Under the pieces are notes generated by a model. The model searched no databases. It saw only the letters and a list, made by a program, of their open reading frames with translations, and had not been told where the DNA came from. The position numbers and the translations under genes were made by a program. A stretch of DNA of 64,000 nucleotides from a virus. The DNA is taken from the IMG/VR virus record IMGVR_UViG_3300002307_000034, positions 40,951-104,950 of that record; one strand, written 5' to 3'. Below, one piece after another: positions 1 through 64,000 of this stretch (positions are counted from its first letter, which is position 1; each line of letters opens with the position of its first letter).

Positions 1-284
1 GAGCATTCTACAACAGCACTTACCACTGGTTTATTTTTAAAAGCATTTGGTGGAACAACAAGATCTAGGGTTTCTTTTGCCCCATTAATTGTAATAGCCA
101 CTGTAGTCTGAAAAACAGACATTGCTTGTATTGTACCTGATTGTAAGTATGGAAAAACTGAGGCTGAAGCATAATCTCTGCCTTTATAATAATATTGCCC
201 TTTAGACAAAAATTGTTGAACTGATGCCACTTGTGAGCTTAAAGAGCTTATTACTGTTGCATCTATAACTACATTACTTGCCAT
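1..284 (-). CDS. Partial probable minor tail/structural protein (runs off window start)
   Basis: ATG at 284 preceded by AAGGAG; open frame MASNVVIDATVISSLSSQ... to the window edge; not in ORF track. Confidence 0.6.
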   Translation of the reverse strand, partial: MASNVVIDATVISSLSSQVASVQQFLSKGQYYYKGRDYASASVFPYLQSGTIQAMSVFQTTVAITINGAKETLDLVVPPNAFKNKPVVSAVVEC

Positions 285-309
285 ATTTTTCTCCTTGTAC
301 TATTATACC

Positions 310-504
310 TTATGTTAAATTTGGAACTACAAATACATATCCTACAGACCAATCAGAAACAGCATTATTGTCTCCGCCAACTGCTTGTACTTGAACAACA
401 TATGATGTTCCAGCTTTTAATCCTGTAAGTGTTACAGATGATACTGGTAAAGGATTTCCTGCTGCATCATATATTATTTGCCCTGGAGTTGCTAATACCA
501 TCAT
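310..504 (-). CDS. Small fibronectin type III-like protein
   Basis: TLTGLKAGTSYVVQVQAVG...SDWS matches the FN3 C-terminal pattern. Confidence 0.6.
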   Translation of the reverse strand: MMVLATPGQIIYDAAGNPLPVSSVTLTGLKAGTSYVVQVQAVGGDNNAVSDWSVGYVFVVPNLT

Positions 505-2471
505 GTCACCTGCAAATGATATTCAATATCCATTTGCTGTCCTGAATTTTTAATAATTGGTGTGGTAAATAAAGATCTACTTGTAAGCTGATATTCTGGT
601 GGAAGAATAACAACTGTAGCTGAAACAGCTTTGGCTGGTGATCCTATTGTTGCTGTCCCCGTTGTGGCATTTGCAACCACAAATGTATTCTGTGTTGGAA
701 CAGAATAAATTGTAAATGTTCCACTATAGCCGGAAGGAGTTATACCAGATATAACCACCTGATTACCGATTGCAAAATTATGAGAACCAGAAGTTGTATA
801 TTTTACGTATCCAGAACTTGGTGATGATGGGGTGACTGTTGATATAGCCAATGTTCCAGCATACGGATGTCCTGTCCAATAATCATTTGTTACAATCTTT
901 AAAGAATCAAGATATATAACAGATGGTCCTGCTGACATAGTTATGCTTATAGAATTTGTAGTTATTCCTGCTGATGGAAAATTTGATGGTAATGGAATTC
1001 TTGCTACATTTAATCCTACATTTGTAACAATTCCTGTTGCTGCACATACAAATGGAGATGAAGAGTTTGTATTGTCTGTAAGATTAACTGTTATTGCAGT
1101 ATTATTTGCTGCTGATCCAGAATAATATAATAGTAATAAACTATCAGATGATGAATGTCCTGTTGTATCCAAAGATATATTATTAATTGATAATGTATCA
1201 TTAGAATTTAATGCAATATTAAATTGACCATATGTGCTTGGTTGTTGTAAAGTTGTAGAGTTTAATGACAATGTTCCACCGTATCCATATTGTGTTGATC
1301 CAGTTGAATTAGAAGATCCCATGGTTACTACTACTTGATAGTTACCATTAATTTGATAAACTGTTCCTGCTCCAGATGGTGTCAATGTTGATCCAGATGC
1401 TGCAGTTGCTCCTGTTATATAAACGGAACTTCCTACATTAAGTCCCGATGCATCTCCAATATTTAAAGTTACATTTGAAGTTCCTGTTAACCATGTATAC
1501 CCGGATTGTTGTGATAATGCTGAACCATTTATTGTTGTTTGTCCTAATACTGATACTTGCGATCCGGTTGATGAACTTGACCATTTACTTAAAGAAGAAT
1601 CTGTATTTGATTTTTCAGAAAAGCCCGTAAGGTTTCTTGTACTTGCATTATTACTTTGTTTTAAATTAATTGGAATAATGCCAACTTCAGATATTCTTGC
1701 TGATAAAGCTGGATCTAGAGTAGCTTTTACAATTATTTCATTATTAAAAATTGAATTTCCTAAATTATTAGTTAGCACTGTTAATAATGCTGTATTACTT
1801 GAAACTACAGTAGAAGATACATCTGTATTAGTTTTTAAATATTGAACTTGGTATCCATATGATTGTACTGCAGTTCCTCCGGAAACATACGATCCTGTAG
1901 CTGCATTTGTTATTGTAAATTGTGATGTAGAAGCGGAAGCAATAACTCCAGTTATATTATATGTTGCTGGATTTACTCCAGTAATGACTACTGTTTCTCC
2001 GACTGTAAATGAATTTGTTGCTGTATAGGTAATTGTTCCACCTGTTGCAGAAACATTTGTTATTGTAGCCTGCAATGGCTGAATTGATGTTATGTTATAT
2101 GTTCCATTAAATACTGAATCTATACCAGTCACTTGTATTTTATATCCTGATGTTAGCAAAGGTGATGATATTGATTTAAAGTTTAAATATGCAACATTGC
2201 TTGTTAATTGTTTATTAAGAATAGCAAATTTAGGACTCATTTTTGCATATGACTTTAAAGTAATTGGCATTCTATCTATTTCATAATATAAAACTTTATC
2301 TGTTAATGCAGGTGATACTGGAACAGCACCTATGGTTAATCCACCCGCCCAGTCAATGCTTGACTTAGCCAGGTGTCTATTAATCATATAGAAACCATTT
2401 GTAGTAATTAAATTTTCTTGCTCGGCAATAATTTTACCGTTTGATTTTATTATATATTTACCTTTTATCAT
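501..2471 (-). CDS. Minor tail protein
   Basis: Position in tail tip module; Thr/Ser/Gly-rich with repeated beta modules; N-terminal NLITTNG motif. Confidence 0.65.
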   Translation of the reverse strand: MIKGKYIIKSNGKIIAEQENLITTNGFYMINRHLAKSSIDWAGGLTIGAVPVSPALTDKVLYYEIDRMPITLKSYAKMSPKFAILNKQLTSNVAYLNFKSISSPLLTSGYKIQVTGIDSVFNGTYNITSIQPLQATITNVSATGGTITYTATNSFTVGETVVITGVNPATYNITGVIASASTSQFTITNAATGSYVSGGTAVQSYGYQVQYLKTNTDVSSTVVSSNTALLTVLTNNLGNSIFNNEIIVKATLDPALSARISEVGIIPINLKQSNNASTRNLTGFSEKSNTDSSLSKWSSSSTGSQVSVLGQTTINGSALSQQSGYTWLTGTSNVTLNIGDASGLNVGSSVYITGATAASGSTLTPSGAGTVYQINGNYQVVVTMGSSNSTGSTQYGYGGTLSLNSTTLQQPSTYGQFNIALNSNDTLSINNISLDTTGHSSSDSLLLLYYSGSAANNTAITVNLTDNTNSSSPFVCAATGIVTNVGLNVARIPLPSNFPSAGITTNSISITMSAGPSVIYLDSLKIVTNDYWTGHPYAGTLAISTVTPSSPSSGYVKYTTSGSHNFAIGNQVVISGITPSGYSGTFTIYSVPTQNTFVVANATTGTATIGSPAKAVSATVVILPPEYQLTSRSLFTTPIIKNSGQQMDIEYHLQVT

Positions 2472-3352
2472 ACTGTTGCACTTATCCTAAAATTATAACT
2501 TACAGCTCCACCCACTGAATCAAACTTTACGCTTGTTGTATATACAGTAGATGAAATTATTGTTGCAGATCCATTAATTATAACAGTTTCTGTTATAGGG
2601 ACTGCAATAAAAGATGATGGATCTATATAAATATTTTCTGGAGTATCCAAAGCATAGGTTGGAGCAGGAATTGCTGAAGTAGGTTGTGGAACAGATTGCA
2701 CATCAGTAGATATTGATGGAGCACTTTCTACAGATCCCGATCCGCCATTTGCTGGAGGTATAGTTATATCAAGTGTGGGGGCATCAATAATTGGAGAAGA
2801 GTTAACTGAGCTATAATCTATTACAGATCCCAAAGAGCTGGAAGAATATGTAGATGTTGAAACACTTGTATCAGTTCCAAGTGTTTGTAAAGAGCTTCCC
2901 CAGGCTCCAGGTCCGTAACCAACGTCCCAATATAATTTCCACCCAGTTTGAGGATAATATTGATAGTGTTGATTTGCACCAGCATCTGTTGGCATTGGTG
3001 GGATTAAAGATGTTCTCCATGCTGAAAAATCTGAAGCAGTTGGAACATAGCCATTTATTGCTCTAAAAGCAATTGCAAAAGCTTCTGTATTCCTAGGGTC
3101 TGTTGGATACAATGGTTGAATTGTTGTATTTGTAGGATTTGAAATTGGTTGAGTATAGCTTGATACATTTGAACTTGACGAAGTTGTTGAAGTTGTTGAT
3201 GGTCCCGAAGCAGCTATGATCCCAGCAAGTGTTGTTGTATCAACTGTTGGTCCTGGATTAGTTGGTACATTTGCAGCAGGATCAATGTAAGTCCAAGTTG
3301 TTGCACTTGGACTAGGTTCATTACCTCCATCAATTAGCATTCTATCGTACAT
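2468..3352 (-). CDS. Putative tail-associated protein (Ser/Thr/Pro-rich)
   Basis: SD AGGTGGTGA and extended -10 upstream; position in tail module. Confidence 0.45.
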   Translation of the reverse strand: MYDRMLIDGGNEPSPSATTWTYIDPAANVPTNPGPTVDTTTLAGIIAASGPSTTSTTSSSSNVSSYTQPISNPTNTTIQPLYPTDPRNTEAFAIAFRAINGYVPTASDFSAWRTSLIPPMPTDAGANQHYQYYPQTGWKLYWDVGYGPGAWGSSLQTLGTDTSVSTSTYSSSSLGSVIDYSSVNSSPIIDAPTLDITIPPANGGSGSVESAPSISTDVQSVPQPTSAIPAPTYALDTPENIYIDPSSFIAVPITETVIINGSATIISSTVYTTSVKFDSVGGAVSYNFRISATV

Positions 3353-3380
3353 TAAATCACCACCTTCTATATTATATCAT

Positions 3381-6300
3381 TTATGCAAAAATCATTGGTT
3401 TTAATATCAATTGTGTTGTAAGACCATTGTTATATGATTGTGTAACTGATTTTACAAAATAATATGTTGGACTTTGAGTTCCTATTCTTTTTAATGAATA
3501 AGTAAACTTACAAAAATCTCCGACTTGAATTAAAGGATTTCCAAATACTTGAATTGATATTTCTTTATGAAATCCAGTAAGCAAGCTTGCAGAATCAAGT
3601 AATATTCGATATGCATCATTTTCTCCTTGAACCCAGTCTGTTGTTAATTGAACAGATGTATTTGAATATTTTCTGTCAATTACTTTTTCGAGCACTATTT
3701 GATTAGTTAAAAATTGATAATTTGCTTGAATTTGCAAAGGAAATATTGTTAAGTTTCCTATGTTATCGCCTGGTGCCTTTAACCATAATATTTGATTATG
3801 ATTATTTACAACAGCAAATCTTGATCTAAACGGGGTCATGGCAACTTTTGAATATGACCCATCCCATGAATCAACTCTACCCATAATAATGTTAGTTAAG
3901 TTATTATTAGCAGTTGCAGTGCCATAAAATACTTTTTGTAAAACTGCTGTATTTGGCAAAACAGGAGATAATGAATGTTTAACATCATAAAATTTAAAAC
4001 CACGAACTTGTGGTTTAGCTTGCCATAAATAATGATCAACTGAATTTTGTATACCGTGAACAATATTATCCAAAAACTTTTCTGTATTAAAATGATATCT
4101 TGGAAGATATTTAAAATCAGCTTGATTATTTAATTCATCAACTACTGGAAACTTAGATGCATATATTTCTGTTAATTTTGCAGAAGCAATTCCATTTTTA
4201 ATACATGAAACAAATGCTCCAAAATTTGATGTGCCATTGGGGACTATGCTAGTTATAAAGCTATCTAATTGTATTTTAGATATTTCTCTGCCATCAACAT
4301 ATATATATAAATATGGACTTGACATATATACAGAAATTCTATGATTTACACCATCAAATAAATCTAAAGACAGCACTTGGCTATATACTGCAGAATTTAT
4401 TTTATTGTTAATTGCTTTTGAATATGTTGTTGCATTTCCATTTGGACTTCCGGTAAATAATTCTATTTTGGTATTAGCCTGTCCATATCTTGATACGGTA
4501 AGAAATTGTGCATTTGAAGTATCTCCAGCAACAACATTAAAAAATAATCCAAACTGAGTTTGATCAGCATGTCTATAACTTGAATTAAATGTTGCTGCAA
4601 AATAATTATAATTTTTTGAAAGTTCATTTGGAGATAATAATGTAGATTGTCCAACTATTGAATTTGACATTCTTGCAGTTCCATAAGTAAATGCTGTACC
4701 ATCTCCAAGAGATCCAAATCCAACTGTAGTCGTTCCAGTCATTAATTTTGCTGAATTAAAATATGATGATGGATCAACTGTTCCTGATATGGCATTTGCT
4801 GTGTCCGCAGCACTATCATAAATATTATGATCTTTAATTGGAGTATTATATTTTCCACGCATTACACCTACAGCTTTTCCTGTAGGGTAATATCTAATTT
4901 CTTCAAAAGTTTGACCTAAAGAATTTACATAATCTTTTATTTCTCTTATTGCATTATCTATATCTGATGGACCCGTAATTATTTTATTTATACTTAAATT
5001 AAAATTATTACTTGGAAAGAATCTATATTCCAAACCTTCATAAGATAATATTTCAGATCCTATAAAAACATCACCCTTATTGTTTGCAATTGTTCTAGGT
5101 AAACTTAATATTATAGAAGGATCAAAATTAAAATAATTTTGATATGTAGTCATTGATTTTGAAATTTCTGTACAAGGAAGTGCATTTTCTACATCTTCTT
5201 GCCAAACAGTTTTAACAGTATCTCTTTTTTTGGATATTAATCCAATTTGAGAATTTAAATCTGAAACATAATCGCTATAATTTGTGTTGGGAATTCTATA
5301 ATTTATTATTACTTTTCCAACTTTTGGTCCTATTGATTCTTGAAATGTAGAAGGAATTATATTAGCAGTATAAGAAATTCCATCTACTGTTTCTGCTTTA
5401 TCTGTAACCGAAAAGTCTGCTGCAAAAGTGTTTGCATTAAATTTATTTAAAATTGATTTTAAACTTATAAATTTCATCATTCCATATTCATCAAAAAATG
5501 CAGAAATTTGATGTGCTACAAATAAACTTTGCAAAGCATCAAATAAAGTTATTTGCTCATCAGTCCAAAAATAATGAATTTTTGCTTTTTGATCTAATGC
5601 GTTGACTAGGCTATCGTAATCGTAATCACTAAAACCAGATATGTTAAATAAATCAGTTATAATTTCTAAAAGCCCAGCATTTGTAGCAGAGTATTGTGGT
5701 GCTGCCATTGCCATCATTAAATATTTTGATTGATCAAAAGCACTTACAGTTACATTATCAATATCATTAATTTGCCAAACATCTGAATAAAATATTCCAG
5801 ATGGTATGGAGCCAGCAAATGTACTCATGGGGGAAGTATAAAAACAGGAAAACTTTACGCCTTGTCTCATTAAATTATAAAATGTAGCTTCTTTAGCATC
5901 ATTTTCAAATATAGTAAAAGGTTGATTATTATATGTAATTGGAATATTACTTATGCTTAAATTTAAACTATTTGAACTGATATAACCTATTGGAAAAGAT
6001 TGATCTCCTGTAGAAGATGATTCTTTTGTAATTGATTTAGACATTATTAGCGGAGATATATCTATTTCAAGTCTTGGAGAAACTTCAATAATACTAAATG
6101 ATGTAGCAGAGGTGCTGCTTTGAGCATCAATATTTATATTATTAGAATTTGGTTCAATTGTATTAACTTGTATATGTAAACCTTTTATTGAAACAAATAA
6201 ATCATTTCCCGCAAATGTTTGTATTTGTCCATTTTGATTTAATTGAGGTGGGACAGCCCATTTATTTTGAGACCATCCAGCACCATTATAATAAAGAACT

Positions 6301-7775
6301 GCAGTATCATCATTATTAAATTTAATATCAGAAGCAATAATTACATCTCCTGCATTTGTATTTAAAACAATATTAATTGTTTGTGCTGTAGAAAAAAAAG
6401 TATTTGCTTTAATTACAATTTTGTTTACTTTCATATAATTTTCATATTGTGCTTGAATACCAGTGTAGTTTATGCCCGGTTCAGAGACATAGAATTTAAA
6501 TCTATCATATATAGAAGGTACATATTGTTTATACGGATATGTATTTTGTATAATTATTTCTGGATTTTGTGTATAAAAAGAACAAGGTTTAGTAGCTTGA
6601 TTCCATGAACCATAATTAATAAATCTGGATGGATCAGTAGAAGGCAATAATGTATTTAATAATGTTTCTCCAGGTCTCCCCGCTTGAAATACAGATTCAG
6701 TTGGATAATAATTATTAAATAAGAAATCATATTCAGTAATTTCATATATCTCAAACTTGTCAGAATAAAAAGTATATCCTTGATAATCTGCATAAACATT
6801 TAAAGTTAACTTAATTTTATCAAAAGCTTGACTTGTAGAAGTTGGCCTTGTTCCAAACCATACCTCTACTTTCTGCCAAGAGGAAGGATCTACCATTGCA
6901 GTACCGGACGGAACATAATTTTCAGAATTATTATCATTATAAATTTTTACAAAATAGGATCCATTTATTAATGTTGTATTGTTATAACAATCAATTTTTG
7001 GACTTACATATACTTTATTTGTAAAATTACTTGCTGGTGCATTATTATTATTTGACCCAGCAATTATATTATCAGTAAATGTTATTATGCTTCCAGTACT
7101 TGATAAAGTTGTTATGTAAGTTGGATTATTATCATTTTCAATTTCTGAACGATATATTTCATACCCGGAAGCATTTTTGCTTGTTGCAATATCTAAAATA
7201 ACTTGGGAGCTTGATAAATTAGAAAATCCAATTTGATCTGTAAATGAAATATAATCTAAACCATAGGACTCTCCATCTGAGCCGATTGGTACAATTCTAT
7301 AATACCAATTTGTAGTCCCGCCTGGTGAGCCTGGATGTAAACTTACTGGAGTACCAGAGTAATCTCCTATAGAAATAGGGGTCCCAAAAGTTTGTATGGT
7401 TTTAGATCTTAAATAAAAAACCATTTTGTAATATTTGCTTTGAGCTGAAGATGAAACTGTTATGGGTACAGTTGTTATTTGATCTCCATTGCCAGATATA
7501 TAAAATTGAGGACAGGAAGGATTTTGATCAACTTCTGTTATTTTTCCTACTGTTGTGCTTATTGTTGCACCATTTAAAGAAGACCATTTTGTTGGATCTG
7601 ATAAATCTAATGACGGATTATATTGATTTATTCTGTCATTTGTCCATGATGATGCGGTAACGTAAGGCTGATAAAATGCATTATAATTCCATTCGGCATA
7701 AACATTAGGAATTAAGTTTATAGCTGATGAAGATGCAAAAGTTTGTTTAGCATTTGTATCGCTTACATTTAGCAT
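3381..7775 (-). CDS. Large minor tail protein (tail tip/hub-like)
   Basis: 1464 aa, second gene after TMP; C-terminal GNPLIQVGD...YFVKSV pattern typical of hub proteins. Confidence 0.7.
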   Translation of the reverse strand: MLNVSDTNAKQTFASSSAINLIPNVYAEWNYNAFYQPYVTASSWTNDRINQYNPSLDLSDPTKWSSLNGATISTTVGKITEVDQNPSCPQFYISGNGDQITTVPITVSSSAQSKYYKMVFYLRSKTIQTFGTPISIGDYSGTPVSLHPGSPGGTTNWYYRIVPIGSDGESYGLDYISFTDQIGFSNLSSSQVILDIATSKNASGYEIYRSEIENDNNPTYITTLSSTGSIITFTDNIIAGSNNNNAPASNFTNKVYVSPKIDCYNNTTLINGSYFVKIYNDNNSENYVPSGTAMVDPSSWQKVEVWFGTRPTSTSQAFDKIKLTLNVYADYQGYTFYSDKFEIYEITEYDFLFNNYYPTESVFQAGRPGETLLNTLLPSTDPSRFINYGSWNQATKPCSFYTQNPEIIIQNTYPYKQYVPSIYDRFKFYVSEPGINYTGIQAQYENYMKVNKIVIKANTFFSTAQTINIVLNTNAGDVIIASDIKFNNDDTAVLYYNGAGWSQNKWAVPPQLNQNGQIQTFAGNDLFVSIKGLHIQVNTIEPNSNNINIDAQSSTSATSFSIIEVSPRLEIDISPLIMSKSITKESSSTGDQSFPIGYISSNSLNLSISNIPITYNNQPFTIFENDAKEATFYNLMRQGVKFSCFYTSPMSTFAGSIPSGIFYSDVWQINDIDNVTVSAFDQSKYLMMAMAAPQYSATNAGLLEIITDLFNISGFSDYDYDSLVNALDQKAKIHYFWTDEQITLFDALQSLFVAHQISAFFDEYGMMKFISLKSILNKFNANTFAADFSVTDKAETVDGISYTANIIPSTFQESIGPKVGKVIINYRIPNTNYSDYVSDLNSQIGLISKKRDTVKTVWQEDVENALPCTEISKSMTTYQNYFNFDPSIILSLPRTIANNKGDVFIGSEILSYEGLEYRFFPSNNFNLSINKIITGPSDIDNAIREIKDYVNSLGQTFEEIRYYPTGKAVGVMRGKYNTPIKDHNIYDSAADTANAISGTVDPSSYFNSAKLMTGTTTVGFGSLGDGTAFTYGTARMSNSIVGQSTLLSPNELSKNYNYFAATFNSSYRHADQTQFGLFFNVVAGDTSNAQFLTVSRYGQANTKIELFTGSPNGNATTYSKAINNKINSAVYSQVLSLDLFDGVNHRISVYMSSPYLYIYVDGREISKIQLDSFITSIVPNGTSNFGAFVSCIKNGIASAKLTEIYASKFPVVDELNNQADFKYLPRYHFNTEKFLDNIVHGIQNSVDHYLWQAKPQVRGFKFYDVKHSLSPVLPNTAVLQKVFYGTATANNNLTNIIMGRVDSWDGSYSKVAMTPFRSRFAVVNNHNQILWLKAPGDNIGNLTIFPLQIQANYQFLTNQIVLEKVIDRKYSNTSVQLTTDWVQGENDAYRILLDSASLLTGFHKEISIQVFGNPLIQVGDFCKFTYSLKRIGTQSPTYYFVKSVTQSYNNGLTTQLILKPMIFA

Positions 7776-8527
7776 TATATCTCCGTAAATTGCAAAGTTA
7801 CATCAACATAATCTGTTAATGTAAATCTTTTTGTTATAGTATATTTAAAGTCTGTCATAAATGCTTGATATAATTCAGTTCCGCTTCTTGGGGTTACAGT
7901 TTTATATGTTCCCGATGCTGATGCTGATGATATATTAGAAACTACAAATCTTGTTGAATCAACGGCATTTACTATATAGCTGCCATTATACTCTGTTGGA
8001 AAAATACCTGCAATGTCTACAATTTGTCCAACAGATAATCCGTGTGAAGTTGTTGTAGTAAATGTAACAGATCCAGTTGAAGGTGAATTTAAAGATTGAT
8101 TTGGCGTAACAGTAACAATTTGTATTGGATTTGTCAAAGTTCCTTTTTGAGAAGAATTAAAAGCTGTTCCTGATGCATTATCAGTTGAATTAATTAATCT
8201 TACATATATTGGTTGGAATACATATTTATCATAAAATGCTTTCATGAAAGCTGCTCCTTGACCGCCATCTGTTGTTGCTTTAAATCCACCTAGACTTACG
8301 CCATTTGTATATAAAGTATTACTTGCAGCTGGAATATATGACCATGAACAATCAATAACATTTTTATTAGCAATGACAAATTTACGCATAGTTCCATTTG
8401 CCATTCTTTGTACCTGTTCAATACGAACGGGAGCAGATTGGATAGGACCTCTATTATCGTCTGTAAGTTTATACCAGGTATTATTATCTGCTGATACCCA
8501 AATTCCTGATGCTATTGACCAAGCCAT
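7775..8527 (-). CDS. Distal tail (Dit-like) protein with inserted beta module
   Basis: Immediately after TMP; RMANGTMR motif; C-terminal VTLQFTEI. Confidence 0.6.
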   Translation of the reverse strand: MAWSIASGIWVSADNNTWYKLTDDNRGPIQSAPVRIEQVQRMANGTMRKFVIANKNVIDCSWSYIPAASNTLYTNGVSLGGFKATTDGGQGAAFMKAFYDKYVFQPIYVRLINSTDNASGTAFNSSQKGTLTNPIQIVTVTPNQSLNSPSTGSVTFTTTTSHGLSVGQIVDIAGIFPTEYNGSYIVNAVDSTRFVVSNISSASASGTYKTVTPRSGTELYQAFMTDFKYTITKRFTLTDYVDVTLQFTEI

Positions 8528-11500
8528 TATACATTTCTCCTTGTCATCTGCTTTTGAACAGATTGATTAATTTTAGTTATAACAAGATTTGCTACTTGAT
8601 TAGCATCCGCCCCTTGTGGAGGATATACATTAATTGTGTTATCTCCAAACCTTACATTGTTTGATGATACTGCATCTGATATTGCAGATGATCTTGCAGC
8701 AGATAATGCAGATTGTGGAACGGTAAATGATTTATTGTTTACAGCGTCTAAGAAAGATTTTCCATATTTACTTACAGAATCTGCTTGAATTACATATTCT
8801 CCATTTGAAAGATTTGCAGGGATAGAATCAGACTTTGAAGTTCCTGGACCCATTACATACCCACCGCTTGCTAATCCTAACTTCTTTACCAAATTTGAAA
8901 TAAGTCCTCCAAAAAGACTATTTAATAACCCTAAAGGACCACTTGCAATTGACTTTATTATTCCTGCAACTGATGTTACTGAATTTGCTATATCTTTAAT
9001 AACTTGACTTATTTTATCCCAAATTCCAGTAAACCAACCTGAAACTGGTTTAGATATTGCATTAAATATATTTGAAACAAATCCCCAAGTTTCGCTTGCC
9101 CATGTTTTTATATCTTTCCACATTTGAGAAAACCATGATGCTACGGGCTTTTCAATTTTATTCCAAATTTTATCAATGAATCCCCAGATATCGGATGCAA
9201 GCTGTTTTGTGTCTTTCCACATTGTAGAAAACCATTGTCCTACAGGTTTAGTAAGTTTATCCCAAATTTTTTGAATCCATCCCCAGGCGTCGCTTACATA
9301 TTGTGCAATTTGTTGCCATAAACTCTTATGTTTTTCAAGCCAATCATTATATTCTTTTTCAAGTTGAATATTAATATCTGATTGTACTTTTGAAGCTCCC
9401 GCACCTTTACCGCTTTGTGCTGCAGATAATGCAGCTTGTGCTGCAGCAAGTGCAGCATCTTGTGTAGCTGTGCTAATCGTCTTGCCTGGTCCTGAAGTTT
9501 TTGCTTGAAGTTCATCAATTTTTGCCTGAAGTGCATCAATTTTATTTTGTGAAGATAAATCTGCTGCAACCTTTGCAGCTGCCATAGCATCTTTGGTTTT
9601 TTGAATTTGTTGATTTTGTTGCTGAACGGCAAGAGCTATAAGATCTCCGGATCCTCTTGCTTTTACAGCTTCTGCTTCAAGATTCATTTGTGCTTGCTGA
9701 GCATCAATATTTCTTAATTGTGAATTGTATAAGTTATCACGAGCTGTTTTTTCTTTTTCTATTAATTTAATCTTGTCTTGATAATCTTTAATTGCTGTTT
9801 TATCTCCTGCTGTAGAAGTATCTCCCGCTGCTGCTTTTGCAGCATTTGCATGTGCAGCATCTGCTGCTGCTTGTGCTGCATCTACCGCAGCTTGTGCTGA
9901 TGCAGTATCAGATTTTATAGCATTTTGATATTGTGCAAATCCTGATGTTGCAGTTTTTACTCCCGCTGCTGTTCCAGCGCCAAGTATTGCGTTTTGAGAC
10001 AAGAAAAACCCTGCAGAAGCCATCTGATTAATTGCAATAATATCTTGCATTGCAACCTTATGAGCTTTTAATGTATTATTTAAACTTTGAAGTACTGGAT
10101 CAGATTTGCCCACAGTATCATTCCATGATTTAAAAGCTCCATCTGAAGACAGTGTTGCTTTTTGAACATTTGTTAATGCTGCAAATGCAGATTGAAAACC
10201 AGTAATATATTTTGGGTTAACAAGCTCTTCATATGTTGTGGGAGCTTTAGTTAATTGTGTTAATAATTGTCCTTGAGCTTGTGCTTGATAATTTTGTTGT
10301 CCTTTTCCTGCGAGGCCTGGGAATACTTTTCCAAGTCCAGCGGTGCCTAATAAGAACGGATCTAACATTCTCAATACTCTACCCGCACCATTATTTGAAT
10401 TTAAATTTTTACCAAATATATTTGCTTCACCGCCAAACAAAACGGACTTCATTACATTTCCCCAAGAACCGCCTGCTTTTGCGCCTTCAGCTGTACCCAA
10501 AACTTGACCAGCATTTATTTGTCCGCCCAAAGAATTTCCAGCTTTAGATATTACACCTGAATAAGTATCAGTTAATGCTTTTGTAGATGCAATTACTTTA
10601 TGTTGAGATGCAGCAAGTTTATCATTTAATAATGATTCTGTTAATTTTGCTTGAGTAATTGTAATTGCATGTGTTGCAACTCCATCTGCTGCCATTTTAT
10701 ATGCATTAATATTATTTGATGCATTTGCATAACTTGTTGCTATTTCGCCGTTAGCTTGTTTTGCAGCGTTTGCAGCATTTGTCATTCCATTACTAAATAT
10801 TTTAAGTCCAATTACTGCAGCTGCTGCAGGTGCAGCAAATGCAGCTGTTGCTGAAGTCATAGCTAGCATGCCGTATGTCATTGCTGCTGAAGTTGCAGTT
10901 CCTTTTGCTCCAGATAGATCTGCTCCCCCAACTGAATTTGGTATAGTTTGCATTGCAAGTGGAACACCCATCATCAATCCCATATTTAATGCCATAGGGT
11001 TTGCAGCAAATCCTTTAATTCTACCCATTAGTCCAGACATTTTGTTTGCTGAAGTTGTAACTGATCCTATACCTTTATCTGGAGACCACTGACTTCCTGG
11101 AGTACCCATATTTGGCATCCCAAGGAACGTTGAGCCCCCACCCATACCAGGAAGAGACATCTGTTGAAAACCAAGCATTGTTGATGCTGCAAGCTGTTGC
11201 CCAACTAGTTCTGCTTCTGGGAGCATTGAAGCAACACCAAGGACTTCTCCTTCAACTAATTGCTCTCCTTGTGCAAAAGCTCTTTTTGAAGGAGATCTCA
11301 TCTGAGCAGCAGTTGCTATTCCTTCTTCCCAACCAGCTAATGTTGCATTTGTAATATTTAAACCTAATAGTTTAGATTGCTGTATGACTGCTGCCATTAA
11401 TTGTGGAGTATTTGCTCCTTGAGATATAGCACTTTCATACATTTGTTGTATTCCAAGTGTTAGCTCTTCTACATTTCTTGTTGCAATTGCTGCAATTTCT

Positions 11501-14500
11501 TTTTCAGTTACGCCTTGTTGTCTTAATTCTTCATAATAATTTGCTCTTGCCTGTACACCAATTTTTGTGTATTCTGCATATTGCAAGAAGTTTTTTGTAA
11601 TTCCTTGAAGTTTATCTTTATCTTCTAATGACCAAGTTAAAATTTCAGTAAGAACTTTGTTTTGAGTAATTAATTCTTTGCCTGTTGCTGCTAAGTCTTT
11701 TGTTACTTTTCCTTCAAGGGCTGCATATTCGGCTTGTATTTTAGCAATTTGTTGCTCTTCATTAGCCATTCCTTTTGTTGCAGCAAGTTCTTTTTCTTTT
11801 GCTGATTGTAATGCTTTTAAGTATACATCTTTATTTCCCGCACCAGTTTGTCCAACCATCATGTTTGCAAGCTGATTTGGAACTTGTGCCATACCAGCCC
11901 ACAGCATTGGATTAAATGAACCTGATGGTCCACGAACAACTTTTGGAAGATTTACAAGGTGTGCTCTTGAAGCGTTATAAAAATCTGGATTTGTTATTCC
12001 TGCATCACGAGCAGCTTCGGCAATTGCATTTTGTTCTCTACGCATAGATTCAAGCTCATATGGTCTATTTCCTAATGATCTATCAAATGGAACTCTTGCA
12101 CCAAGAGAGGATGCACCTCCGCCACGACTTGAAAGACCTACTGTATAAAGTTGAGTTTTTTCAAATCCTGGTAAACCAAGTGCTGCTACCTGATCTCTTA
12201 CTGATTGAAGAGATGTTTTTAATACTTTTCCTTCTTTTACAAAAGACTCAAGATATGATACAACTGCTGTTTTAATATCATCAGTCATTGCTGTATCTTC
12301 TGCAAACATTTGTTGCAATCTAGATACTTCTGTAGATCTTCTAAAACTAAATTCTGTTAATCCAACTACTCCACCAGCGTATCCGCCTAGTGTTCCGTTA
12401 TTCATTGCATTTAATACTGATCCATATTTTTTAGTTGCATTTGCAGTTATTACAGATTCTCCTGGAGCAAGCATTGCGGGAATAGAATCTTTTGTTCCGG
12501 AGCCTGGTAATCCAACTACTCCAGATGCAAATCCTGGAAGTCTTACTTGTACTCCTTTTCCTCCGCCAATTCCCATAGCTTCTCTTTGTGCTACGGCCAA
12601 TGCTTCAAATTGCGTGGTTAATTCTGTAATTGATTTACTTAAAATATCAAATGCTTTTGCATTACTTGTAATGGATTCTGGCATAAGATCCATTTGATTT
12701 CTTGCAGCAATAATTCCAGTATCAAGATTTTCATAGAAATTACGCATATTATGAATGCCAGCCATAAACTTATTTTGAGTAGGAAGAGATTCATCCATCC
12801 CTTGCCTAAACATTCTAATATAATTAGCACCCTTTAATAAGTTACCTGTTAAGTTTGCAAATAAACCAATTAACATTAATATTGGTCCAATTACAATCAT
12901 TCCAACTAATCCGCCACCAAATACTTTTCCTAATATACCAGCTATAGGCCCAAGCATGTGACCAATTTTTTCAAATGATTTAATTATTTTATCTAATGCT
13001 CCAGCTAATCCGCTGAATGAATTTAAAAATGTTTGTCCTATAGGAATTAAATCTGCTTTTATTGTTTCTGTCATTCTCTTAAATCTACCACTTGCAGATT
13101 CAGTTTGAGTTTTTAATTCTTGTGCTGCTAACTTTGCAAGATCTTGTGAAGAAGCTCCCATTAATTGAAACACTGTTTGGGTTTGGCTTCCAGCTTTTCC
13201 TAAATTATCAATAAGTGCTTGAATTCTTGCTTGTTGGAACTTTCCAAATAATTTTTCAATCAGTTGAGCTTTTACAAGTGGATCTAATTTTTGCATAGAT
13301 ACTTGTAATGCTTCAATCATTTTTACTGGATTTCCTCCAGTTGTTGATGCTATATTTTTTACACTAATTCCATATTGTTTAAAAGCATCTTGTGCTGCTT
13401 TAGTTGGATTGATTAATGAAGCAATAGCAGATTTAATTGCGTTTGCAGCTTGAGCTGCTGGCACACCTGCTTCTTTCATTGCAACCATCATTGCTGCTGT
13501 ATCTTTAAACGATCCACCTAATTGTGCAACAATTGGTCCTACTCTTGGAATTGCATCTACTAAATCTTGTAAGCTTGTTGATGTTTGGTTTTCAACTGCG
13601 TTTAAGAAATCAACTGCTTGAGTCAATCCTTGTGTATTTAATTTATAAACATTTTGCAATGAAACGGTAGCTTTCATTGCTTGTGCATGGTCTAATTCTC
13701 CGAGTGTTGCAAGCCTTAAAGCTTCTCTTGTTGCATTTATTAAACCTGTTCCTGTTTGTCCTGTTGCAGCTAAATCTGCTGCCATTGCAGCTGTTTCTTG
13801 TACAGAAATGCCAAAACTTCTTGCAAGTTCTGTTCCAAGTGCTGTTACATCTTTTCTTACTCCAGCTAAAACTTCTTTTGTTGGTTGCTGTAAACCAGTT
13901 CCATAAACTTTAGCTAATCTTGTTAATTCTTGGTCAACTTGTAAAAATGTTTTAGAGGCTGTTATTCCAAACATAGCCATTGGCATAGTCAAACCAACAG
14001 TTAATTGGCGTCCCATCCATTGTGTATTTTTACCAAAATTGATCATCTTCATAGCACCATCATTAAGTGCTGTGTTTAATGCTTTTTGATAAAATATAGC
14101 TTTTTCTTCAGCAGTAACTACACCATTGATATCTGTTACTAATTTTGCATATCCTGGTCGAAGTGGATCTGCTACTGCAATTGATCTATTTAATCTAGCT
14201 TGTGATGTAGCTAGTGCGTCTAATTCTTTAGAAGTACCTTTTGCACTATCCCGCCAAATTTTATAATAATTATTTAAACTTAATTGTCCTGACGCAAGTT
14301 GTTTTCCAAACTTAGTCACACTGTCTGTCATAGCTACATGCTGAATTGTAAATGCACGAGTAGACAAAACCGCACTATCAAAAGCAGATTGTGCTTGCTT
14401 GATAGATGCGGTTGCTTGAGGAGTAAAGGGTCCGCCAACTGACATCTTTTGCATAGATGCCATTGCTTCTTTTAATTTTGCAACTTCTGCATAAACTTGT

Positions 14501-14544
14501 TGGAACTGAGCGTTAGCAACAATGTTTAAAGAAATATTATTCAA
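8527..14544 (-). CDS. Tail tape measure protein (TP901-type core)
   Basis: 2005 aa, Ala/Gln-rich helical; follows tail chaperones; GYVMGPGTSKSDSIPANLSNGEYVI motif; Trp repeats about every 11 aa near the C-terminus. Confidence 0.95.
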   Translation of the reverse strand: MNNISLNIVANAQFQQVYAEVAKLKEAMASMQKMSVGGPFTPQATASIKQAQSAFDSAVLSTRAFTIQHVAMTDSVTKFGKQLASGQLSLNNYYKIWRDSAKGTSKELDALATSQARLNRSIAVADPLRPGYAKLVTDINGVVTAEEKAIFYQKALNTALNDGAMKMINFGKNTQWMGRQLTVGLTMPMAMFGITASKTFLQVDQELTRLAKVYGTGLQQPTKEVLAGVRKDVTALGTELARSFGISVQETAAMAADLAATGQTGTGLINATREALRLATLGELDHAQAMKATVSLQNVYKLNTQGLTQAVDFLNAVENQTSTSLQDLVDAIPRVGPIVAQLGGSFKDTAAMMVAMKEAGVPAAQAANAIKSAIASLINPTKAAQDAFKQYGISVKNIASTTGGNPVKMIEALQVSMQKLDPLVKAQLIEKLFGKFQQARIQALIDNLGKAGSQTQTVFQLMGASSQDLAKLAAQELKTQTESASGRFKRMTETIKADLIPIGQTFLNSFSGLAGALDKIIKSFEKIGHMLGPIAGILGKVFGGGLVGMIVIGPILMLIGLFANLTGNLLKGANYIRMFRQGMDESLPTQNKFMAGIHNMRNFYENLDTGIIAARNQMDLMPESITSNAKAFDILSKSITELTTQFEALAVAQREAMGIGGGKGVQVRLPGFASGVVGLPGSGTKDSIPAMLAPGESVITANATKKYGSVLNAMNNGTLGGYAGGVVGLTEFSFRRSTEVSRLQQMFAEDTAMTDDIKTAVVSYLESFVKEGKVLKTSLQSVRDQVAALGLPGFEKTQLYTVGLSSRGGGASSLGARVPFDRSLGNRPYELESMRREQNAIAEAARDAGITNPDFYNASRAHLVNLPKVVRGPSGSFNPMLWAGMAQVPNQLANMMVGQTGAGNKDVYLKALQSAKEKELAATKGMANEEQQIAKIQAEYAALEGKVTKDLAATGKELITQNKVLTEILTWSLEDKDKLQGITKNFLQYAEYTKIGVQARANYYEELRQQGVTEKEIAAIATRNVEELTLGIQQMYESAISQGANTPQLMAAVIQQSKLLGLNITNATLAGWEEGIATAAQMRSPSKRAFAQGEQLVEGEVLGVASMLPEAELVGQQLAASTMLGFQQMSLPGMGGGSTFLGMPNMGTPGSQWSPDKGIGSVTTSANKMSGLMGRIKGFAANPMALNMGLMMGVPLAMQTIPNSVGGADLSGAKGTATSAAMTYGMLAMTSATAAFAAPAAAAVIGLKIFSNGMTNAANAAKQANGEIATSYANASNNINAYKMAADGVATHAITITQAKLTESLLNDKLAASQHKVIASTKALTDTYSGVISKAGNSLGGQINAGQVLGTAEGAKAGGSWGNVMKSVLFGGEANIFGKNLNSNNGAGRVLRMLDPFLLGTAGLGKVFPGLAGKGQQNYQAQAQGQLLTQLTKAPTTYEELVNPKYITGFQSAFAALTNVQKATLSSDGAFKSWNDTVGKSDPVLQSLNNTLKAHKVAMQDIIAINQMASAGFFLSQNAILGAGTAAGVKTATSGFAQYQNAIKSDTASAQAAVDAAQAAADAAHANAAKAAAGDTSTAGDKTAIKDYQDKIKLIEKEKTARDNLYNSQLRNIDAQQAQMNLEAEAVKARGSGDLIALAVQQQNQQIQKTKDAMAAAKVAADLSSQNKIDALQAKIDELQAKTSGPGKTISTATQDAALAAAQAALSAAQSGKGAGASKVQSDINIQLEKEYNDWLEKHKSLWQQIAQYVSDAWGWIQKIWDKLTKPVGQWFSTMWKDTKQLASDIWGFIDKIWNKIEKPVASWFSQMWKDIKTWASETWGFVSNIFNAISKPVSGWFTGIWDKISQVIKDIANSVTSVAGIIKSIASGPLGLLNSLFGGLISNLVKKLGLASGGYVMGPGTSKSDSIPANLSNGEYVIQADSVSKYGKSFLDAVNNKSFTVPQSALSAARSSAISDAVSSNNVRFGDNTINVYPPQGADANQVANLVITKINQSVQKQMTRRNV

Positions 14545-14547
14545 TCA

Positions 14548-14865
14548 CTAGCCCTCCACAACGTGTCCAAGTCCTAAACCAATTCCAAAGCCGTCTTGCT
14601 TTGCTCGGAAACCAGTTACCTTGGCTATATCATCATCCTCAGACGATGAATTTTCATCTAGGTCCACGCCTTGTAAGGCTGCGAAAAATCTTTTATCTCT
14701 TGTGTCTTTTTCACTTATTGCTTTTAATGTAAGCATAAGTTCTTCAACAGACATCGAAGATTCAAGTTCTTCGTAATTCTTCCAGTGACCTAGAAGAAAA
14801 GCTTCAGATTCTAAAGTGGCGAGATCTAGAGATTCCCAGTTAGATTCGCCCCTGGGAAGTTTGGG
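14548..14865 (-). CDS. Tail assembly chaperone, C-terminal part reached by -1 frameshift (gpGT-like)
   Basis: Frame of ORF 14548..14754 stays open upstream through the CCCAAAC heptamer (14859..14865) inside the preceding gene. Confidence 0.8.
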   Translation of the reverse strand, partial: PKLPRGESNWESLDLATLESEAFLLGHWKNYEELESSMSVEELMLTLKAISEKDTRDKRFFAALQGVDLDENSSSEDDDIAKVTGFRAKQDGFGIGLGLGHVVEG

Positions 14866-15167
14866 TCTGTGTCATTTAACTTTAACCCGCCTGCTATTTC
14901 AAGAATCTTCATTAGCGTTGGAATTTCGATAGTTGATTCAAATAAATCTCTATCTAAAGCCAGGTCTGGGGAAAATTGTTCCATGCAGATCATTCCAGCT
15001 TCTACAAAAATTTCCATAGCATCTTCTTCAGTTTTAACTGAATCATCTTGTAACTTTTTTACTACTGCTAGGAATTTCTTTAAATGTTTAATTGTTAATG
15101 GTTTAATTGATATTGTTTTATCATTGGACAACTTAATTTCAAGTGTGTCATATACTGTTGTTGGCAT
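14826..15167 (-). CDS. Tail assembly chaperone (gpG-like)
   Basis: Between major tail and TMP; slippery C CCA AAC near 3' end. Confidence 0.85.
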   Translation of the reverse strand: MPTTVYDTLEIKLSNDKTISIKPLTIKHLKKFLAVVKKLQDDSVKTEEDAMEIFVEAGMICMEQFSPDLALDRDLFESTIEIPTLMKILEIAGGLKLNDTDPNFPGANLTGNL

Positions 15168-15214
15168 TTTGCTCCTTTAGGTCTAATCAAAATTATATCA
15201 AAATTTATAATAAA

Positions 15215-15250
15215 AACATAAACACCCCCCATAAAATGGGGGGCATTTAT
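15215..15250 (-). terminator. Intrinsic terminator after major tail gene
   Basis: CCCCCCAT-AAA-ATGGGGGG stem followed by T-rich run on minus strand. Confidence 0.75.
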
Positions 15251-15266
15251 TCACTATATTAAATTA

Positions 15267-15995
15267 TTAGTATGTTGAGTAAACTCTATCAACGATAACG
15301 CCATATTCTGCACCGTCGTAATCATCCTTATCGTCTGGAAGACAACGGAACTGAACTGGGAATACAGTTGCAGAGTCACGCTTCAAAGCATGTGATGTTA
15401 CTTCAACTTGAACGATTCTACGTGCTACGTAAATACGTTCTTTCTTTGTTGTTGTAGATACATCTATTGGAGCTGCTTCTGAACCGATATTGCCTGGGGC
15501 ATTACCGATTGCAACTAGTGAACGCTCTACTGGAGCATCTCCTAGAGCACCTGCTGCTAAATTCAACTTTGCATTTGCTGCGTTTGCAGAAGCAGATGTT
15601 CCAACAGTAAGTGTTGAATTTGCTGTTCCAACAGAACCGCTGTATGTAACATACTGGTCTTGCTGGCCAAATACTATGTGAAGGTTTTCAAGAGTAGCTT
15701 CATTGAGTTCTGTCTTAAGAAGAACTTTAACTGTTTGCTTGAAAAGACGAGCTGCATCAAGAAGTTGATCAACCATAACTTCACCATATCCTGGTTCGTA
15801 TGATACTTCAAGTCCTTGACTTGTGTAACCTAAATCTCTCCATGCATCCTTACCATTAAGGTAACCTGCTGCCTTTTGAGTTCCCCATGCTAAGTCTCCA
15901 GAACCTGGAACTGTTGATGGACGATCTGCACCGTCAGCTGTACTGATAAAAAGTTGTGCTGCACCTACGATTATATTTTTTACATTTGCTGCCAT
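15267..15995 (-). CDS. Major tail (tube) protein
   Basis: NIIVGAA, DLGYTSQG and VDQL motifs; position before chaperones; strong SD and terminator. Confidence 0.85.
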   Translation of the reverse strand: MAANVKNIIVGAAQLFISTADGADRPSTVPGSGDLAWGTQKAAGYLNGKDAWRDLGYTSQGLEVSYEPGYGEVMVDQLLDAARLFKQTVKVLLKTELNEATLENLHIVFGQQDQYVTYSGSVGTANSTLTVGTSASANAANAKLNLAAGALGDAPVERSLVAIGNAPGNIGSEAAPIDVSTTTKKERIYVARRIVQVEVTSHALKRDSATVFPVQFRCLPDDKDDYDGAEYGVIVDRVYSTY

Positions 15996-16084
15996 TTATT
16001 TATTTCACCGCCTTATTTTTTATAAAATTGGGCTAAAATCTTTCCTCGTATGTAAATAGTATCATAGGGAAAGAATAATGCCAA

Positions 16085-16591
16085 TTAAAATCTTCCGTTT
16101 CCGTCAGTTTTTCTGGAATAGGAATAAGAAAGGGCAATTTGCCCAGTTTGAAAATCACCTTCAGAACTATAAGGTTCTGGAGAGAAAATATTATCTATAA
16201 GTATATGATGAAATTGAAATTCTGTATCTCCTGCAAGATATGTATTAACATCTTTTGCACTTTCATCATATCGTCTAAATAGGTCTTGAACTAAATTTGT
16301 TATTTTGTTTATTAGCTCATAATTTTGTGAAAATACTGCCAAGGTCATCATCTCGTCTGACATCCACCATTGGACTGGAATAGTCTTTACTTCAAAATCA
16401 TAAATTATATAGCTTTTACCTGGAAGCAAATTGTTAAATTCTGGTACTTGTTGAACAGGAATTATTGGCACAAGTGCTTCATCAAAACCATCTGCATAAT
16501 AATCATTTATATCTAGCAAGCCTGAATCTTGAATTTTTTGCCACAAATATGATCTAATATTTGCCGAAGCTAATTTATTATAATCTGTCAT
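16085..16591 (-). CDS. Putative tail terminator protein
   Basis: Synteny (directly upstream of tail tube gene) and size. Confidence 0.6.
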   Translation of the reverse strand: MTDYNKLASANIRSYLWQKIQDSGLLDINDYYADGFDEALVPIIPVQQVPEFNNLLPGKSYIIYDFEVKTIPVQWWMSDEMMTLAVFSQNYELINKITNLVQDLFRRYDESAKDVNTYLAGDTEFQFHHILIDNIFSPEPYSSEGDFQTGQIALSYSYSRKTDGNGRF

Positions 16592-17313
16592 AATACGTAT
16601 TCATCCTTTGAGTATTGTTTTAATAGATTGGTAACTGCACTTCTAATTTGTGCTGCTCCCGCACCTTTATTATTTAAAATTTTTGCAGTCTCTGAATCAA
16701 TTGCTTGAAGTATTCCAGAAGAATTAATTATAGATTCAACTTTTGTTTGAAACCATGTATTAAAAAATTTTTCAAAAGATCCTTTAACTTGAATGCCACC
16801 TGGGTGTTGTATATTTATTAAGGTTCCAGCTGCTACAAAATTAACTTTTGATCCATCTGGTATAGGAGTATTTTTAGAAGTTCTATAAATTATAGGGTTG
16901 CCTTTTTCCATAACAGAAGCTTTATCTTTAAAGATATTTTTTGAAGAAACTATTTTACCATTTCTACCTGGCGTTAATAGTTGTGGAGCAATAGGAACAT
17001 TTTTCTTTGATTGCATAAAACCTGGTTTTATAATTAATTTTCCATTTGAAGCTGATTCTTTGTATAAAAAGAATAATCTTTGTGAATTATTACCTGTAGC
17101 TCCCCATTCATAAATATGATGATATGCTTTAGGTTTTGCTTTTGCCTCAGTATTAATTGCTTTAATGAAAGCTTTACCACTTAATGTAAATATAGCATTT
17201 GCTAATTCCGTCAATACAGCTTTAGATTGAAGTTCTTTAATTCCGTTTAATTTTAAATCAAGTTCTGATTCTATTTTTAAAATATCAAATTTATTTGCCG
17301 AGAGTGTTATCAT
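16588..17313 (-). CDS. Putative neck/tail completion protein
   Basis: Synteny; HHIYEWG motif; start re-placed at MITLSANK. Confidence 0.5.
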   Translation of the reverse strand: MITLSANKFDILKIESELDLKLNGIKELQSKAVLTELANAIFTLSGKAFIKAINTEAKAKPKAYHHIYEWGATGNNSQRLFFLYKESASNGKLIIKPGFMQSKKNVPIAPQLLTPGRNGKIVSSKNIFKDKASVMEKGNPIIYRTSKNTPIPDGSKVNFVAAGTLINIQHPGGIQVKGSFEKFFNTWFQTKVESIINSSGILQAIDSETAKILNNKGAGAAQIRSAVTNLLKQYSKDEYVL

Positions 17314-17740
17314 TTTGTATATGTACCCTTTGCAACGTGATTTCATAATATGAAACTTTACCAAATGGATCTAGCACAGCATGAGATGACATTACGTCAA
17401 ATATAGTATCTGGCATATCAAATTTATCAATTTCAAAATAAACTTGTTTTCCATCATTTGATTTTATACCTGAGACTCTCCATCTTTTTGAAAATGGGGT
17501 TAGGCATTTCATTTTTAACTGAAGCTTTTCATCATATTCATTATGTTTGCCAATATCAAATCTTTTATTATCTGCTCTATTTGAAGCACCACTAGATTTG
17601 ATTGGTTCTATCTTACAAGGAATAGTTCTATCATAAACCCATTCTCTTACAATAGTCCCGCTTTCAGATGATTGTTTATTTTGCTGAACTAAGACATCAG
17701 CAGACATGTTCATGATACTACCAATGAATGAGTTAGGCAT
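17291..17740 (-). CDS. Putative head-tail stopper
   Basis: Synteny and size; beta-rich. Confidence 0.55.
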   Translation of the reverse strand: MPNSFIGSIMNMSADVLVQQNKQSSESGTIVREWVYDRTIPCKIEPIKSSGASNRADNKRFDIGKHNEYDEKLQLKMKCLTPFSKRWRVSGIKSNDGKQVYFEIDKFDMPDTIFDVMSSHAVLDPFGKVSYYEITLQRVHIQNDNTLGK

Positions 17741-18681
17741 TAAATAATCACAATCCCAACTGTGCGGTAATTATCAAGAATATTATCAACAATCAAATCA
17801 CCAGTTCCGCTAAATGCTCCACCATCAAGTTCAAATGAAATTTCAGAAAGATTAACTTTTTTAAGATATCTTTCTCTCCACTCAGCGTCTCTTGACAATA
17901 AGTTCCCAACTAGTCTTATTGCACAAAATTTAACATCGTTTGGAACATATGTCCAACCAATTTCTCCATAAACTTTATACCTTGAATGCTCTCTAAATCT
18001 TCCACCGTAAAGTGTTGTTACATCCATTTGTCCATCATATTCAGGATTATATGAATCTCTTACAATTCTTAAAGCTTTATTGGTTGTAGAAAGTTCAATA
18101 TCTGAACCAAATGTGTTATATACTGGATCTTGAGTATAATCAATAATTAAAACGCCATCTTCATATAATTTTTCAACGCTTATCATTCTTTGCAAAAGCT
18201 CCATTTGATTAGAACCATATCCAAATTGTTCTTGATCTCCCCAGGCTCTTCCAAATGTTTGACTTGTGTAACTTTCAATTTGATAACGTGCAAGACGTTC
18301 TGCATAAACTATTTCATCATGGCTTTTGTAATTTAAATCTTGTGGACGTGTTCCAAAGTTATAATAATCTATTATATCGCTTGCATAAGCGTATGGAGTA
18401 AATACTTCATAAAAATCTTCAGAAGATATGGCTTTACCATTTACTGTGTAATCCCATTGAAGTCTTAATACACGGTTTAAGTTAGTATATTCTGGATCTA
18501 AATCAAATGTATATTTGCCAATAGCGGGGTCATTAAAAGCAACCCCGCCAGTGCCAACTGGGGTACCATAATTTGCATCAGTAACAGAAACTAAAACGTC
18601 TCCATCTGCGTTAGCAAGTTCTCCTCTAACGTAGATTTCAAATTCTGCATTTTCAGTTGTTCCTCTAACTATTTGATGCAT
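17740..18681 (-). CDS. Putative head-tail adaptor
   Basis: Synteny; GWTYVPNDVK and TGDLIVDNILDNY motifs typical of adaptors. Confidence 0.65.
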   Translation of the reverse strand: MHQIVRGTTENAEFEIYVRGELANADGDVLVSVTDANYGTPVGTGGVAFNDPAIGKYTFDLDPEYTNLNRVLRLQWDYTVNGKAISSEDFYEVFTPYAYASDIIDYYNFGTRPQDLNYKSHDEIVYAERLARYQIESYTSQTFGRAWGDQEQFGYGSNQMELLQRMISVEKLYEDGVLIIDYTQDPVYNTFGSDIELSTTNKALRIVRDSYNPEYDGQMDVTTLYGGRFREHSRYKVYGEIGWTYVPNDVKFCAIRLVGNLLSRDAEWRERYLKKVNLSEISFELDGGAFSGTGDLIVDNILDNYRTVGIVII

Positions 18682-18695
18682 TTATTACCCCCTAT

Positions 18696-19082
18696 TTAAT
18701 TATAAAACTCTTGTGCCTCTCTTGGGGTTGCTGGGCGAAAGCCTGGCTCTGTATCAAAGATACGCTGTGCGTCATCTTCAGACATAGCCACAAATGGATG
18801 CTGTTGTGTAAACGTATATCCATAAACAGTATATGATGGATTAGCTTTATCCATTCTTACCAAGATAGTATTTGCCTTATTAAGATTAATTTTCTTTTCA
18901 GGCTTTGGTTCATCTAGCTCAACCTTATCTGCACCGCTAAATTGTGCATAAGCATCAAATGTGATGCCTTCTTCTGCTAGGGCTGAAATTATAGCTTGCT
19001 TTGAAGGTTTTTCTGGAACATCTACTCCAAAACCTTCTGCAATTTTTTTAAGTTCTGAGATCTTCAATGTGTTAAATGACAT
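18696..19082 (-). CDS. Hypothetical protein with N-terminal helix-extension-helix (Rho-N-like) motif
   Basis: LKISELKKIAEGFGV...KQAII pattern. Confidence 0.5.
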   Translation of the reverse strand: MSFNTLKISELKKIAEGFGVDVPEKPSKQAIISALAEEGITFDAYAQFSGADKVELDEPKPEKKINLNKANTILVRMDKANPSYTVYGYTFTQQHPFVAMSEDDAQRIFDTEPGFRPATPREAQEFYN

Positions 19083-19131
19083 AGTAATCCTTTCATCTCA
19101 AGTAAATTATACCATTTGTATTAATAAAAGT

Positions 19132-19166
19132 ATAAGGGGGAAGATAATTAAATCTTCCCCGCTTAT
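19132..19166 (-). terminator. Intrinsic terminator after major capsid gene
   Basis: GGGGAAGAT-AATTAA-ATCTTCCCC stem. Confidence 0.75.
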
Positions 19167-19185
19167 TTGCACCTTAAAGGTTATA

Positions 19186-20349
19186 TTAGAATGTGCCTCT
19201 TGCGTGTGTCACTGGGTTTGATACCAATGAACCGTGAGTTACAGATCCGAGTGTACCGAGATCAGTACCTCCAACCTTAACATTCTTTACGATAACGTGT
19301 GCGTCATAGTTCTCGAATGCACAGCCGACACGGATGAATAGTGTATATTCAATTGTGTCTTTCTTTGGCTGGAAGAGACGATAGACAACTACGTCACGCT
19401 TAATACCAACTATGAAGTTCTGTGGGAATGTCAAGTGGACATCTCCAAAGAGACCTGAAGAGTTGTTATAACCGCTTTCTCCATATGCCTTACCCGCTGA
19501 ATCACGAGTTTCGTCCATAAGAGGAACGTTGATGACTGGAATGCCGAATGCAAATGGAGTTGTAGATCCTGGTCCGCCGTCGTTTGCGACAACATCACCA
19601 CGAATAACGCCAGAAGCGATATCCCATGGATTTACTGATCCTGCATTAGCTGTCAAGTTGTATAGGTAATCTTGTACGAGGTTTGATCCTACGAAGAAGC
19701 GAAGCTGATTGCGACGCTGCTTGTACTTACGTGGCAAGGTTTTAATTGCTGTATTGAATACAGCCTTGTCCAACCCTTGTGCATTACCATCAACAACGTG
19801 TGCGTTGGCAATAGCTTGTGCACGGAATCCAGGGAATGCTGACATAAGTCCGCTTCCTGTACTTCCAACACCGTTGATAAGAGTATCTTCGATATCGTTA
19901 CCAGCTTGAGTTGCCATCAAACGTGCAATATGATCTTCTAGGTCTGGACCCTCAAGGTTGTCTTCTAGTGCCTCAGCTGAGAGTTCCCAGTCGAGACGAA
20001 GCTTGCGAGTTGTCAAAGAGATCTTTGAGAATGTAGCTGCTGCAGTTGGATAACCGCCGTCTTGTGGTCCGAAATTTGTAAAATCACGAGGATTCTCTTC
20101 GGATGCTACTGTCATTAATCTTTGTCCTACAGACACACGATCAATTTCTGTGGTGTTACTACGCATACGGATTGTACGTGCAGCTTTAGCGAGGATAGTC
20201 GCATCCCACATGTAGTCAAGGAAACGGTTGGCTTGATCTGGATAGAGAAGACCTGTACCTGAAAGGGTACGACCATCGCCTGATAGATCAGAACCTGCTG
20301 TTCCGAGATTTGTTGTATCAATTACTTTTTGTAATAGTTCGTTGCTCAT
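19186..20349 (-). CDS. Major capsid protein (HK97 fold)
   Basis: GLLYPDQANRFLDY, ELSAEALEDNLEG and LINGVG motifs; after protease; strong SD and terminator. Confidence 0.9.
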   Translation of the reverse strand: MSNELLQKVIDTTNLGTAGSDLSGDGRTLSGTGLLYPDQANRFLDYMWDATILAKAARTIRMRSNTTEIDRVSVGQRLMTVASEENPRDFTNFGPQDGGYPTAAATFSKISLTTRKLRLDWELSAEALEDNLEGPDLEDHIARLMATQAGNDIEDTLINGVGSTGSGLMSAFPGFRAQAIANAHVVDGNAQGLDKAVFNTAIKTLPRKYKQRRNQLRFFVGSNLVQDYLYNLTANAGSVNPWDIASGVIRGDVVANDGGPGSTTPFAFGIPVINVPLMDETRDSAGKAYGESGYNNSSGLFGDVHLTFPQNFIVGIKRDVVVYRLFQPKKDTIEYTLFIRVGCAFENYDAHVIVKNVKVGGTDLGTLGSVTHGSLVSNPVTHARGTF

Positions 20350-20384
20350 TTATTTATTTCACCGCCTTTGTTTTTGTTGATTTT

Positions 20385-21833
20385 TTATAGGTCTTTGGTT
20401 CCGAGGAAGGATCCTTGCCAATCAAACTCCATATTTTTACGAAGTTTATTTTCCCTTGAGCTTTCTACTGCATCAAAGGACTTTTGTACCGCAGTATCAC
20501 TTTCATAAGCTCCGAGTCTCTTTTCTAGGGACTCAAAACGCTTAAAGAAATCAGCAATGTTATTTGTGATGTCTGTGAGTTCTTTCTTCATGCCTTCTAC
20601 GGCACTCATGTATTCGGCTTTTGCTGCCTCTACTGACTCTACTGACTTTTTAATTGCTTCTGATGATTCTGCAGAATTCTTATTTAGTGCTTCACTAAAG
20701 AGGTCACGCATATCAGTCAACATCTTTGCAAAAGGTTCTGTTGCCCCTGCGTTGGTGACGGACTTCTCTACGCTTTCTTCTGCTGGAGCATCTGCTGCTG
20801 GAGCATCTGCTGGAGTTGCATCTGTTGGTGCGTCTTCTGCTGAAGTATCTGTTGAAACTGCTTCTGCTGCTTCTACAACCTCTTCGGCTGTTTCTGTTAC
20901 CGCATCATTATTTGTTTCGTCTGCCATTTTATTACCTCCTTTACTGAGTGAAGCATCTGCATCACTCTTATTTATTTTTGTTCCATCATTGAACAAAACT
21001 TTTTTAGGATTTTGATCAGGGTATAAATTAATTGTAGAATTAGAATTTACAACTCCTGCATCTCCATCTTGTGTTGTTGCTGCATGATCTGGACCTGGAG
21101 CATCATCTTTTTTAAAATAATTGTCTACAATTTTTTGTATTGCAACACCTTTTTCAATAGATGAACTTTCAATCCAACCTATGTTTTCCATAGTTGCATT
21201 GCATATAACACAATCTTTATTTTCTGATTTTGTAGTTGATGCAATTTGATCATGCTTGCACCAAAATACATTTTCTATTTTTGTATCTGCAGCTAGACCT
21301 TTTACTATTGTACTTCCATCAATATTCTTTTGAATAGAGAAAATACTTGCTAGAGGGTTTGCTGGTGAGTCAACTAGTGACAATTCTTGTAAATCATATT
21401 CTTTAATTACTCTGCGATCTTCTTTGTCATCGCCAGGTTCCATAGATGCATGAACAATATTTCCACCAATTGAAAATCCAGTCATTGTTCCATCTAAAAC
21501 TTTTTCCCATGTATCTTGTGCACCTTTTGAAACATATGCTTGTACATAAATTCCTTTATAGGTTTTACCTGATTCTTTATCAAAATAATCTTCTGGGTGA
21601 AATGAAAGAACTTTGCCAACAGCAATTGGAGCATGCATTTCACGGAGGTTACCTCTAAAACGTGCAAATGCTCTTTCGCTTGCATCTGATGTTACAATGT
21701 CGCCATGACGATCAATGTTGTCTAATGTAGCGAATCCAGAAACAGTTCTTTTTTCCTTATCAACTTTTGAGATTGGAAAGGACATATTTAGATGCGAACT
21801 GCTATTGTTCCAGTGTACTTTTTGAATGTTCAT
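20385..21833 (-). CDS. Prohead protease with C-terminal acidic/coiled-coil scaffold region
   Basis: REMH, GFSIGG and ELSLVDSPANP protease motifs. Confidence 0.9.
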   Translation of the reverse strand: MNIQKVHWNNSSSHLNMSFPISKVDKEKRTVSGFATLDNIDRHGDIVTSDASERAFARFRGNLREMHAPIAVGKVLSFHPEDYFDKESGKTYKGIYVQAYVSKGAQDTWEKVLDGTMTGFSIGGNIVHASMEPGDDKEDRRVIKEYDLQELSLVDSPANPLASIFSIQKNIDGSTIVKGLAADTKIENVFWCKHDQIASTTKSENKDCVICNATMENIGWIESSSIEKGVAIQKIVDNYFKKDDAPGPDHAATTQDGDAGVVNSNSTINLYPDQNPKKVLFNDGTKINKSDADASLSKGGNKMADETNNDAVTETAEEVVEAAEAVSTDTSAEDAPTDATPADAPAADAPAEESVEKSVTNAGATEPFAKMLTDMRDLFSEALNKNSAESSEAIKKSVESVEAAKAEYMSAVEGMKKELTDITNNIADFFKRFESLEKRLGAYESDTAVQKSFDAVESSRENKLRKNMEFDWQGSFLGTKDL

Positions 21834-21885
21834 TCTATGTTAAATAATATCAACGTTTGCTATAAAGGCAAAATATTATGATATA

Positions 21886-23466
21886 CTATTTTACTTTTCT
21901 ACCTTCCCCTTTTCGGGCTCTGCCACTAACTGCTTCTTCTGGGGCAGCATTTCTTGTTTTATCTCTACTTCTAGATTGCATAGTTTGAGCTTTTATTTCT
22001 GCTGCGTCCCCTGCTGGATCAAAAACTTCATCTCCAGAATCTATAGGGTTAAGGCCCATTCTCATTCTTATTTCATTAGGTTTTACGACCTGAGTGGTTA
22101 GATAAATTTGATCAATTTGTGCTTGTGACAATTCATCAGTAAGAGTAAGTTCTTCAAATTTGAATGAAAACATGTCTGTAAATTCTTTGATAATTTTATT
22201 AATTTGAATTTCAAGAGAATCTTGAGCTGGACGAGTAACCTGCTCTTTAAAGATTTTATCATCTAATGGGCTAGGTGTTCCATGGCCTATTTTAGATAAT
22301 GGAGTTCTATGTGCAATTAAAATACGATCTCTATTTTCTATTGCATAATTTTGGAAAGAAGATTCTTGTTGTCCCGCCTCAACTGGCTTCATATCAAATT
22401 CTACACGAGAATTTTCTCCATCTGCTGGAAGTGGAATATAAAGAGTTCTGTGATTCTTGCCTTTTAAGCCGATCTGGAAAAATTCAAGAAGTTTACGTTC
22501 TGCATCAGCATTTAAACGAGCACCTTTAACTGTAATAATATATCTAGGCACTGCTTTATTCTCAAAATAATCCAAGTTATATCGTGAAGCAAATTCATCA
22601 CCAGCAACTGCATTCTTTGCGGATAAAATATCTGGAACTCCATAATATGTATTTGTTGGAGTATATTTTTTAAAATGAATAACTTCATTTGGACGAGGAT
22701 CTGTGCCTATTTGGTCCTGTGTGGTCTTATCGCCAAAGTTTCTAAAATATGTATATCGGTTGTATACAACCTGTACAAAACCGTCTCTATGGCGTCTTAT
22801 ACGCATTGTAATGGCAGGTATATGACCTATGTATCCAATTTCGCCAGAAGATGTTCTTCCAATTTCAAGATATCCATTTCCAGTTACCTCTAAATCTTTA
22901 TAAATTTTTTTTATAATTTCTTCAAAAGAATCATCTGAATTAAGACTTTCTATCTTATCAGTCATTAATACTTTTGCACGTGAAATCTTTCTACGTAATC
23001 TTTCTAATGATACGTTATCTTCAGATGCATCTTCTAATTTATCTAAAACTTTTTGTGTTTCTTGAAATTTATACCCCAGCCCGACGGTATTTGAAACTTT
23101 TGCATCAACTGCTGCGTGATGATATGGAGATACATCATAAAGTTGTGCTAAATATAAAACATTGTATGGTGGTTGAACAATTTGAAATAATGAATATCCA
23201 GTAAGATCAAGTGGATCAAGTTTTTTAGATTTTGCATCATCTAAACCTGTATATGCTTTTTGCAATTTTCTAGTTGCATTACGTTTAAAATTAGAATTTA
23301 AATTTTCAATTTTTAATAGATCTTCTGCTTTACCAAGAAATGGGTCATCAAAATCTGTTTCTTGTAATTCTCTTGGAACTGTGCCTAGAGAAGCACCACT
23401 AATCATAACTTCTTCAGAAGAAAAATCATCATTATCATCAGCTATGCCTGCACTATGCTTTATCAT
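21886..23466 (-). CDS. Portal protein
   Basis: TGNGYLEI, EVIHFK, YYGVP, YFENKAVP and PNEIR motifs. Confidence 0.92.
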   Translation of the reverse strand: MIKHSAGIADDNDDFSSEEVMISGASLGTVPRELQETDFDDPFLGKAEDLLKIENLNSNFKRNATRKLQKAYTGLDDAKSKKLDPLDLTGYSLFQIVQPPYNVLYLAQLYDVSPYHHAAVDAKVSNTVGLGYKFQETQKVLDKLEDASEDNVSLERLRRKISRAKVLMTDKIESLNSDDSFEEIIKKIYKDLEVTGNGYLEIGRTSSGEIGYIGHIPAITMRIRRHRDGFVQVVYNRYTYFRNFGDKTTQDQIGTDPRPNEVIHFKKYTPTNTYYGVPDILSAKNAVAGDEFASRYNLDYFENKAVPRYIITVKGARLNADAERKLLEFFQIGLKGKNHRTLYIPLPADGENSRVEFDMKPVEAGQQESSFQNYAIENRDRILIAHRTPLSKIGHGTPSPLDDKIFKEQVTRPAQDSLEIQINKIIKEFTDMFSFKFEELTLTDELSQAQIDQIYLTTQVVKPNEIRMRMGLNPIDSGDEVFDPAGDAAEIKAQTMQSRSRDKTRNAAPEEAVSGRARKGEGRKVK

Positions 23467-23798
23467 ATAATACCCATTTTCTTTTGCTGCTCTAATTCTT
23501 CTTTAAGAGCTGGCAAATCTTTTTCATCTGGGACTAGGCCCCACTCAAGTCTTTGTTTTTGACTTTCATATTCTTCATCACTTACCGGACGTGAACCAGA
23601 AAACCATGCGGGCTGACCTTCTTCAATACCATAATCTTTTGCAAATTTTCTAAGATTAGCAATTTTTTTAACATCGCCTTTGATTGCAAATATACACATA
23701 TAGTTACCATCCTCATCAGTCACTAAACTGCCATCGGGCATCTGCCAGATATATGTGCCGTAAGGAACCTCTTCTACTTGCGTACTCTTCATTTTCAT
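23463..23798 (-). CDS. Hypothetical protein upstream of portal, probably leaderless
   Basis: TGGTAAAAT ends 6 nt before the ATG. Confidence 0.6.
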   Translation of the reverse strand: MKMKSTQVEEVPYGTYIWQMPDGSLVTDEDGNYMCIFAIKGDVKKIANLRKFAKDYGIEEGQPAWFSGSRPVSDEEYESQKQRLEWGLVPDEKDLPALKEELEQQKKMGII

Positions 23799-23845
23799 AC
23801 TAGTATTTTACCATTCTTGATTATTTGAACATAACTTTTGTGCAA

Positions 23846-26683
23846 TTATGAACCAATTTTATGAACAATTGGCATTGTATTGCGATAATCTAATAAAAGC
23901 GGGTTAAGCAAAGAATTCATAGAATTATCATTAGCTGCTACGGCTAAGGAGTTCTGAGTGAATAAATTGTATCTATTAATTGCATCTTGTTGAGATACCG
24001 CATTTTCCCAAATATTAATAAATCCATATGAGCTTTCTGAGCCTATGTGCGTTTCGTCCCCGTTTACATCAATACCACCTGTAAATACACCATTTAAAAT
24101 TACAAATATATGAACTGGCGTATTTGCTGTAAAACTAAATCTAGCTACCTGATCAGCTACAGTTGAAGCCGTCAAAGAATTAGAAACATATAAACCATTT
24201 ATATATACTGATGATATTCCTTCATTATATTGAAGAGATCCATCAGAACCTATTTCTAAATCTGGATATCCTGGTATTGATGAATCTGCTGTAATAATTT
24301 TTGTTCCGACAAAATTTGTATCTGGTCTATACCAAAAATCTATAGCAGCTATATTTTTAGAATATAAATTAGTTATTTCAGCGTATCCCGGAACACCCAT
24401 ATCTTGCATACTATAACTAAAAAGAAGACCTAAGTTTTGAGATCTTGATTGTATTGGCTTACTATATCCTTTAATCGTACCGGATGTGTTATAAATACTT
24501 CTAGAATCTGGAACAAGAAGAAATGATTCTCCTTCTGAATAAAAATTCATATTTTTATATAAACCAACCTCTAAATTATTAAATGATTGATTTAAATCTT
24601 GTACATCATACTTAGTAATAATAGTTGTTCTAATTAACATAGTGCTTAATTTTTTAGAAAAATCGTAACCACATATAACTCCGCCTTTTCTAGAAAATGA
24701 CATCCAATTATCTTCTTGGTGAGCAGAAGTTTGATCTGGAAAAGAATATTCAACTAAACAGTTATTTGTTGAATTCCATTTAATTTTTGAACCAACAATT
24801 GAATCCATAGCAGATAAAGGTATTGATGTGGTCCAATGGCCCATTTGATAAACTGGAAACGATTTAACTACATCTACTGGGTTATAAGGATCTGAGTAAT
24901 ATTGCAAAGGAACGCTATACTTAATAATACCAACCCAAGGATAGCCTTCGGGATAATGGTATCCATTTATATATTGATTTGTAAAATCTGTAATATACAA
25001 ATCAGATATATTTAAATAAGAAAATATTGTTTTATTAACAGTCATAGAATTTAAATTATTGTCGTTATGATAACTTTGTCCCATAGTCAATATGCTATTA
25101 TTAGAAAAAGTAAAAGTCTTTTGATAAGGTAAACTTTGAGATGTAACATCAGAAATAGAATTTTGTTTTTCTAAAGCAGCGTCTATTACAGTTAAAACTA
25201 CTGAATTATTTGCAAAAGATAAAGCTAATTTTTGATATATTGTTTTGTATGTTGGAGTAACAGAACATAATGTTGTTATGGTTCCCCCATTACTTACATC
25301 GTAAAACTTTAAATTATAACTTTTATTTGTACGATCAACAAATAAAGTTGAAGAACCATTAACATTGTTTATGGAAAGAATATATTCATCTCCATATCCC
25401 GTCATCGGTTCAAGTAGTAAACTTATTGTGCATGGCATTGAAGATATTTTACCAAAATCTGAAAAATCTAATGCTGCCTTTCCATTGCTCCAATATATTC
25501 CAGACCTATCGTCTGGGGATTGCAATATACTTGTTTTATCAATATTATTAAATGTAACACGATTTATTTTTTGTGGTTCCAGGCCTTTAGATGTTATATT
25601 TAAATTATATATATTAGTATAATCTTTAAATCCTTCTCCTCTAAAAACTTTTCCATATTGAAAATTTTGTGGAGATTCTTCAAGTGGGAATAAATGCGTT
25701 CCATATTGAACTGAAGATTTAACTGGTTTATTGTCATATACTCCCCATTTAATATGGTTAGTTAACTGTTGACTGGTAAGCAAATAATCATAAAAAGCAA
25801 GATTTGATAATAAGAAGTATTGTCCATCTTGTAAAGAATATTTAGTTGGAGGAGTTGTTGAAAAATCATTATACGATCCAGCTACTCTAAATATAAGATT
25901 TTGATAGTTATTTGAAATGTTTGTATCTTGAAATAAACCATTTCCAACATATGCAGAAATTCCAGACTGTCCATTTACAGAAACGTTAATTGTTTTATTT
26001 GAATATGTTGCATAAATATGTAATGGAGAATCTAAATCTGTAACGACACAATATGATTTTGCATATCCTCCAGATGCTTGTGGAACATAAAATTCAATAC
26101 AGTTAGTTTGTTGATTATAAAGAATAGATGCATAATTATAAAAATACTGACTTCCGCTTACTGTTGTATAATATCCAATTGATAATAGGTATATTTTTGG
26201 ATATGTTGCAATACTTGTTCTAAATCCTATATCATTTCTAAAATCATTTGTAGAAAAGCTATCATAAGTAGTAAGATCTAATGCTTGTCCATCCATCCAA
26301 TCAAATGAAGTCCAAAATTCTGTGGACCATGTATGCGGGTTTGATGAAGGTACAAATACGTCATAAATGTTTTTAATTTCTATAAATGAATCTTTAGTTA
26401 TTTTTGCAGAAGTTTTGTTACCCATAACTATTGGACTTGAATAACTTAATCCTACAAGTGAAGGGTTATTGTTATAAGATGTAGCATCAACTACTTTTAG
26501 CGTATTAAGATATGAATATGTAAATCCAGCATATGTGTCATAAAGATTACCATTGGTATGATCATTACCTTTAGTTCCGCCATATGTGGTAAAACCATTT
26601 TTTAAATTATAATATGTATAATCAGAGTCAATTGAAAAATAACCTAATGGGTTATCCCTGTTTACAGCATAAAGATAGGACAT
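23846..26683 (-). CDS. Large structural protein with LamG/concanavalin-like domains
   Basis: DNPLGYF start, WSTEFW, HIYATY, LAFYDYLLT...H patterns. Confidence 0.6.
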   Translation of the reverse strand: MSYLYAVNRDNPLGYFSIDSDYTYYNLKNGFTTYGGTKGNDHTNGNLYDTYAGFTYSYLNTLKVVDATSYNNNPSLVGLSYSSPIVMGNKTSAKITKDSFIEIKNIYDVFVPSSNPHTWSTEFWTSFDWMDGQALDLTTYDSFSTNDFRNDIGFRTSIATYPKIYLLSIGYYTTVSGSQYFYNYASILYNQQTNCIEFYVPQASGGYAKSYCVVTDLDSPLHIYATYSNKTINVSVNGQSGISAYVGNGLFQDTNISNNYQNLIFRVAGSYNDFSTTPPTKYSLQDGQYFLLSNLAFYDYLLTSQQLTNHIKWGVYDNKPVKSSVQYGTHLFPLEESPQNFQYGKVFRGEGFKDYTNIYNLNITSKGLEPQKINRVTFNNIDKTSILQSPDDRSGIYWSNGKAALDFSDFGKISSMPCTISLLLEPMTGYGDEYILSINNVNGSSTLFVDRTNKSYNLKFYDVSNGGTITTLCSVTPTYKTIYQKLALSFANNSVVLTVIDAALEKQNSISDVTSQSLPYQKTFTFSNNSILTMGQSYHNDNNLNSMTVNKTIFSYLNISDLYITDFTNQYINGYHYPEGYPWVGIIKYSVPLQYYSDPYNPVDVVKSFPVYQMGHWTTSIPLSAMDSIVGSKIKWNSTNNCLVEYSFPDQTSAHQEDNWMSFSRKGGVICGYDFSKKLSTMLIRTTIITKYDVQDLNQSFNNLEVGLYKNMNFYSEGESFLLVPDSRSIYNTSGTIKGYSKPIQSRSQNLGLLFSYSMQDMGVPGYAEITNLYSKNIAAIDFWYRPDTNFVGTKIITADSSIPGYPDLEIGSDGSLQYNEGISSVYINGLYVSNSLTASTVADQVARFSFTANTPVHIFVILNGVFTGGIDVNGDETHIGSESSYGFINIWENAVSQQDAINRYNLFTQNSLAVAANDNSMNSLLNPLLLDYRNTMPIVHKIGS

Positions 26684-26697
26684 TAGTTAGCCTCCAA

Positions 26698-27414
26698 TTA
26701 TTGTGCAAGTCTTGAAAGTCTCCATGTCACTGCATTTGTTTCTGCATCTGAAACAGTAACTTGTAGTAAACAGTTAGATCCTGAAGATACTGCTGAAACA
26801 TAAACATCAGCCATAGCATTTCCTAATTCTGTAACACCATATTCTTCAGAAACAACATTTGTTCCATCTGTTGCAACTCTAATTGTTGAAACACGAATAT
26901 TTGAACCTTGTTTCATATTTAATAAATATTCAATTCCTATAAAAGTACTTGTAGCAATTGTATCAATTGATGTAGCTGATCCTGATCCTATTGTTCCAGA
27001 TGTTTGAGTATATCCAGTTCCTGTTCCGTTACCAGCACCAGTCGTTGGACTTTGCCATACAGGAACTCCTCCAGAAACTGCAAGAACATAACCATTTGAT
27101 CCAATACCCAATCTAGTTGCAGTTGCAACGGCTGAACCATTTGCACTAGAATAAATTATGTCGCCTTTATTTGTCATTGGCACAGCTAAAGCTGTCTGTG
27201 CATCAGTATAATTTTTAGTTGCAGCATGTGAAGATGCTGTAGGTTCGCCAATTGTAATCTTACCGTTAGTTTCTCTATACACAAGAGTATTTGCTGTAGC
27301 TGTAGATGTTGACTTAGTGTCAATTGTATTAGCTAAGTTATATATGTCGGACGGTACGTCAACTGGATCAGTTGACAATGGATATGGAAACCCTTTACTG
27401 GTTGATGAGCTCAT
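26698..27414 (-). CDS. Fibre/appendage protein
   Basis: HAATKNYTD, TNKGDII and RLGIGSNGYVL fibre motifs. Confidence 0.6.
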   Translation of the reverse strand: MSSSTSKGFPYPLSTDPVDVPSDIYNLANTIDTKSTSTATANTLVYRETNGKITIGEPTASSHAATKNYTDAQTALAVPMTNKGDIIYSSANGSAVATATRLGIGSNGYVLAVSGGVPVWQSPTTGAGNGTGTGYTQTSGTIGSGSATSIDTIATSTFIGIEYLLNMKQGSNIRVSTIRVATDGTNVVSEEYGVTELGNAMADVYVSAVSSGSNCLLQVTVSDAETNAVTWRLSRLAQ

Positions 27415-27454
27415 AGTTTATATTATAGCAAATAATACGCTTTTTGCGTATATG

Positions 27455-27784
27455 CTACTCTCTACCCCATTTAATCTTGTTCCAAGCACGTTCGTGTGCG
27501 TAATAAAGAACGATCTTAATTACAAGTTCAATACCAGAAGCAACAAACGCTAACTTACCATTATGGGTTAACTCATAAATAATAATAAAAGAGATTAAGT
27601 TACCAAAGAATCTCCAACTAATGGCTTTTAATAAAGAACGACCATGTGATACCCACATAATTGGTTTACGAGGGGTTTGATCAGAATAAAGTCTATCTTC
27701 TGCATCAGCAATTCCTTGTCCAAGATTTGCCAATATATTAAATACCCATTTGCTTGCGTTTTTCAGTTGCTGAAATAGCTTCAA
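27455..27784 (-). CDS. DUF2061-like small membrane protein
   Basis: RSLLKAISWR ... LYYAHERAWNKIKWG signature. Confidence 0.75.
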   Translation of the reverse strand: MKLFQQLKNASKWVFNILANLGQGIADAEDRLYSDQTPRKPIMWVSHGRSLLKAISWRFFGNLISFIIIYELTHNGKLAFVASGIELVIKIVLYYAHERAWNKIKWGRE

Positions 27785-28496
27785 TGTCTGCTCCTAACGA
27801 TACTTGTTCAATTTTATATCCTACATCCCGCCCATATACAATATTTGTAATATTTGGCATTTTAACTATCATTGCATTTTTCATAAATTCATCTTGAGCA
27901 ATATAACCTTTAACTTGATCAAATGTTAGTGGATCTTTAGGACTTGTATTGTATGTATTTCTAACACCAAGCATTACTTGACTTGTTCGCTTACCTGCTT
28001 CTTCATATAAGGCATGATGACCTTCATGCCAAGGTTGGTAACGTCCAAGCATTAAAGTTGTTGGTTCTGACCAATCGTGTAAATTAAATTTTTGAATAAT
28101 ATATGTTGCCTTTTGATATTCATCCATCTCATGTGAATTAAACATGACATCAAAAAATTCTGGTTTTTCAAATATTCTATTTGTATTTTCAAAACGCCCT
28201 TCAGATATAGTGTTCATCCAAATAATTATATCTGCTTTACCAAAAGCTTTTCTAGTCTCTTCGGTTGGGCATACAAAATCAGCAATAACAATTTGATTTT
28301 GATTATGAAGCAATCTTGATAAAGCACCCATTCTGCGACCTTGCTCTATTCTATCTTCTACAGTAAAACCCAAATCTTTATTTAAATCAGATCTAACTTC
28401 GTCTGCATTTAAAAGTGTTCCGTTTACTCTGTCTGCAAGGACGGTAGCAATAGTTGTCTTTCCACTACCTGGCAAACCTATAATTTGTATAATCAT
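27738..28496 (-). CDS. cysC: Adenylylsulfate kinase fused to a HIGH-motif nucleotidyltransferase domain
   Basis: GLPGSGKTT, ADEVR, DLGFTVEDR and FEKPE (APS kinase); C-terminal GRYQPWHEGH. Confidence 0.8.
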   Translation of the reverse strand: MIIQIIGLPGSGKTTIATVLADRVNGTLLNADEVRSDLNKDLGFTVEDRIEQGRRMGALSRLLHNQNQIVIADFVCPTEETRKAFGKADIIIWMNTISEGRFENTNRIFEKPEFFDVMFNSHEMDEYQKATYIIQKFNLHDWSEPTTLMLGRYQPWHEGHHALYEEAGKRTSQVMLGVRNTYNTSPKDPLTFDQVKGYIAQDEFMKNAMIVKMPNITNIVYGRDVGYKIEQVSLGADIEAISATEKRKQMGI

Positions 28497-28499
28497 TTA

Positions 28500-29177
28500 T
28501 TATCCATTCCAAAACAACTCTTTATTATTATATATTTCTAAATCTTTTTGATTTAAACTTTCAATAAATTTTATTTCTTTTTTACTTAACATTTTATACA
28601 ATATTTTAGATGAATCATTTATGTTATGATCATTTAATATGTATTGACTTTTATTATACACCTTTTTTAATGATAAGTCTTTGTGTATTTTATATTTAAG
28701 TTTTTCACATTTAACATTTGTTAAACTATCATTTCTTATTAAAATATTTATTCTTTTTAACCTATCAATAAGTAATTTATCATTGATTTTTATTGTATTA
28801 AATTCTGGAGTATCTTTTATATCTAAAGTTGGGCCGAGTGGGGCGGAGTCGTATAAAAAACTTTTTGATTGAAAATTAGATATATATGTATTATTTTTTT
28901 CTAACCATTTCATCATGTTTAAAACATTAATTTCTAAATTATTATTAAAATGTTTATGATTCCAAGCATAGTGACTTACAGTTCTTTCAATTGGATTTCT
29001 GATACTGGATATTACATATGTTTTATCATCAACCTTTGACCAATAAGCGTGTTGATCTTGTTTTATTTTTATTTTAGCATCTTTTAATCCAGGTGTTAAA
29101 TAATCTATAATTTCAGATCTAATGAAATGACCAGCTGTTTTAGGTATATGTAAAAAATAAAAACTTTCATAAATCAT
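28500..29177 (-). CDS. Sulfotransferase (Sulfotransfer_2-like)
   Basis: FLHIPKTAG (5'-PSB) and IRNPIERTVSHY (3'-PB). Confidence 0.8.
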   Translation of the reverse strand: MIYESFYFLHIPKTAGHFIRSEIIDYLTPGLKDAKIKIKQDQHAYWSKVDDKTYVISSIRNPIERTVSHYAWNHKHFNNNLEINVLNMMKWLEKNNTYISNFQSKSFLYDSAPLGPTLDIKDTPEFNTIKINDKLLIDRLKRINILIRNDSLTNVKCEKLKYKIHKDLSLKKVYNKSQYILNDHNINDSSKILYKMLSKKEIKFIESLNQKDLEIYNNKELFWNG

Positions 29178-29862
29178 TTAAATCAATTACCATTTTTTCT
29201 TGTTCCTGCCATCCTATGTAATCTTTATTCCAATTTAAACTTGCAGTTAAATGAATAAATGCATCATTATAATATGATGCTTTATTATTTCCTAAATATT
29301 TTATACTATCTACTGAATATATTTTTATATCATTTTTTTTATTATTATCTAAATAATTATTAATTCCTTTAGTCCAGGCCATCACTCCAGTAATTCTATC
29401 AACAAATCTTATATCTTTATAATTTGGTTCTTTAAAATTATCTTCTACGCAATCAATAACACTTTTAAGAAGTTTATGTTTTGGCTTTGATGCAAATGAT
29501 ATTTGATTATAAAAATAATCGTCATCGTCTTTCGAAATAATTAAATTATAGCCAGGTACGACCCACTCTTCAATTTTTTTATTACAAATTGTATCTATAT
29601 CTACATAAACACCTCCATACGTATAAACAATTAAATACCTCCAAATATCACTTTTCATAACTCCAACTGGACAACTATCAAATATGTTTAACCATTTTTT
29701 ACCAAATTCACGAAAAATAAAAAATCTTATTTGTTCATCATCCATATAAATATAATTATATTCTGGATTTAAATATTGCCAAGTTTGAGTTTTTTCTTTA
29801 ATATACGTTGGCAATTTTTCAAAAGGATCTTTATAAGTTTGCCATATTATTTTAGGAATCAT
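29167..29862 (-). CDS. Glycosyltransferase, DXD/OCH1-like (GT32-type)
   Basis: IPKIIWQT, SDIWRY, YGGVYVDID. Confidence 0.9.
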   Translation of the reverse strand: MIPKIIWQTYKDPFEKLPTYIKEKTQTWQYLNPEYNYIYMDDEQIRFFIFREFGKKWLNIFDSCPVGVMKSDIWRYLIVYTYGGVYVDIDTICNKKIEEWVVPGYNLIISKDDDDYFYNQISFASKPKHKLLKSVIDCVEDNFKEPNYKDIRFVDRITGVMAWTKGINNYLDNNKKNDIKIYSVDSIKYLGNNKASYYNDAFIHLTASLNWNKDYIGWQEQEKMVIDLNDL

Positions 29863-30512
29863 ATAGATTTTTCTAAAATTTCATAATCGTCTTTAAAATG
29901 ATTTTCTATTAAAGATTGCGTGTATTTGCTTAAAATAATGCCTTCGTCTTTAAAAGTTTTCATTGTTATAGGAAGTTTTATATTTTTATCAAAACCAATT
30001 TTTTCTAAAATTATAGGCCATGTTTTTTGAATATTTTTAATATTATACAAATCTATTGTTTTATCATAATTAAGTCTTTTTATTTGTGGATTTACTGGTT
30101 CTATATTCATAAATAAAATATCTTGTATAAAACCGTCTAGCCCTTTATTTATTAGATGAGAATATGATTCTTTTTCTATATCATTTGCTGATTTTTTTGT
30201 ATAATAATAAAAAGAAATCATTAATTCTTTTGGATCACGAATTGTAGAAAATTTATAAAAGTTATTCCACTTTTCATTACCAATTAATTTTTTTATTTTT
30301 TCTGCTGATGAATGTTTAGATAATCCTTTTTCTTGAATATTTTTCCAACCAAAATATTTAGCGTATAAATTTTCTAATTCCATGCCGAAAGACAAGCCTC
30401 CAAAAATATAATCATCCCATTCTAAATATGGAGTTAAGGCTTCTTCTATAGAAGTTCCTCCAGTTTTATGTAAATGTATATATATAAATTTTTTAGAATT
30501 ACTAATTATCAT
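29859..30512 (-). CDS. Sulfotransferase (Sulfotransfer_2-like)
   Basis: FIYIHLHKTGGTSIE and IRDPKELMISFYYY. Confidence 0.8.
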   Translation of the reverse strand: MIISNSKKFIYIHLHKTGGTSIEEALTPYLEWDDYIFGGLSFGMELENLYAKYFGWKNIQEKGLSKHSSAEKIKKLIGNEKWNNFYKFSTIRDPKELMISFYYYTKKSANDIEKESYSHLINKGLDGFIQDILFMNIEPVNPQIKRLNYDKTIDLYNIKNIQKTWPIILEKIGFDKNIKLPITMKTFKDEGIILSKYTQSLIENHFKDDYEILEKSI

Positions 30513-31011
30513 TTTTTTCCTTAATTTTTAAAAGCAAATAATCTGCATTTGCTTTTATATGTTTAAATTTACCCTGTTCAAATTCAAAATCTTTTCTTTT
30601 TTTCATAAATGGACAAAATATTCTTGCTTGTTTCATACATTCAATATGAAAAGGCATTATATCTGAAAACACTCTGGGACCTTTTTCATCATTTATTAAT
30701 CCATCTTTATAACATCTTCCGTCTTCTGTTTTTTCTGAATTCCAACTTATGCAAATTTCTTCTGGTAAAAAAGATAAACCACAATAACCGCAAATATTAT
30801 CTGGTTTTACCTTTTTTTCATTTTTTGTTATAACATTAAACATAGCATTATTTTTTAATATAGGTTTTGATTGCCATGGAATTGGAATATTTTTATTTAT
30901 AAAATAATCTGCTTCTTTTCTAAATTTTTCTGGAACATGAACCATAGGTCTTGGTAAACCTAAAATTTCATCTTGTTCATCCCAATTTGAAAAATCTTTA
31001 ATTATTTTCAT
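30502..31011 (-). CDS. Hypothetical Cys/His protein
   Basis: CGYC and HIEC...CPF; possible Zn site. Confidence 0.55.
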   Translation of the reverse strand: MKIIKDFSNWDEQDEILGLPRPMVHVPEKFRKEADYFINKNIPIPWQSKPILKNNAMFNVITKNEKKVKPDNICGYCGLSFLPEEICISWNSEKTEDGRCYKDGLINDEKGPRVFSDIMPFHIECMKQARIFCPFMKKRKDFEFEQGKFKHIKANADYLLLKIKEKNDN

Positions 31012-31709
31012 TAGTCAAATTTAGGTTTTTTCCAAATATTATCACGATACCATCCCCAAGATGAAAATCCACTTTTTTTATGATTTAAAAATGCTTCTTC
31101 TAAAACATTTTTATCGTAAACAGATTCCCAATTTTCTGTTTTAAATGGAATAATTTGAGCAATTGGAGTGCCTGCAGGAATTAATCCTTCAAAAGTTTTA
31201 CTAAAAAATACTGGAACATTTCCACTTGGAACGGAAAAATTACCATCAATAAAACCACTTAGTGTAATAAAAGGTAGATCAAATCTATTTAACGGATGTG
31301 TTACAAGTGCAGAATATCCTTTTGGAATATTAAAACAATGTTTTGTGTTCCATGCAAAATGAAGTTTTGAAAATCCTTCTGGCACTGGAAGTAAAATATT
31401 ATGGTTATCATCTCTTAATGCAAGAAAATTTACATCCGGATCTCTCCATGTAATTACAGGACCACCTTCGGTTTGCTCAACCATAATATCAACTGGAAGT
31501 GGCAACATGTATCCACTAGTTAGTGAACTTAAAAATGGAGCACAAGCTTTAAATGTAACTTCCGCTGGAAGCCTTTTAGGAAATTCCCCATTTTTAAATT
31601 TTGGCGTGTCCATATACCACCTTGGAATATTATTTTTTGCTGGAGATATGTTTGGAAAAACATTGTCCTCAGCTGCATGCCTAAAAATATTTTTTTTATT
31701 TTTTATCAT
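31011..31709 (-). CDS. DUF6065-like / dUTPase-fold-like protein, paralog 1
   Basis: PRWY, KAC.PF, GY, IPAGTPIAQIIPFK. Confidence 0.55.
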   Translation of the reverse strand: MIKNKKNIFRHAAEDNVFPNISPAKNNIPRWYMDTPKFKNGEFPKRLPAEVTFKACAPFLSSLTSGYMLPLPVDIMVEQTEGGPVITWRDPDVNFLALRDDNHNILLPVPEGFSKLHFAWNTKHCFNIPKGYSALVTHPLNRFDLPFITLSGFIDGNFSVPSGNVPVFFSKTFEGLIPAGTPIAQIIPFKTENWESVYDKNVLEEAFLNHKKSGFSSWGWYRDNIWKKPKFD

Positions 31710-32392
31710 TTATACTCTTTTCTATGCCAAAACAATTGTTTATATCTGTTATAAAATTTACTTGTTAATAATCTTTCTGTCTTTTCATAATCATATTTAT
31801 CATTAATAATTTGATGAGACCAAGATTCTCTTTTAATTGGAATTACTTGAGCCATTGGTGTACCTGCTGGGATAATCCCCTCAAAGTTTACATCATTTAA
31901 AACAAATGGAAAATTAACTGGAGAGTTATAAGTATCTGTGTCAACAATTGCTTCTAAAATAGTAAAATATTTATTATTACCATGTACTGGTGGAATTATT
32001 AATACAGAATATCCTGGAGGAGTTTTAATTCCCCATGGATTTATCCATTTAGGATATGGATGCTGATTCATATTTGGGTGATAGGGAGCTTGCTCTATAC
32101 CATGATGTTGAATATTTTCTATTTGACTAGTTAAATATAAAATTTCACCATTATCATTTTTTTTGATATATAAATCACAATATGTTGAAATTATATATCC
32201 TGCTGTTAAAACATCAAATACTGGTTGACATTTTTTTATAGTACTATTTACTGTACCTTGATATCCTATATCCCTTTTTCCACCCACATAAGATTGAGTT
32301 TTTTTATACCATTCTGGAATATTTTCTGAAGCTGGAATAGGGCGATAAATACCATCAACACTATTTGTGTTGATAAATTTTATATTATTCAT
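31706..32392 (-). CDS. DUF6065-like / dUTPase-fold-like protein, paralog 2
   Basis: PEWY, KKC.PV, GY, IPAGTPMAQVIPIK. Confidence 0.55.
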   Translation of the reverse strand: MNNIKFINTNSVDGIYRPIPASENIPEWYKKTQSYVGGKRDIGYQGTVNSTIKKCQPVFDVLTAGYIISTYCDLYIKKNDNGEILYLTSQIENIQHHGIEQAPYHPNMNQHPYPKWINPWGIKTPPGYSVLIIPPVHGNNKYFTILEAIVDTDTYNSPVNFPFVLNDVNFEGIIPAGTPMAQVIPIKRESWSHQIINDKYDYEKTERLLTSKFYNRYKQLFWHRKEYK

Positions 32393-32399
32393 TTTTACC

Positions 32400-32924
32400 T
32401 TAGTCTATTGGTGGGGGTGCAGAAATTATTTGAGATTGCTGTGCTTGTTTTTCTGCTTCAGCATCTGCTTCTTTTTGTTTTGCTATAATTTCATCTATAT
32501 TAACTTTATCTTCTTCAAGTTGTTTTAAAGATGTTTCTGATACAGCTGGCATAGAATTACTTGTAGTTACAGGAACTGAATCTACGTAAACTATTGGATG
32601 TGAATTATCTTGAGGTGCGATAAAATTATTTCCATCCCAACGCCATAAAATTTTTACATTATTGTCATTTATAACTGGGCCTTTAACTTCTGAAGAAAAT
32701 ATTGTACTTTTTATTGCAATAACAGTATTATTATTATCTTCATCTAAAACAGCCCATTTAATTTCTGGAGCTTCAATAAAAGAACCATTTTCATATTTTT
32801 TATTTAAATAAGAATCAAGGTCTCCAGTAACTTCTATTACAGTATCAGATGAATCGTCAACATCTCCTTCTGTTTTATGATGAGCAAATACAATTCCGTC
32901 TTTTAAATGTACATATTCTTTCAT
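32400..32924 (-). CDS. Putative fibre assembly/accessory protein
   Basis: Follows fibre gene; KKYENGSF and WRWDGNNF repeats. Confidence 0.45.
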   Translation of the reverse strand: MKEYVHLKDGIVFAHHKTEGDVDDSSDTVIEVTGDLDSYLNKKYENGSFIEAPEIKWAVLDEDNNNTVIAIKSTIFSSEVKGPVINDNNVKILWRWDGNNFIAPQDNSHPIVYVDSVPVTTSNSMPAVSETSLKQLEEDKVNIDEIIAKQKEADAEAEKQAQQSQIISAPPPID

Positions 32925-32936
32925 ATTTATCTCCTA

Positions 32937-33479
32937 TTAATAATATTCTATAACCTGATAGGTGCAAGGACCTGTTACTGTTAGTGTTGTTGAATTTGTT
33001 AATACTGCACCATATGCTGCAGCAGTTAAAGCAGTTGTTCCTCCAGTTAAACTTGTTGCATTTAATCCTACGTTTGCACCATTTGTATTCATAGCATTCA
33101 TATAAATATTAGAGCTAACATTTGCCTGAATATATCCTGAACTTGTTTGATAATAAATTTGATATCTTGCATTATAGTTACCAGTTGTGTAATAATATCC
33201 ATATCCTTGGTTCGCTAAAAGTTGTCCAGCAACAAGTGGGTTATTTGATATAACGTTTGTTCCTGAAGAAGCTGAAAAAGAAATTCCTGAAGTAGATCCA
33301 TTTGCAGCATTCATAGTTCCTGTTGCTGCTACTGTTCCCGCCGAACCTGTTGAAACTGAGTGAACAACAGTTTTTGCAGTATTAACTGCTGAAATTGTAA
33401 TTGTACCTGCTCCAGATGCTGATCCTGTTTGCAAAGATTTAATTACTGATGCTGTATTTGGATATATTGCGACGCCCAT
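32937..33479 (-). CDS. Short fibre/tip protein
   Basis: IKSLQTG...TISAVNTAK start and YQVIEYY end. Confidence 0.55.
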   Translation of the reverse strand: MGVAIYPNTASVIKSLQTGSASGAGTITISAVNTAKTVVHSVSTGSAGTVAATGTMNAANGSTSGISFSASSGTNVISNNPLVAGQLLANQGYGYYYTTGNYNARYQIYYQTSSGYIQANVSSNIYMNAMNTNGANVGLNATSLTGGTTALTAAAYGAVLTNSTTLTVTGPCTYQVIEYY

Positions 33480-33480
33480 A

Positions 33481-33798
33481 TTATACTATTTCAACCCCCG
33501 AAATGTGAAAGTTTACAGATGTTGCAGATGCTCCACCTGTAATGGTTTTAGGTGTTGCATTTGCTGGAAGTACTTGCTTTAAATCAAATAAAGCTTGTCC
33601 ATTAGCAGCAATTGTTGCTGTAGTAGCAAAAGCTACACCATCAAAAGCTAGAGTGAACGTCTGTGCTGAACCTGAAGTATTTGTCACAACAATATTTGTT
33701 ATAATTGATTGAGTTCCTGTTGTTGGAACGGTGTAAAGTGTTGTAGTAGTAGTTGTAGAAGCTGCACCTCTATACATTTGTACTGCTGTTGTTGCCAT
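33481..33798 (-). CDS. Small structural (fibre-associated) protein
   Basis: TLYTVP...NIVVTN...ISGVEI pattern. Confidence 0.55.
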   Translation of the reverse strand: MATTAVQMYRGAASTTTTTTLYTVPTTGTQSIITNIVVTNTSGSAQTFTLAFDGVAFATTATIAANGQALFDLKQVLPANATPKTITGGASATSVNFHISGVEIV

Positions 33799-33826
33799 TA
33801 TTTATTTCCCCCAAATTTATTTAACA

Positions 33827-33934
33827 TTATAAGTAGGCTCCCATAATAACCAGTAGTTCTACATCTTTACCTTGAATAAGTATTTGACCATTAGTCTGAA
33901 TACCGTTCTTAACTTTAAAATCTAGATCTGCCAT
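33827..33934 (-). CDS. 35-aa mini-protein MADLDFKVKNG...IMGAYL
   Basis: Hand-translated; G-rich SD-like sequence and extended -10 upstream; not in ORF track. Confidence 0.65.
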   Translation of the reverse strand: MADLDFKVKNGIQTNGQILIQGKDVELLVIMGAYL

Positions 33935-34000
33935 TTAGGTTCCCTTTCCCCCTTATGTGATATAGGTTTATTGTATCATAAACCCATTACTACGCAAATA

Positions 34001-37000
34001 TTAATATGCCTGCATAATATGCATAATTTTTGTTTCATTTGCAAGCTTTGCAAATGTTATTGAACCATCTGCTACTGAAGATGAAGGGGTTGCCCATTGA
34101 ACTCCCGTCCCAGTTGATTGCAAGAATTGACCTGAAGTTCCTGCAGAACCACCTGCAGTTACAGTTCCTGTCATTGTTTGGTTATTTAATGTTAGTCCCG
34201 CAATTGTAGTTACAGTTGCACCTGATGAAATTGAAGTTGATCCAAGTGTTGGTGCTGTGTATCCTGAAGGAGGATTTACCCATTGAACACCTGTTCCAGT
34301 TGATGAAAGTAGTTGTCCTGAAGTTCCTGCAGAGCTATTTGCAGTTAATGTACCACTTAATGTTGCTCCAGATAATGTGAGTCCTGCAATTGTAGTTACA
34401 GTTGCTCCAGATGCAATTGATGTTGAACCAATAGTTGGAGCAGAATATCCTGATACTGAAGCCCATGAAAGGGTTCCCGCTCCATCAGTTGTAAGGTATT
34501 TACCAGAATTAGATGTTTGAGATGGAAGTAAGTTAGCAGCAGCTGTTGAAGCTGTTGTAGCACCTGTACCACCATTTGCAATTGCAATTGCTGTACCATT
34601 CCAAACACCTGTTGCAATTGTTCCAACTGATGTAAGTGATGAACCTACTACTGAAGAGTTAAGTGTTGTACCTGTTAATGTTTCCGCTGCTGCGGTAATA
34701 GTTTTTGTATCTCCAAGTGATATTGAAGTTCCATTAATTGTAATACTTGAATTTGCAAGGCTTGTATTACCAATATTAGATAAAGTATTTGTAGAACCTG
34801 AAATTGATTTATTTGTCAATGTATCTGTAGTTGCTCTGCCTACTAATGTATCTGTAGATGTAGGAAGTGTTAATGTTCCTGTATTAGTAATTTGAGCAAT
34901 TACTGGTGTTGTTAATGTCAATCCCGCCAAAGTTGAGGCAGTCCCTCCAAGTGATACAGAAGTTGAGCCAATTGTTACTGAGTTGTTTGCTAGCTGAGAA
35001 TTTGAAACTCCAGCAGATTTAATTGCTACGTTGCCAGATGTTACTGTAAATGATGCTGAGTCAAAAGATGCAATACCTTTATTAGAAGTACTTGCAACAT
35101 TTTGAGCACCTGTCTGATAACCAGTAACACGACCATATGAATCTACAGTAATTCCAGATACGATGCCGTTTGCAAGATTCCCGCCCGTTGTATTTGACTG
35201 AGAAACTGTAGCAAGATCAACGCTATCTGCAGTAACATTAAGTGTTGATGAAACAACATCTACTGTGTTGCCGGTTCTAAGAAGACCGTTACCTGCTACG
35301 AATGATGAAGCACCTGAGAACTGAGTCCATGTAATATTATCTGTGCCAATAAGTACTAGGCCATCTGTTCCTGAACCTGTCATTGTAGCAACAAATGATT
35401 GATTTAAATTATTTGGACCATAAAGTACATATACTGCATCTCCTGCAGAAACTTCATCAATTGTGTGGTTGTCTGAATCTGTTGCACGAGTAAGAACCCA
35501 TTTTGTTGAAGAAGACCCCTTGTCTGTTACAACATAAATACCATTTTGCTTTGCATCTGCTTGATTTTTAATAAGTACACGGTTGCCATTATTTACATTT
35601 ATAGTATCAATTGCAAGTGCTGCATTTGCTGTAGCAGTTAATGTTGCTCCAATTCCTAAACCGCCATTAGCATCAGTTGTTCCGTCTGCATATGTAGATG
35701 AAGGTAAAACTCCAGATGTTGCAGCCACGACTGCTGCATGCCAGTTCATTCCTGCAGAAATATTATCTACATAAGCTTTTGAAGCGGCATGCCCTGCAGA
35801 TGTAGGAGTTGTATTTACTGTAATTAAATTAGCTGTAAAATTACCTGATGCATCACGAGCAACAATTGTTGAAGCTGTATTTGCATCTGTAGCGGTGGTT
35901 GCAGAATTTGCAACTTTGCCACTAGTTGTAATAGTTGCAAGTTTTGTATCTGCTATTCCAGCTGAAGGTGATATATCTGCATTTACAATTGTTCCGTCTA
36001 CTATGTCTGCGGAAGTAATAGAAGAAGAAAGATTTAATTTGCTATATGCTATTTCTGCTGAATCATTAATATCAGCATTTACAATTGTGTTATCTAGAAT
36101 CATAGTAGAAGTAACAGAACCTGTATCTGTTGTTTTTACTACATTAGCGGTTGCATTAGATATTGCAGTGTTTCTGTTAGAAACTTCTGTTGCTATAACT
36201 GAATCAGCATATCCTTCAGATGTTGATATTGCTTGAGACTTAGCGGTTGCTATTGCAGAATTACGGTTAGTAACTTCTGTGCTAATTGCTGAATCTGTGT
36301 AAGATTCTGAAGCGGTAATTGCTTCTGATTTTTTAGTATCAGCATATGATTTTGTAGCAAGTGCTGCGGTATCTGAAATACCATGAACATTTGTTGTTGC
36401 TGATGTATGTGATGATAGAGTAGAGCTTGATGCTTTTGCATCTAATTGTGTTTGAATAGAAGATGTTACTCCATCAAGATATCCAATTTCTGTATTAGAT
36501 ACATTTGTAACTCTTGTTTGAACAACATCTGTATTTATAGAAAAAGATGAGCCAGATAGGTTTAAACCATTTCCAGCAATATATGTACCGCTACCCGCTG
36601 ATTGTTGAAAATTAATATTATCTGTACCAATTACAATTCCATATGCAGGAAATTCTGATGATCCCAAAGAATCCATAAACCAAGTTGTTTTTGAAAGAGT
36701 ATTTCCTTCTCCAACATAAATTGTGCGACCACCGATTAATTGTCCTTGAAAAGAATTATCATAATCTGAAGTGCGTGTTGCAACCCATGGGTTATTTAAA
36801 TCTCCAGATGTTGTAATGTAATATATGCCATTTTGCTTTGCATCTGCTTGATCTTTGATTAAAATTCTATCTAATAAATCAACTTCTACGCCATCAACAG
36901 TTAACGTACCATTTGAACTGCCTGTTAAAGTTCCGCCAATACCTTTGCCATATTCGCCTGAATCACCATCATTATTTATTGCATCAATTGGTTCTGTAGT

Positions 37001-37597
37001 AGCAAAATTAACAAATACTGAATGATAAACATTTTCAATAATTTGATCTACATAGCCTTTATTTGTTGCATCTGTATCTATATCTGGATCAGATAAATTT
37101 AATATTTTTTTGCTATTTGCATCTAAATTTTCGCTTAAGCTTGTTGATGATCCTAGTGTTTTATTAGTTAGTGTCTGAGTTCCATTTGTAGAAACAACAT
37201 TACCAGCACCATTTGTGCCAATATTAAGATTTTCTATTGATGTGTCTGTGTAACCTTCTGCAGTTGTAATTGCATTGCTAATATCTGTATTAGTAGAAGA
37301 TTGAAATCCTGAAAGATCTGCAGCATCTGCTGCTGTATAGCCAAGTGCTGTATTTACATCTGTATCCGTAAGGGTAACTTCACCTTGACGGGAATTAAAA
37401 GATGTAACAGCTACGGAAGATATCCCTGAAGGAAGTACTGAAGCATAATCTAATGTACGCCAAATATTAGTACCATTACCAATTTTAAATTTGCCTGTAT
37501 CGGTTTCAAATCCTATTTCGCCAGAAGATAGCTGGGGGTTTACATCGTACCAATTACTGGCTGTGTCTCTTCTTATTTGAATTCTTGTACTTGACAT
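34001..37597 (-). CDS. Long fibre protein with Mtd_N-like N-terminus
   Basis: RIQIRRDTASNW..NP.LSSGEIGFETDTGKFKIGNG; internal fibre repeats. Confidence 0.8.
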   Translation of the reverse strand: MSSTRIQIRRDTASNWYDVNPQLSSGEIGFETDTGKFKIGNGTNIWRTLDYASVLPSGISSVAVTSFNSRQGEVTLTDTDVNTALGYTAADAADLSGFQSSTNTDISNAITTAEGYTDTSIENLNIGTNGAGNVVSTNGTQTLTNKTLGSSTSLSENLDANSKKILNLSDPDIDTDATNKGYVDQIIENVYHSVFVNFATTEPIDAINNDGDSGEYGKGIGGTLTGSSNGTLTVDGVEVDLLDRILIKDQADAKQNGIYYITTSGDLNNPWVATRTSDYDNSFQGQLIGGRTIYVGEGNTLSKTTWFMDSLGSSEFPAYGIVIGTDNINFQQSAGSGTYIAGNGLNLSGSSFSINTDVVQTRVTNVSNTEIGYLDGVTSSIQTQLDAKASSSTLSSHTSATTNVHGISDTAALATKSYADTKKSEAITASESYTDSAISTEVTNRNSAIATAKSQAISTSEGYADSVIATEVSNRNTAISNATANVVKTTDTGSVTSTMILDNTIVNADINDSAEIAYSKLNLSSSITSADIVDGTIVNADISPSAGIADTKLATITTSGKVANSATTATDANTASTIVARDASGNFTANLITVNTTPTSAGHAASKAYVDNISAGMNWHAAVVAATSGVLPSSTYADGTTDANGGLGIGATLTATANAALAIDTINVNNGNRVLIKNQADAKQNGIYVVTDKGSSSTKWVLTRATDSDNHTIDEVSAGDAVYVLYGPNNLNQSFVATMTGSGTDGLVLIGTDNITWTQFSGASSFVAGNGLLRTGNTVDVVSSTLNVTADSVDLATVSQSNTTGGNLANGIVSGITVDSYGRVTGYQTGAQNVASTSNKGIASFDSASFTVTSGNVAIKSAGVSNSQLANNSVTIGSTSVSLGGTASTLAGLTLTTPVIAQITNTGTLTLPTSTDTLVGRATTDTLTNKSISGSTNTLSNIGNTSLANSSITINGTSISLGDTKTITAAAETLTGTTLNSSVVGSSLTSVGTIATGVWNGTAIAIANGGTGATTASTAAANLLPSQTSNSGKYLTTDGAGTLSWASVSGYSAPTIGSTSIASGATVTTIAGLTLSGATLSGTLTANSSAGTSGQLLSSTGTGVQWVNPPSGYTAPTLGSTSISSGATVTTIAGLTLNNQTMTGTVTAGGSAGTSGQFLQSTGTGVQWATPSSSVADGSITFAKLANETKIMHIMQAY
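34090..34455. repeat. Imperfect 186-bp (62-aa) tandem duplication at fibre C-terminus
   Basis: CAATTGTAGTTACAGTTGC at 34201 and 34387; CTGAAGTTCCTGCAGA at 34132 and 34318. Confidence 0.8.
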
Positions 37598-37641
37598 TAA
37601 TCCTCCGTTAAAATTATATCATTTTTATAAATAAAAAACTA

Positions 37642-37860
37642 TTATGCTGCGCCACCATCAAGTCCAAAAAGATAAGAATCGCTTGCTTTTCCGCCATCAA
37701 TATTTATAACATTATTATTAGTTCCCCATTTTTGCCAACCAGTACCGTCATGATATCTATAAGCTTTATCATTATCATTGTAATAAAAATCACCTTTTGT
37801 GCCAGATGGGTCCGATGCTAGTACTGGTGGTTTTAATGGGACTTTAAATACTTTTGACAT
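37642..37860 (-). CDS. Small fibre-associated protein
   Basis: GDFYYN...YHDGTGW and IDGG motifs. Confidence 0.55.
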   Translation of the reverse strand: MSKVFKVPLKPPVLASDPSGTKGDFYYNDNDKAYRYHDGTGWQKWGTNNNVINIDGGKASDSYLFGLDGGAA

Positions 37861-37879
37861 TTTACTCCATTTATTTAGT

Positions 37880-37908
37880 TAAGGAAGGACGTTTAACGTC
37901 CTTCCTTA
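37880..37908. terminator. Inverted repeat, probable terminator
   Basis: TAAGGAAGGACGTT-T-AACGTCCTTCCTTA. Confidence 0.7.
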
Positions 37909-37926
37909 GACAATTTTTATTTTTAT

Positions 37927-39852
37927 TTAGCCTATTACAACTACGTTGTAAGTTTCTCCAGTTACTGGAGCGGATGCAAATGATACTGTAATTATGTTTG
38001 TTGATGTACGCTTTACATCAATTTCAATATCATTGTATTGATCTACTCCTGCAGATGTTTGATATACACGAACCATTACATCTCTTGATCCAAGAGCATG
38101 TGTGAATGAAAATGTATCATCTACGCTGTTTCCAGTAATGGAACTTGAATATTTGCGAGTAACTGTTGTGTAATCTGCATTTTTTGCAAAATCATCAGAT
38201 ACAAGTTGAGATTCAAGTGTTGATAAACTAAGGTCAAGCGTTGCGCCTGAAGGATTTGTAATATATGTTGATCCTGATACTACATCAGAAGCTTTAAAAC
38301 TAATTGAAGCATTTGAAATAGTAATTCCAGTTCCCGCTGTATATTCGCCAGCAGCTGAGAATTGTGTCCAAGTGTAACCTGTACCTGTAGCAATATATCC
38401 AGTCTTGCCTTGAGTTCCATATTCAATAAATACAAAGTCACCAACTGCTGGAGTTGTATGATCTGTTGCACGAGAAAGTGAACCGTCGTTTGCGGTTACA
38501 TAAATGCCATTTTCAGATGAGGTAGTTTGATTCTTAACAAGAATACGATCCCCAGAATTCCAAGCATTGAACCCATCAAGACTGTCAGTGTCAGCATTCC
38601 ATGTTCCAAGGTTAATATTTATGGTTGAAGCAGCAGTTACTGACTCTTTAACATTAAGACCTTGTGCAATACTATGAATATCAGAAATTGTTGCAATTTC
38701 ATTGCCTGTTGCTGCAGAGCCAAGATATGCTGTACCATCTGCATTAAGAACAATGTCTCCACCATTTTGTGATGTAATTGTTACATCATCATGTGCCAAA
38801 ATGCGAAGGCTAGCAGTATGTGCAGTAATTTCAAAATCATTATTTGTAGGATTGATAACAATTTCGCCTTCATTTGCAACAGTTATTTCATCTGTAAAGT
38901 ATAATGGACCTTGAATTGTTTTGTTTGAAAGTGTTTGTATATCTGAAGTTCCTACTACATAACCAGTTACACCATGTACACCAGATGATAATCCTGCGTG
39001 TGTTGAAAGATCTGTAGCAACATAGCCCGCTTCTGTTGCTGCTGTGCCAGCTGCGTCATACCAAGTGTCTACTGTAGTTCTATCTACAGTTATTGCACCA
39101 GTAGACGAATCATAAGAAATTCCTGAAGAACCACTTATTGCATTACGTGCACGAGAATCTGTAAAATAAACATTAACTGGTGATACACCTTCTGAAATAT
39201 CATCAGTATAAAGTGTTAAACTTGACCCTAGGCTTACATCACTACCATTAATAGTTACTTTTGAATTTGTAAGTGAAGTATTATCAATATTTGAAATAGT
39301 ATTATCTGATCCAGATATTGTTTTATTAGTAAGAGTTTGTGTTCCAGTTTCTGTAACATAACCTGTAAGATCACCTGTTATATCACCAAATGTTGCAAGT
39401 CTATTGTCTGAAGTTACTGAACCCTTATAAACATCTCCATCTGCTGAAAGAATAATATCTCCGCTGGATGTTGTAAGAGTTATATTATTGTTAGCACTTA
39501 ATGCTATTCCAGTAGTGGAACCAAGTTCTGTATTACCGTTACCATCAACATCAAGTCCATGATCTGTTGACCCGCCAACATACAATGCACCACCTAGTGT
39601 TACATTTTCTGCGAGTGTTAATTGTTGATCTGTTACTACAAAATTACCATCAACTGATCCAATATATTGAACACCTACTGGAGACCAGTGCGTTGTTCCT
39701 GTTCCTGTTGAATAGTAGAATGTACTATCTCCTGTGTTAAAGTATAGTTGTCCTGCTGCAAGGGCTGATGGGGCCGAGGGAGCAGAATGGATAACTGCAT
39801 TAAGTAGCTGATTACCCTTTAAATTAATATTTGTTAAAAATGTTTTTGCCAT
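37927..39852 (-). CDS. Fibre/decoration protein
   Basis: GQLYFNT, TQTLTNKT repeats, RILVKNQT..ENGIY, C-terminal THALG module. Confidence 0.7.
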   Translation of the reverse strand: MAKTFLTNINLKGNQLLNAVIHSAPSAPSALAAGQLYFNTGDSTFYYSTGTGTTHWSPVGVQYIGSVDGNFVVTDQQLTLAENVTLGGALYVGGSTDHGLDVDGNGNTELGSTTGIALSANNNITLTTSSGDIILSADGDVYKGSVTSDNRLATFGDITGDLTGYVTETGTQTLTNKTISGSDNTISNIDNTSLTNSKVTINGSDVSLGSSLTLYTDDISEGVSPVNVYFTDSRARNAISGSSGISYDSSTGAITVDRTTVDTWYDAAGTAATEAGYVATDLSTHAGLSSGVHGVTGYVVGTSDIQTLSNKTIQGPLYFTDEITVANEGEIVINPTNNDFEITAHTASLRILAHDDVTITSQNGGDIVLNADGTAYLGSAATGNEIATISDIHSIAQGLNVKESVTAASTININLGTWNADTDSLDGFNAWNSGDRILVKNQTTSSENGIYVTANDGSLSRATDHTTPAVGDFVFIEYGTQGKTGYIATGTGYTWTQFSAAGEYTAGTGITISNASISFKASDVVSGSTYITNPSGATLDLSLSTLESQLVSDDFAKNADYTTVTRKYSSSITGNSVDDTFSFTHALGSRDVMVRVYQTSAGVDQYNDIEIDVKRTSTNIITVSFASAPVTGETYNVVVIG

Positions 39853-39882
39853 TTTTTATTCCCCTTATTTTTTTTATTTATC

Positions 39883-40482
39883 TTACGACAGATAAGCATA
39901 TCCTGAAACATTTGTTGATACTCCCGCTTGAATAAAGCGTAATGTCAACTGATTTTCATTAACATACTCTATATCACATTCTATATTATTATCGCTATAA
40001 TCCATAACCGAAACGGCGGGATTAAAGCCTAGATTGTGTATAATACTCCATGAAGAAGCTGCTGTTTGTTTTTCATACGTAAAAGAAAAAACAGATACTG
40101 GAACAAGTTCCACTGCTGATCCCCATACATTATTTTGCTTTGCATATAATATTCTATGAGATGTATCTAAGTAAGAATCTCCATTGTTACCTAAACTTTG
40201 AGTAGGAACTCCTGCTCCAGCGTAAAATGAACTTCCTGCAAATACAGAATATAAATTTGGATCCCATCCTGCTGGATCTTTTGGACCATAAAGTCTTTTA
40301 TTTTCTGTATCTATATAAAGATCGCCAGCTTTTCCAATATTATTAGATGGTGCACCAATTCCAGTTAAGACTGATGTTCCAGGATCACCTTTAGGACCTG
40401 CTATTCCAGGTGCTCTAACGACAACCTTATCTTTAGAAATTATTTGAACTACTTTGTCTAATCTTGGAGATATTGTTGTCAT
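39883..40482 (-). CDS. Structural protein with short collagen-like segment
   Basis: PGIAGPKGDPG; GDLYID repeats; HNLGFNP; start re-placed at MTTISP. Confidence 0.6.
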   Translation of the reverse strand: MTTISPRLDKVVQIISKDKVVVRAPGIAGPKGDPGTSVLTGIGAPSNNIGKAGDLYIDTENKRLYGPKDPAGWDPNLYSVFAGSSFYAGAGVPTQSLGNNGDSYLDTSHRILYAKQNNVWGSAVELVPVSVFSFTYEKQTAASSWSIIHNLGFNPAVSVMDYSDNNIECDIEYVNENQLTLRFIQAGVSTNVSGYAYLS

Positions 40483-40817
40483 GCGTCTATAACACCTGCT
40501 CCAACTATAAACCAACCTTCAAGTATAGTATCATCTGTATCAACAACTTTAACTTGAAAAGCAGCTTTTGGATAATTAAACTTTGCTGTTTTTGCACTGT
40601 TAAATGTTAATATAAATCTATTGTAATTTCCATCATTAATCATCTCAACACCATCACCATTTGTAGATGTTGCACATAAAAGTCTACCGCCTGGAGTATC
40701 TTTAACTTCAGCTAGGATTGTATAGTTTGATATATTTATTGGATTGTTATCTGCATCTGTATAAGCAATATCAAGTGACCATGTATCACCTTGAATAACT
40801 TTAAAGTTGTTTGCCAC
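40479..40817 (-). CDS. BppU-N-like structural protein
   Basis: IQGDTW...PINISNY pattern; GTG start with GAGGTG SD. Confidence 0.5.
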   Translation of the reverse strand: MANNFKVIQGDTWSLDIAYTDADNNPINISNYTILAEVKDTPGGRLLCATSTNGDGVEMINDGNYNRFILTFNSAKTAKFNYPKAAFQVKVVDTDDTILEGWFIVGAGVIDA

Positions 40818-40932
40818 AAATATCACCTCAGATTTATGTTTAAATTATAACATCTAATTGTGTCAAAACATAAGAAACCCCCTGCAACGTATTCGCCGTA
40901 TAAACAGGGGGTACTTATGTATATTATATCAC

Positions 40933-42864
40933 TTAAGCGTTTATATCTACAATTTCACATTCTCCAGAAACACATGCTAAAGCTTGAGTTCCAGTTGTAG
41001 TGTCTTCCAGCTCATATAGAGATAAAGCTTGCCAATTAATTGACTTTGGCATCTTTGATAAAAGCTCTAAGTAAGCTGATTCATCAATTTCTTGATAAGG
41101 GGCTTGCACATATGTATGATCAGAGTATGGTAAGAATGAAATTCCAGAGCACTCATCAAAATGCTTATAAACCCATGCTCCAACTTCCATCCACTCTTCT
41201 TCTTTAACAGAAATAGTTACAGAAGGTTTATGCTCACACCAATGACGTTGATATGTTAACCAAATTTCAAGCTGCTGAATTGCATTTAACTTATCACGAG
41301 TAATTGCATTCTTTGGTGCTTTTACTGGAAATGAAAATACGTAAGTATCATTTGGTTTCATTACATCATCTTCTGCAGGAATGCCTGAATCTTTTAGGAA
41401 CTGAGTAATTGGATCTTTCTTATCCCCACGAACTGTGCGAATATAATAATCTGAATGCCATGCATGCATTCCTGAACTCACCCCGACCAATTGAGATACT
41501 GTACCCGATGGCTTTACGCAAGTCACCGCAGCGGATGCGGGAATCCCAATTTTCCCTGCTTCTTCAATATTAATTTCTACAGCATACTCACGAAGTTTAT
41601 CTAGAGTATCTGCAAGCTTATCCATTCCATCTTGTCCAGAAAAGAATTTATTTCCAAATTGACCAGTTAAAGAAACTCCAAGTAATCTTTCTTCTTCTGT
41701 ATTGTCTTTCCAAATTTTACGAATATATTTAAAATCTGTAAGTGTTGATTGCCATGTTCCAAGTATAGAAGCAAGTCTTACCTTTTTAGCAACTGATTCT
41801 GGAGTATCATCTTCACGAAGAACAACTTCTGAAAGATTACAAAATTGATATGGGCGGAGAATAATTTCAGAACATGGATTTGTTCCATAATGAATGTCTG
41901 GGCTTCTTCTACCATATTTTGCTGCTTGTGCTTGTGCTGCTGCAACATTGTAAATACCACGTTCTCCTGATTTGGAATCATAAAGAGATTTCCATTCAGC
42001 AATAAACTGTTGCATTTCTGGTTTACGAGAATATGCCACTGAATTATTTGACAATGCACGTTGAGAATTTTTTTCCCACCAATTACCGGATTTAGCTTGC
42101 GCCATTTCAATATCATTTATGTTTGAAAGCGAAATCATTGCAGAACGACGAACACCACCGACTACAACTACCTCACCAATCTTACACATTATGTCATGAC
42201 ATTCAATTGGTTTTAATTGACGACCAAGTGCACCTTTAAAAATTTGAATTGTAAAATCAAAAAGATTTACTAACGGCTGAGGACCTGATGAACGCCCACC
42301 CATTGTCTTAAGTCTTGCACCTGATGGTCTTACCTTACTAATGTCAATCTGTGGAATCTGTCCTGCCCATAATAATCCAAGAAGTTCACGATAAGCCTTT
42401 GCCCAACCTTCTTTTGAATCTCCAACAATAACTGTTGTAGAAGATTTCTCTAAAGTTTCAGGAAGGGATGGGAGTTTATTAATATACTTATATTCAACAG
42501 AGAATCCAACGCCTGTTCCACACATAAGAATATACATAGCTTCATCAAATGATCTAGCATTATCTACTGGAAGAAATGCACAGTTGTATCCAGAAACATT
42601 TTCTCTTTCTAATGCAGGTCCTGCAGTCATAACAGAACGCATTGATGGCATAACGTTACGATTAAATACTGCATCACGCAAATCTTCTAAATCTTTATCA
42701 TTTGGTACATATCCGTGTTTTTCACGAAGTTGTATTGACATAAAGTTAAAGTAACGGTCTACAGTTTCCTTCCAAGTTTCTCTTCTGTTTTCAGATTCAA
42801 TCCATCTTGCATATCTACTGAGAGCAATAAAGTTCTCGTAGGGATTTTCAATAGTCCCGTTCAT
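40933..42864 (-). CDS. nrdJ: Ribonucleotide reductase, probably class II monomeric RTPR-like
   Basis: PSMR, NCAF, GTNPCSEI, TCVKPSGTVS and C-terminal CVSGEC; no small subunit adjacent. Confidence 0.85.
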   Translation of the reverse strand: MNGTIENPYENFIALSRYARWIESENRRETWKETVDRYFNFMSIQLREKHGYVPNDKDLEDLRDAVFNRNVMPSMRSVMTAGPALERENVSGYNCAFLPVDNARSFDEAMYILMCGTGVGFSVEYKYINKLPSLPETLEKSSTTVIVGDSKEGWAKAYRELLGLLWAGQIPQIDISKVRPSGARLKTMGGRSSGPQPLVNLFDFTIQIFKGALGRQLKPIECHDIMCKIGEVVVVGGVRRSAMISLSNINDIEMAQAKSGNWWEKNSQRALSNNSVAYSRKPEMQQFIAEWKSLYDSKSGERGIYNVAAAQAQAAKYGRRSPDIHYGTNPCSEIILRPYQFCNLSEVVLREDDTPESVAKKVRLASILGTWQSTLTDFKYIRKIWKDNTEEERLLGVSLTGQFGNKFFSGQDGMDKLADTLDKLREYAVEINIEEAGKIGIPASAAVTCVKPSGTVSQLVGVSSGMHAWHSDYYIRTVRGDKKDPITQFLKDSGIPAEDDVMKPNDTYVFSFPVKAPKNAITRDKLNAIQQLEIWLTYQRHWCEHKPSVTISVKEEEWMEVGAWVYKHFDECSGISFLPYSDHTYVQAPYQEIDESAYLELLSKMPKSINWQALSLYELEDTTTGTQALACVSGECEIVDINA

Positions 42865-42916
42865 TTTAACCTCTTTCAAAAATTATTTAGAGTTACAGTT
42901 TACCACATCTAAATTC

Positions 42917-43918
42917 TTAAACTAAAGAGTTGTAAATTTTTTGTAATCTTGCTACTGCAGGTTTTGTAACTGTTAACCAATCATATTCATTATGTAAATC
43001 AAAAGCTTTTTTAAATGTATCTTTTAATATATTATCATAAGTTTCTACTGCATTTAACATTTGTTTCTTTAAACTTTTTTTATCTGGCTTCATCATCATG
43101 CCTGGATGTGTTTGCTGCCATGGACTGAATTGATAAACACTATCTACTGGAAAATTAATATATTCTGCATAATCAGCCCATCCTGCTGTTGAAATTGTTG
43201 GCATTCCAGTTGCTGCAGCTTGCATTGGTTGTAATCCCCAACCTTCACCCCAACTTGGATAAATAAAAACATCACATAATTCATAAAGGCCAACCATCTG
43301 CTCTTCACTTAATAAAGCATCAATAGAAATTATATTGTCATATGAAGCTGCGGGAGATGTTAAATATCCATATTGAGGATCTGGAACTTTAACAGTATTC
43401 ATGCCATTAGATTTTAATACAAGTCTATATTTTGGATCATTTCCAAATAATTCTATAAAACAATCAGTTGTAAGTTGTCCTTCTTTTCTTGAAAAAGGTT
43501 CACCCATATGTAAAAATGTAAATTGATCATGTGCAGTTTTTCTTAACTTAGGTTTCCAAATTTTATTAATTCCATGTTTATAAGTAAATATTGGTTTACC
43601 TGGAAATATTTTTCTATAAACTTCTTCCACCCAAGGAGAAGTTGCCCAAAGTTCATCTGCAACAGAAATTTTCTTTTTCATTTCAGGAAGCATGTCAGTT
43701 GATTCCCAAGCTATATAAGCAATTTTATAAGCATTTTTATTTGTGAATTGGATGTTTCTAGGATCTGCAAAACATATTTCAATATCAGAATCTAATGCGT
43801 CTATTTCAACATCTATACCTAATTCTTCAAATGATTTATATATATTATAAGATGCTTGCCCATATCCCACAGATAAGTCCATATGACGCATAGCTAAGCC
43901 TGAAAATCCTATTTTCAC
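42917..43918 (-). CDS. GT-B (GT4-like) glycosyltransferase
   Basis: DVFIYPSWGEGWGLQPMQAAATGMPTI. Confidence 0.85.
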   Translation of the reverse strand: MKIGFSGLAMRHMDLSVGYGQASYNIYKSFEELGIDVEIDALDSDIEICFADPRNIQFTNKNAYKIAYIAWESTDMLPEMKKKISVADELWATSPWVEEVYRKIFPGKPIFTYKHGINKIWKPKLRKTAHDQFTFLHMGEPFSRKEGQLTTDCFIELFGNDPKYRLVLKSNGMNTVKVPDPQYGYLTSPAASYDNIISIDALLSEEQMVGLYELCDVFIYPSWGEGWGLQPMQAAATGMPTISTAGWADYAEYINFPVDSVYQFSPWQQTHPGMMMKPDKKSLKKQMLNAVETYDNILKDTFKKAFDLHNEYDWLTVTKPAVARLQKIYNSLV

Positions 43919-43994
43919 TTTTGCTCCTGTTGTTTTTCTTATTATAGCATGCTAGAATTATACATACCTGTCAGTAAAACGAGGAGGTAAGGGA

Positions 43995-44639
43995 ATGAAT
44001 CTAAAAAATAAATTCCATCTAACACTGGTTGTATTGATAACACTGGTTAATTCTATTATAGGAATTAGCCCAGCAGATACAGCAGAGGCACTTGACATTA
44101 AAAAACTTAGTGCCTATAATCTAACTAGTGCTGCGGGGGGTAATATACTTAATATAAATAATATATATATTAAATATATAAGTATTAAGCTCTACTCAGT
44201 AAATGTTTACAACAGTACACATTCTAGAAAGATTAACGTCAAATCTATTTTAAGTTTTAAGGACAAAGTAGAGATTTTAATGTATTCTATTAAACAGGTA
44301 GAATCACATGGCAGGTACAAAGCTAAATCTCATTGGTCCGACGCATGTGGTGCATACCAATACATGCCATTAACTTGGGATAACTATGACGGTTTCAAAA
44401 CTGCTTGCCTTGCACCTGAATGGGTACAAGACAGGAGAATGAGACATGAAATAATCGTTCGTTGGAATAAGTATCATGATTGGCAAAAAGTAATTGCAAG
44501 TCATTTTCTTCCAGCGTATTCGGGAAATAAAGCTCTTTGGAATAAACATTATTACTCTGGGCAACCTACGATTAGACAGTACGTTCAAAATGTTGAAAGT
44601 ACTATGAATTCAGTAGTAGCAGGGCTAGCAACTAGCTGA
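43995..44639 (+). CDS. Secreted lysozyme-fold lytic transglycosylase
   Basis: N-terminal signal peptide; ESHG...ACGAYQYMPLTW...AP..QD. Confidence 0.75.
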   Translation: MNLKNKFHLTLVVLITLVNSIIGISPADTAEALDIKKLSAYNLTSAAGGNILNINNIYIKYISIKLYSVNVYNSTHSRKINVKSILSFKDKVEILMYSIKQVESHGRYKAKSHWSDACGAYQYMPLTWDNYDGFKTACLAPEWVQDRRMRHEIIVRWNKYHDWQKVIASHFLPAYSGNKALWNKHYYSGQPTIRQYVQNVESTMNSVVAGLATS

Positions 44640-44693
44640 TAATTGTTGGGGTGGGATGTAAAAGTCCCACCCCTTCTTAAAAGAAAGTATAAA

Positions 44694-44897
44694 ATGAGAT
44701 TATCAATATTTACAGAATACCAAAATACATCAGACAAACCTTTCATGTGCATAAATGCAGAACATGATATGACTCTTGTTCCTTTTATGACTGATGATTT
44801 AATTATAGAATTAAAATGTTTTTTCCCAGACTGTGATTATAAAATGATTCCTGGCCTAATTACATATAAGGAAATTATAGATGCAAAAATCAAATAG
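44694..44897 (+). CDS. Small Cys/His protein
   Basis: C...H and CFFPDC; start re-placed at MRLSIF. Confidence 0.5.
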   Translation: MRLSIFTEYQNTSDKPFMCINAEHDMTLVPFMTDDLIIELKCFFPDCDYKMIPGLITYKEIIDAKIK

Positions 44898-45384
44898 AAC
44901 TTGTGGTGAATGCACAAAATGTTGTGAAGGATATTTACATAGTGAATCAGATCTTACTATGCTGGATGGAAAGACATTTAAACTTGGAGGTGCTCCCTGC
45001 CCAATTCTTCAAATAGGCAAAGGTTGTGGTGAATATGAGAATCGCCCACAGAATCCTTGTAGAGGCTTTCAATGTGAGTGGTTGAGACAACCTGACGTAT
45101 ACCCCGAAGAAATGCGTCCAGATAAAATCCTCACGATTTTTTCACTGCAGGAAGTAGAGGGCGTACAGTACCTTAGATTGACAGAAGCGGGTGGGACGCT
45201 TGATGCAGAAACATTATCGTTTGCAGTTAAATTAACTTTGCTCAACAGATATAATATTTATTGGGAAGTAAACGGTAAAATACACTGGTTTGGTAATAAA
45301 GATTTTGTTACAATTATGAATAAACACAAACAAGAGAATTTATTGAGTGAGCCCGAAAAAGTGAAAGGTCAAATAAATGAATGA
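44881..45384 (+). CDS. YkgJ-like CxxCxxCC cysteine-cluster protein
   Basis: CGECTKCC...CP.L...C..YENRP..CRGFQC. Confidence 0.75.
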   Translation: MQKSNRTCGECTKCCEGYLHSESDLTMLDGKTFKLGGAPCPILQIGKGCGEYENRPQNPCRGFQCEWLRQPDVYPEEMRPDKILTIFSLQEVEGVQYLRLTEAGGTLDAETLSFAVKLTLLNRYNIYWEVNGKIHWFGNKDFVTIMNKHKQENLLSEPEKVKGQINE

Positions 45385-45565
45385 TGAACAATTACAAGCA
45401 TTTCAAGAATTGCTTGCTGGAATATATATTCAACAATTAAGAATATATGATTTATTGGCCGTGCAAATTAGTGAGCGGAATCCTGATAAGATAGCTGAAC
45501 TTGAGGCATTACATGCCTCTGGAAAAGTTTTATGTCCTGATCCTGCATTAAAACTTGAAGATTGA
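45377..45565 (+). CDS. Hypothetical protein
   Basis: SD GAAAGG; overlaps upstream stop. Confidence 0.55.
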   Translation: MNDEQLQAFQELLAGIYIQQLRIYDLLAVQISERNPDKIAELEALHASGKVLCPDPALKLED

Positions 45566-45593
45566 TATAATAGCGTTATATGGAATACTTCCT

Positions 45594-45881
45594 ATGACGC
45601 CTCAAGAAATACGTAACCGTATTAATAAGATTAAATTAACCGCTGGATGCGAGATATGCGGATATAATAAACATCCTGCTGCACTTTCATTTGACCACTT
45701 TAATCCCGAAAATAAGTATAAGACCAAATCTGGTAAGAAGGTTCATGTTGCTGATATGGTCAAGGGCGGGAGATATGCGTGGAAAACAATAGCGGAGGAA
45801 ATACAGAAGTGTCGTGTATTATGTATGAATTGTCATATGGAAGTAACACATACGAAAGTAGTCAAAAATGAAGATATTTAG
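45594..45881 (+). CDS. HNH endonuclease
   Basis: CEICG...LSFDH...KCRVLCMNCH. Confidence 0.85.
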   Translation: MTPQEIRNRINKIKLTAGCEICGYNKHPAALSFDHFNPENKYKTKSGKKVHVADMVKGGRYAWKTIAEEIQKCRVLCMNCHMEVTHTKVVKNEDI

Positions 45882-46064
45882 TTATTTGTCCTGGATATGG
45901 TTCTTATTTACTGTATATGCTGTTATATCGGAGAAACTCACTAAGAAGAAAAATAGTAGAGCATTTTTTTCTAATCAGCCATATATAAGCTCAAATGATC
46001 CAAAAAGTCAATACCGACCATGGTTTACTAGGAATGATATTCTATGGAGATCTAAGAGTAAGCT

Positions 46065-46217
46065 TTAATTGGCTGAAGAGCTTTCAGCTCTTACTCCCGC
46101 TTTTTCTAAAGTTAATCCACATCTTGTACATGCTTCATATGATTTACCTGTAAAAGGACATCCACCTATATCTACTAGTGTATGTTTTTTAAATAAACAA
46201 ATTAAAAATCTAAACAT
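46065..46217 (-). CDS. Small Zn-ribbon (DUF1660-like) protein
   Basis: Hand-translated MFRFLICLFKKH...CTRC; AAGGA SD. Confidence 0.55.
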   Translation of the reverse strand: MFRFLICLFKKHTLVDIGGCPFTGKSYEACTRCGLTLEKAGVRAESSSAN

Positions 46218-46695
46218 TTTCTTCCTTTACTAAACTAATTGTAAAAAAGTATCTTGTACCTTTTATAACTTTATTTACTCCATGTGGATGATATGACATA
46301 AAATATACTAGATCACCTTTTTTAGGTTTATGAGTAAAATATTCTTCATGGATATCAGCAAATATCTCCCCACCTTCATAATTATCATTTAAATATAATA
46401 AAGCTCCATATTCATTTTGAGGATCTACATGTTTATACATACCAATTCCTTTGTCATATATAGTAGCTATATATCCAGATAATTTTGAATATCCGTTATC
46501 AAAGTAATTTGCAACTTTATACCTATACTTTTCTACGATTTCTAGCATTTCTGGATCTTTACTATTTATAAGACCAATTCTTCCATCATCTCTTTTTATT
46601 AAAGATCCTTCTTCTCTCATTGTATTTAATTTTACAATGATTTTATTGCAATCTTCTTCTGATATAAAATTCTCTACAATTGTTACTTTATCCAT
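46210..46695 (-). CDS. 2OG-Fe(II) oxygenase (prolyl-4-hydroxylase-like)
   Basis: HVD, LYLNDNYEGGE, HGV...GTRY. Confidence 0.9.
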   Translation of the reverse strand: MDKVTIVENFISEEDCNKIIVKLNTMREEGSLIKRDDGRIGLINSKDPEMLEIVEKYRYKVANYFDNGYSKLSGYIATIYDKGIGMYKHVDPQNEYGALLYLNDNYEGGEIFADIHEEYFTHKPKKGDLVYFMSYHPHGVNKVIKGTRYFFTISLVKEENV

Positions 46696-46697
46696 AA

Positions 46698-47306
46698 TTA
46701 CCTTTTTACATAAATGATATTTACTTGATGTCCATATATATCTACATTAGATCTAGCAAATTCTTTAAATCCATATCCCGCCAAATAATTTTCTACATCA
46801 GTTGCTAACCATTGATTCTTCCAAAATTCTTTTGTTTCAACTTCAATATGTATACTAGACACCTCGTCTAATAATTTACTAGCACCTTGTAGAACTTCTC
46901 TATTTGCTCCTTCACAATCAATCCATAAAGCAATATTTGAGTTCATCCCTGCAAAATCATCTAACGCTACAGCTTCTACTTTTACATATTTGTAATCAAT
47001 ATCTTCTGCACGTTTCATAATTGTATTATGCCCAGTGTTTTCTGGATCAAATCTTGTATCTATTTGAAACATAACTATATCATCTTGATAAGATACAGCT
47101 TTGTTTATATATTTTACTCCAGGATGCATGCTATCTTTAAACTTCTCATATACATATGGACTTGCTTCAAAAGCATATGCTCTAATTCCCGCCATTGCCA
47201 TTGTATTAGAAAATTCTCCTGCATGTGCTCCAACTTCAATAGAAACATTTGGAACAAGATCTTTTTGCATACGGATAAAAGTTGATGCTAATTCTTCTTG
47301 AGTCAT
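46698..47306 (-). CDS. FkbM-family methyltransferase
   Basis: IEVGAHAG, YAFEA, WIDCEGA..EVLQG. Confidence 0.9.
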   Translation of the reverse strand: MTQEELASTFIRMQKDLVPNVSIEVGAHAGEFSNTMAMAGIRAYAFEASPYVYEKFKDSMHPGVKYINKAVSYQDDIVMFQIDTRFDPENTGHNTIMKRAEDIDYKYVKVEAVALDDFAGMNSNIALWIDCEGANREVLQGASKLLDEVSSIHIEVETKEFWKNQWLATDVENYLAGYGFKEFARSNVDIYGHQVNIIYVKR

Positions 47307-47458
47307 ATAACAATTATACTACATCGTTTTTAATGTCACCTATACGTCGGATTTCAATTTGACAAAATGTTAATATTTTTTTTATTTGTATGATCCGCTT
47401 TTTCGAGTAACTTAAAATTAGACATAGTGTGCCCATTTGTCTAAATATTCAGCCATTT

Positions 47459-47543
47459 TGTGACCCAAATCACAAAGATTTTTTGCAAATTGTCTCAAAT
47501 GTCCGTTTTGCGACTTGATTTTGTCAGTGTACTAGTGTAGTAT
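47459..47543 (+). promoter_or_regulatory. Composite promoter cassette 1 (CRP-type site, -35, PafBC-type -26/-10)
   Basis: TGTGACCCAAATCACA 47459; TTGATT 47515; TGTCAG-N10-TAGTAT 47522..47543. Confidence 0.75.
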
Positions 47544-47599
47544 TTATACTATAAGAGTTAATAAAGGTTATTAGCACTTCTTAAAGAAAGGTTATCCAA

Positions 47600-47743
47600 A
47601 TGATAACACTAAACTATACTTCTCTAGATTCTGACAATTCCGCCCGTTCTTTTGTGGGGTACTTCCATACAGAGAAAGCGGTCAATGACTACCTTGACCT
47701 AGTCTCAATAGATGAGACAATCCTCACAGTCAGCGTGATATAA
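47600..47743 (+). CDS. 47-aa hypothetical early protein
   Basis: GAAAGG SD; hand-translated MITLNYTSLDSD... Confidence 0.6.
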   Translation: MITLNYTSLDSDNSARSFVGYFHTEKAVNDYLDLVSIDETILTVSVI

Positions 47744-47809
47744 ATCACAAAACCTGACTGGTCAGATACGGCGTGTCGCATTGACTTTCGCCAAATAGTG
47801 TGATAGTAT
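47702..47809 (+). promoter_or_regulatory. Composite promoter cassette 2
   Basis: GTCTCA-N5-TGAGAC 47702; CGTGA-N6-TCACA 47734; GGCGTGTCG 47770; TTGACT-17-TAGTAT. Confidence 0.75.
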
Positions 47810-47865
47810 TCCACTATAAAATTAAATAAGAATAAATAAGAAAGAGTCTAGAAAGGACTACTATA

Positions 47866-48084
47866 ATGAATAACTACTATAATGAAATCCGCAAGGACAT
47901 CGCTAAAGACTTTGGTCTAGAGGCTGGTGGCTATGCTCCACTTCCTGCCCCTGCCTTGTCTATCGTTCAGGCTATGCGCCTTAATGCTAAGTACCCTAGC
48001 GAGGCGTTATCTACACGCCCTAGCGATAAGGCTATACTAATCGCTAAGCGATACGCTAGCCTAAAGAAAGTCTGGTCTAACTAA
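47866..48084 (+). CDS. Hypothetical early protein
   Basis: GAAAGGA SD downstream of promoter. Confidence 0.65.
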   Translation: MNNYYNEIRKDIAKDFGLEAGGYAPLPAPALSIVQAMRLNAKYPSEALSTRPSDKAILIAKRYASLKKVWSN

Positions 48085-48169
48085 TGACTATAAATAGCCT
48101 AACACTAATACAACTAGGTCTAATGTCGTACCTAGTTGCTAAACTAATAACAACTAAGAAAGAGGACTA

Positions 48170-48370
48170 ATGAAAACTAAGGTTATCACTACCGCCCTAC
48201 TAATAACGCTAGTACCTGCCACCGCACAGGCTAGCACTCACCACCACCGCACACCTAGAACTTATTCGGTGTATAATACAAATGTGTATAGAGGACAGAT
48301 GACTAAGATGAAATCTGCTCTCGGTATCCACTACCATACATACACACCTAAGCACCACAAGAAATACTAA
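48170..48370 (+). CDS. Small secreted basic His-rich protein
   Basis: Signal peptide ending AQA; GAGGA SD. Confidence 0.55.
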   Translation: MKTKVITTALLITLVPATAQASTHHHRTPRTYSVYNTNVYRGQMTKMKSALGIHYHTYTPKHHKKY

Positions 48371-48383
48371 GAAAGGAAAACTG

Positions 48384-48560
48384 ATGACTATGACTTATGT
48401 ACCTACTTGGGAGCGTGTCTATAATCCTTGGGACACAGAACCCGATTTCTATGATTTATCACAAATTGAAGAAGAAGAAAACGAAAAACAAAAAGATGAA
48501 ATGTCTATCGAAGAAATTGCCGAAGAAGAACTAGAATTAGAAGAGGATTTTGACCTATGA
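48384..48560 (+). CDS. 58-aa highly acidic protein
   Basis: Hand-translated; GAAAGGA SD; ends IEEIAEEELELEEDFDL. Confidence 0.6.
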   Translation: MTMTYVPTWERVYNPWDTEPDFYDLSQIEEEENEKQKDEMSIEEIAEEELELEEDFDL

Positions 48561-48724
48561 TGAGCCGTAAAGACTATGTAGAAACTGCACGAATTCTAAA
48601 TAAATATAAATCAGTAATAGATGAAAAAGATTTTTTAGATTTAGCAGATGATTTTTCTTTTATGTTTGAAAAAGACAATCCTAATTTTATTGCAGATAAA
48701 TTTTTAGAGGCTTGCAATAAATAA
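48557..48724 (+). CDS. 55-aa protein, RKDY...DNPNF family paralog 1
   Basis: Aligns with 49377..49571. Confidence 0.75.
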   Translation: MMSRKDYVETARILNKYKSVIDEKDFLDLADDFSFMFEKDNPNFIADKFLEACNK

Positions 48725-48738
48725 AAAAATCGAAGATC

Positions 48739-48992
48739 GTTGAAGCTTTGACTATAATGGTTGAAGCTTCAACTATTTTTTTGGGCGGGGTTTCAATCCC
48801 CGCCCGCACTCGGGCGTGTCGCATGTGGTATAAGTCACAAAGTACACGCTCCATATATTGAGACTACTTGCAAGTATACTAGACAGTAGCGATTTTATGT
48901 GTTATACTTCCAGTATTGAAAAATTAAATAAGAAAAAAGTTAGTTAATCAACGGCGTGTCGCCTTGATTTTCCGCAGAAAGTCTGCTAAACT
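48739..48992 (+). promoter_or_regulatory. Composite promoter cassette 3
   Basis: GTTGA-N4-TCAAC boxes, 24-bp GC repeat, CRP-type site 48824, GTCTCA box, TACTTGCAAGTA, two -35/-10 pairs, GGCGTGTCG 48953. Confidence 0.75.
48798..48821 (+). repeat. CCCCGCCCGCACTCGGGCGTGTCG repeat, copy 1
   Basis: Identical at 49715; one-base insertion at 51814. Confidence 0.95.
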
Positions 48993-49025
48993 AACGATAG
49001 TTAAAAATAAAGAAAGGTGGTCAAA

Positions 49026-49220
49026 ATGACTACACTAACAATAAACGAAGTATGCGTTAAGCATACACCTCATAAAGAATCTATTTCCGTGATTGCTCAC
49101 GATTTCGATTCTGCCGATTATTTCACTTTTTGTGAAAATTGTGAACAAAACATAGAAAGTTTTTCTTTCTATGATGATGACAGAGGTACTGTCTATACTA
49201 AGTGGACACTTAGTAAGTAA
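49026..49220 (+). CDS. Small Zn-ribbon protein
   Basis: C..H and CENC; GAAAGGTGG SD. Confidence 0.6.
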   Translation: MTTLTINEVCVKHTPHKESISVIAHDFDSADYFTFCENCEQNIESFSFYDDDRGTVYTKWTLSK

Positions 49221-49376
49221 AGAAAGGATAAACTTAAATGATAGCAATTAAATGTGATGAATGCGGTGGTGCAGGATTTATTTTTTTTGGTAATGAAAAT
49301 GATTTTGATGTAATGAAATGCGATTGCATTTCTGATGATGTTGATTTTACTGATGGAATTATGGGGGCTTAAATAA

Positions 49377-49571
49377 ATGATGACTAGAAAAGACTATGTG
49401 AGTGTAGCCAATATTCTAAATGATATTGCTAAGCCTAATATGGATATGGTTCCTTTTGAGGATTTAGTAGCAGAGTTTGCAGATATGTTTTTTGCAGATA
49501 ATCCTAATTTCTCTCCCACCCGTTTTGAAATGGCTTGCTATGGAAATGATGAGGGTGGTGATGTTAAATGA
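49377..49571 (+). CDS. RKDY...DNPNF family paralog 2
   Basis: Aligns with 48557..48724. Confidence 0.75.
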   Translation: MMTRKDYVSVANILNDIAKPNMDMVPFEDLVAEFADMFFADNPNFSPTRFEMACYGNDEGGDVK

Positions 49572-49678
49572 AAAACGAAGATCCATTTGGATTTGCAAAT
49601 GCAATTCAGCTTGATCATCTTAATTTTGAACAATTAAAAGAATTAGAAAAGATTTTAGATAAAATTAAATAGCTGATA

Positions 49679-49833
49679 AGTATAATTATGCAAATCACTG
49701 CATAATTATGCAAGCCCCGCCCGCACTCGGGCGTGTCGCATTACGGTGTGAGATTTGTCACACAGGTTGAGCGTCTCAAAATGTGGAATTACTTACGAGT
49801 AGGTAGAATAATGTCAGTGGTATCGTGTATAAT
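49679..49833 (+). promoter_or_regulatory. Composite promoter cassette 4
   Basis: Tandem ARG-type boxes, 24-bp repeat, CRP-type site 49747, GTCTCA box, TACTTACGAGTA, TGTCAG-N10-TATAAT. Confidence 0.8.
49715..49738 (+). repeat. 24-bp GC repeat, copy 2
   Basis: Exact match to 48798..48821. Confidence 0.95.
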
Positions 49834-49869
49834 TCCTACTATTAACAAGAAAGAAAGAAGGTAGCAAAT

Positions 49870-50091
49870 ATGCTAATCTCAACAGCCCTAGAAGGCAAAT
49901 ATGTAAAGTCCTCAAAAGGACAAGGAATAATCCAGTACGCAGATTTCCGCAAGGATATGCGACACTCTACGCCCGAAGGCTATCTTGCTTATGCTTGCAA
50001 AGTACGCCCACACTGGAACGGCGAAGGATTTCCTAAGCCTGATTTCTGGACAACAATTTATGTCGGACTTGATTCAGAATTGGTGGACTAA
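49870..50091 (+). CDS. Hypothetical early protein
   Basis: GAAGGT SD downstream of cassette 4. Confidence 0.65.
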   Translation: MLISTALEGKYVKSSKGQGIIQYADFRKDMRHSTPEGYLAYACKVRPHWNGEGFPKPDFWTTIYVGLDSELVD

Positions 50092-50195
50092 ATGGGTAAT
50101 ATCGCAGATGAATTATGGAATAATTATAAAGAGGCTACTTGGAACACAATGTCAGTGCCACCTGCTACAATATGGGAAACAAAGGAGAACGACTA

Positions 50196-50405
50196 ATGGA
50201 ATATAGTTATGTAATTACTACACACTATGACGGCGATTATTTTTCGTCGCATAGATTTTCAGATGCACTAACTGCTGTAAATGCGTTTAATAAATGCGTA
50301 GATGTAGGAGATGCAAAAGAATATGCAACTTATAATCTATTAGAGCCAAATGGCAAAATGCATACACTTAATTTTTATAGAAATGGGGCAGTAAATGGGA
50401 AGTAA
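50196..50405 (+). CDS. Hypothetical early protein
   Basis: AAGGAG SD before MEYSYV. Confidence 0.65.
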   Translation: MEYSYVITTHYDGDYFSSHRFSDALTAVNAFNKCVDVGDAKEYATYNLLEPNGKMHTLNFYRNGAVNGK

Positions 50406-50694
50406 TCTAGCAACAGAATTAGCTGGAAGTGAATTAGGTTTATCTATGGAAGATAGTATTGGTATGCACTTGCGTGTTAATCACTACCCTCCCGTCCCAA
50501 TTTCTATGGTACAGCCTTGCATAGATGCTATTGACGCATATTGGGAAGAAGACTTAAATCGTGAGATCGAATTACCTGAAGGCGTATCTTGGCGTGGCAA
50601 TACCTATGCACCCGCATATGCTATTATTGAGAATCATCACTTGGAAGCCTGGTGCCAGGAAGATGAATACTTAGATGAAGAAGAATTGGTGTGA
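50395..50694 (+). CDS. Hypothetical acidic protein
   Basis: HLRVNHYPPVP...HHLEAW; coupled to upstream gene. Confidence 0.7.
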   Translation: MGSNLATELAGSELGLSMEDSIGMHLRVNHYPPVPISMVQPCIDAIDAYWEEDLNREIELPEGVSWRGNTYAPAYAIIENHHLEAWCQEDEYLDEEELV

Positions 50695-50794
50695 TGTAAC
50701 TCACACCAGACACGCCCATAGTGGATTGGACAAAGGTTGTTCCGCTATGGTAAAATACCACCTATAAACAACAACAAAAGAAAAGAGAAATAAA

Positions 50795-50959
50795 ATGACA
50801 GTATCAAACAAGACATACGCAGTAGGCGACCTATTCACCACACAGAAGTCAAAGGTGACAGGCACTATCAAGGAAATCAACCCTATCAACGCAAGCACGA
50901 CCCGTGTGCTGCTTGATGTCGAAGGCAAAGACCGCTGGACAACAGTATCGTTTGCGTAA
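50795..50959 (+). CDS. 54-aa SH3-like beta protein, GDLFTT family paralog 1
   Basis: Hand-translated; aligns with 51529..51699; the ORF track shows only the antisense shadow. Confidence 0.75.
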   Translation: MTVSNKTYAVGDLFTTQKSKVTGTIKEINPINASTTRVLLDVEGKDRWTTVSFA

Positions 50960-51041
50960 TTAAATAATAATTGGCAGGAGGGTGTCAGACCCTCCTGCTA
51001 TACTATCTCTCATAACAAACCCGAATAGAAAGTAGAAATAA

Positions 51042-51458
51042 ATGTCAAGAGCAATCACAGTAAAGGTGGCAACACCAAAGGTAATCAAGGCTTTGGAAAC
51101 AAAGTTGGCAACAATTAAAACTGATTATGCTAATCAGGAAAAGAACGAAGCAAAGTATCAGAAGGACTTTGAGAAGTATCGCAAGGCTCTTGCTGATTAT
51201 GCTATTGCTAACATCAAGAAAGCAACTAACATCAGAACTAATCATCGCTCTTGGAATAATAGCCTTAACATTGACTTTGATGTTGATACACAAGGTGCTA
51301 ATTTTCCTGCTGAGCCACAGCGTGAGTTTGAGCAACTACACGCACACACATACAAGGAAATTGTAGAGGACATCTCAAATGCTCTCACAATTCTAAAAAT
51401 GACAGACGAGGAAACAGTAAATGCTTCTACTATGAAGCAAATCGCTAAGTATCTCTAA
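51042..51458 (+). CDS. Hypothetical coiled-coil early protein
   Basis: Preceded by TGTCAG-N10-TATACT promoter. Confidence 0.7.
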   Translation: MSRAITVKVATPKVIKALETKLATIKTDYANQEKNEAKYQKDFEKYRKALADYAIANIKKATNIRTNHRSWNNSLNIDFDVDTQGANFPAEPQREFEQLHAHTYKEIVEDISNALTILKMTDEETVNASTMKQIAKYL

Positions 51459-51528
51459 ATAATACAAGACCTGAGCATAGTCTTAAAACTGCTCACACTA
51501 TAACCCGAAATAGAAAAGGAAAAAAATA

Positions 51529-51699
51529 ATGACTTTGCAAGGATACACATATCAAATTGGTGATTTATTCACAACATCTAAAACTGGAGTAACTGGTCGC
51601 ATCATTAAGTTTGCACCAATCTCAAATAAAGTAACTCGTGTTCAATTGCAATTAGCAAATGGCTCAAAGCGATTTGCTATGGTTAAAACTTCTATCTAA
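51529..51699 (+). CDS. 56-aa GDLFTT family paralog 2
   Basis: Hand-translated; AAGGA SD. Confidence 0.75.
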   Translation: MTLQGYTYQIGDLFTTSKTGVTGRIIKFAPISNKVTRVQLQLANGSKRFAMVKTSI

Positions 51700-51792
51700 T
51701 AAAATAATTAAAGTGGTCGTGAGTGATAACAGGTAAGTGTTATAGTAGCCTATAACCACCACTTTATTTTTTGGATCTGCAGCTGCTAATAA

Positions 51793-51931
51793 TAGTTGAA
51801 CATTCAACCAAAACCCCGCCCCGCACTCGGGCGTGTCGTTACGAATGTGATTTTAATCACTTGAATTTTGTCTCAAATAATAAGATTAAGGGCGTGTCGA
51901 GTGGACAAATGTCAGTGCGTTTTGGTATACT
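51793..51931 (+). promoter_or_regulatory. Composite promoter cassette 5
   Basis: GTTGAACATTCAAC, 25-bp repeat copy 3 (51814..51838), CRP-type 51846, GTCTCA box, GGCGTGTCG 51891, TGGACA, TGTCAG-N10-TATACT. Confidence 0.8.
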
Positions 51932-51962
51932 AGCGACAGTTAAACAGAAAGAAGGTCTATTC

Positions 51963-52079
51963 ATGAACCTAGATGAATTTAAGACACATGTCCTTGCAAC
52001 ACGCAAGGCTTCACAGGCAGAAGCGATGTCAGTCCTATCTGCTACAATACAACCTCAACCCGAAAAGAAAGAAGAATAA
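51963..52079 (+). CDS. 38-aa protein containing an internal promoter
   Basis: GAAGG SD; MNLDEFKTHV... Confidence 0.55.
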   Translation: MNLDEFKTHVLATRKASQAEAMSVLSATIQPQPEKKEE

Positions 52080-52084
52080 ATAAA

Positions 52085-52564
52085 ATGGAAAATCTAACAA
52101 TGTCTCAGGCTCGTGTAATTATTGACGAAGCCGTTGCAAATTTTGATGGAAACCTATCAGATGAAACAATTTCTCAAATTGTTTTTGCTATGAATGAAAA
52201 TTTACAGATTCGTGATTACACCCTAGGCTTACCTATTAACTATGGAGTCGAGCATATGGTACAATTCTTTACTTATATCTCAGACCGAATTCCATCGGAT
52301 GAGGCATATGCGGTTAATACCGTATTAGCAATGTTTGAGTATGAATTAGGCGAAACAGATATTGCTTCCCACCTCATTCAATCTGTAAATGGGACTAGAG
52401 TCTACTCTCTTGCCCTTCTTGCGACTCGTGTTATAAATGCAGGATGGCCATCAGATTCTTTCGTTGCAATGCGTAACGAATTGGCACCCAAAGTTATTGC
52501 AAATATCGAAGAATTAGGAGATGAGGTAATTGGTCAAAAATTGGATGAAAATGAACTTGTCTAA
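52085..52564 (+). CDS. DUF4192-like protein
   Basis: QIRD and YSLALLA..VINAGWP motifs. Confidence 0.5.
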   Translation: MENLTMSQARVIIDEAVANFDGNLSDETISQIVFAMNENLQIRDYTLGLPINYGVEHMVQFFTYISDRIPSDEAYAVNTVLAMFEYELGETDIASHLIQSVNGTRVYSLALLATRVINAGWPSDSFVAMRNELAPKVIANIEELGDEVIGQKLDENELV

Positions 52565-52667
52565 AGTTCAACGCATACAAGAATTGCGACGCAGTAATGC
52601 GTCGCAACCTCTACGCAATAAAAAGAAATACACCCGAAAAAACAAATATAAGAAAGTAGAAGAATAA

Positions 52668-52931
52668 ATGTCAAATCTCTCAACCGCCCTTGCACTACAA
52701 GAAGGAATTTCTGAAATTGTCTTCTCTGATGAAGTAATGATTTATGCAGCTGAAATTGCAAAAAATGCAGATTTTAATCCTGAAGTTTTAGAATTAATAA
52801 TGAAATACGCTTCTACACTATCCGCAGGCGTTGCAACAAAAGTTGTAGAAATTGTAATGCCTAAATCTGAATTTAGTTCTATGATGAAAGAACTTAAAGA
52901 AATGCAAGAGATTGGAGATTCAATTGAATAA
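52668..52931 (+). CDS. Hypothetical protein
   Basis: ORF track, co-directional array. Confidence 0.6.
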   Translation: MSNLSTALALQEGISEIVFSDEVMIYAAEIAKNADFNPEVLELIMKYASTLSAGVATKVVEIVMPKSEFSSMMKELKEMQEIGDSIE

Positions 52932-53205
52932 GTCAACTGGACAAAACATTCACACAAAATGGATCCAAGATGCATTGGGTGTGAGCACTGCAGTAGCACT
53001 ACGTGTGCAAAAAGAAATTAATCAAAACTATGATTTAGATTGGTCTGAAGCAGATATGGACGAAATCGAATTTACTGCAATGTTGGCGTTTGAAAATATG
53101 AATGTAACACATAGCTTTTAGTTGCGACGGGTGAGAGAGACGGTGGGTCCAAGGGTTGGGCCCACTGTTACCACTTGACAAATGCAAATTTTTGGGGCGG
53201 GGCTT

Positions 53206-53417
53206 TGTGATGCAAATCACATGTGATTAAGATCACATGCATAAGGTTTGACCAATCACCCTTACGAATGATAGAATCATCCAATGGAATCAATAATGCT
53301 CGTGCCCGTTTTGTTCTTTTTGTCACCATTTATGATGGCTTTTCTAGCGTATGTGTTTTATGTCACAATTAAAATACGTTGATAGGCTTGACGAATGTCA
53401 GTCCAGTCTGATATACT
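53206..53417 (+). promoter_or_regulatory. Composite promoter cassette 6
   Basis: Back-to-back CRP-type sites 53206 and 53222, third at 53352; TTGACG-NN-TGTCAG-N10-TATACT. Confidence 0.75.
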
Positions 53418-53448
53418 TACGGCTTAACCAAAATGAAAGAAGGTCAAA

Positions 53449-54483
53449 ATGAACCAAAATACAGTCCATCAATCTGAAATCGAATCCGGCGAAGCGTCTT
53501 TTGCTATTGTCGAATCTCGTTCCAATCCTGCTTGGCATAGTTTTGCTAACAAGGTTTTCGATAAGGATATCGAAACTCCTACAGTTACAGAAATTATGGA
53601 TGCTGCTAAATTATCTAATTGGAATGTTCGACTTGAGCCTATTGCCGAATTAGTTCCTGACTACAATATGATTAGCGATTCTTATCTTGTTGTCCGTGAT
53701 AATCCATATGGTAAAGGTAAGGATGTTCTTGCAACAGTAGGCTCACGCTATAAAGAAGTGCAGAATGAAGATTTATTTGCATTTGCAGAAAATCTACACG
53801 ACTCCAATCCTGACGTTAAAATTGATTCAGCAGGTTCATTTAAGAGTGGACGTGTTGTTTATGGTTCTTGGTCTGTACCTAACCAATTAGTTCTTGACCC
53901 AAAGGGTGCTAACGATGTAACGAATCTATATTTGATTTGCTACACCTCACACGATGGGTCTGTGTCTGTGCAGGTTGCTTTAACGCCTGTCCGTGTTAAA
54001 TGTCAAAATACACTTAATTTTGCTATGAAACGTGCTAAGCAATCTTTCAAGTTGCGTCATACTCAAACAGTAGACGGAAAAATTGCACAGGCTCGTGAGG
54101 CTTTAGGTTTATCTATTGCATATATGGATGAATTCTCTAAGCAAGCGAATGAATTATTTACTCGTGAGGTAACAGCGTTAGATTTTAGCAAAATCATCAC
54201 AACACTTTATCCTAAGCCTGAATCAGATAAAAAAGGTTCGCTTAAAAAGTGGGAATCAAAAGTTGTTTTGCTTGACGAGTTGTATCACAATTCACCTACC
54301 AATGAAAATATCAAAGGTACTGCTTGGGGCGTAGTTAATGCATTAACCGAACGCCTTGATTATTATCGCACAGCCCGCAAGGGTAATGGTGAATCGCTTG
54401 TTTATTCTGCAAGTGGTTTTGACCCTGTAATAAATGCAGAAAAAAATAAAATTGTTAAAGCGGTTTTGCAACTAACTGCTTAA
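53449..54483 (+). CDS. DUF932 (TIGR03299-like) protein
   Basis: PAWH, VGSRYKEVQN, TSHDGS, TPVRVKCQNT, RHT, GTAWGVVNALTE. Confidence 0.9.
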   Translation: MNQNTVHQSEIESGEASFAIVESRSNPAWHSFANKVFDKDIETPTVTEIMDAAKLSNWNVRLEPIAELVPDYNMISDSYLVVRDNPYGKGKDVLATVGSRYKEVQNEDLFAFAENLHDSNPDVKIDSAGSFKSGRVVYGSWSVPNQLVLDPKGANDVTNLYLICYTSHDGSVSVQVALTPVRVKCQNTLNFAMKRAKQSFKLRHTQTVDGKIAQAREALGLSIAYMDEFSKQANELFTREVTALDFSKIITTLYPKPESDKKGSLKKWESKVVLLDELYHNSPTNENIKGTAWGVVNALTERLDYYRTARKGNGESLVYSASGFDPVINAEKNKIVKAVLQLTA

Positions 54484-54489
54484 TAAATC

Positions 54490-54521
54490 GGGGGCGAGAA
54501 ATCGCCCCCACATTTTTTTTT
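54490..54521 (+). terminator. Intrinsic terminator
   Basis: GGGGGCGA-GAAA-TCGCCCCC plus T-run. Confidence 0.9.
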
Positions 54522-54537
54522 AGATCAAGAGCTGCAA

Positions 54538-54691
54538 TTTATAAATATGCAAAGCGTTGCATAATTATGCATCCTCGGGGTATGTGATGTAAAACACAAT
54601 TACGATATGTCCGAATTATCACTTGAATACCAATTACGAAGATCAAATTACGAATTACGATTGGACATATGTCAGTGGTATATGTTAGAAT
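54538..54691 (+). promoter_or_regulatory. Composite promoter cassette 7
   Basis: Tandem ARG-type boxes, CRP-type 54583, ATTACGA repeats, TGGACA-NN-TGTCAG-N10-TAGAAT. Confidence 0.75.
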
Positions 54692-54717
54692 ACCCTATAT
54701 TCAACGAAAGGAAATAT

Positions 54718-55449
54718 ATGCCAAATTGGGTCTATAATGGTTTAACAATTGAAGGTAAGCCAGAATCTATAACTAAATTAAAAGAACAAATGAATACTCC
54801 CTTTGTGGATTATATTGAAGCCAATGGTGATTTAGCCTTTGGTGTTAAAGAGACTAAGTATTCTAATCCTGTATTTTCATTCCGTAATATCATTGCTCCC
54901 ACCGACCTTGAAGCATACAAGGCACAGCCTGTTCGTTCTGAACTTGATTGGAATGACCCTAATTGGTGGGCTGATATTCAACGTCTATCTGAAACAGATA
55001 ATTCTTGGTATAACTGGAACATGCGTAATTGGGGAACAAAATGGGATGTGGCTGTATCTGAGGATAATAAGTATCCTAATACATATATGCAAGAATCAGA
55101 TAATGGTGAGAATAAAGTAGTTTATTATTCATTTGAAACTGCTTGGTCTGCCCCGTTTCCTGCAATGGAAAAGTTATCTGAACAATATCCTGATTTGTTA
55201 TTTACATTATCATATGAAGAAGAAACAGGTTGGGGTGGTGAAGCAGAATTCTTGAGAAGTAAAATGATTAGTCATAGTGAATATGAAAACAAATGCAGAG
55301 ACTGTGATGCAACCGACACTCTAGACTATTGCGAAGAGTGTGAAAATGAGATATGCTCTGCTTGTGGATTTGGAAACGAGGAACTTGACGAAAACAAATG
55401 TCAGTCCCATAGTGTACAATTAGCCTCTACAACAAACGAAGGGAAATAA
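54718..55449 (+). CDS. DUF1281/YubB ferredoxin-like-fold protein with C-terminal Cys motifs
   Basis: MPNWVYN, WYNWNMRNWGTKWD, FETAWSAP; start re-placed. Confidence 0.8.
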   Translation: MPNWVYNGLTIEGKPESITKLKEQMNTPFVDYIEANGDLAFGVKETKYSNPVFSFRNIIAPTDLEAYKAQPVRSELDWNDPNWWADIQRLSETDNSWYNWNMRNWGTKWDVAVSEDNKYPNTYMQESDNGENKVVYYSFETAWSAPFPAMEKLSEQYPDLLFTLSYEEETGWGGEAEFLRSKMISHSEYENKCRDCDATDTLDYCEECENEICSACGFGNEELDENKCQSHSVQLASTTNEGK

Positions 55450-55451
55450 AA

Positions 55452-55865
55452 ATGGAAGCAGTACAAGAGACACTAGCAATACAGTATTTGCAAGAACTTG
55501 AATTAAAATATGGTAATGAGATTACTGAACTTAAAAATCAACTGGCTTCACACCAGAATTGTGATTATTGGAAATCAGAAAATGGTCGCATTGGGCAACA
55601 GTTAATTTCTATAGTTGATGAGTACTATGAAGATGGAAAAGATGCAGAAGTAATTGTTCGTGAATTGTGTGAAATCATTGACTACCAGCCAACATTTACG
55701 GTAGAATTTACAGCAACAGTTACCTTTAATGGTCGTATTGAAGTTCCTGCTGATGAGAAGGAAGACTTTGATTTGACTGACGCACTTGGTGATGTATATG
55801 TAGATATCAATAATGGCAACGTAGTTATTGATTCATATGACCTAGAGAATGTAGAGGAATGCTAA
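55452..55865 (+). CDS. Hypothetical acidic protein
   Basis: ORF track; SD and internal upstream promoter. Confidence 0.65.
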   Translation: MEAVQETLAIQYLQELELKYGNEITELKNQLASHQNCDYWKSENGRIGQQLISIVDEYYEDGKDAEVIVRELCEIIDYQPTFTVEFTATVTFNGRIEVPADEKEDFDLTDALGDVYVDINNGNVVIDSYDLENVEEC

Positions 55866-56047
55866 TGGCTAGTACATATTTTATTACTGGAACGATGTAT
55901 GAAGTTATCTATCCAGATGAGATGGAAGATACTATTGACCTAAGTGACATCTATGACAAGTATTTCAATGATGAAGGCTCTTTACCAGATGATGTTGAAG
56001 TAATTGAATCGGAAGTAACACATTTCTGGGAAGGAGATATAGTCTAA
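55859..56047 (+). CDS. Small acidic protein
   Basis: ORF track, coupled. Confidence 0.55.
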   Translation: MLMASTYFITGTMYEVIYPDEMEDTIDLSDIYDKYFNDEGSLPDDVEVIESEVTHFWEGDIV

Positions 56048-56268
56048 TGGCTATTATTACACTTGATGCAGGTTCCCGCCAAACGGCGGGAGCCATAATG
56101 GTTGAAGCTTGGAAATTTGGTGTAGAGGTAGAAATGCTACATGGTAATCAAGTAGAACTATGTTCGGCTAATGAAGAGAAATTAGATCTTATTGCAAATA
56201 AATATAAAGGCGTAAAAGTATTGCATAAAGAACTATTAAAGGAAGTTGGCATATATGAGTCTAACTGA
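56047..56268 (+). CDS. Hypothetical protein
   Basis: AAGGAG SD. Confidence 0.6.
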   Translation: MAIITLDAGSRQTAGAIMVEAWKFGVEVEMLHGNQVELCSANEEKLDLIANKYKGVKVLHKELLKEVGIYESN

Positions 56269-56575
56269 TCTAATTAATCTAATATACACAGATATAGATG
56301 GTCATATGAATGAATGTGATTGTAATCTATGTATCACTATGGATATCGTGCAGGAATATATACAGCGTTCCCACCTTGACAAGGTGGATGCTGGTATGGT
56401 AGGATAGCACCTATGCAAAATGTATGGATTGAACCTGTAATACTATTAGACAAAACTTTTTATTTTGTCTATGACTATAATGCTGATATAACTGCTGATG
56501 ATTTAGTAGTTTGCAATACATTGCTTGACGCAATTGATTACTGTAAATCTAATAACCTAGAATATGAGATTGTAA

Positions 56576-56881
56576 ATGATTGAATATATTGAAGAGGCTT
56601 ATCAACTAGTAACTGGATATACTTCTAAGACCCTCCGCCCTGGTTTAATGGATTTGCTAACATTTGATATGTTGGTTGATATGAATATGCAGGACGATGA
56701 GTATGTTTGGTTTAATACACCTGATGAGGTTATGCAACACATTGTTGACAATAACGTTACCTTTACGCTACAATTCGGTTTAGATGATTTATGGCATGCA
56801 ATAAGAGAATATCTAATAGAAAATGATTTCGTCAAAAGTATTGACGATGTAAAAGAAGAAGAGGAAAATAATGACAACTAA
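56576..56881 (+). CDS. Hypothetical acidic protein
   Basis: ORF track. Confidence 0.6.
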   Translation: MIEYIEEAYQLVTGYTSKTLRPGLMDLLTFDMLVDMNMQDDEYVWFNTPDEVMQHIVDNNVTFTLQFGLDDLWHAIREYLIENDFVKSIDDVKEEEENNDN

Positions 56882-57047
56882 GACAAATGCTCGTGAGTTT
56901 CTTGTATCAAAGGGATTCAAGCCAGGTGCTCGTGGCCGTTTCTCTGCTGAAATGATTCAGGTCCTTAAGGATTCAGGCCTTGAATTTAATCGTCCTGTAA
57001 AGGACCCTAAGCCTCGTGCAAAGAACGAGTCTGTAACTTTAAAGTAA
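56871..57047 (+). CDS. Lsr2-like DNA-binding domain protein (58 aa)
   Basis: Hand-translated; AREFLVSKGFKPGARGRFSAE resembles the Lsr2 RGR AT-hook domain; GAGGA SD. Confidence 0.7.
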   Translation: MTTKTNAREFLVSKGFKPGARGRFSAEMIQVLKDSGLEFNRPVKDPKPRAKNESVTLK

Positions 57048-57235
57048 ACCCTTTCACTACAAAGGTTCCGCTGCGTGAGTCCCGTACATTGTACGGGCTT
57101 GCGATAGATGGATCCAAGCTCGGTTATGTGATGTGTACGGATTGTGAACAGCATATGACATTTTGCGAGTGTGAGGGTGGCGTGAAGGCTCCGTCTCAAA
57201 TAGTAAGAGCCCTAGACAAACTGGTAAGACTCTGA
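57038..57235 (+). CDS. Cys-rich extension probably reached by -1 frameshift from the Lsr2-like gene
   Basis: Open -1 frame with CTDC..H..C.C, no good own start; T TTA AAG heptamer directly before the stop. Confidence 0.55.
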   Translation, partial: FKVNPFTTKVPLRESRTLYGLAIDGSKLGYVMCTDCEQHMTFCECEGGVKAPSQIVRALDKLVRL

Positions 57236-57262
57236 TATAATTCAGGGTTCGGAAAGGACAAT

Positions 57263-57562
57263 ATGGAAATCAACGAAAAGTATGTTAAACAAACTCTAGA
57301 TGCTATGGCTGACCATAGAATGACTACAGGTGTAGTTGCTCAACAGATTGCCCAATTCAAACCAAGGGAGCAAATTAGATTCTTTAAATTAGCAATTAAC
57401 TATATAGAGATTCTTGCACAGCACGGAGAGCGTGGCTACACTATGTTAGGTTTAGAACACATTGTTAAGGCTTGCGAGGAACTCTTATTTGTGGTAGACT
57501 TGCACTTCCCAAAAGATGAAACACAGATGACCCTACCCGGAATGGAGTACGTAGCAGTATGA
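57263..57562 (+). CDS. Hypothetical protein
   Basis: TAGACA-17-TATAAT promoter and GAAAGGA SD. Confidence 0.7.
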   Translation: MEINEKYVKQTLDAMADHRMTTGVVAQQIAQFKPREQIRFFKLAINYIEILAQHGERGYTMLGLEHIVKACEELLFVVDLHFPKDETQMTLPGMEYVAV

Positions 57563-57680
57563 CAACTTATTCAATCGCTTTAGAAGTTGATGAAGAATGG
57601 TTGCGAGTTATTCAAGACCTTACGTCTGAGGTCTATGACGGTGAAGTATGTAATTGGAAAAAGATAGAGGAGATTAAATA

Positions 57681-58058
57681 ATGGGAGCAAGAGTAAATTT
57701 CGTATTCAAGACAGAGTTAGATAAGCCTAACATTGTTCTATATTCTCATTGGGGCGAGGATACTTGGCAAGAAGATTTGGCTATGGCTATCGAAAAGGCA
57801 AGCAATCGTCTAAAAATGGGTGATGCAGTTTATGCCCTACGTATAATGATTGACCAATTAACTAAGTCTGGGCGGGACGAGGAAACAGGATTCGGTATCT
57901 ATCTAGCAGATGAAGATATGATGTATATGGACACTACAGTAGAAATTGATATGACTACTCAAATGGTTAATGATTCAGGCAATTGGCATTCATTTGAATC
58001 ATTTAGAGAATATCATCTAGAGGAAATGAAAGAGTACCACAAGTTTGACAATATTTAA
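57681..58058 (+). CDS. Hypothetical protein (MGAR...LYSHWG type)
   Basis: GAGGAG SD. Confidence 0.7.
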   Translation: MGARVNFVFKTELDKPNIVLYSHWGEDTWQEDLAMAIEKASNRLKMGDAVYALRIMIDQLTKSGRDEETGFGIYLADEDMMYMDTTVEIDMTTQMVNDSGNWHSFESFREYHLEEMKEYHKFDNI

Positions 58059-58080
58059 TATACAGTAGTATAATATATAT

Positions 58081-58165
58081 AAAGATATAGGGCGTTCAGG
58101 CTATTCTGCCAAGTCCAATTAATAGGACCCACACGAATTCGGGATCGTGTGGGTCCTTTCTTATT
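58081..58165 (+). ncRNA. Candidate small RNA
   Basis: TTGACA-18-TATAAT (58045..58074), about 85 nt without a start codon, then a 13-bp terminator stem. Confidence 0.45.
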
Positions 58166-58167
58166 TC
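58124..58167 (+). terminator. Intrinsic terminator closing the early array
   Basis: AGGACCCACACGA-N8-TCGTGTGGGTCCT plus TTCTTATTT. Confidence 0.85.

Positions 58168-64000: not shown

Follow-up and report, generated by a model that had tools for sequence, protein, structure and literature searches.

A candidate minimal PAPS synthase in a phage gene cluster with two sulfotransferases and a glycosyltransferase

Why would a phage carry, among its virion genes, an APS kinase fused to a small nucleotidyltransferase-like domain and packed together with two sulfotransferases, a glycosyltransferase and a membrane protein? In the window (the whole stretch of 64,000 nucleotides that was analysed), the minus strand between positions 27455 and 30512 holds five tightly packed genes which, in transcription order, encode a 217-residue carbohydrate-type sulfotransferase of the Sulfotransfer_2 type (ST1, 29859..30512), a 231-residue DXD glycosyltransferase of the Gly_transf_sug or capsular-synthesis-like type (GT, 29167..29862), a divergent 225-residue sulfotransferase (ST2, 28500..29177), a 252-residue two-domain protein in which an APS kinase is joined to an HxGH nucleotidyltransferase domain, NT (the fusion being KNT, 27738..28496), and a two-helix membrane protein (DUF2061, PF09834, 27455..27784). 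Neighbouring genes overlap by 4–11 nt or are separated by a 3-nt gap. All five ORFs are found where the sequence-only reading of this DNA had placed them, and its location of the module within the virion gene block is also correct, since genes for the portal, protease, major head protein, tape measure and minor tail protein follow it downstream with the same orientation, and upstream it is preceded by a 1198-residue fibre- or decoration-like ORF. That fibre genes flank the module is borne out in part: the flanking ORFs are rich in Ser/Thr (26–30%, versus 11–16% typical), but the neighbouring ORFs of 238 and 945 residues have no informative family match in Pfam and PHROG searches. The preferred answer, to which a probability of about 0.6 is given, is that these five genes act together as a sulfation cassette of the phage, which has its own PAPS supply and sulfates a sugar.

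ST1 scores 26.2 bits against Pfam Sulfotransfer_2 (PF03567, cut-off 22), being the only match to this family in the phage genome, and it matches phrog_3347, 'galactose-3-O-sulfotransferase', at 1.8e-9; its PAPS motifs are HKTGGTS and IRDPKELMISFY. ST2 has no Pfam or NCBIfam match and matches phrog_3347 at 3.5e-4. Its alignment with ST1 coincides with the two PAPS-binding motifs, 5'-PSB and 3'-PB (PKTAGH / IRNPIERTVSHY), and the ESM Atlas groups it with clusters of Sulfotransfer_2 (21 of the 30 feature matches, score 0.95, TM 0.67–0.73). ST1 is therefore a member of Sulfotransfer_2 by its Pfam score, and ST2 at the level of motif and structure only. GT scores 62.7 bits against Gly_transf_sug (PF04488, cut-off 23) and 24.8 bits against Caps_synth (PF05704), and its DXD motif is DID, inside YGGVYVDIDT.

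The kinase half of KNT (residues 1–125, 28122..28496) is a trimmed APS-kinase domain without the lid helix. Residues 2–84 score 65.9 bits against APS_kinase (PF01583, cut-off 21.1), covering profile positions 4–91 of 152 only, and the P-loop is GLPGSGKTT. Against the full-length CysC equivalog TIGR00455, KNT scores 62.8 bits, which is below the cut-off of 138.7, and the alignment shows that the second half of CysC, which includes the lid helix, is either absent or substituted by other sequence. The top PDB sequence matches are APS kinases (2yvu at 5e-11), and the VIA-align comparison with M. tuberculosis CysC gives a Z-score of 18.0 and an rmsd of 1.6 for 127 residues; the Z-scores are 16.7–17.1 for the bifunctional human PAPSS1 (1x6v) and Aquifex aeolicus Sat/APS kinase (2gks), and 14.8 for gluconate kinase. 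Among 53 diverse homologues, no substitution occurs at K13 (the P-loop lysine) or R35, and conservation is 90% or higher at D32, F44 and R49. D32, R35, F44 and R49 align with the LDGDxxR...LGF...DR residues of solved APS kinases, and we take these residues to be the catalytic Asp and the APS-binding Arg/Phe residues of APS-kinase structures. Clearly, the kinase half is of the APS-kinase type.

The NT half (residues 140–252, 27741..28079) is a domain of about 110 residues and a candidate ATP sulfurylase. Residues 149–187, including GRYQPWHEGH, score 20 bits against CTP_transf_like, just under the cut-off of 21. The motifs conserved in phages and bacteria are GRxQPxHxGH, VR, PNI, YGRDVGY and ISATxxR. 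In the first of these, the NadM-type ATP-binding motif, the residues G, R, Q, P, H, G and H show no or almost no variation; R179 is near-invariant, R223 is invariant, and the catalytic HxGH and ISxTxxR are intact. The AF2 model of the domain has a pLDDT of 95.7, and its VIA-align fold matches tie, with Z-scores of 9.0 for NMNAT (1f9a), 8.9 for PPAT, 8.7 for NadM and 8.1 for Thermus ATP sulfurylase (1v47, aligned over 111 residues); a Foldseek search with the isolated domain gave nothing at E<=0.001. The fold comparison proposed in the sequence-only reading leaves NMNAT, PPAT and ATP sulfurylase inseparable, NadM being the closest by sequence, so the case that this reading named as a refutation, an NMN or other nucleotidyltransferase, is compatible with both sequence and fold. 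The NT-only profile matches the PDB entries 2qjt (NadM) at 5e-10 and 1f9a (archaeal NMNAT) at 4e-7, and the full profile reaches 5.5e-12. These NMNATs match just positions 6–76 of the 113 NT-profile positions, and their NMN-binding second half has no counterpart in NT, such that, as judged by sequence, NT is closest to the NadM-type NMN adenylyltransferases over the ATP-binding first ~70 residues only.

A Sat-type identity of NT is not supported. No protein of the phage matches PF01747 (Sat) at E<=1, the PDB profile search with NT finds no Sat chain at E<=10, and when the NT profile is compared by hhalign with 12 Sat catalytic domains, the probability is 4% and the alignment is confined to 23 columns around HxxH; membership of the Sat family was rejected on the Pfam and hhalign results. 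In this protein the motifs HEGH, YGRDVGY and ISATEKR do follow the order of the Sat motifs HxxH, GRD and SGTxxR, the equivalence of GRD being a comparison by order alone. The literature search found no paper describing NT as a sulfurylase.

It is the genomic context that favours an ATP-sulfurylase role for NT. KNT homologues are named adenylyl-sulfate kinase by NCBI and IMG. All 80 close phage loci (80 of 80) have the kinase–NT fusion, and in a further 83 phage loci, 78 have an APS-kinase domain no more than 100 nt from NT. The arrangement varies: in one locus (P0152) NT is joined in reverse order to a canonical CysC of full length, in another (L232) NT and the kinase are split genes, and NT is also known as a separate gene. 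Of the 80 close loci, 19 have a sulfotransferase within 6 kb of KNT, and 21 of the 83 further ones have one within 4 kb, most KNT phage loci being without one nearby. In Xylella phage Sano, KNT is located among early genes, with no sulfotransferase or DUF2061 within 16.7 kb. The bacterial KNT neighbourhoods are of the polysaccharide type (GT2, Wzt ABC, sulfotransferase), Sulfotransfer_3 being the commonest Pfam family among the 135 genes within two positions of KNT. The GT family is widespread in phages, mostly without KNT (74 of 80 loci), and GT as a general partner of KNT was rejected, since the two co-occur in just 6 of 80 loci; one locus (L276) has a sulfotransferase, GT, KNT and DUF2061 in a row.

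The DUF2061 ORF scores 57.1 bits against PF09834 (cut-off 23.1), covering the full 52-position model. Its start codon is uncertain. Translation from TTG 27784 would give an overlap of 47 nt with KNT, and the in-frame alternatives TTG 27733 and ATG 27658 (67 residues, the median of the relatives being 71) are likelier. DUF2061 comes after KNT in 77 of the 80 close relatives, is fused to canonical CysC in two loci (P0270 and P0271) and is fused to the NT domain in a third (L223), with no kinase within 4 kb. It was rejected as a universal partner, since neither the 80 bacterial KNT loci nor phage Sano have it. The literature search on DUF2061 gave nothing informative. KNT and DUF2061 form a conserved core, to which ST-GT-ST is an addition of low GC content (22–25% versus 33–35%) that may have been inserted later beside an older core. 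A blastn search with the module gave no match among 50,697 phage records.

In the proposed mechanism, the NT half of KNT would adenylylate sulfate (ATP + sulfate -> APS + PPi), and the fused lid-less APS-kinase half would phosphorylate the 3'-OH of APS, generating PAPS. DUF2061 may keep this activity at the cytoplasmic membrane face, and the two Sulfotransfer_2-type enzymes would transfer the sulfate of PAPS to a sugar, presumably part of a glycan, that the DXD glycosyltransferase attaches or elongates. The acceptor may be a glycan on a virion protein, as in the proposal of Ser/Thr-rich fibres or capsid made in the sequence-only reading, or a polymer of the host envelope, or another molecule. 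This is in line with the suggestion of the sequence-only reading that KNT is a minimal bifunctional PAPS synthase, for which the comparative evidence argues, short of proof.

It is also conceivable, if rather unlikely, that KNT is an APS kinase only, with NT being a regulatory, nucleotide-sensing or oligomerisation module and APS being provided by the host sulfurylase. A parallel exists in fungal ATP sulfurylase, in which a degenerate APS-kinase-like domain is allosteric; moreover, NT is far below the size of any characterised sulfurylase, and neither fold nor sequence assigns a substrate to it. However, HxGH, ISxTxxR and the two arginines are kept across phages and bacteria, which is not expected for a decayed regulatory domain, and NT also exists as a separate gene and in the DUF2061 fusion that has no kinase nearby. 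The source of APS was addressed by a phyletic test in 301 Alphaproteobacteria genomes and a set of 50 KNT-bearing bacterial genomes, many of the genomes counted being MAGs of unknown completeness. A canonical sulfurylase is retained in 34 of the 50 KNT genomes (33 CysD-like, 1 Sat), which agrees with a regulatory NT and means that KNT is not a general replacement; the simple replacement test is negative (CysD-like is missing in 34% of the KNT genomes versus 44% of the class sample), and information comes only from the narrower test, on genomes in which an APS kinase occurs and a sulfurylase does not. An APS-kinase domain is present in 185 of the 301 genomes, and 180 of the 185 also have CysD-like or Sat. 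Three of the five genomes without either carry KNT (Fisher p = 1.9e-4), in one case with a sulfotransferase adjoining it. Both are likewise missing in 16 of the 50 KNT genomes, versus 2 of the 179 other genomes with an APS kinase (p = 3e-10). In these 16 genomes and 3 of 5 orphan APS-kinase genomes, neither CysD nor Sat is there as the APS source that a regulatory NT would need, and these counts favour the sulfurylase role of NT in the preferred reading. One further orphan candidate (G170) was rejected, as its CysNC gene is cut by the contig end; a real orphan (G125) has a canonical CysC with no NT domain nearby.

A distinctly improbable explanation, by analogy, is that NT is an adenylyltransferase for NMN or another phospho-substrate and that the product of KNT would be some other 3'-phosphorylated adenylyl compound, for example for NAD replenishment in infection; the analogy is with NAD-like or CoA-like products, as for NadR or PPAT/DPCK. 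The nearest sequence relatives (2qjt and 1f9a), the NadM-type GRxQPxHxGH motif and the lead of NMNAT and PPAT among the fold matches point in this direction, and the motif, the NP motif that follows it and the arginine of the final SxTxxR are shared with both the archaeal NMNAT and the Francisella NadM-Nudix protein (2qjt). Yet the likeness ends past the ATP-binding residues, the NMN-pocket region being replaced in NT by a short PNI...YGRDVGY segment, and the NCBIfam NMNAT models are far under cut-off (NF002243, 24.4 bits versus 127; TIGR01527, 17.7 versus 181). The kinase half resembles APS kinase much more (Z-score of 18) than nicotinamide riboside kinase (10.1) or dephospho-CoA kinases (9.7–11.0). 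Unlike those of NadM, the genomic partners of NT are APS kinase, including the full-length CysC in the reverse fusion, and sulfotransferases, not NAD or CoA genes.

The phage, of ~105 kb, looks to be of actinobacterial type, its portal having 51–53% identity to the portals of Streptomyces phages and WhiB being present in relatives. No Sat, CysD or CysH gene and no gene of the PAPS/APS reductase family is found in its genome. In mycobacteria, the intermediate that is reduced is APS, not PAPS. Five of the bacterial KNT genomes without CysD-like and Sat are also without any PAPS_reduct member, so that KNT cannot serve assimilation there; one of them (G140) has a sulfotransferase ~500 nt downstream of KNT. 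It is highly improbable that KNT is an auxiliary metabolic 'cysC' boosting host assimilatory sulfate reduction, with unrelated transferases as neighbours, which would match the lake-virus surveys that read phage cysC and cysH in this way and find high cysC transcription (PMC10914622; bioRxiv 10.1101/655167), because, besides the missing reductases, the gene string includes two sulfotransferases in overlapping or abutting positions and cultured acI lake Actinobacteria are without the entire assimilatory pathway (PMC5301498). The comparative evidence, together with the two adjacent sulfotransferases, agrees with the earlier view that the PAPS would be made for sulfation and not for assimilation.

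When the preferred reading, a sulfation cassette with its own PAPS supply, is compared with known systems, KNT is similar to the bifunctional PAPS synthases, the Sat-CysC fusions and CysN/CysC in joining an APS kinase to a domain of the nucleotidyltransferase superfamily, and the proposed chemistry, from sulfate via APS to PAPS, is that of the bifunctional PAPS synthases. Unlike PAPSS1 and Sat-CysC, KNT has 252 residues instead of about 550–630, its kinase is without the lid helix, its second domain of ~110 residues is outside PF01747 and CysD/CysN, and the fusion order varies. In rhizobia, NodPQ and NodH are dedicated to the sulfation of Nod factors and form a second source of PAPS, NodPQ being ordinary CysD/CysN-CysC homologues. 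Here the similarity is accessory sulfate activation beside the housekeeping CysDN, with a carbohydrate sulfotransferase, as most bacterial KNT genomes keep CysD and have KNT in neighbourhoods of the polysaccharide type, whereas KNT uses an unrelated small domain. Two forms of ATP sulfurylase are known, Sat and CysDN. The chances are about even that NT represents a third, independently evolved, NMNAT-like class and KNT the smallest known PAPS synthase, that many lake and soil phage 'cysC' genes and some bacterial ones serve sulfation rather than assimilation, and that here a sulfated glycan is made from the virion block, possibly on the particle. If so, a miniature ATP sulfurylase would change the annotation of sulfate activation and explain APS kinases without an apparent APS source, and KNT would be a one-gene route to PAPS of potential use for enzymatic sulfation. 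An abundant, highly transcribed 'sulfur assimilation AMG' would then be reclassified as a surface- or virion-modifying gene, and phage particles or infected cells might bear sulfated glycans.

Compared by description, the phage 'cysC' of the lake viromes shares with KNT its annotation, a similar habitat type and whiB-bearing actinophage relatives, while the papers give the assimilation reading and do not mention a fused nucleotidyltransferase, DUF2061 or sulfotransferases (PMC10914622; bioRxiv 10.1101/655167). Mycobacteriophages whose virions are glycosylated by glycosyltransferases with genes among the structural ones are mentioned in PMC11256854, and the present case resembles them in concerning an actinophage with a glycosyltransferase in the virion block beside Ser/Thr-rich structural-type proteins; no sulfation is described there, and in the present phage a glycosylated virion would be a prediction.

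At the downstream end, directly past the DUF2061 stop codon, a consensus scan finds a weak terminator-like hairpin (minus strand, 27435..27451; 6-bp stem with 3 G-C pairs, T-rich tail), which by itself says nothing about function. Upstream of ST1, the same operon-like string continues with a Cys-rich 169-residue ORF and two DUF6065-like paralogues of 232 and 228 residues (minus strand, 30502..32392), with mutual overlaps of 1–11 nt. It is possible that these three genes are part of the sulfation module. The paralogues match phrog_7084 at 1e-27 and 1.7e-56, the 228-residue ORF is grouped with DUF6065-like phage clusters in the Atlas, and 36 of 80 loci have a DUF6065-like relative near KNT, with a median distance upstream of 81 nt.

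The module consists of five minus-strand genes (30512 to 27455), with overlaps of 4-11 nt or gaps of 3 nt; the virus record, of which the window is bases 40951-104950, has 104,950 bp and an estimated completeness of 97%. The row proposed in the sequence-only reading, that is a sulfotransferase (ST1), a DXD glycosyltransferase (GT), a second sulfotransferase (ST2), an APS kinase fused to a domain with a HIGH motif (KNT) and a DUF2061 protein, is confirmed by the matches. ST1 matches Sulfotransfer_2 (26.2 bits, cut-off 22) and the PHROG 'galactose-3-O-sulfotransferase', and GT matches Gly_transf_sug (62.7 bits) and Caps_synth (24.8 bits). ST2 has no match in Pfam or NCBIfam; its alignment with ST1 covers exactly both PAPS-binding motifs, and in the ESM Atlas it falls among Sulfotransfer_2 clusters, by features as well as by structure. 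KNT (252 residues), for which the PHROGs label is only 'kinase' (phrog_10255), matches PF01583 at residues 2-84 (65.9 bits), and its small domain with the GRYQPWHEGH motif (the NT domain) matches CTP_transf_like with 20 bits, slightly below the cut-off. The last gene encodes the DUF2061 protein (57.1 bits); its listed TTG start would generate a 47-nt overlap with KNT, and therefore TTG 27733 or ATG 27658 is the more likely start. A weak hairpin is found 3' of its stop codon. Sat, CysD and CysH are all absent from the phage genome.

The AlphaFold2 model of KNT, calculated with 53 diverse homologues as input, has a pLDDT of 96.7. APS kinases are the best structural matches of the first ~140 residues of this predicted structure (Foldseek 4e-9 to 2e-7), and the comparison by VIA-align of the kinase half with M. 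tuberculosis CysC gives a Z of 18.0 and an rmsd of 1.6 for 127 residues, the Z values being lower for gluconate kinase (14.8) and shikimate kinase (13.1). Residues K13, D32, R35, F44 and R49, which are invariant or nearly so in the KNT homologues, match the LDGDxxR...LGF...DR segment of the solved APS kinases. The KNT kinase has no lid helix, and its score stays below the NCBIfam equivalog cut-off.

When modelled alone (pLDDT 95.7), the last ~110 residues adopt an HxGH nucleotidyltransferase fold, whose matches are tied between NMNAT (1f9a, Z 9.0), PPAT (8.9), NadM (8.7) and the Thermus ATP sulfurylase (1v47, 8.1 for 111 residues). The nearest sequences are those of NadM-type NMNATs, the similarity being confined to the ATP-binding first ~70 residues. 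Beyond HxGH, the family-wide conserved features are R179 (after strand 2), PNI, YGRDVGY and ISATxxR, with G222, R223 and G226 of YGRDVGY and R247 of ISATxxR being invariant. The proposal that this small domain is of the Sat type is not upheld: PF01747 gives no match, and in the profile-profile alignment with 12 Sat catalytic domains only the HxxH stretch is aligned, with a probability of 4%.

KNT is a fusion in all 80 close viral relatives (53-76% identity), and in 73 (BLAST) or 77 (HMM) of these it is followed by DUF2061. A more distant set of 83 loci was collected with the NT domain as the seed. In 78 of them the NT domain has an APS-kinase domain no more than 100 nt away; of the other five, three are located at contig ends. 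The arrangement of the parts varies. The NT domain precedes, and is fused to, a canonical full-length CysC in the protein P0152, it constitutes the whole of a 121-residue protein in P0164, and in the locus L232 (2821-5876) it is encoded (119 residues) together with a trimmed kinase (148 residues) by two overlapping genes in reverse order; in the proteins P0270 and P0271 it is DUF2061 that is fused to a canonical CysC. That the parts are reshuffled around one constant partner speaks for joint action of the NT domain and APS kinase, whose sole known job is the conversion of APS into PAPS. In the locus L223 (3767-4345) a 192-residue DUF2061-NT fusion is found with no APS kinase within 4 kb; this phage may make only APS, or use a kinase encoded elsewhere. 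Given its fold and sequence neighbours, it could be that the NT domain really adenylylates NMN or phosphopantetheine, but its partner, which is specifically of the APS-kinase type, its fusion to a canonical CysC and the neighbouring genes all count against this.

Several further observations concern these loci. Around the split genes of L232 there are four ORFs of ~175-200 residues, which by eye resemble small 2OG/Fe oxygenases, and the fusion of L223 lies between ORFs of 356 and 571 residues, by eye Mre11/Rad50-type nuclease genes. Xylella phage Sano (L001) has a KNT homologue with 41% identity (15406-16143 of its record), annotated as 'kinase', among early genes and close to those for a 'cysteine dioxygenase' and a MazG-like pyrophosphatase; no ST-like or DUF2061-like ORF is found in 16.7 kb.

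Beyond phages, KNT is widespread among bacteria, above all Alphaproteobacteria (43-49% identity), under the NCBI name adenylyl-sulfate kinase. The bacterial neighbourhoods vary, with GT2 and Wzt-type exporters recurring; of the 135 genes located at most two positions from KNT, six belong to Sulfotransfer_3, the commonest Pfam family, and five to the next, ABC transporters. Four profile searches (NT, CysD-like, Sat and APS kinase) were made on one sample of 301 alphaproteobacterial genomes. The NT profile has six strong matches, all of them KNT fusions, and CysD-like, Sat and APS-kinase domains are found in 168, 35 and 185 genomes, respectively. In 180 of the 185 APS-kinase genomes CysD-like or Sat is also present, and KNT genomes make up three of the five exceptions (Fisher p = 1.9e-4; p = 1e-4 without G212, an unpublished genome that is among the three KNT genomes with CysD). 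One of the two non-KNT exceptions proved to be a contig-end artefact. The other, genome G125 (L174:1408-2980), has an orphan APS kinase, a canonical 185-residue CysC, with no CysD or Sat found and no NT domain nearby; this CysC overlaps the end of a 336-residue ORF, by eye pyruvate-kinase-like.

Both CysD-like and Sat are missing from 16 of 50 further KNT genomes, as compared with 2 of 179 non-KNT APS-kinase genomes (p = 3e-10), these sets being sampled differently and including MAGs of unknown completeness. Five such 'orphan' KNT genomes have zero PAPS_reduct members, hence neither CysH nor CysD. In the genome G140 a Sulfotransfer_3 gene starts ~500 nt past KNT, so that KNT and a sulfotransferase are paired in a genome that has neither a known route to APS nor a reductase that would consume it. 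KNT is not a general sulfurylase replacement: a canonical sulfurylase is kept in 34 of the 50 KNT genomes (33 CysD-like, one Sat), and CysD-like genes are missing no more often in these 50 than in the class sample. It could be that the small domain is regulatory and that APS is supplied by the host, but its catalytic motifs are conserved, and the orphan genomes, in which APS kinase occurs without a sulfurylase, also count against this. As a separate observation, in ~90 of the 301 genomes the CysD model TIGR02039 is matched only at positions 1-205, at ~205-235 bits, below the cut-off, in frames of 265-340 residues; since these almost always co-occur with APS kinase, they probably represent a CysD variant under-scored by the equivalog model.

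The case for KNT as a candidate sulfurylase-kinase is built on comparative genomics and predicted structures. Sulfate would be adenylylated by the NT domain, the APS would be captured as PAPS by the fused kinase, and the PAPS would be used by ST1 and ST2 on a sugar handled by GT. In the lineage of this phage, the DUF2061 protein, a two-helix membrane protein, would probably tether KNT to the membrane. Elsewhere KNT can do without it: it is missing from 80 bacterial KNT loci and from phage Sano. In the literature searched, the NT domain is nowhere described as a sulfurylase, nor is the KNT-DUF2061 pair described.

With an iterated HMM, sulfotransferases are detected at up to 6 kb from KNT in 19 of the 80 close loci, and at up to 4 kb in 21 of the 83 distant loci; for 8 of 10 checked ORFs a sulfotransferase family is the only Pfam match. 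The order ST-GT-KNT-DUF2061 is seen again in the locus L276, where GT is just 47% identical; the GT family is mostly independent of KNT (74 of 80 GT loci have no KNT). KNT could also be an assimilatory auxiliary metabolic gene, as published for lake phage cysC (PMC10914622; bioRxiv 10.1101/655167), but this agrees poorly with the adjoining sulfotransferases and the absence of a reductase from the phage, and a host resembling the cultured acI Actinobacteria, which are without the assimilatory pathway (PMC5301498), would, if the putative host assignment holds, lack this pathway.

The gene string runs on upstream with a Cys-rich ORF of 169 residues (30502-31011; CGYCG ... HIECM ... CPF), which overlaps ST1 by 11 nt, has no match in Pfam, PHROGs or NCBIfam and has homologues in 5 of 80 related loci. 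Then follow two tandem paralogues of 232 and 228 residues (31011-32392; phrog_7084), DUF6065-like by the Atlas. Members of this family occur near KNT in 36 of the 80 related loci, in many cases immediately upstream of it (median distance 81 nt) and frequently as two copies; they may be linked to the sulfation module. With 22-25%, the GC content of ST1, GT, ST2 and the 169-residue ORF (28500-31011) is lower than anywhere else in the window; it is 33-35% in KNT and DUF2061 and 29-45% in the structural genes. The first four therefore look like a later, separately acquired insert beside an older KNT-DUF2061 pair.

Downstream, on the same strand, are the genes of the portal (21886-23466), protease, major head protein, tape measure (8527-14544, 2005 residues) and minor tail protein, and upstream there is an ORF of 1198 residues with tail-fibre and head-decoration PHROG matches. 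The ORFs flanking the module (26698-27414, 32937-33798 and 34001-39852) have a Ser+Thr content of 26-30%, compared with 11-16% in most others. A virion glycan is an attractive acceptor because of the position in the virion block, these Ser/Thr-rich neighbours and the precedent, mentioned in PMC11256854, of mycobacteriophages with glycosyltransferases encoded among their structural genes; an envelope polymer of the host, or some other acceptor, would fit just as well. One of the Ser/Thr-rich ORFs encodes a 105-residue protein in which six Thr stand in a row.

Portals of Streptomyces siphophages of 120-134 kb share 51-53% identity with the portal of this phage, and WhiB and DUF7455 are present in close relatives of the KNT locus; we infer that the host is probably an actinobacterium. 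With a GC content of ~34%, the phage genome has a much higher proportion of AT than its Streptomyces siphophage relatives.

Follow-up and report, generated by a model that had tools for sequence, protein, structure and literature searches.

An early promoter array in a freshwater actinophage family resembles the PafBC-type recA promoters of candidate hosts

A phage from a freshwater metagenome (GC content 33.6%) carries nine copies of the motif TGTCAG-N10-TAnnnT, all on the + strand and spanning 8 kb (47522–55420), and these sites are probably true promoters of its early small-gene array. The most likely reading is that they are hybrid promoters that host RNA polymerase would read together with the host regulator PafBC. 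In the window (the whole 64,000-nucleotide stretch that was analysed) the nine copies compare with 0.85 expected from shuffles (mean; shuffle maximum 5), and a scan of the whole 104,950-bp phage record found no further copy outside 47522–55420. The initial annotation had placed all nine sites and their strand exactly, and had correctly listed the five that read TGTCAGTG (47522, 49812, 50150, 51910, and 54670). It had also given four + strand TGTCAG copies outside the region; those at 38583 and 43969 were placed correctly, those given as 6759 and 43703 lie on the + strand at 6758 and 43693, and a further + strand copy at 38589 had been overlooked.

Every site is followed within 24–56 nt by a ribosome binding site (GAAAGAAGG-like) and an ATG. 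The first promoter of the array, TGTCAGTG-N8-TAGTAT (47522–47543, +), lies in a divergent control region ahead of the ATG at 47600. It is followed on the same strand by TGTCAGTG-N8-TATAAT (49812–49833, ATG at 49870), TGTCAGTGCCACCTGCTACAAT (50150–50171, ATG at 50196), TGTCAGAC-N8-TATACT (50983–51004, within a 10-bp hairpin at 50974–50998, ATG at 51042) and TGGACAaaTGTCAGTG-N8-TATACT (51910–51931, ATG at 51963). Promoter TGTCAGTC-N8-TACAAT (52027–52048, +) sits in the 3′ end of gene 51963–52079, ahead of the ATG at 52085. The DUF932 gene (53449–54483) is served by TTGACGaaTGTCAGTC-N8-TATACT (53396–53417, +), whose orthologous promoter is kept in related contigs, with a -35-like hexamer there too, and the Api92-like gene (ATG at 54718) by TGGACAtaTGTCAGTG-N8-TAGAAT (54670–54691, +). 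The last promoter, again TGTCAGTC-N8-TACAAT (55399–55420, +), lies in the 3′ end of gene 54718–55449 before the ATG at 55452, and about 20 small genes stand downstream of it without another copy of the motif. Three sites had been described as lying inside genes, and their readings are indeed in frame with ORFs 50092–50196, 51963–52079, and 54718–55449. Two degenerate copies on the + strand had been missed, TGTCGT-N10-TAAACT (48124–48145, with an extended -10 TGc; ATG at 48170) and TGACAG-N10-TATACT (49178–49199; ATG at 49238).

The array itself (47600–59599, +) holds about 40 genes, mostly of no recognised family; its members include a weak Lsr2-like match as well as DUF932 and the Api92-like protein. 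A generic scan for sigma-70 promoters in the array gave 83 hits, no excess over shuffles (78.5). A second promoter class, which has an extended -10 but lacks TGTCAG, is represented by TTGACT-17-TAGTAT (47781–47809, +), by the sites at 50727–50756 and 57213–57241, and by one with its -10 at 48987. The CRP/GlxR-like palindrome TGTGA-N6-TCACA at 47459–47474 is the first of 12 inside the array (to 58194), and promoters 47522, 49812, and 51910 each have such a palindrome, its centre lying about 84 nt upstream of their predicted start.

The motif is conserved across the phage family, which comprises at least 138 IMG/VR stretches. In the 138 related stretches, the 10-nt spacer was found at 1093 sites on the coding strand against 22 on the opposite one, whereas each other spacer (6–9 and 11–15 nt) gave 7–102 sites at the same loci. 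Chance or base composition as the source of the sites was ruled out by the shuffles, the strand bias and these spacer counts. The family consensus is aaTGTC(A/G)GT(G/C)S-N4-TGnTAnAAT. Forward-strand sites were present in 18/19 related loci (2–19 per locus), and in three near-complete relatives they were gathered in one terminal array; phages of the family carry 10–21 sites within 8–13 kb. When candidate extended -10 promoters were selected blind to the hexamer, TGTCRG stood at exactly -28 to -23 in 105 of 215, and GTC occupied the same exact place in 115 of them.

This architecture shares its hexamer, invariant GTC and 10-nt gap with the known PafBC motif, as the initial annotation had recognized. 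The published motif, tGTCgg(N10)tA(N3)T, has the same position as that in the phage logo (PMC8635444), and the RecA-NDp promoter tTGTCRgtg-N8-TAnnnT, which is read by sigma adaptation, is equivalent to it (PMC8635444, PMC6789036). All nine window sites have TGTCAG as their hexamer and with it the invariant GTC of the PafBC-type -26 element tGTCgg. The likeness extends to the position at -28 to -23, to the SigA-type TAnnnT, to the T(G/C) just after the hexamer and to the actinobacterial setting.

Published PafBC promoters have no -35. The phage sites do not appear to be pure -35-less promoters of this kind: an extended -10 (TGn) is present in 85–90% of family sites, and a -35-like (TTGACA-like) hexamer stands 2 nt upstream at about a third of them, though the TTGACA-like signal in the family logo is weak (0.1–0.26 bits). 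In the window we counted such hexamers, 1–2 nt upstream, at four of the nine sites (TTGATT at 47522, TGGACA at 51910, TTGACG at 53396, and TGGACA at 54670), where five had been reported. The phage sites also differ from PafBC promoters in belonging to a phage of lytic type, where arrays of 10–21 precede small early genes rather than repair genes, and in having no LexA box.

The WhiB gene of the phage and its synteny with BE-cluster phages of Streptomyces indicate that its host is an actinobacterium, as had been proposed. The high-GC host that this proposal implied is contradicted by the GC content and freshwater origin; for these reasons Mycobacterium and Streptomyces were ruled out as hosts, and the relative Karimac has no site. 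From the freshwater origin and WhiB, Nanopelagicales (acI) is the likely host, and the phage family would probably infect the most abundant freshwater bacteria. We found no near-identical phages in GenBank and no relatives of the phage WhiB in a search against GTDB genomes; homologues of this WhiB among collected proteins seem to be carried by phages, to judge from contigs of about 100 kb and one named hit, and so point to no host. A look-up of the PIG-L protein gave no taxonomic lead. A temperate phage with PafBC-driven induction was also considered, and a search of four near-complete genomes for tyrosine integrases found none.

In the candidate hosts and in other actinobacteria the motif stands before recA. 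TGTCRG-N10-TAnnnT occurs upstream of recA in Cellulomonas, Nocardioides, Streptomyces, Kribbella, and Geodermatophilus, and exactly so in 19/33 Nanopelagicales recA loci, most of which have TGTCAG..cctgcTACCTT and then a LexA box; cGTCRGTG-N8-TACCTT is present in 25/33. The Nanopelagicales recA distal promoter, TGTCAGTGGCGCCTGCTACCTT followed by GAACAGATGTTC, is nearly the same 22-mer as the phage promoters at 50150, 50983, and 52027, including the cTGC before the -10, but has a LexA box directly after it, which the phage promoters do not. Across whole acI genomes the motif was found at about 3–35 sites each, in 3 of 4 genomes no more than with a reversed-pattern control under the loose pattern used. 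Such scarcity argues that it is no general promoter feature, and counts not above the control mean that the host regulon is not definable by counts alone. As a second regulon marker, ruvC of Nanopelagicales had no motif, and the genes behind 10 further host TGTCRGTS sites were mixed (gyrB, dnaX, DUF222-HNH, NlpC/P60, clpX, and MerR among them), so that the host regulon is anchored on recA only.

The few sites per host genome, compared with 10–21 in 8–13 kb of phage DNA, bear on whether the array is chiefly a sink. Ten to twenty strong sites, multiplied by replication, might sequester PafBC-RNA polymerase and dampen the response of the host to DNA damage, with the driving of small genes secondary; the phage supplies its own RecA, DnaE, helicase, and primase, which would fit. 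We consider titration as the main role very improbable, since every site is positioned as a working promoter with a gene and ribosome binding site behind it, and a pure decoy would have no need of an absolute strand bias.

Nanopelagicales also possess the candidate reader. They contain a tandem WYL gene pair, and HTH_PafC was found in 61/61 sampled genomes. In the one genome examined (G006), the upstream gene of the pair had Mycobacterium smegmatis PafB of PDB 7P5X as its best match, and its product keeps RMFERDK, including the DNA-reading residues R46 and R50. Another host factor could read the element instead, either a second WYL-type regulator or a protein docking on sigma region 4: Nanopelagicales genomes encode a third, longer WYL-domain protein, and the recA distal promoter most like the phage sites has a LexA box, which sets it apart from the classical LexA-independent promoter. 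This we regard as quite unlikely, given that only PafBC has been shown to read tGTCgg at -26 (PMC8635444) and that the reading residues are kept in that one candidate-host PafB.

We then considered factors encoded by the phage. No WYL protein, for which the initial annotation had suggested looking, no PafB homologue and no sigma factor (sigma70_r2) was found in the phage genomes, and none of 40 array proteins matched an HTH family; with respect to known families, the phage therefore shows no box-binding activator of the T4 MotA/AsiA type. T4 middle promoters combine a MotA box at -30 with a -10 TAnnnT and are used through AsiA/MotA "sigma appropriation". They share with the phage sites a box nearer the -10 in place of a -35 and, in our reading of the latter, a protein that spans sigma region 4 and DNA; unlike here, where the box equals an element of the host regulon, T4 encodes both factors and remodels sigma.

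A phage regulator outside the known families was weighed as well. The sites would then be constitutive SigA promoters that rely on the extended -10, whether or not a -35 is present, TGTCAG would be the site of a phage-encoded regulator, such as an activator expressed from a different promoter or a repressor that silences early genes, and the likeness to PafBC promoters would reflect convergence or mimicry. The frequent TGn and -35-like hexamers agree with this, as does the existence of array promoters with a -35 and no TGTCAG. Any of the roughly 40 family-less array proteins could be the binder of the element, and a TGACA-AA-TGTCA palindrome at 53396 and its orthologues could serve a dimeric phage protein as its operator; both count against a role for PafBC. 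Most sites nevertheless lack the palindrome, the array proteins include no HTH family, and the array's first promoter bears the element too. Moreover, the hexamer, GTC core and exact 10-nt gap coincide with host recA promoters, and rigid spacing to the -10 suits a factor docked on RNA polymerase and not a free operator. On balance a phage regulator appears unlikely, though less so than a different host factor.

In the hybrid promoters that we favor, the host housekeeping sigma factor (SigA-type) would read the -10 TAnAAT plus the extended -10 TGn, whilst the -26 element TGTC(A/G)G, exactly 10 nt upstream of the -10, would be read by the PafB wing of host PafBC. This WYL-domain activator, after binding single-stranded DNA, would wedge between sigma region 4 and DNA. 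A phage family without such a factor would therefore borrow that of its host. The array promoters would mimic the host recA promoter minus its LexA box, and because that box is absent they would respond to PafBC while escaping SOS repression. Basal activity without PafBC would probably come from the extended -10 and, at roughly one site in three, from the -35-like hexamer, and these elements may allow PafBC-independent firing. The need for PafBC activated by single-stranded DNA counts against this reading, as it would pose a timing problem for early genes just after injection. Binding by PafBC, a response to damage or infection, and a Nanopelagicales host are all three what we infer.

The closest known array is the terminal-repeat early array of the Streptomyces phage Karimac (BE cluster), which is syntenic with that described here. 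It has homologous small genes beside glycosyltransferase and ribonucleotide reductase genes, and a promoter ahead of almost every gene; SPO1 and T5 are comparable by analogy. The Karimac promoters differ in having a TTGACA-like -35, a TAGACT -10 and terminator hairpins, and there is no TGTCRG site in 45 kb. To our knowledge, PafBC-type promoters are known only on actinobacterial chromosomes, ahead of repair genes. Literature searches combining PafBC with phage, mycobacteriophage or prophage returned papers on PafBC and on phage resistance, with no title or abstract on such phage promoters.

We tentatively propose, with slightly more doubt than confidence in the scenario as a whole, that lytic freshwater actinophages of a large, abundant family swapped the -35/-10 early promoters of their Streptomyces-phage relatives for LexA-free copies of PafBC promoters. 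The host single-stranded-DNA sensor would then be the switch for takeover genes, triggered by infection or by surface-water UV, and the 10–20 sites per genome would also drain PafBC from the repair regulon. If true, the family would provide the first example of sigma adaptation being hijacked by a virus. Should PafBC read these sites, the phage would time gene expression via a host stress sensor and not its own factor, about a thousand natural promoter variants would be available for dissecting sigma adaptation, and UV and DNA damage in lakes would be linked to phage gene expression.

A pattern search of the 64-kb window recovered nine matches to TGTCAG-N10-TAnnnT, the same as the initial annotation had reported; they span 47522–55420 and every one is on the + strand. 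Dinucleotide-preserving shuffles gave a mean of 0.85 matches and a maximum of 5. TGTCAG by itself was not enriched in the window (20 copies vs 26.6 expected), and the signal therefore lies in its combination with a -10 element and in its clustering. The TGTCAG copies described outside this interval were also present, with a few of their coordinates slightly off, whilst two degenerate copies, TGACAG at 49178 and TGTCGT at 48124, had been missed when the sequence was read alone. The viral record (104,950 bp, estimated 97% complete) has the window as its right-hand 64 kb, and no match to TGTCAG-N10-TAnnnT was found in the remainder. A GAAAGAAGG-like ribosome-binding site and an ATG lay within 24–56 nt downstream of each site. 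The TGTCAG promoter cluster is thus confirmed, and it was much extended by the analyses below.

The published motif for PafBC, the WYL-domain activator of actinobacterial DNA-damage promoters, is tGTCgg(N10)tA(N3)T, with its 5' part at -23 to -28 and a GTC triplet that is strictly conserved across actinobacteria (PMC8635444, PMC6789036). As a positive control we examined recA loci of Cellulomonas, Nocardioides, Streptomyces, Kribbella and Geodermatophilus; all five carried TGTC(A/G)G-N10-TAnnnT, 86–152 nt upstream of the RecA domain. The phage sites resemble PafBC promoters in the hexamer, in the 10-nt gap and in the T(G/C) after the hexamer, which bears out the proposed equivalence to the actinobacterial DNA-damage promoter.

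The motif was then followed through related viral sequences. Among 19 IMG/VR loci encoding a DUF932 relative (GC 35–39%), 18 had 2–19 coding-strand sites each, with the opposite strand nearly devoid of them. In three near-complete relatives, sites with the look of a full promoter were confined to one 7–13-kb block, which in one of them lay at a terminus with direct repeats. Scanning IMG/VR with an extended consensus matched at least 120 stretches, and 71 of the first 80 had at least 3 sites on one strand. With the 10-nt spacer, 1093 sites lay on the major strand vs 22 on the minor across 138 loci (1.41 Mb); spacers of 6–9 and 11–15 gave 7–102 sites. A logo of 150 distinct sites read aaTGTC(A 70%/G 30%)G-T-(G/C)(G/C)-nnt(a/c)-TG(c)-TA(t)AAT; the TTGACA-like signal upstream of it was faint. 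Candidates were also selected blind to the hexamer, the sole requirement being an extended -10 with a ribosome-binding site and ATG after it; TGTCRG stood at exactly -28..-23 in 105/215 of these. Comparison of the orthologous DUF932 promoters across relatives showed conservation of the -26 element, TGn and -10, and divergence of the flanks. Judged by this conservation, the TGTCAG motif is a predicted promoter common to the whole phage family. A subclass, TGTCAGACCC(C/T)(C/T)CTGC-TAnAAT, lies inside a perfect 10-bp hairpin in the window (50974-50998) and in a relative (G003:C1:2073, 6266 and 7463). The window hairpin reads GCAGGAGGGT-GTCAG-ACCCTCCTGC, its loop holding the -26 element and its 3' arm forming the promoter spacer; this subclass may act as terminator and promoter in one compact module. 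Nanopelagicales genomes also contain TGTCAGACCC.

The small-gene array holds other regulatory features. Promoters with a -35 and extended -10 and without TGTCAG were found at 47781, 50727 and 57213; another has its -10 at 48987. With up to 1 mismatch allowed, CRP/GlxR-like palindromes of the form TGTGA-N6-TCACA numbered 13 in the window vs 2.8 expected; 12 of them fell inside the array (47459-58194), several being centred ~84 nt upstream of a predicted TGTCAG promoter start. Similar boxes precede the DUF932 promoter in the related contigs L017, L018 and L027. In the homologous array of phage Karimac each gene is preceded by a terminator, a -35 resembling TTGACA and a TAGACT -10, and TGTCRG is absent from 45 kb; hence only the freshwater clade gained, or kept, the element. 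Nearly every gene of the Karimac terminal-repeat array (L010, 900-11600) is preceded by a GC-rich hairpin, a conserved GCCGCCCCGG(T/C)CAAAAGATCTTG box, the TTGACA-like -35 and the TAGACT -10, a repeated regulatory cassette unlike that of the freshwater clade.

The phage genome has 33.6% GC and comes from a freshwater metagenome assembly. Its portal and DUF932 proteins share ~50% identity with their counterparts in BE and BK cluster phages of Streptomyces, and its gene order mirrors Karimac (small-gene array, glycosyltransferase, ribonucleotide reductase, further genes, portal). It also encodes a WhiB-family protein scoring above the Pfam cut-off, WhiB being treated as an actinophage marker (PMC6802176, PMC10914622). 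Because of the GC content, freshwater origin, Streptomyces-phage kinship and WhiB, the host is a freshwater actinobacterium; the actinobacterial assignment made earlier stands, and Mycobacterium or Streptomyces, the hosts then named, were rejected on GC and habitat. The phage WhiB (G000:C1:5565-5885 (-), alignment A1) falls in a subfamily whose C-terminal extension is conserved (N-S-H-K-T-x-E-x-W...HGK). Homologues forming >120 clusters were found; they look phage-borne, being mostly on ~100-kb contigs, and no cluster could be linked to a cellular genome. Outside the window (L030) lie eight tRNA genes (Arg-TCT, Lys-TTT, Leu-TAA, Gln-TTG, Asp-GTC, Met, Ile-TAT and Asn-GTT; G000:C1:8927-11417 (-)), mostly for A/T-ending codons, a set that fits a phage GC well below that of its host. 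RecA, DnaE, a DnaB-type helicase and primase are all phage-encoded. A search for a tyrosine integrase across four near-complete members of the family detected none. A 182-aa protein (G000:C1:4060-4608 (-), also in L030) scored right at the cut-off for the Pfam Proteasome subunit family (22.4 bits, E = 1e-4), and a genuine match would give this actinophage a proteasome-like subunit.

Genomes of the freshwater order Nanopelagicales (acI), the candidate host, came up by chance in a GTDB genome scan with a conserved WhiB1 gene. A tandem pair of WYL-domain genes was present in 4/4 genomes examined. In one of these genomes the downstream gene encodes HTH_PafC plus WYL; the best match of the upstream product was PafB of M. 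smegmatis in the RNAP-PafBC structure 7P5X (E = 2e-20), and it keeps RMFERDK, the stretch with R46 and R50, which in PafB read two guanines of GTC (PMC8635444). HTH_PafC occurred in 61/61 sampled genomes of the order, most of only 1.2–1.8 Mb; the initial annotation had proposed looking for pafBC in the predicted host. Exact TGTCRG-N10-TAnnnT was found in 19/33 Nanopelagicales recA loci, most reading TGTCAG..cctgcTACCTT, commonly TGTCAGTGGCGCCTGCTACCTT. In this form the distal promoter (TGTCAG-N10-TACCTT) is directly followed by a LexA box, GAACAGATGTTC, so that SOS control would be joined to the -26 element. Its 22-mer nearly coincides with phage sites 50150, 50983 and 52027, and cTGC likewise precedes the -10. 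A proximal promoter, cGTC(A/G)GTG-N8-TACCTT, was present in 25/33 loci, and the two GTCRG-type promoters were noted among recA loci L132 and L137-L156. The motif is rare in these genomes, being no commoner than a reversed-pattern control in 3/4, and is not a general promoter feature there. No motif was found at ruvC; ten further TGTCRGTS sites precede mixed genes (gyrB, dnaX, DUF222-HNH, two NlpC/P60, clpX, HEPN, MerR), which leaves recA as the one anchor of the putative host regulon.

As to what reads the element, PafBC promoters lack a -35, PafBC being placed between sigma region 4 and the DNA (PMC8635444, PMC6789036), whereas the -10 of the phage sites is extended and many of them have a -35-like hexamer. 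With these additions the promoters could fire without PafBC, the -26 element only modulating them. Where the -35-like hexamer is present a palindrome, TGACA-AA-TGTCA, arises, which a dimeric phage protein could bind. Searches of the phage genomes, including the remainder where a WYL gene had been suggested as worth seeking, found no WYL domain, sigma-70 region 2 or PafB homologue; among 40 array proteins none matched an HTH family and one matched Lsr2 weakly. The -26 element is already present at the first promoter of the array, and the fixed 10 nt between it and the -10 would suit a factor that docks on RNA polymerase. We regard as rather probable the simplest reading, in which host PafBC with host RNAP-SigA would read the -26 element and -10 of the array promoters; PafBC dependence is thereby inferred.

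The promoter type itself is already known. Literature on PafBC with phage, mycobacteriophage or prophage, surveyed by title and abstract, contained nothing on PafBC-type promoters of phage genomes and dealt instead with WYL regulators of defence systems and with PafBC in phage resistance. The overall interpretation, that the phage uses a host damage promoter, is partly supported. What is new is the arraying of PafBC-type promoters before phage early genes, with an extended -10 added and without LexA control.

What the first reader, a model, noticed from the sequence alone, without database searches (positions are those of the whole stretch)
47770..51899. GGCGTGTCG (WhiA-type GACAC) boxes fixed 2 nt upstream of -35 elements
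Seen: GGCGTGTCG at 47770, 48813, 48953, 49730, 51830 and 51891; inverted GACACGCCC at 50709. Three are followed by exactly 2 nt then a -35 (CA-TTGACT, CC-TTGATT, AG-TGGACA). Known: actinobacterial WhiA binds GACAC and acts with WhiB just upstream of -35 at cell-division promoters. Inference: early promoters coupled to host cell-division state, analogous to CtrA sites in alphaproteobacterial phages.
Basis: partly seen in the sequence, partly recalled or inferred. Interest (0 to 1): 0.72.

Follow-up and report, generated by a model that had tools for sequence, protein, structure and literature searches.

The report
Host WhiA boxes on phage promoters
An uncultured freshwater actinobacterial phage that encodes its own WhiB protein carries seven copies of the DNA word bound by the host cell-cycle regulator WhiA, four of them at the same fixed distances from promoters as in host ftsZ and recA promoters, so the phage probably wires some early genes into the host WhiA/WhiB switch.

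Summary
Observation confirmed. GGCGTGTCG occurs six times (0.01 expected), all on one strand within 4.1 kb, and nowhere else in the 105-kb phage genome. A seventh, inverted copy lies at 50708.

Its reverse complement, CGACACGCC, is exactly the published extended WhiA operator of M. tuberculosis. Despite 34% GC the host is actinobacterial: the phage and 10 of 10 complete relatives encode a WhiB-family protein.

Four boxes abut sigma-A promoters in two fixed registers:
- GGCGTGTCG-N2-(-35), three copies.
- GACACGCC-N10-(-35), one copy.

Both registers recur across relatives in IMG/VR. They also match registers at conserved promoters in sampled actinomycete genomes: recA for N2, and ftsZ plus a MerR-type gene for N10/11.

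Three boxes are a longer distal form (GCACTCG+box) that follows operon ends, 58-65 nt upstream of the next promoter. Their role is unexplained.

The phage has no WhiA or sigma-4 homologue, so host WhiA is the likely reader, perhaps partnered by the phage Wbl. Binding, activation versus repression, and coupling to host cell division are all untested.

The held literature describes no WhiA boxes in phages. This scan has already flagged the same architecture in several other genomes of this phage group.

The parts
47770..47778 (+). WhiA-type box, promoter-proximal, N2 register (GACAC on the template strand)
   Evidence: Exact GGCGTGTCG, followed by CA then a -35.
47781..47809 (+). Sigma-A-type promoter TTGACT-17-TAGTAT with TG extension. 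Drives the small genes at 47866-48724.
   Evidence: Promoter scan; sequence; ORFs.
48806..48821 (+). Long-type distal box GCACTCG+GGCGTGTCG. Lies just after the terminator at 48739-48773 and 58 nt upstream of the -35 at 48880.
   Evidence: The 16-mer is conserved in many low-GC IMG/VR contigs with differing flanks.
48824..48839 (.). CRP/GlxR-like palindrome TGTGG-N6-TCACA, 2 nt after the long box
   Evidence: Sequence. Family-wide, palindromes peak 2, 7 or 12 nt after the box end.
48953..48961 (+). WhiA-type box, promoter-proximal, N2 register
   Evidence: Exact 9-mer; followed by CC then a -35.
48964..48992 (+). Promoter TTGATT-17-TAAACT. Drives the genes at 49026-49672.
   Evidence: Sequence.
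49723..49738 (+). Long-type distal box GCACTCG+GGCGTGTCG, about 65 nt upstream of the TGTCAG-type promoter whose -10 is at 49828
49747..49762 (.). Perfect CRP/GlxR-type palindrome TGTGA-N6-TCACA after the long box
   Evidence: Sequence.
50690..50705 (.). CRP/GlxR-like palindrome TGTGA-N6-TCACA, 2 nt upstream of the inverted box. Same module as in relatives.
   Evidence: Sequence; family module.
50708..50716 (+). WhiA-type box in GACAC orientation (aGACACGCC; contains the exact 8-mer GACACGCC), N10 register
50727..50756 (+). Promoter TGGACA-18-TAAAAT (TG-extended). Drives the gene at 50795-50959.
   Evidence: Promoter scan.
51823..51838 (+). Long-type distal box GCACTCG+GGCGTGTCG, after the operon end and 63 nt upstream of the -35 at 51902
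51846..51861 (.). CRP/GlxR-like palindrome TGTGA-N6-TCACT after the long box
   Evidence: Sequence.
51891..51899 (+). WhiA-type box, promoter-proximal, N2 register
   Evidence: Exact 9-mer; followed by AG then a -35.
51902..51931 (+). Promoter TGGACA-18-TATACT that also contains TGTCAG-N10-TATACT. Drives the genes from 51963 onward.

Best explanation
GGCGTGTCG (reverse complement CGACACGCC) is the operator of the host's WhiA protein, the conserved actinobacterial cell-cycle transcription factor. The phage places it at a subset of sigma-A promoters in its small-gene (putative early) block.

In the N10 register (GACAC on the non-template strand, 13 bp from core to -35) the layout equals that of host ftsZ-type promoters. 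It would assemble the canonical complex: sigma-A region 4 on the -35, a Wbl protein on sigma-4, the WhiA N-domain on the Wbl, and the WhiA C-terminal HTH on GACAC.

In the N2 register (GACAC on the template strand, 3 bp from the -35) the layout equals that of the host recA LexA-type promoter. Here the WhiA HTH and sigma-4, which both read GACA, would sit as a pseudo-dimer on an inverted repeat TGTC-N5-GACA.

The Wbl partner may be host WhiB2 or the phage's own Wbl.

Shown: sequence identity to the published operator, the fixed registers, family-wide conservation, host-promoter parallels, and the phage Wbl with cluster ligands and sigma-binding aromatic patch.

Inferred: WhiA binding, direction of regulation, timing, and which Wbl is used. 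The three distal long-type boxes are probably additional WhiA sites (auxiliary or titrating); their role is not resolved.
For: 1. Six exact copies against 0.01 expected, all within 4.1 kb, and none elsewhere in 105 kb.
2. The reverse complement equals the M. tuberculosis WhiA consensus obtained both in vivo and with purified WhiA (PMC13473873). The GACAC core is footprinted and structurally resolved in S. venezuelae (PMC3781837, PMC10243135).
3. Actinobacterial context. A Wbl gene (PF02467, 42.7 bits) is present in this phage and in 10 of 10 complete relatives. The capsid protease is nearest to Streptomyces and Rhodococcus phages.
4. The phage Wbl has four Cys, GVWGG, and all four aromatic-patch positions used for sigma-A4 binding (PMC13013590).
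5. No phage WhiA-HTH or sigma region 4 homologue.
6. Fixed registers across relatives:
   - In 255 unique boxes, a full promoter lies at N2 in 37 cases and at N10 in 22, against 0.65 expected per offset.
   - Scans independent of the long box: the N10 composite gives 48 of 58 low-GC sites with a -10 versus 0 of 36 high-GC sites. The N2 composite gives 172 low-GC sites versus 4 high-GC sites.
7. Boxes cluster in one 2.4-7 kb patch in five related genomes.
8. Host side, 101 Actinomycetes genomes:
   - About 40 carry GGCGTGTCG + SOS box + TAnnGT at the N2-equivalent offset, upstream of recA (4 of 4 checked). The Mtb ChIP peak lies at recA P2.
   - About 12 carry CGACACGCC-N9-11-TTGAC(C)-17-TAnnnT. 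Of the eight examined, the downstream gene is ftsZ in 2 and a MerR-family gene in 4; 2 could not be assigned.
9. In five 1.3-1.5 Mb actinobacterial genomes, 13 of 17 exact boxes are intergenic at orthologous sites, including upstream of nrdR, a footprinted Streptomyces WhiA target.
10. Only 4 of about 13 promoters in the block carry an in-register box, so it marks a specific promoter class.
Against: - No binding or expression data exist.
- The host is unidentified. RNR relatives were only phage contigs mis-binned into unrelated MAGs.
- The phage Wbl is not clearly of the WhiB/WhiB2 subfamily. Its best solved relative is WhiB1 at 7.6e-7, against S. venezuelae WhiB at 1.6e-4, so partnership with WhiA is unproven.
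- The N2 register leaves only 3 bp between GACAC and the -35, unlike what the sepX description implies, where WhiB contacts about 7 bp upstream of the -35. It could therefore be repressive.
- The window's box promoters already have good -35 and extended -10 elements and may not need an activator.
- Three of the seven boxes are distal, and 131 of 172 N2 composites in relatives lack a -10, so promoter activation cannot be the whole story.
- The extra conserved GCACTCG of the long type is not part of any published WhiA motif.
- The family set was ascertained on the long box.
Confidence: 0.7

Rival explanations
1. WhiA decoy or titration. The boxes, above all the distal long-type ones and the promoter-less composites in relatives, serve mainly to soak up host WhiA (or WhiA/WhiB2) as the phage genome replicates. 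This would shut down host ftsZ, replication and repair promoters rather than control phage genes.
For: - Three of seven boxes are not at promoters.
- 131 of 172 N2 composites in relatives have no -10.
- Boxes are perfect consensus copies, i.e. likely high affinity.
- Small candidate-host-like genomes hold only 3-5 exact copies, so seven per phage genome times copy number would outnumber them.
Against: - Four boxes sit in exact registers with functional-looking promoters, and those registers are conserved. A pure decoy needs no register.
- Boxes are confined to one regulatory patch instead of spread through the genome.
- This reading is not exclusive of promoter control.
Confidence: 0.15
2. A phage-encoded DNA-binding protein, one of the many unknown small early proteins, recognises the box, and the match to the WhiA operator is mimicry or coincidence.
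For: All ten products examined from the box-driven operons have no assigned function, so an unrecognised HTH cannot be excluded. The long type carries 7 extra conserved bases (GCACTCG) not explained by the published WhiA motif.
Against: - The 9 of 9 identity to an experimentally defined host operator.
- The same word is used at orthologous host promoters.
- The exact 9-mer is invariant across diverged phages whose flanks differ, as expected for a highly conserved host reader.
- No WhiA-HTH or sigma-4-like domain in the phage.
Confidence: 0.1
3. The long-type units act as RNA or DNA hairpins (CGCCCG-CACT-CGGGCG), for example as terminator or processing elements at operon ends, and the shared 9-mer is incidental to that structure.
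For: In this phage all three long units can form a 6-bp GC hairpin and lie right after operon ends. In relatives, 43 of 114 have a T-run within 35 nt upstream.
Against: - In relatives the bases upstream of GCACTCG vary (ccgac, cccggc, gtaac and others) and often cannot pair, while the 16-mer itself is invariant. Sequence is conserved, not structure.
- No T-tract follows the unit.
- This reading does not explain the promoter-proximal boxes.
Confidence: 0.05

Closest known systems
WhiA/WhiB (WhiB2) co-activated sigma-A promoters of Actinobacteria (S. venezuelae sepX and ftsZ; M. tuberculosis ftsZ, dnaB, dnaE1; PMC10243135, PMC13473873)
   Same: - Operator word (GACAC core, extended GACACGCC).
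- Position upstream of the -35.
- Either strand is allowed.
- A Wbl partner that binds sigma-A region 4.
- The N10/11 register is shared with ftsZ promoters of sampled actinomycete genomes.
   Different: - Located on a phage genome.
- Exact 9-mer instead of a degenerate site.
- Only two rigid registers, where Streptomyces targets are described as variable.
- A phage-encoded Wbl of uncertain subfamily.
- An additional distal long-type form.
- Binding not demonstrated.
Actinobacterial recA LexA-type promoter (Mtb P2) with an upstream WhiA site
   Same: Same box orientation (GTGTC on the non-template strand) and same box-to-(-10) distance (24-26 nt) as the phage N2 class. Mtb WhiA ChIP peak at recA.
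   Different: - Host promoters carry an SOS box in the spacer and a poor -35.
- Phage promoters have no SOS box and a near-consensus -35.
- Whether WhiA activates or represses recA is not settled in the paper.
CtrA-box promoters of alphaproteobacterial phages
   Same: Phage promoters that carry the operator of a host cell-cycle master regulator.
   Different: Unrelated regulator and host phylum. WhiA needs a Wbl bridge, and this phage supplies a Wbl itself.
Mycobacteriophage TM4 WhiB, reported to interfere with host whiB2
   Same: A phage Wbl intersecting the host WhiB2/WhiA pathway.
   Different: That case concerns a host promoter. No WhiA operators on the phage genome were described there.

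Membership tests
WhiA/WhiB-dependent sigma-A promoters | WhiA operator present (GACAC core; extended GACACGCC / CGACACGCC) | tested here: met
   Six exact CGACACGCC (as reverse complement) plus one GACACGCC. Consensus taken from PMC13473873 and PMC3781837.
WhiA/WhiB-dependent sigma-A promoters | Operator lies just upstream of a sigma-A -35/-10 promoter | tested here: met
   Met for 4 of 7 boxes (47770, 48953, 50708, 51891) with -35 and -10 at 17-18 nt. Not met for the three long-type boxes, which lie 58-65 nt upstream.
WhiA/WhiB-dependent sigma-A promoters | Register comparable with conserved host WhiA targets | tested here: met
   The N2-equivalent offset occurs at recA in about 40 of 101 genomes. 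N10/11 occurs at ftsZ and MerR-type genes.
WhiA/WhiB-dependent sigma-A promoters | Organism has WhiA and sigma-A (actinobacterial host) | tested here: inconclusive
   The host is not identified. An actinobacterial host is inferred from the Wbl gene in 11 of 11 genomes, actinophage-like capsid protease, and the literature statement that Wbl proteins are exclusive to Actinobacteria and their phages.
WhiA/WhiB-dependent sigma-A promoters | A Wbl partner able to bind sigma-A region 4 | tested here: met
   The phage Wbl (106 aa) has four Cys, GVWGG, and aromatic-patch equivalents W17, F31, Y32 and the GVWGG Trp. Its ability to bind WhiA was not testable.
WhiA/WhiB-dependent sigma-A promoters | WhiA binds the site and transcription depends on WhiA plus Wbl | not testable with these tools
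   Needs EMSA or footprinting, in vitro transcription, or whiA-depletion reporters.
PafBC / RecA-NDp type promoters (considered) | TGTCRG(TG)-N8-10-TAnnnT element replacing or flanking the -35 | tested here: met
   Nine TGTCAG-N10-TAnnnT on the + strand between 47522 and 55420. Only the one at 51910 coincides with a box promoter, so this is a separate promoter class and not an explanation of the box. Host recA regions show TGTCGG-N10-TAnnnT downstream of the WhiA box.

The most novel reading that the evidence does not exclude
The phage Wbl and host WhiA form a hybrid activator. Host WhiA reads the boxes, and the phage Wbl replaces host WhiB2 as the bridge to sigma-A. The box promoters would then be a phage-timed gene class independent of the host's own WhiB2 level, while the many perfect boxes on replicating phage DNA draw WhiA away from ftsZ, recA and nrdR and arrest host division. 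This would give a concrete function to the very common but unexplained whiB genes of actinobacterial phages.
Probability: 0.3. Interest if true: 0.85.

Novelty: new variant of a known kind. Interest (0 to 1): 0.7.

Why it matters
Wbl proteins are among the most common regulators encoded by actinobacterial phages, yet what they act on is largely unknown. Here a whole clade of abundant freshwater actinophages shows the missing cis-element. These are exact host WhiA operators at two rigid promoter registers that match host ftsZ and recA promoters. This turns the question 'what do phage WhiBs do?' into a direct bench test: WhiA with or without phage Wbl on defined promoters. It also provides natural spacing and orientation variants that test the flexible-linker model of WhiA/WhiB activation. 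Finally, it suggests that phages of streamlined lake actinobacteria read, or hijack, the host cell-cycle switch.

Tried and rejected
- I first took the 34% GC and AGAAAGG-type ribosome sites to mean a Firmicute-like host and doubted the WhiA idea. I dropped this after finding the phage Wbl gene.
- Megablast of the region against cultured phages gave no match.
- Host assignment through the phage ribonucleotide reductase failed. All close hits are phage contigs mis-binned into MAGs of unrelated phyla.
- Whole-genome counts of the 9-mer in 201 Actinomycetes genomes are dominated by GC content and are not informative alone.
- The exact sepX spacing could not be recovered. Neither WhiA paper has supplements held as text.
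- Host genes next to the long-type flank CGACACGCC-CGA could not be assigned in high-GC genomes because of spurious ORFs. Only the nrdR case in two small genomes stands.
- The cultured relative Streptomyces phage Circinus has one copy against a control of 2, so no cultured model was found.
- PHROGs gave no function for the ten products tested from the box-driven operons.
- Chance or recent duplication is rejected because the flanks of the copies differ while the 9-mer is invariant.


Full report
**What is there**

The window is the right 64 kb of a 104,950-bp IMG/VR virus record rated 97% complete, with about 34% GC. GGCGTGTCG occurs six times, all on the + strand between 47770 and 51899, against 0.01 expected. 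It occurs nowhere else in the genome, and the reversed control gives 0. A seventh copy, aGACACGCC, lies inverted at 50708-50716.

**Anatomy**

The seven boxes fall into three classes.

- *N2 class* (47770, 48953, 51891). GGCGTGTCG, then 2 nt, then TTGACT, TTGATT or TGGACA, then 17-18 nt, then TAGTAT, TAAACT or TATACT. Each heads an operon of small genes.
- *N10 class* (50708). GACACGCC in the opposite orientation, then 10 nt, then TGGACA-18-TAAAAT, with a TGTGA-N6-TCACA palindrome 2 nt upstream.
- *Long type* (48806-48821, 49723-49738, 51823-51838). GCACTCG+GGCGTGTCG, sited just after operon ends, followed within 2-7 nt by a TGTGA-N6-TCACA-like palindrome, and 58-65 nt upstream of the next -35.

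Only these four of about 13 candidate promoters in the block carry an in-register box. The rest are TGTCAG-N10-TAnnnT promoters without one. The ten downstream products tested have no recognisable function.

**Host context**

I first read the low GC as arguing against an actinobacterial host. An earlier first-reader note on this stretch, mentioning PafBC-type and GlxR-type elements, made me test that directly. The genome encodes a WhiB-family protein (PF02467, 42.7 bits, above cut-off).

- The protein is 106 aa, with four Cys and the GVWGG turn.
- In the alignment to WhiB1 it keeps all four aromatic-patch positions that mediate binding to sigma-A region 4 (PMC13013590).
- Ten of ten complete relatives also encode one.
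- Wbl proteins are reported only from Actinobacteria and their phages, and whiB is used as the marker for freshwater actinophages (PMC10914622).
- The capsid protease is nearest to Streptomyces and Rhodococcus phages.
- The closest ribonucleotide reductase relatives are phage contigs mis-binned into lake and marine MAGs, including Lake Mendota and Swedish lakes. This points to freshwater but does not name a host.

**Identity of the box**

The reverse complement CGACACGCC matches the extended WhiA operator of M. tuberculosis letter for letter. That operator is GACACGCC by ChIP-seq and by IDAP-seq with purified WhiA, CGACACGCCGn in an earlier ChIP study, and cGACACGc in M. smegmatis (PMC13473873). 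The GACAC core is footprinted in S. venezuelae (PMC3781837). In the cryo-EM complex it is read by the WhiA C-terminal HTH, while WhiB bridges sigma-A region 4 and the WhiA N-domain. That paper states that orientation and spacing vary among targets and attributes this to the linker (PMC10243135). The phage has no WhiA-HTH or sigma region 4 homologue of its own.

**Conservation in relatives**

The long 16-mer retrieved more than 117 IMG/VR loci. About 85 of them are low-GC phage contigs with differing flanks.

- In these, 255 unique boxes show a full promoter at N2 in 37 cases and at N10 in 22, against 0.65 expected per offset.
- Because that set was ascertained on the long type, I ran two scans that do not depend on it.
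- CGACACGCC-N10-TTGAC gives 58 unique low-GC sites, 48 with a -10, against 0 of 36 high-GC sites.
- GGCGTGTCG-NN-TTGAC gives 172 low-GC sites against 4 high-GC sites.
- In five related complete genomes the boxes cluster in one 2.4-7 kb patch, 14-26 kb from the wbl gene.

**Host-side test**

I sampled Actinomycetes genomes around an Aquiluna MAG handle (G006).

- In five 1.3-1.5 Mb genomes, 13 of the 17 exact boxes are intergenic and recur at orthologous places: after hflX and upstream of a DUF4193 gene, and upstream of a PIN-PhoH gene, nrdR, rpsL and a MerR-family gene. nrdR is a footprinted WhiA target in Streptomyces.
- In 101 genomes, GGCGTGTCG-N24-26-TANNNT (the N2-equivalent offset) gives 100 matches against 59 for the reversed control. 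About 40 of them are one arrangement: box, LexA SOS box, TAnnGT. The downstream gene is recA in 4 of 4 checked. This agrees with the Mtb WhiA peak at recA P2.
- CGACACGCC-N32-34-TANNNT gives 93 matches against 46. About 12 are full CGACACGCC-N9-11-TTGAC(C)-17-TAnnnT promoters. Of the eight examined, the downstream gene is ftsZ in 2 and a MerR-family gene in 4; 2 could not be assigned. FtsR, a MerR-type protein, is the conserved ftsZ activator (PMC6683498), though orthology to FtsR was not tested.
- Both phage registers therefore match natural registers at core host targets.
- Some sampled genomes are flagged unpublished (G012, G027, G032, G035, G040, G195). They are included only in the pooled totals. 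No specific claim rests on them, and their matches were left out of the recA-type and ftsZ-type counts.

**Mechanism proposed**

The N10 form is a direct repeat of GACA motifs 20 bp apart, leaving room for the Wbl and the WhiA N-domain between the WhiA HTH and sigma-4. This is the canonical activation layout. The N2 form is an inverted repeat TGTC-N5-GACA with centres about 9.5 bp apart. WhiA HTH and sigma-4 both read GACA, so they could sit there as a pseudo-dimer. Whether that layout activates or represses is open. The Wbl partner may be host WhiB2 or the phage Wbl. These steps are inference.

**What does not fit**

- The long type adds seven conserved bases that no published WhiA motif explains, and it never abuts a promoter.
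- In relatives, 131 of 172 N2 composites (the TTGACA type) have no -10, and some flank GC hairpins or DnaA-box-like words.
- The phage Wbl is not clearly of the WhiB2 subfamily.
- The window's box promoters look strong on their own.
- A titration role for some boxes is therefore a live rival, and it is compatible with promoter control.

**Novelty**

Full-text searches found no paper describing WhiA operators on phage genomes, and a survey of phage WhiB and Lsr2 regulators does not mention WhiA. Within this scan, however, the same architecture has already been reported and followed up on several other genomes of this phage group. Those are AI notes and are not independent evidence. A cultured relative, Streptomyces phage Circinus, lacks the cluster.

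Noticed in passing
window 47522-55420, + strand: Nine TGTCAG-N10-TAnnnT elements, all with exactly N10 and all on the + strand, form a second promoter class. Only the one at 51910 overlaps a box promoter. Host recA regions show TGTCGG-N10-TAnnnT (the RecA-NDp/PafBC-type layout) about 60 nt downstream of their WhiA box, so the phage block combines both modules found at host recA.
   Followed up: partly
window 47734-47749, 48824-48839, 49747-49762, 50690-50705, 51846-51861: CRP/GlxR-type palindromes TGTGA-N6-TCACA sit next to the boxes. Across relatives their starts peak at -36 and -26 and at +11, +16 and +21 relative to the box start, a 5 or 10 nt phasing. In the N10 module the palindrome ends 2 nt before the box.
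   Followed up: partly
relatives, e.g. L248, L313, L083: Many GGCGTGTCG-NN-TTGACA composites have no -10. Some form box-NN-TTGACA-[GC hairpin]-TGTCAA-N10-box, or are followed by AA(T/A)CGGACATTTT or TTATCCACA (DnaA-box-like) words. These may be a non-promoter use of the box, or an origin-like region.
   Followed up: no
window 50795-50959 and 51529-51699; 48557-48724 and 49377-49571: Two pairs of paralogous small genes lie in the box-driven operons (46% identity, E 9e-14; 50% identity, E 5e-14). No family is assigned.
   Followed up: yes
window 47494-47506; 49765-49776; 47821-47832 and 48916-48927 (approximate): Further short words are conserved across relatives: AAATGTCCGTTTT (reverse complement of AAACGGACATTT), TTGAGCGTCTCA upstream of the gene at 49870, and AATTAAATAAG in 5' leaders.
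   Followed up: no
window 48880-48908: A promoter-like TAGACA-17-TATACT sits between the long box and the 48953 box promoter with no ORF behind it. It could be a tandem promoter or the start of a short leader or small RNA.
   Followed up: no
L130 about 6207-6236, minus strand (G000, outside the window): A consensus TTGACA-18-TATAAT lies about 330 nt upstream of the phage wbl gene (G000:C1:5565-5885, minus strand) and has no WhiA box. The wbl gene is probably expressed independently of WhiA.
   Followed up: no
L133-L158 (genome contigs): Close relatives of this phage (RNR 78-86% identical, one on a 110-kb contig) are binned inside MAGs labelled cyanobacterium, Saccharibacteria, Bacteroidia and Brevundimonas. 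This is likely phage contamination of those MAGs.
   Followed up: no
L164, L171-L174 (five small actinobacterial genomes): An exact CGACACGCC immediately follows the hflX stop codon, about 85 nt upstream of a DUF4193 gene, in all five genomes. This is a conserved candidate WhiA target not named in the papers read here.
   Followed up: partly

Follow-up and report, generated by a model that had tools for sequence, protein, structure and literature searches.

The locus at 56871-57235 raises the question of whether two overlapping reading frames, the first of which ends directly after a slippery heptamer and the second of which has no good start codon, constitute one gene, two genes or the remains of a broken one. 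It lies in what is here called the window, the whole 64-kb stretch of DNA that was analysed, which makes up the 3' part of an IMG/VR virus record of 104,950 bp with an estimated completeness of 97%. The phage has a GC content of ~34% and carries a gene for a WhiB-family protein, which matched PF02467 at E 8e-12 and above the cut-off; the presence of WhiB is taken to point to an actinophage (PMC10202952). The sequencing runs containing the phage DNA are freshwater metagenomes, and related contigs come from lake samples, one of them bearing the record name TBL_comb48_EPIDRAFT. Because of the WhiB gene and these freshwater and lake sources, the host is most likely a freshwater actinobacterium.

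An earlier, sequence-only reading of the window had proposed a 58-aa ORF ending in ACT TTA AAG TAA, a canonical heptamer immediately 5' of its stop codon, and a −1 frame open to 57235 that would be joined to the ORF by ribosomal slippage. The present analysis confirmed this arrangement at the nucleotide level, with the first reading frame (ORF1) at 56871-57047 and its four final codons exactly as proposed. The features of the locus are as follows.

56745-56774, plus strand: promoter-like sequence TTGACA-18-TACAAT (11 of 12 consensus positions), ~100 nt 5' of ORF1; from a consensus scan, candidate only
56861-56865, plus strand: Shine-Dalgarno (SD) sequence GAGGA, 5 nt upstream of the ORF1 ATG, as read from the sequence
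56871-57047, plus strand: ORF1, the 0 frame, encoding the short product, which consists of a divergent Lsr2-type DNA-binding domain and a basic linker
56931-56939, plus strand: codons of the RGR (AT-hook-like) motif; in alignment A4, R21 and G22 are invariant and R23 is nearly so
57038-57044, plus strand: slippery heptamer T TTA AAG, of the form X XXY YYZ, in frame
57044-57235, plus strand: −1 extension encoding the C-terminal Cys4 domain, 63 codons followed by TGA (57233-57235)
57045-57047, plus strand: 0-frame stop codon TAA, which abuts the 3' side of the heptamer; all 18 members of the clade described below share TAAACCC
57134-57172, plus strand: C-x2-C-x6-C-x-C motif (CTDCEQHMTFCEC), a presumed zinc site, with four cysteines invariant in 41 family members (alignment A3)
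57213-57241, plus strand: promoter-like sequence TAGACA-17-TG-n-TATAAT, overlapping the end of the −1 ORF and a candidate for the next gene (57263-57562); from a consensus scan

The TGATAGAAT-like box of the last candidate promoter was kept in relatives. The −1 frame contains no stop codon between 57011 and the TGA at 57233-57235, and its reading after the slip is VNPFTTKVPLRESRTLYG...CTDCEQHMTFCEC..., starting with VNPFTT and ending with LVRL. The fusion would thus be 121 aa long (58+63), in agreement with the length given previously. The earliest ATG, GTG or TTG of the −1 frame in the window is a TTG at 57089 (codon 16), which has no SD sequence, and the description of this frame as lacking a good start was therefore correct. 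Readthrough of the stop codon was rejected as a route to the second domain, since the 0 frame past the TAA is full of stops and encodes no cysteine domain. As a control for chance occurrence, the window was searched in six frames for ORFs of at least 50 aa. Of the 185 found, 6 had an in-frame X XXY YYZ among their last three codons, and only one ORF, that of the present locus, had in addition a −1 extension of at least 55 codons after the heptamer.

Taken with the comparative evidence that follows, these data indicate that the locus is very probably one gene, a non-structural phage gene expressed via programmed −1 ribosomal frameshifting. The comparison rests on a clade consisting of the window and 17 other distinct sequences (L003, L004, L006, L007, L009-L011, L013, L015, L016, L026-L030, L032 and L035), which were recovered by scans of viral and metagenome contigs. 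Across the clade, identity to the window was 59-84% for the −1-frame ORF (ORF2) and 56-74% for ORF1. In all 18 sequences the stop codon of ORF1 lay 0-1 codon past the slippery site and the cysteine domain was encoded in the −1 frame. The sequences at the site fell into four forms.

C CCT TTA NNN TAA: 13 of 18 sequences
C CCT TTG TCC TAA: 1 of 18 (L015)
T TTA AAG TAA: 3 of 18 (window, L003 and L026)
T TTA AGG TAA: 1 of 18 (L028), an imperfect heptamer

A perfect X XXY YYZ heptamer was thus present in 17 of the 18, and the alternative heptamers sit either at the position of the window heptamer or one codon upstream of it. Where the CCC run is gone, as with the ACT or TCT of the window and L003, an AAG codon is found instead, and the slipperiness has moved one codon downstream. 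Such turnover of the site with slipperiness kept is, at the level of sequence comparison, the pattern expected of selection for slippage and not for a particular sequence.

A decayed gene or a sequencing artefact was considered as the origin of the split. On this explanation a 1-nt deletion separated the two halves, and at most the 58-aa stub is functional. The record does derive from a metagenome assembly, and the ORF of distant relatives is continuous, so that the split could in principle be a lesion. An assembly indel had been named at the outset as something to be checked. Two contigs covered the junction, one of 12 kb with 71x coverage, which probably comes from the source sample, and one of 417 nt from a second sample, each with 0 differences and 0 gaps, and the exact 58-aa product of ORF1 is recorded from 16 contigs in several repositories. 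The sharing of the split by 18 distinct sequences and the agreement of two samples at the junction rule out an assembly indel. A genuine lesion fits no better: the split is common to 18 distinct sequences from many samples, both halves are under purifying selection, the clade is old enough to allow 16-41% amino-acid divergence, and the slippery site was retained through sequence turnover. The probability that the gene is broken or the split artefactual is accordingly regarded as minimal.

Evidence that both frames are coding came from the distribution of variation along the alignment. On the 5' side of the junction, column entropy peaked at the third positions of ORF1 (1.37-1.52 vs 0.7-0.9), and from 9 nt past the junction it peaked at the third positions of the −1 frame (1.44 vs 0.6-0.8). 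Residues 1-29 of the −1 frame (VNP, P9, R11, SRTLYG, G23 and G27) were conserved as protein with third-position variation, and Asn2 was encoded by AAC in every one of the 18 sequences. Four relatives have a −1 frame that is closed only 7 codons 5' of the junction, so that the shift must fall within a very short stretch containing the heptamer. As far as patterns of substitution can show it, selection across the clade thus acts on the split, on the slippery site and on both frames as coding sequence.

These patterns also bear on the possibility that two separate genes are present and no fusion is made, the Cys4 domain being translated from an internal or non-canonical start (Met30, or reinitiation past the TAA). 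An ATG at Met30 occurs in 17 of 18 sequences, several relatives carry an SD-like AAGGTAGG 8 nt before it, which makes a 34-aa internal product possible in those relatives, and in one relative a 56-aa ORF2 (P0005) was called as a gene. Met30 is, however, absent from L035, and in the window it has no SD sequence. No start codon of the −1 frame is conserved before codon 30, and across the clade there is no candidate earlier than codon 7. The third-position signal of the −1 frame is already present in the 78 nt preceding this only widely shared Met, and the residues 1-29 that such a product would lack are conserved in single-ORF homologues as well and supply two of the three strands in a confident AF2 fold. 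Two separate genes would also leave unexplained the upkeep of a slippery heptamer in varying sequence forms. We therefore consider independent translation of the second domain to be highly improbable, and a frameshifted single gene remains the preferred reading.

Production of the fusion by another kind of recoding has to be weighed as well, either by RNA polymerase slippage in the T3A3 run, with a base gained or lost, or by a single-tRNA slip on U UUA in the P site only, adjacent to the stop codon or a hungry codon. The only element shared by the whole clade is YTTT(A/G) with a TAA 0-1 codon after it, and the T TTA AGG of L028 suits P-site-only slippage better than tandem slippage. The perfect X XXY YYZ heptamers of the other 17 sequences are, in contrast, what characterises tandem slippage. 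For transcriptional slippage, homopolymer runs of at least 6-9 are usually required, and the T3/A3 of the window is shorter than this. There is thus only a slim chance that a mechanism of this kind makes the fusion, and tandem tRNA slippage on the ribosome is inferred to be the way in which the frame is changed.

The ancestry of the two-domain protein was examined with homologues from outside the clade. An exhaustive profile search with the C-terminal domain yielded 41 proteins at E<=1e-3, nearly all of them 70-190 aa long with the domain at the C-terminus. An N-terminal RGR domain was found in all but three of the 26 profile matches that were retrieved. The sole short protein among the ten strongest matches was the 56-aa P0005, which is the gene caller's ORF2 from the split clade. 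In three metagenome contigs (L038-L040) the RGR and Cys4 domains are encoded by one ORF of ~120 aa, the C-terminal domain being 48% identical. A word-based protein search had found no fused (longer) relatives of the −1 piece, and it was the exhaustive profile search that later revealed them. Against the phage collection, blastn of the region gave no match and tblastn of the −1 piece gave chance matches only (E>=5). A scan of genome contigs gave 20-residue matches only; the one inspected (L041) is the zinc ribbon of a Sphingomonadaceae serine recombinase, a chance motif similarity, and was discarded.

The annotated "Lsr2-like DNA bridging proteins" of Streptomyces phages contain the two domains in single ORFs, and tblastn links ORF1 to them. 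Both halves of the window gene matched PHROG 6269, ORF1 at positions 2-52 (E 2e-4) and the −1 piece, weakly, at 154-179 (E 0.29). The PHROG 6269 proteins (Streptomyces phage Circinus gp223, BillNye and Wakanda) share with the window gene an N-terminal RGR domain, a basic Pro-rich linker and a C-terminal C-x2-C-x6-C-x-C domain followed by G-x-x-A/P-P. They differ from it in being single ORFs, often with two RGR repeats, whereas the present gene has one repeat and is split by the frameshift, and they share no more than about 30-47% identity with the window gene, over short stretches. The 183-aa Circinus gp223 is encoded by one uninterrupted ORF, in which an N-terminal RGR-type domain is followed by a second that is recognised as Pfam Lsr2_DNA-bd and by a C-terminal CGGC-x6-CGC, a spacing exactly equal to that of CTDC-x6-CEC in the window. 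Since distant homologues carry both domains in one ORF, the fusion is a real protein architecture, and sequence comparison shows the fused architecture to be the ancestral and widespread form.

In the tree the split sequences were monophyletic (support 93/94) and the unsplit homologues lay outside, which indicates that the frameshift arose once and was then kept. The sequence-only reading had asked for both frames to be compared with those of relatives, and had held that a continuous ORF or a self-started second gene there would speak against frameshifting. The split and a slippery heptamer were kept in 17 of 17 other members of the clade, L028 with the imperfect form given above. Neither a continuous ORF nor a self-started second gene was seen within the clade, continuous ORFs being confined to more distant homologues. 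The conserved split and heptamer, together with the fused homologues, thus support the original proposal of a programmed −1 frameshift.

The RNA following the heptamer was examined for elements that might stimulate the slip. Two hairpins had been described there, and both exist.

57050-57065, plus strand: weak proximal hairpin CCUUU/AAAGG, 5 nt past the heptamer, present in the window and two relatives only
57071-57107, plus strand: extended hairpin with the apical stem CCCGUAC-AUU-GUACGGG (57081-57097), starting 26-36 nt past the heptamer

The weak hairpin was rejected as a conserved stimulator, as CCUUU/AAAGG is not conserved across the clade. The stronger one, which begins 36 nt past the heptamer, lies too far away for a canonical stimulator. 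Folding of a 66-nt stretch gave -22.9 kcal/mol (z = -3.7). Members of the clade keep the apical stem CGUAC-AYU-GUACG, in which three G-C pairs have changed to A-U in a compensatory manner, and most relatives extend it by a lower stem that differs in sequence. The conserved stem coincides with the conserved peptide SRTLYG. Because of its distance of 26-36 nt from the heptamer and its overlap with SRTLYG, the conserved hairpin cannot be called a canonical stimulator, and comparison across the clade revealed no conserved hairpin or pseudoknot at the canonical spacing of 5-9 nt. An SD-like AAGG(T) was found 10-13 nt upstream of the site in about 10 of the 18 sequences, the window being among those without it. 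A stop codon adjoining a slippery site may itself favour slippage.

The product of ORF1 had been described as Lsr2-like, and this description holds in part. It is supported by remote homology and by the RGR loop, but the Pfam model missed the protein and the oligomerisation domain of Lsr2 is absent. ORF1 gave no Pfam match at E<=1, and PF23359 (Lsr2_DNA-bd) was not found anywhere in the phage genome. In relatives with two repeats, Pfam recognises the second repeat only. When a profile of the ORF1 type was compared by hhalign with Pfam-certified Lsr2_DNA-bd repeats, the two were matched with a probability of 96.2% (E 2.2e-9) over 28 columns. In the AF2 model of ORF1, helices 7-14 and 26-35 flank R21-G22-R23. 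Structure searches with this model, each weak when taken alone, ranked two Lsr2 C-domain structures first, 2KNG with Foldseek (rmsd 2.1 A, 31 columns, E 3.7) and 6QKP with VIA-align (Z 2.7, rmsd 2.8 A, 36 residues). The N-terminal oligomerisation domain of Lsr2 (Pfam PF11774) is absent from the protein, whose DNA-binding domain begins 5 residues in, and no other Pfam domain was detected. The phage protein is like the C-domain of the host Lsr2 proteins (M. tuberculosis Lsr2 and C. glutamicum CgpS) in having an RGR loop between two helices. It differs in lacking the oligomerisation domain and in its reversed order, with the DNA-binding domain first and the Cys4 domain second. Since it has no oligomerisation domain, the ORF1 protein is similar to the Lsr2 DNA-binding domain and is not an Lsr2 orthologue.

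The −1 piece was modelled by AF2 as a small three-stranded module (pLDDT 89). It had been called zinc-finger-like, and the four conserved cysteines on which such a domain would depend are indeed present: C31, C34, C41 and C43 are invariant in 41 sequences and are arranged in two knuckles. Zinc is presumed from this pattern, and the Cys4 domain is probably held together by it. Pfam found nothing in the −1 piece, and in the ESM Atlas only viral clusters were matched (0.86). The best Foldseek matches of the Cys4 model, rubrerythrin and ribosomal zinc-ribbon proteins, were weak (E>2), as was the best VIA-align match (Z 2.1). Neither these fold searches nor a sequence-profile search of the PDB, which returned none at E<=1, revealed a convincing relative of the domain among solved structures. 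Prediction of a Cys4 homodimer with zinc scored 0.26 against a mark of 0.42, a value that counts neither for nor against self-association.

In the proposed mechanism, most ribosomes would translate ORF1 and stop at the TAA at 57045, giving the 58-aa RGR DNA-binding domain alone. A fraction would slip back by one base: the tRNA-Leu bound to UUA and the tRNA-Lys bound to AAG within U UUA AAG would re-pair with UUU and AAA. These ribosomes would then read GUA AAC CCU... and produce the 121-aa protein, in which the DNA-binding domain is followed by the basic linker and a small beta-rich four-cysteine domain, probably with zinc. As no strong stimulator could be detected, most of the product is probably the short form, with the long form in the minority.

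The −1 frameshift usually annotated in actinophages is that of the tail assembly chaperones (lambda G/GT type) of tailed phages, and the phage has such a pair of its own, with a −1 site C CCA AAC at 14859-14865 of the window on the minus strand; this use of −1 frameshifting in another of its genes speaks for the present case. The present gene resembles it in the X XXY YYZ heptamer near the 0-frame stop, in the long −1 extension without a start, in two products with a common N-terminus and in conservation across divergent phages. The tail chaperone gene is structural, whereas the present gene is early, small and DNA-binding. SEA-PHAGES records contain 2476 genes annotated as frameshifted, of which 2397 encode tail chaperones and 79 are 'hypotheticals' (PMC10885494). 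No paper that connects frameshifting to Lsr2-like genes turned up in a literature search, and neither a frameshift nor the cysteine domain is mentioned in a survey of actinophage regulators of the Lsr2 type (PMC8612146).

A closer parallel in the logic of the products is offered by bacterial systems. The IS3-family OrfA/OrfAB genes (e.g. IS911) and E. coli dnaX (tau/gamma) use −1 slips at heptamers of the X XXA AAG type. The IS3 slip yields a DNA-binding-only short product and a longer fusion, and that of dnaX yields isoforms differing in their C-terminal domains. In systems of this type an SD-like element upstream of the site can stimulate the slip. The present gene is alike in its predicted short product and fusion, and many of its relatives, though not the window, carry AAGG(T) 10-13 nt upstream. 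It differs in having no strong proximal hairpin or pseudoknot and in the protein families, which are unrelated, and the majority heptamer is C CCU UUA here vs A AAA AAG in IS3/dnaX.

By analogy with these systems the two forms might differ in their activity on AT-rich DNA. Through its cysteine domain, the long form may associate with itself or bring in a partner, while the short form would bind DNA without self-association or a partner and so modulate or compete, a logic that is also that of IS3-family OrfA/OrfAB. Interference with a silencer by DNA-binding-only or oligomerisation-only fragments (H-NST type) is a known theme (PMC8612146), and the DNA-binding-only form of the phage protein could act in counter-silencing of Lsr2.

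Eight tRNA genes are encoded by the phage outside the window, including those for tRNA-Leu(UAA) and tRNA-Lys(UUU) at genome positions 9791-10076, which read UUA and AAG/AAA respectively, i.e. the slippery codons; relatives carry near-identical tRNA copies, and the match to the slippery codons speaks for the frameshift. The ordinary explanation of this carriage is adaptation to the codon usage of an AT-rich phage, and a role in frameshift efficiency is possible but speculative. The pairing of a UUU anticodon with AAG is slip-prone, as is known from E. coli. We regard it as unlikely that the frameshift acts as a timer, its efficiency being set by the supply of phage tRNA-Leu(UAA) and tRNA-Lys(UUU) and not being a fixed ratio. 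If this were true, phage tRNAs accumulating during infection would move output between the DNA-binding-only form and the DBD-Cys4 fusion. The short form would then compete with the Lsr2 of the host on phage DNA, whose GC content is 34%, and the fusion would organise or bridge DNA or recruit a partner.

Against actinophage annotations in which nearly all frameshifts are those of tail chaperones, the present locus offers a well-supported frameshift in a gene that is early and encodes a DNA binder resembling nucleoid proteins. The fusion escapes gene callers, whose output is a 58-aa stub and a start-less fragment. The finding also defines a widespread and uncharacterised RGR + Cys4 architecture that is currently annotated just as "Lsr2-like DNA bridging protein". 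For the phage group itself, it would mean that two forms of the protein are needed, with and without the cysteine-rich second domain. The locus would be a simple system in which to study how phages handle Lsr2-type silencing of AT-rich DNA and whether phage tRNAs influence recoding.

A pair of genes for tail assembly chaperones, located upstream of the tape measure gene (2005 aa), shows a classical G/GT-type frameshift arrangement, with two overlapping ORFs joined by a heptamer:

Window 14548-15176, minus strand: tail assembly chaperone pair
Window 14826-15176, minus strand: first chaperone ORF, 116 aa
Running to window 14548, minus strand: -1 chaperone ORF, overlapping the 116-aa ORF
Window 14859-14865, minus strand: in-frame heptamer C CCA AAC, linking the two ORFs

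Two signals were detected near the small plus-strand genes:

Window 57213-57241: promoter-like site of the extended -10 type, TAGACA-17-TG-A-TATAAT
Window 58124-58157: strong hairpin of terminator type, with 13 bp (8 of them G-C) and a T-run behind it

In the Lsr2-like gene, the stop codon of the frameshifted ORF falls within the promoter-like site, which lies just upstream of the next gene (57263); relatives carry a TGATAGAAT-like box in the same position. The hairpin ends the small plus-strand gene block, 3' of 57681-58058.

Outside the window, the phage's own record (G000:C1) contains two further loci:

G000:C1:8927-11417: array of eight phage tRNA genes
G000:C1:5664-5837, minus strand: WhiB-family gene (PF02467, E 8e-12), with an open frame of 117 aa

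The array comprises Arg(UCU), Lys(UUU), Leu(UAA), Gln(UUG), Asp(GUC), Met(CAU), Ile(UAU) and Asn(GUU). A/U-ending codons are read by most of them. The array includes the decoders of the slippery codons in the Lsr2-like gene, namely the tRNAs for Leu and Lys, and sequences resembling these two tRNA genes (75–99% identity) were found in five related phage records.

One contig match resembled the GFVMCxDC motif of the Cys4 domain:

L041:2098-3675: serine recombinase, 525 aa, from a Parasphingorhabdus MAG

The resemblance covers 20 residues within the zinc ribbon of the recombinase and was attributed to chance, and this protein was rejected as a homologue.

Two related phages (L010 and L013; records G002 and G003) have genomes of 101.7 and 112.2 kb with direct terminal repeats and a completeness rating of 100%. 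Phages of this group are therefore approximately 100–112 kb in size, and the window's own record, which is linear and estimated at 97% complete, represents a nearly whole genome. The presence of the WhiB-family gene in this record supports the prediction of an actinobacterial host.
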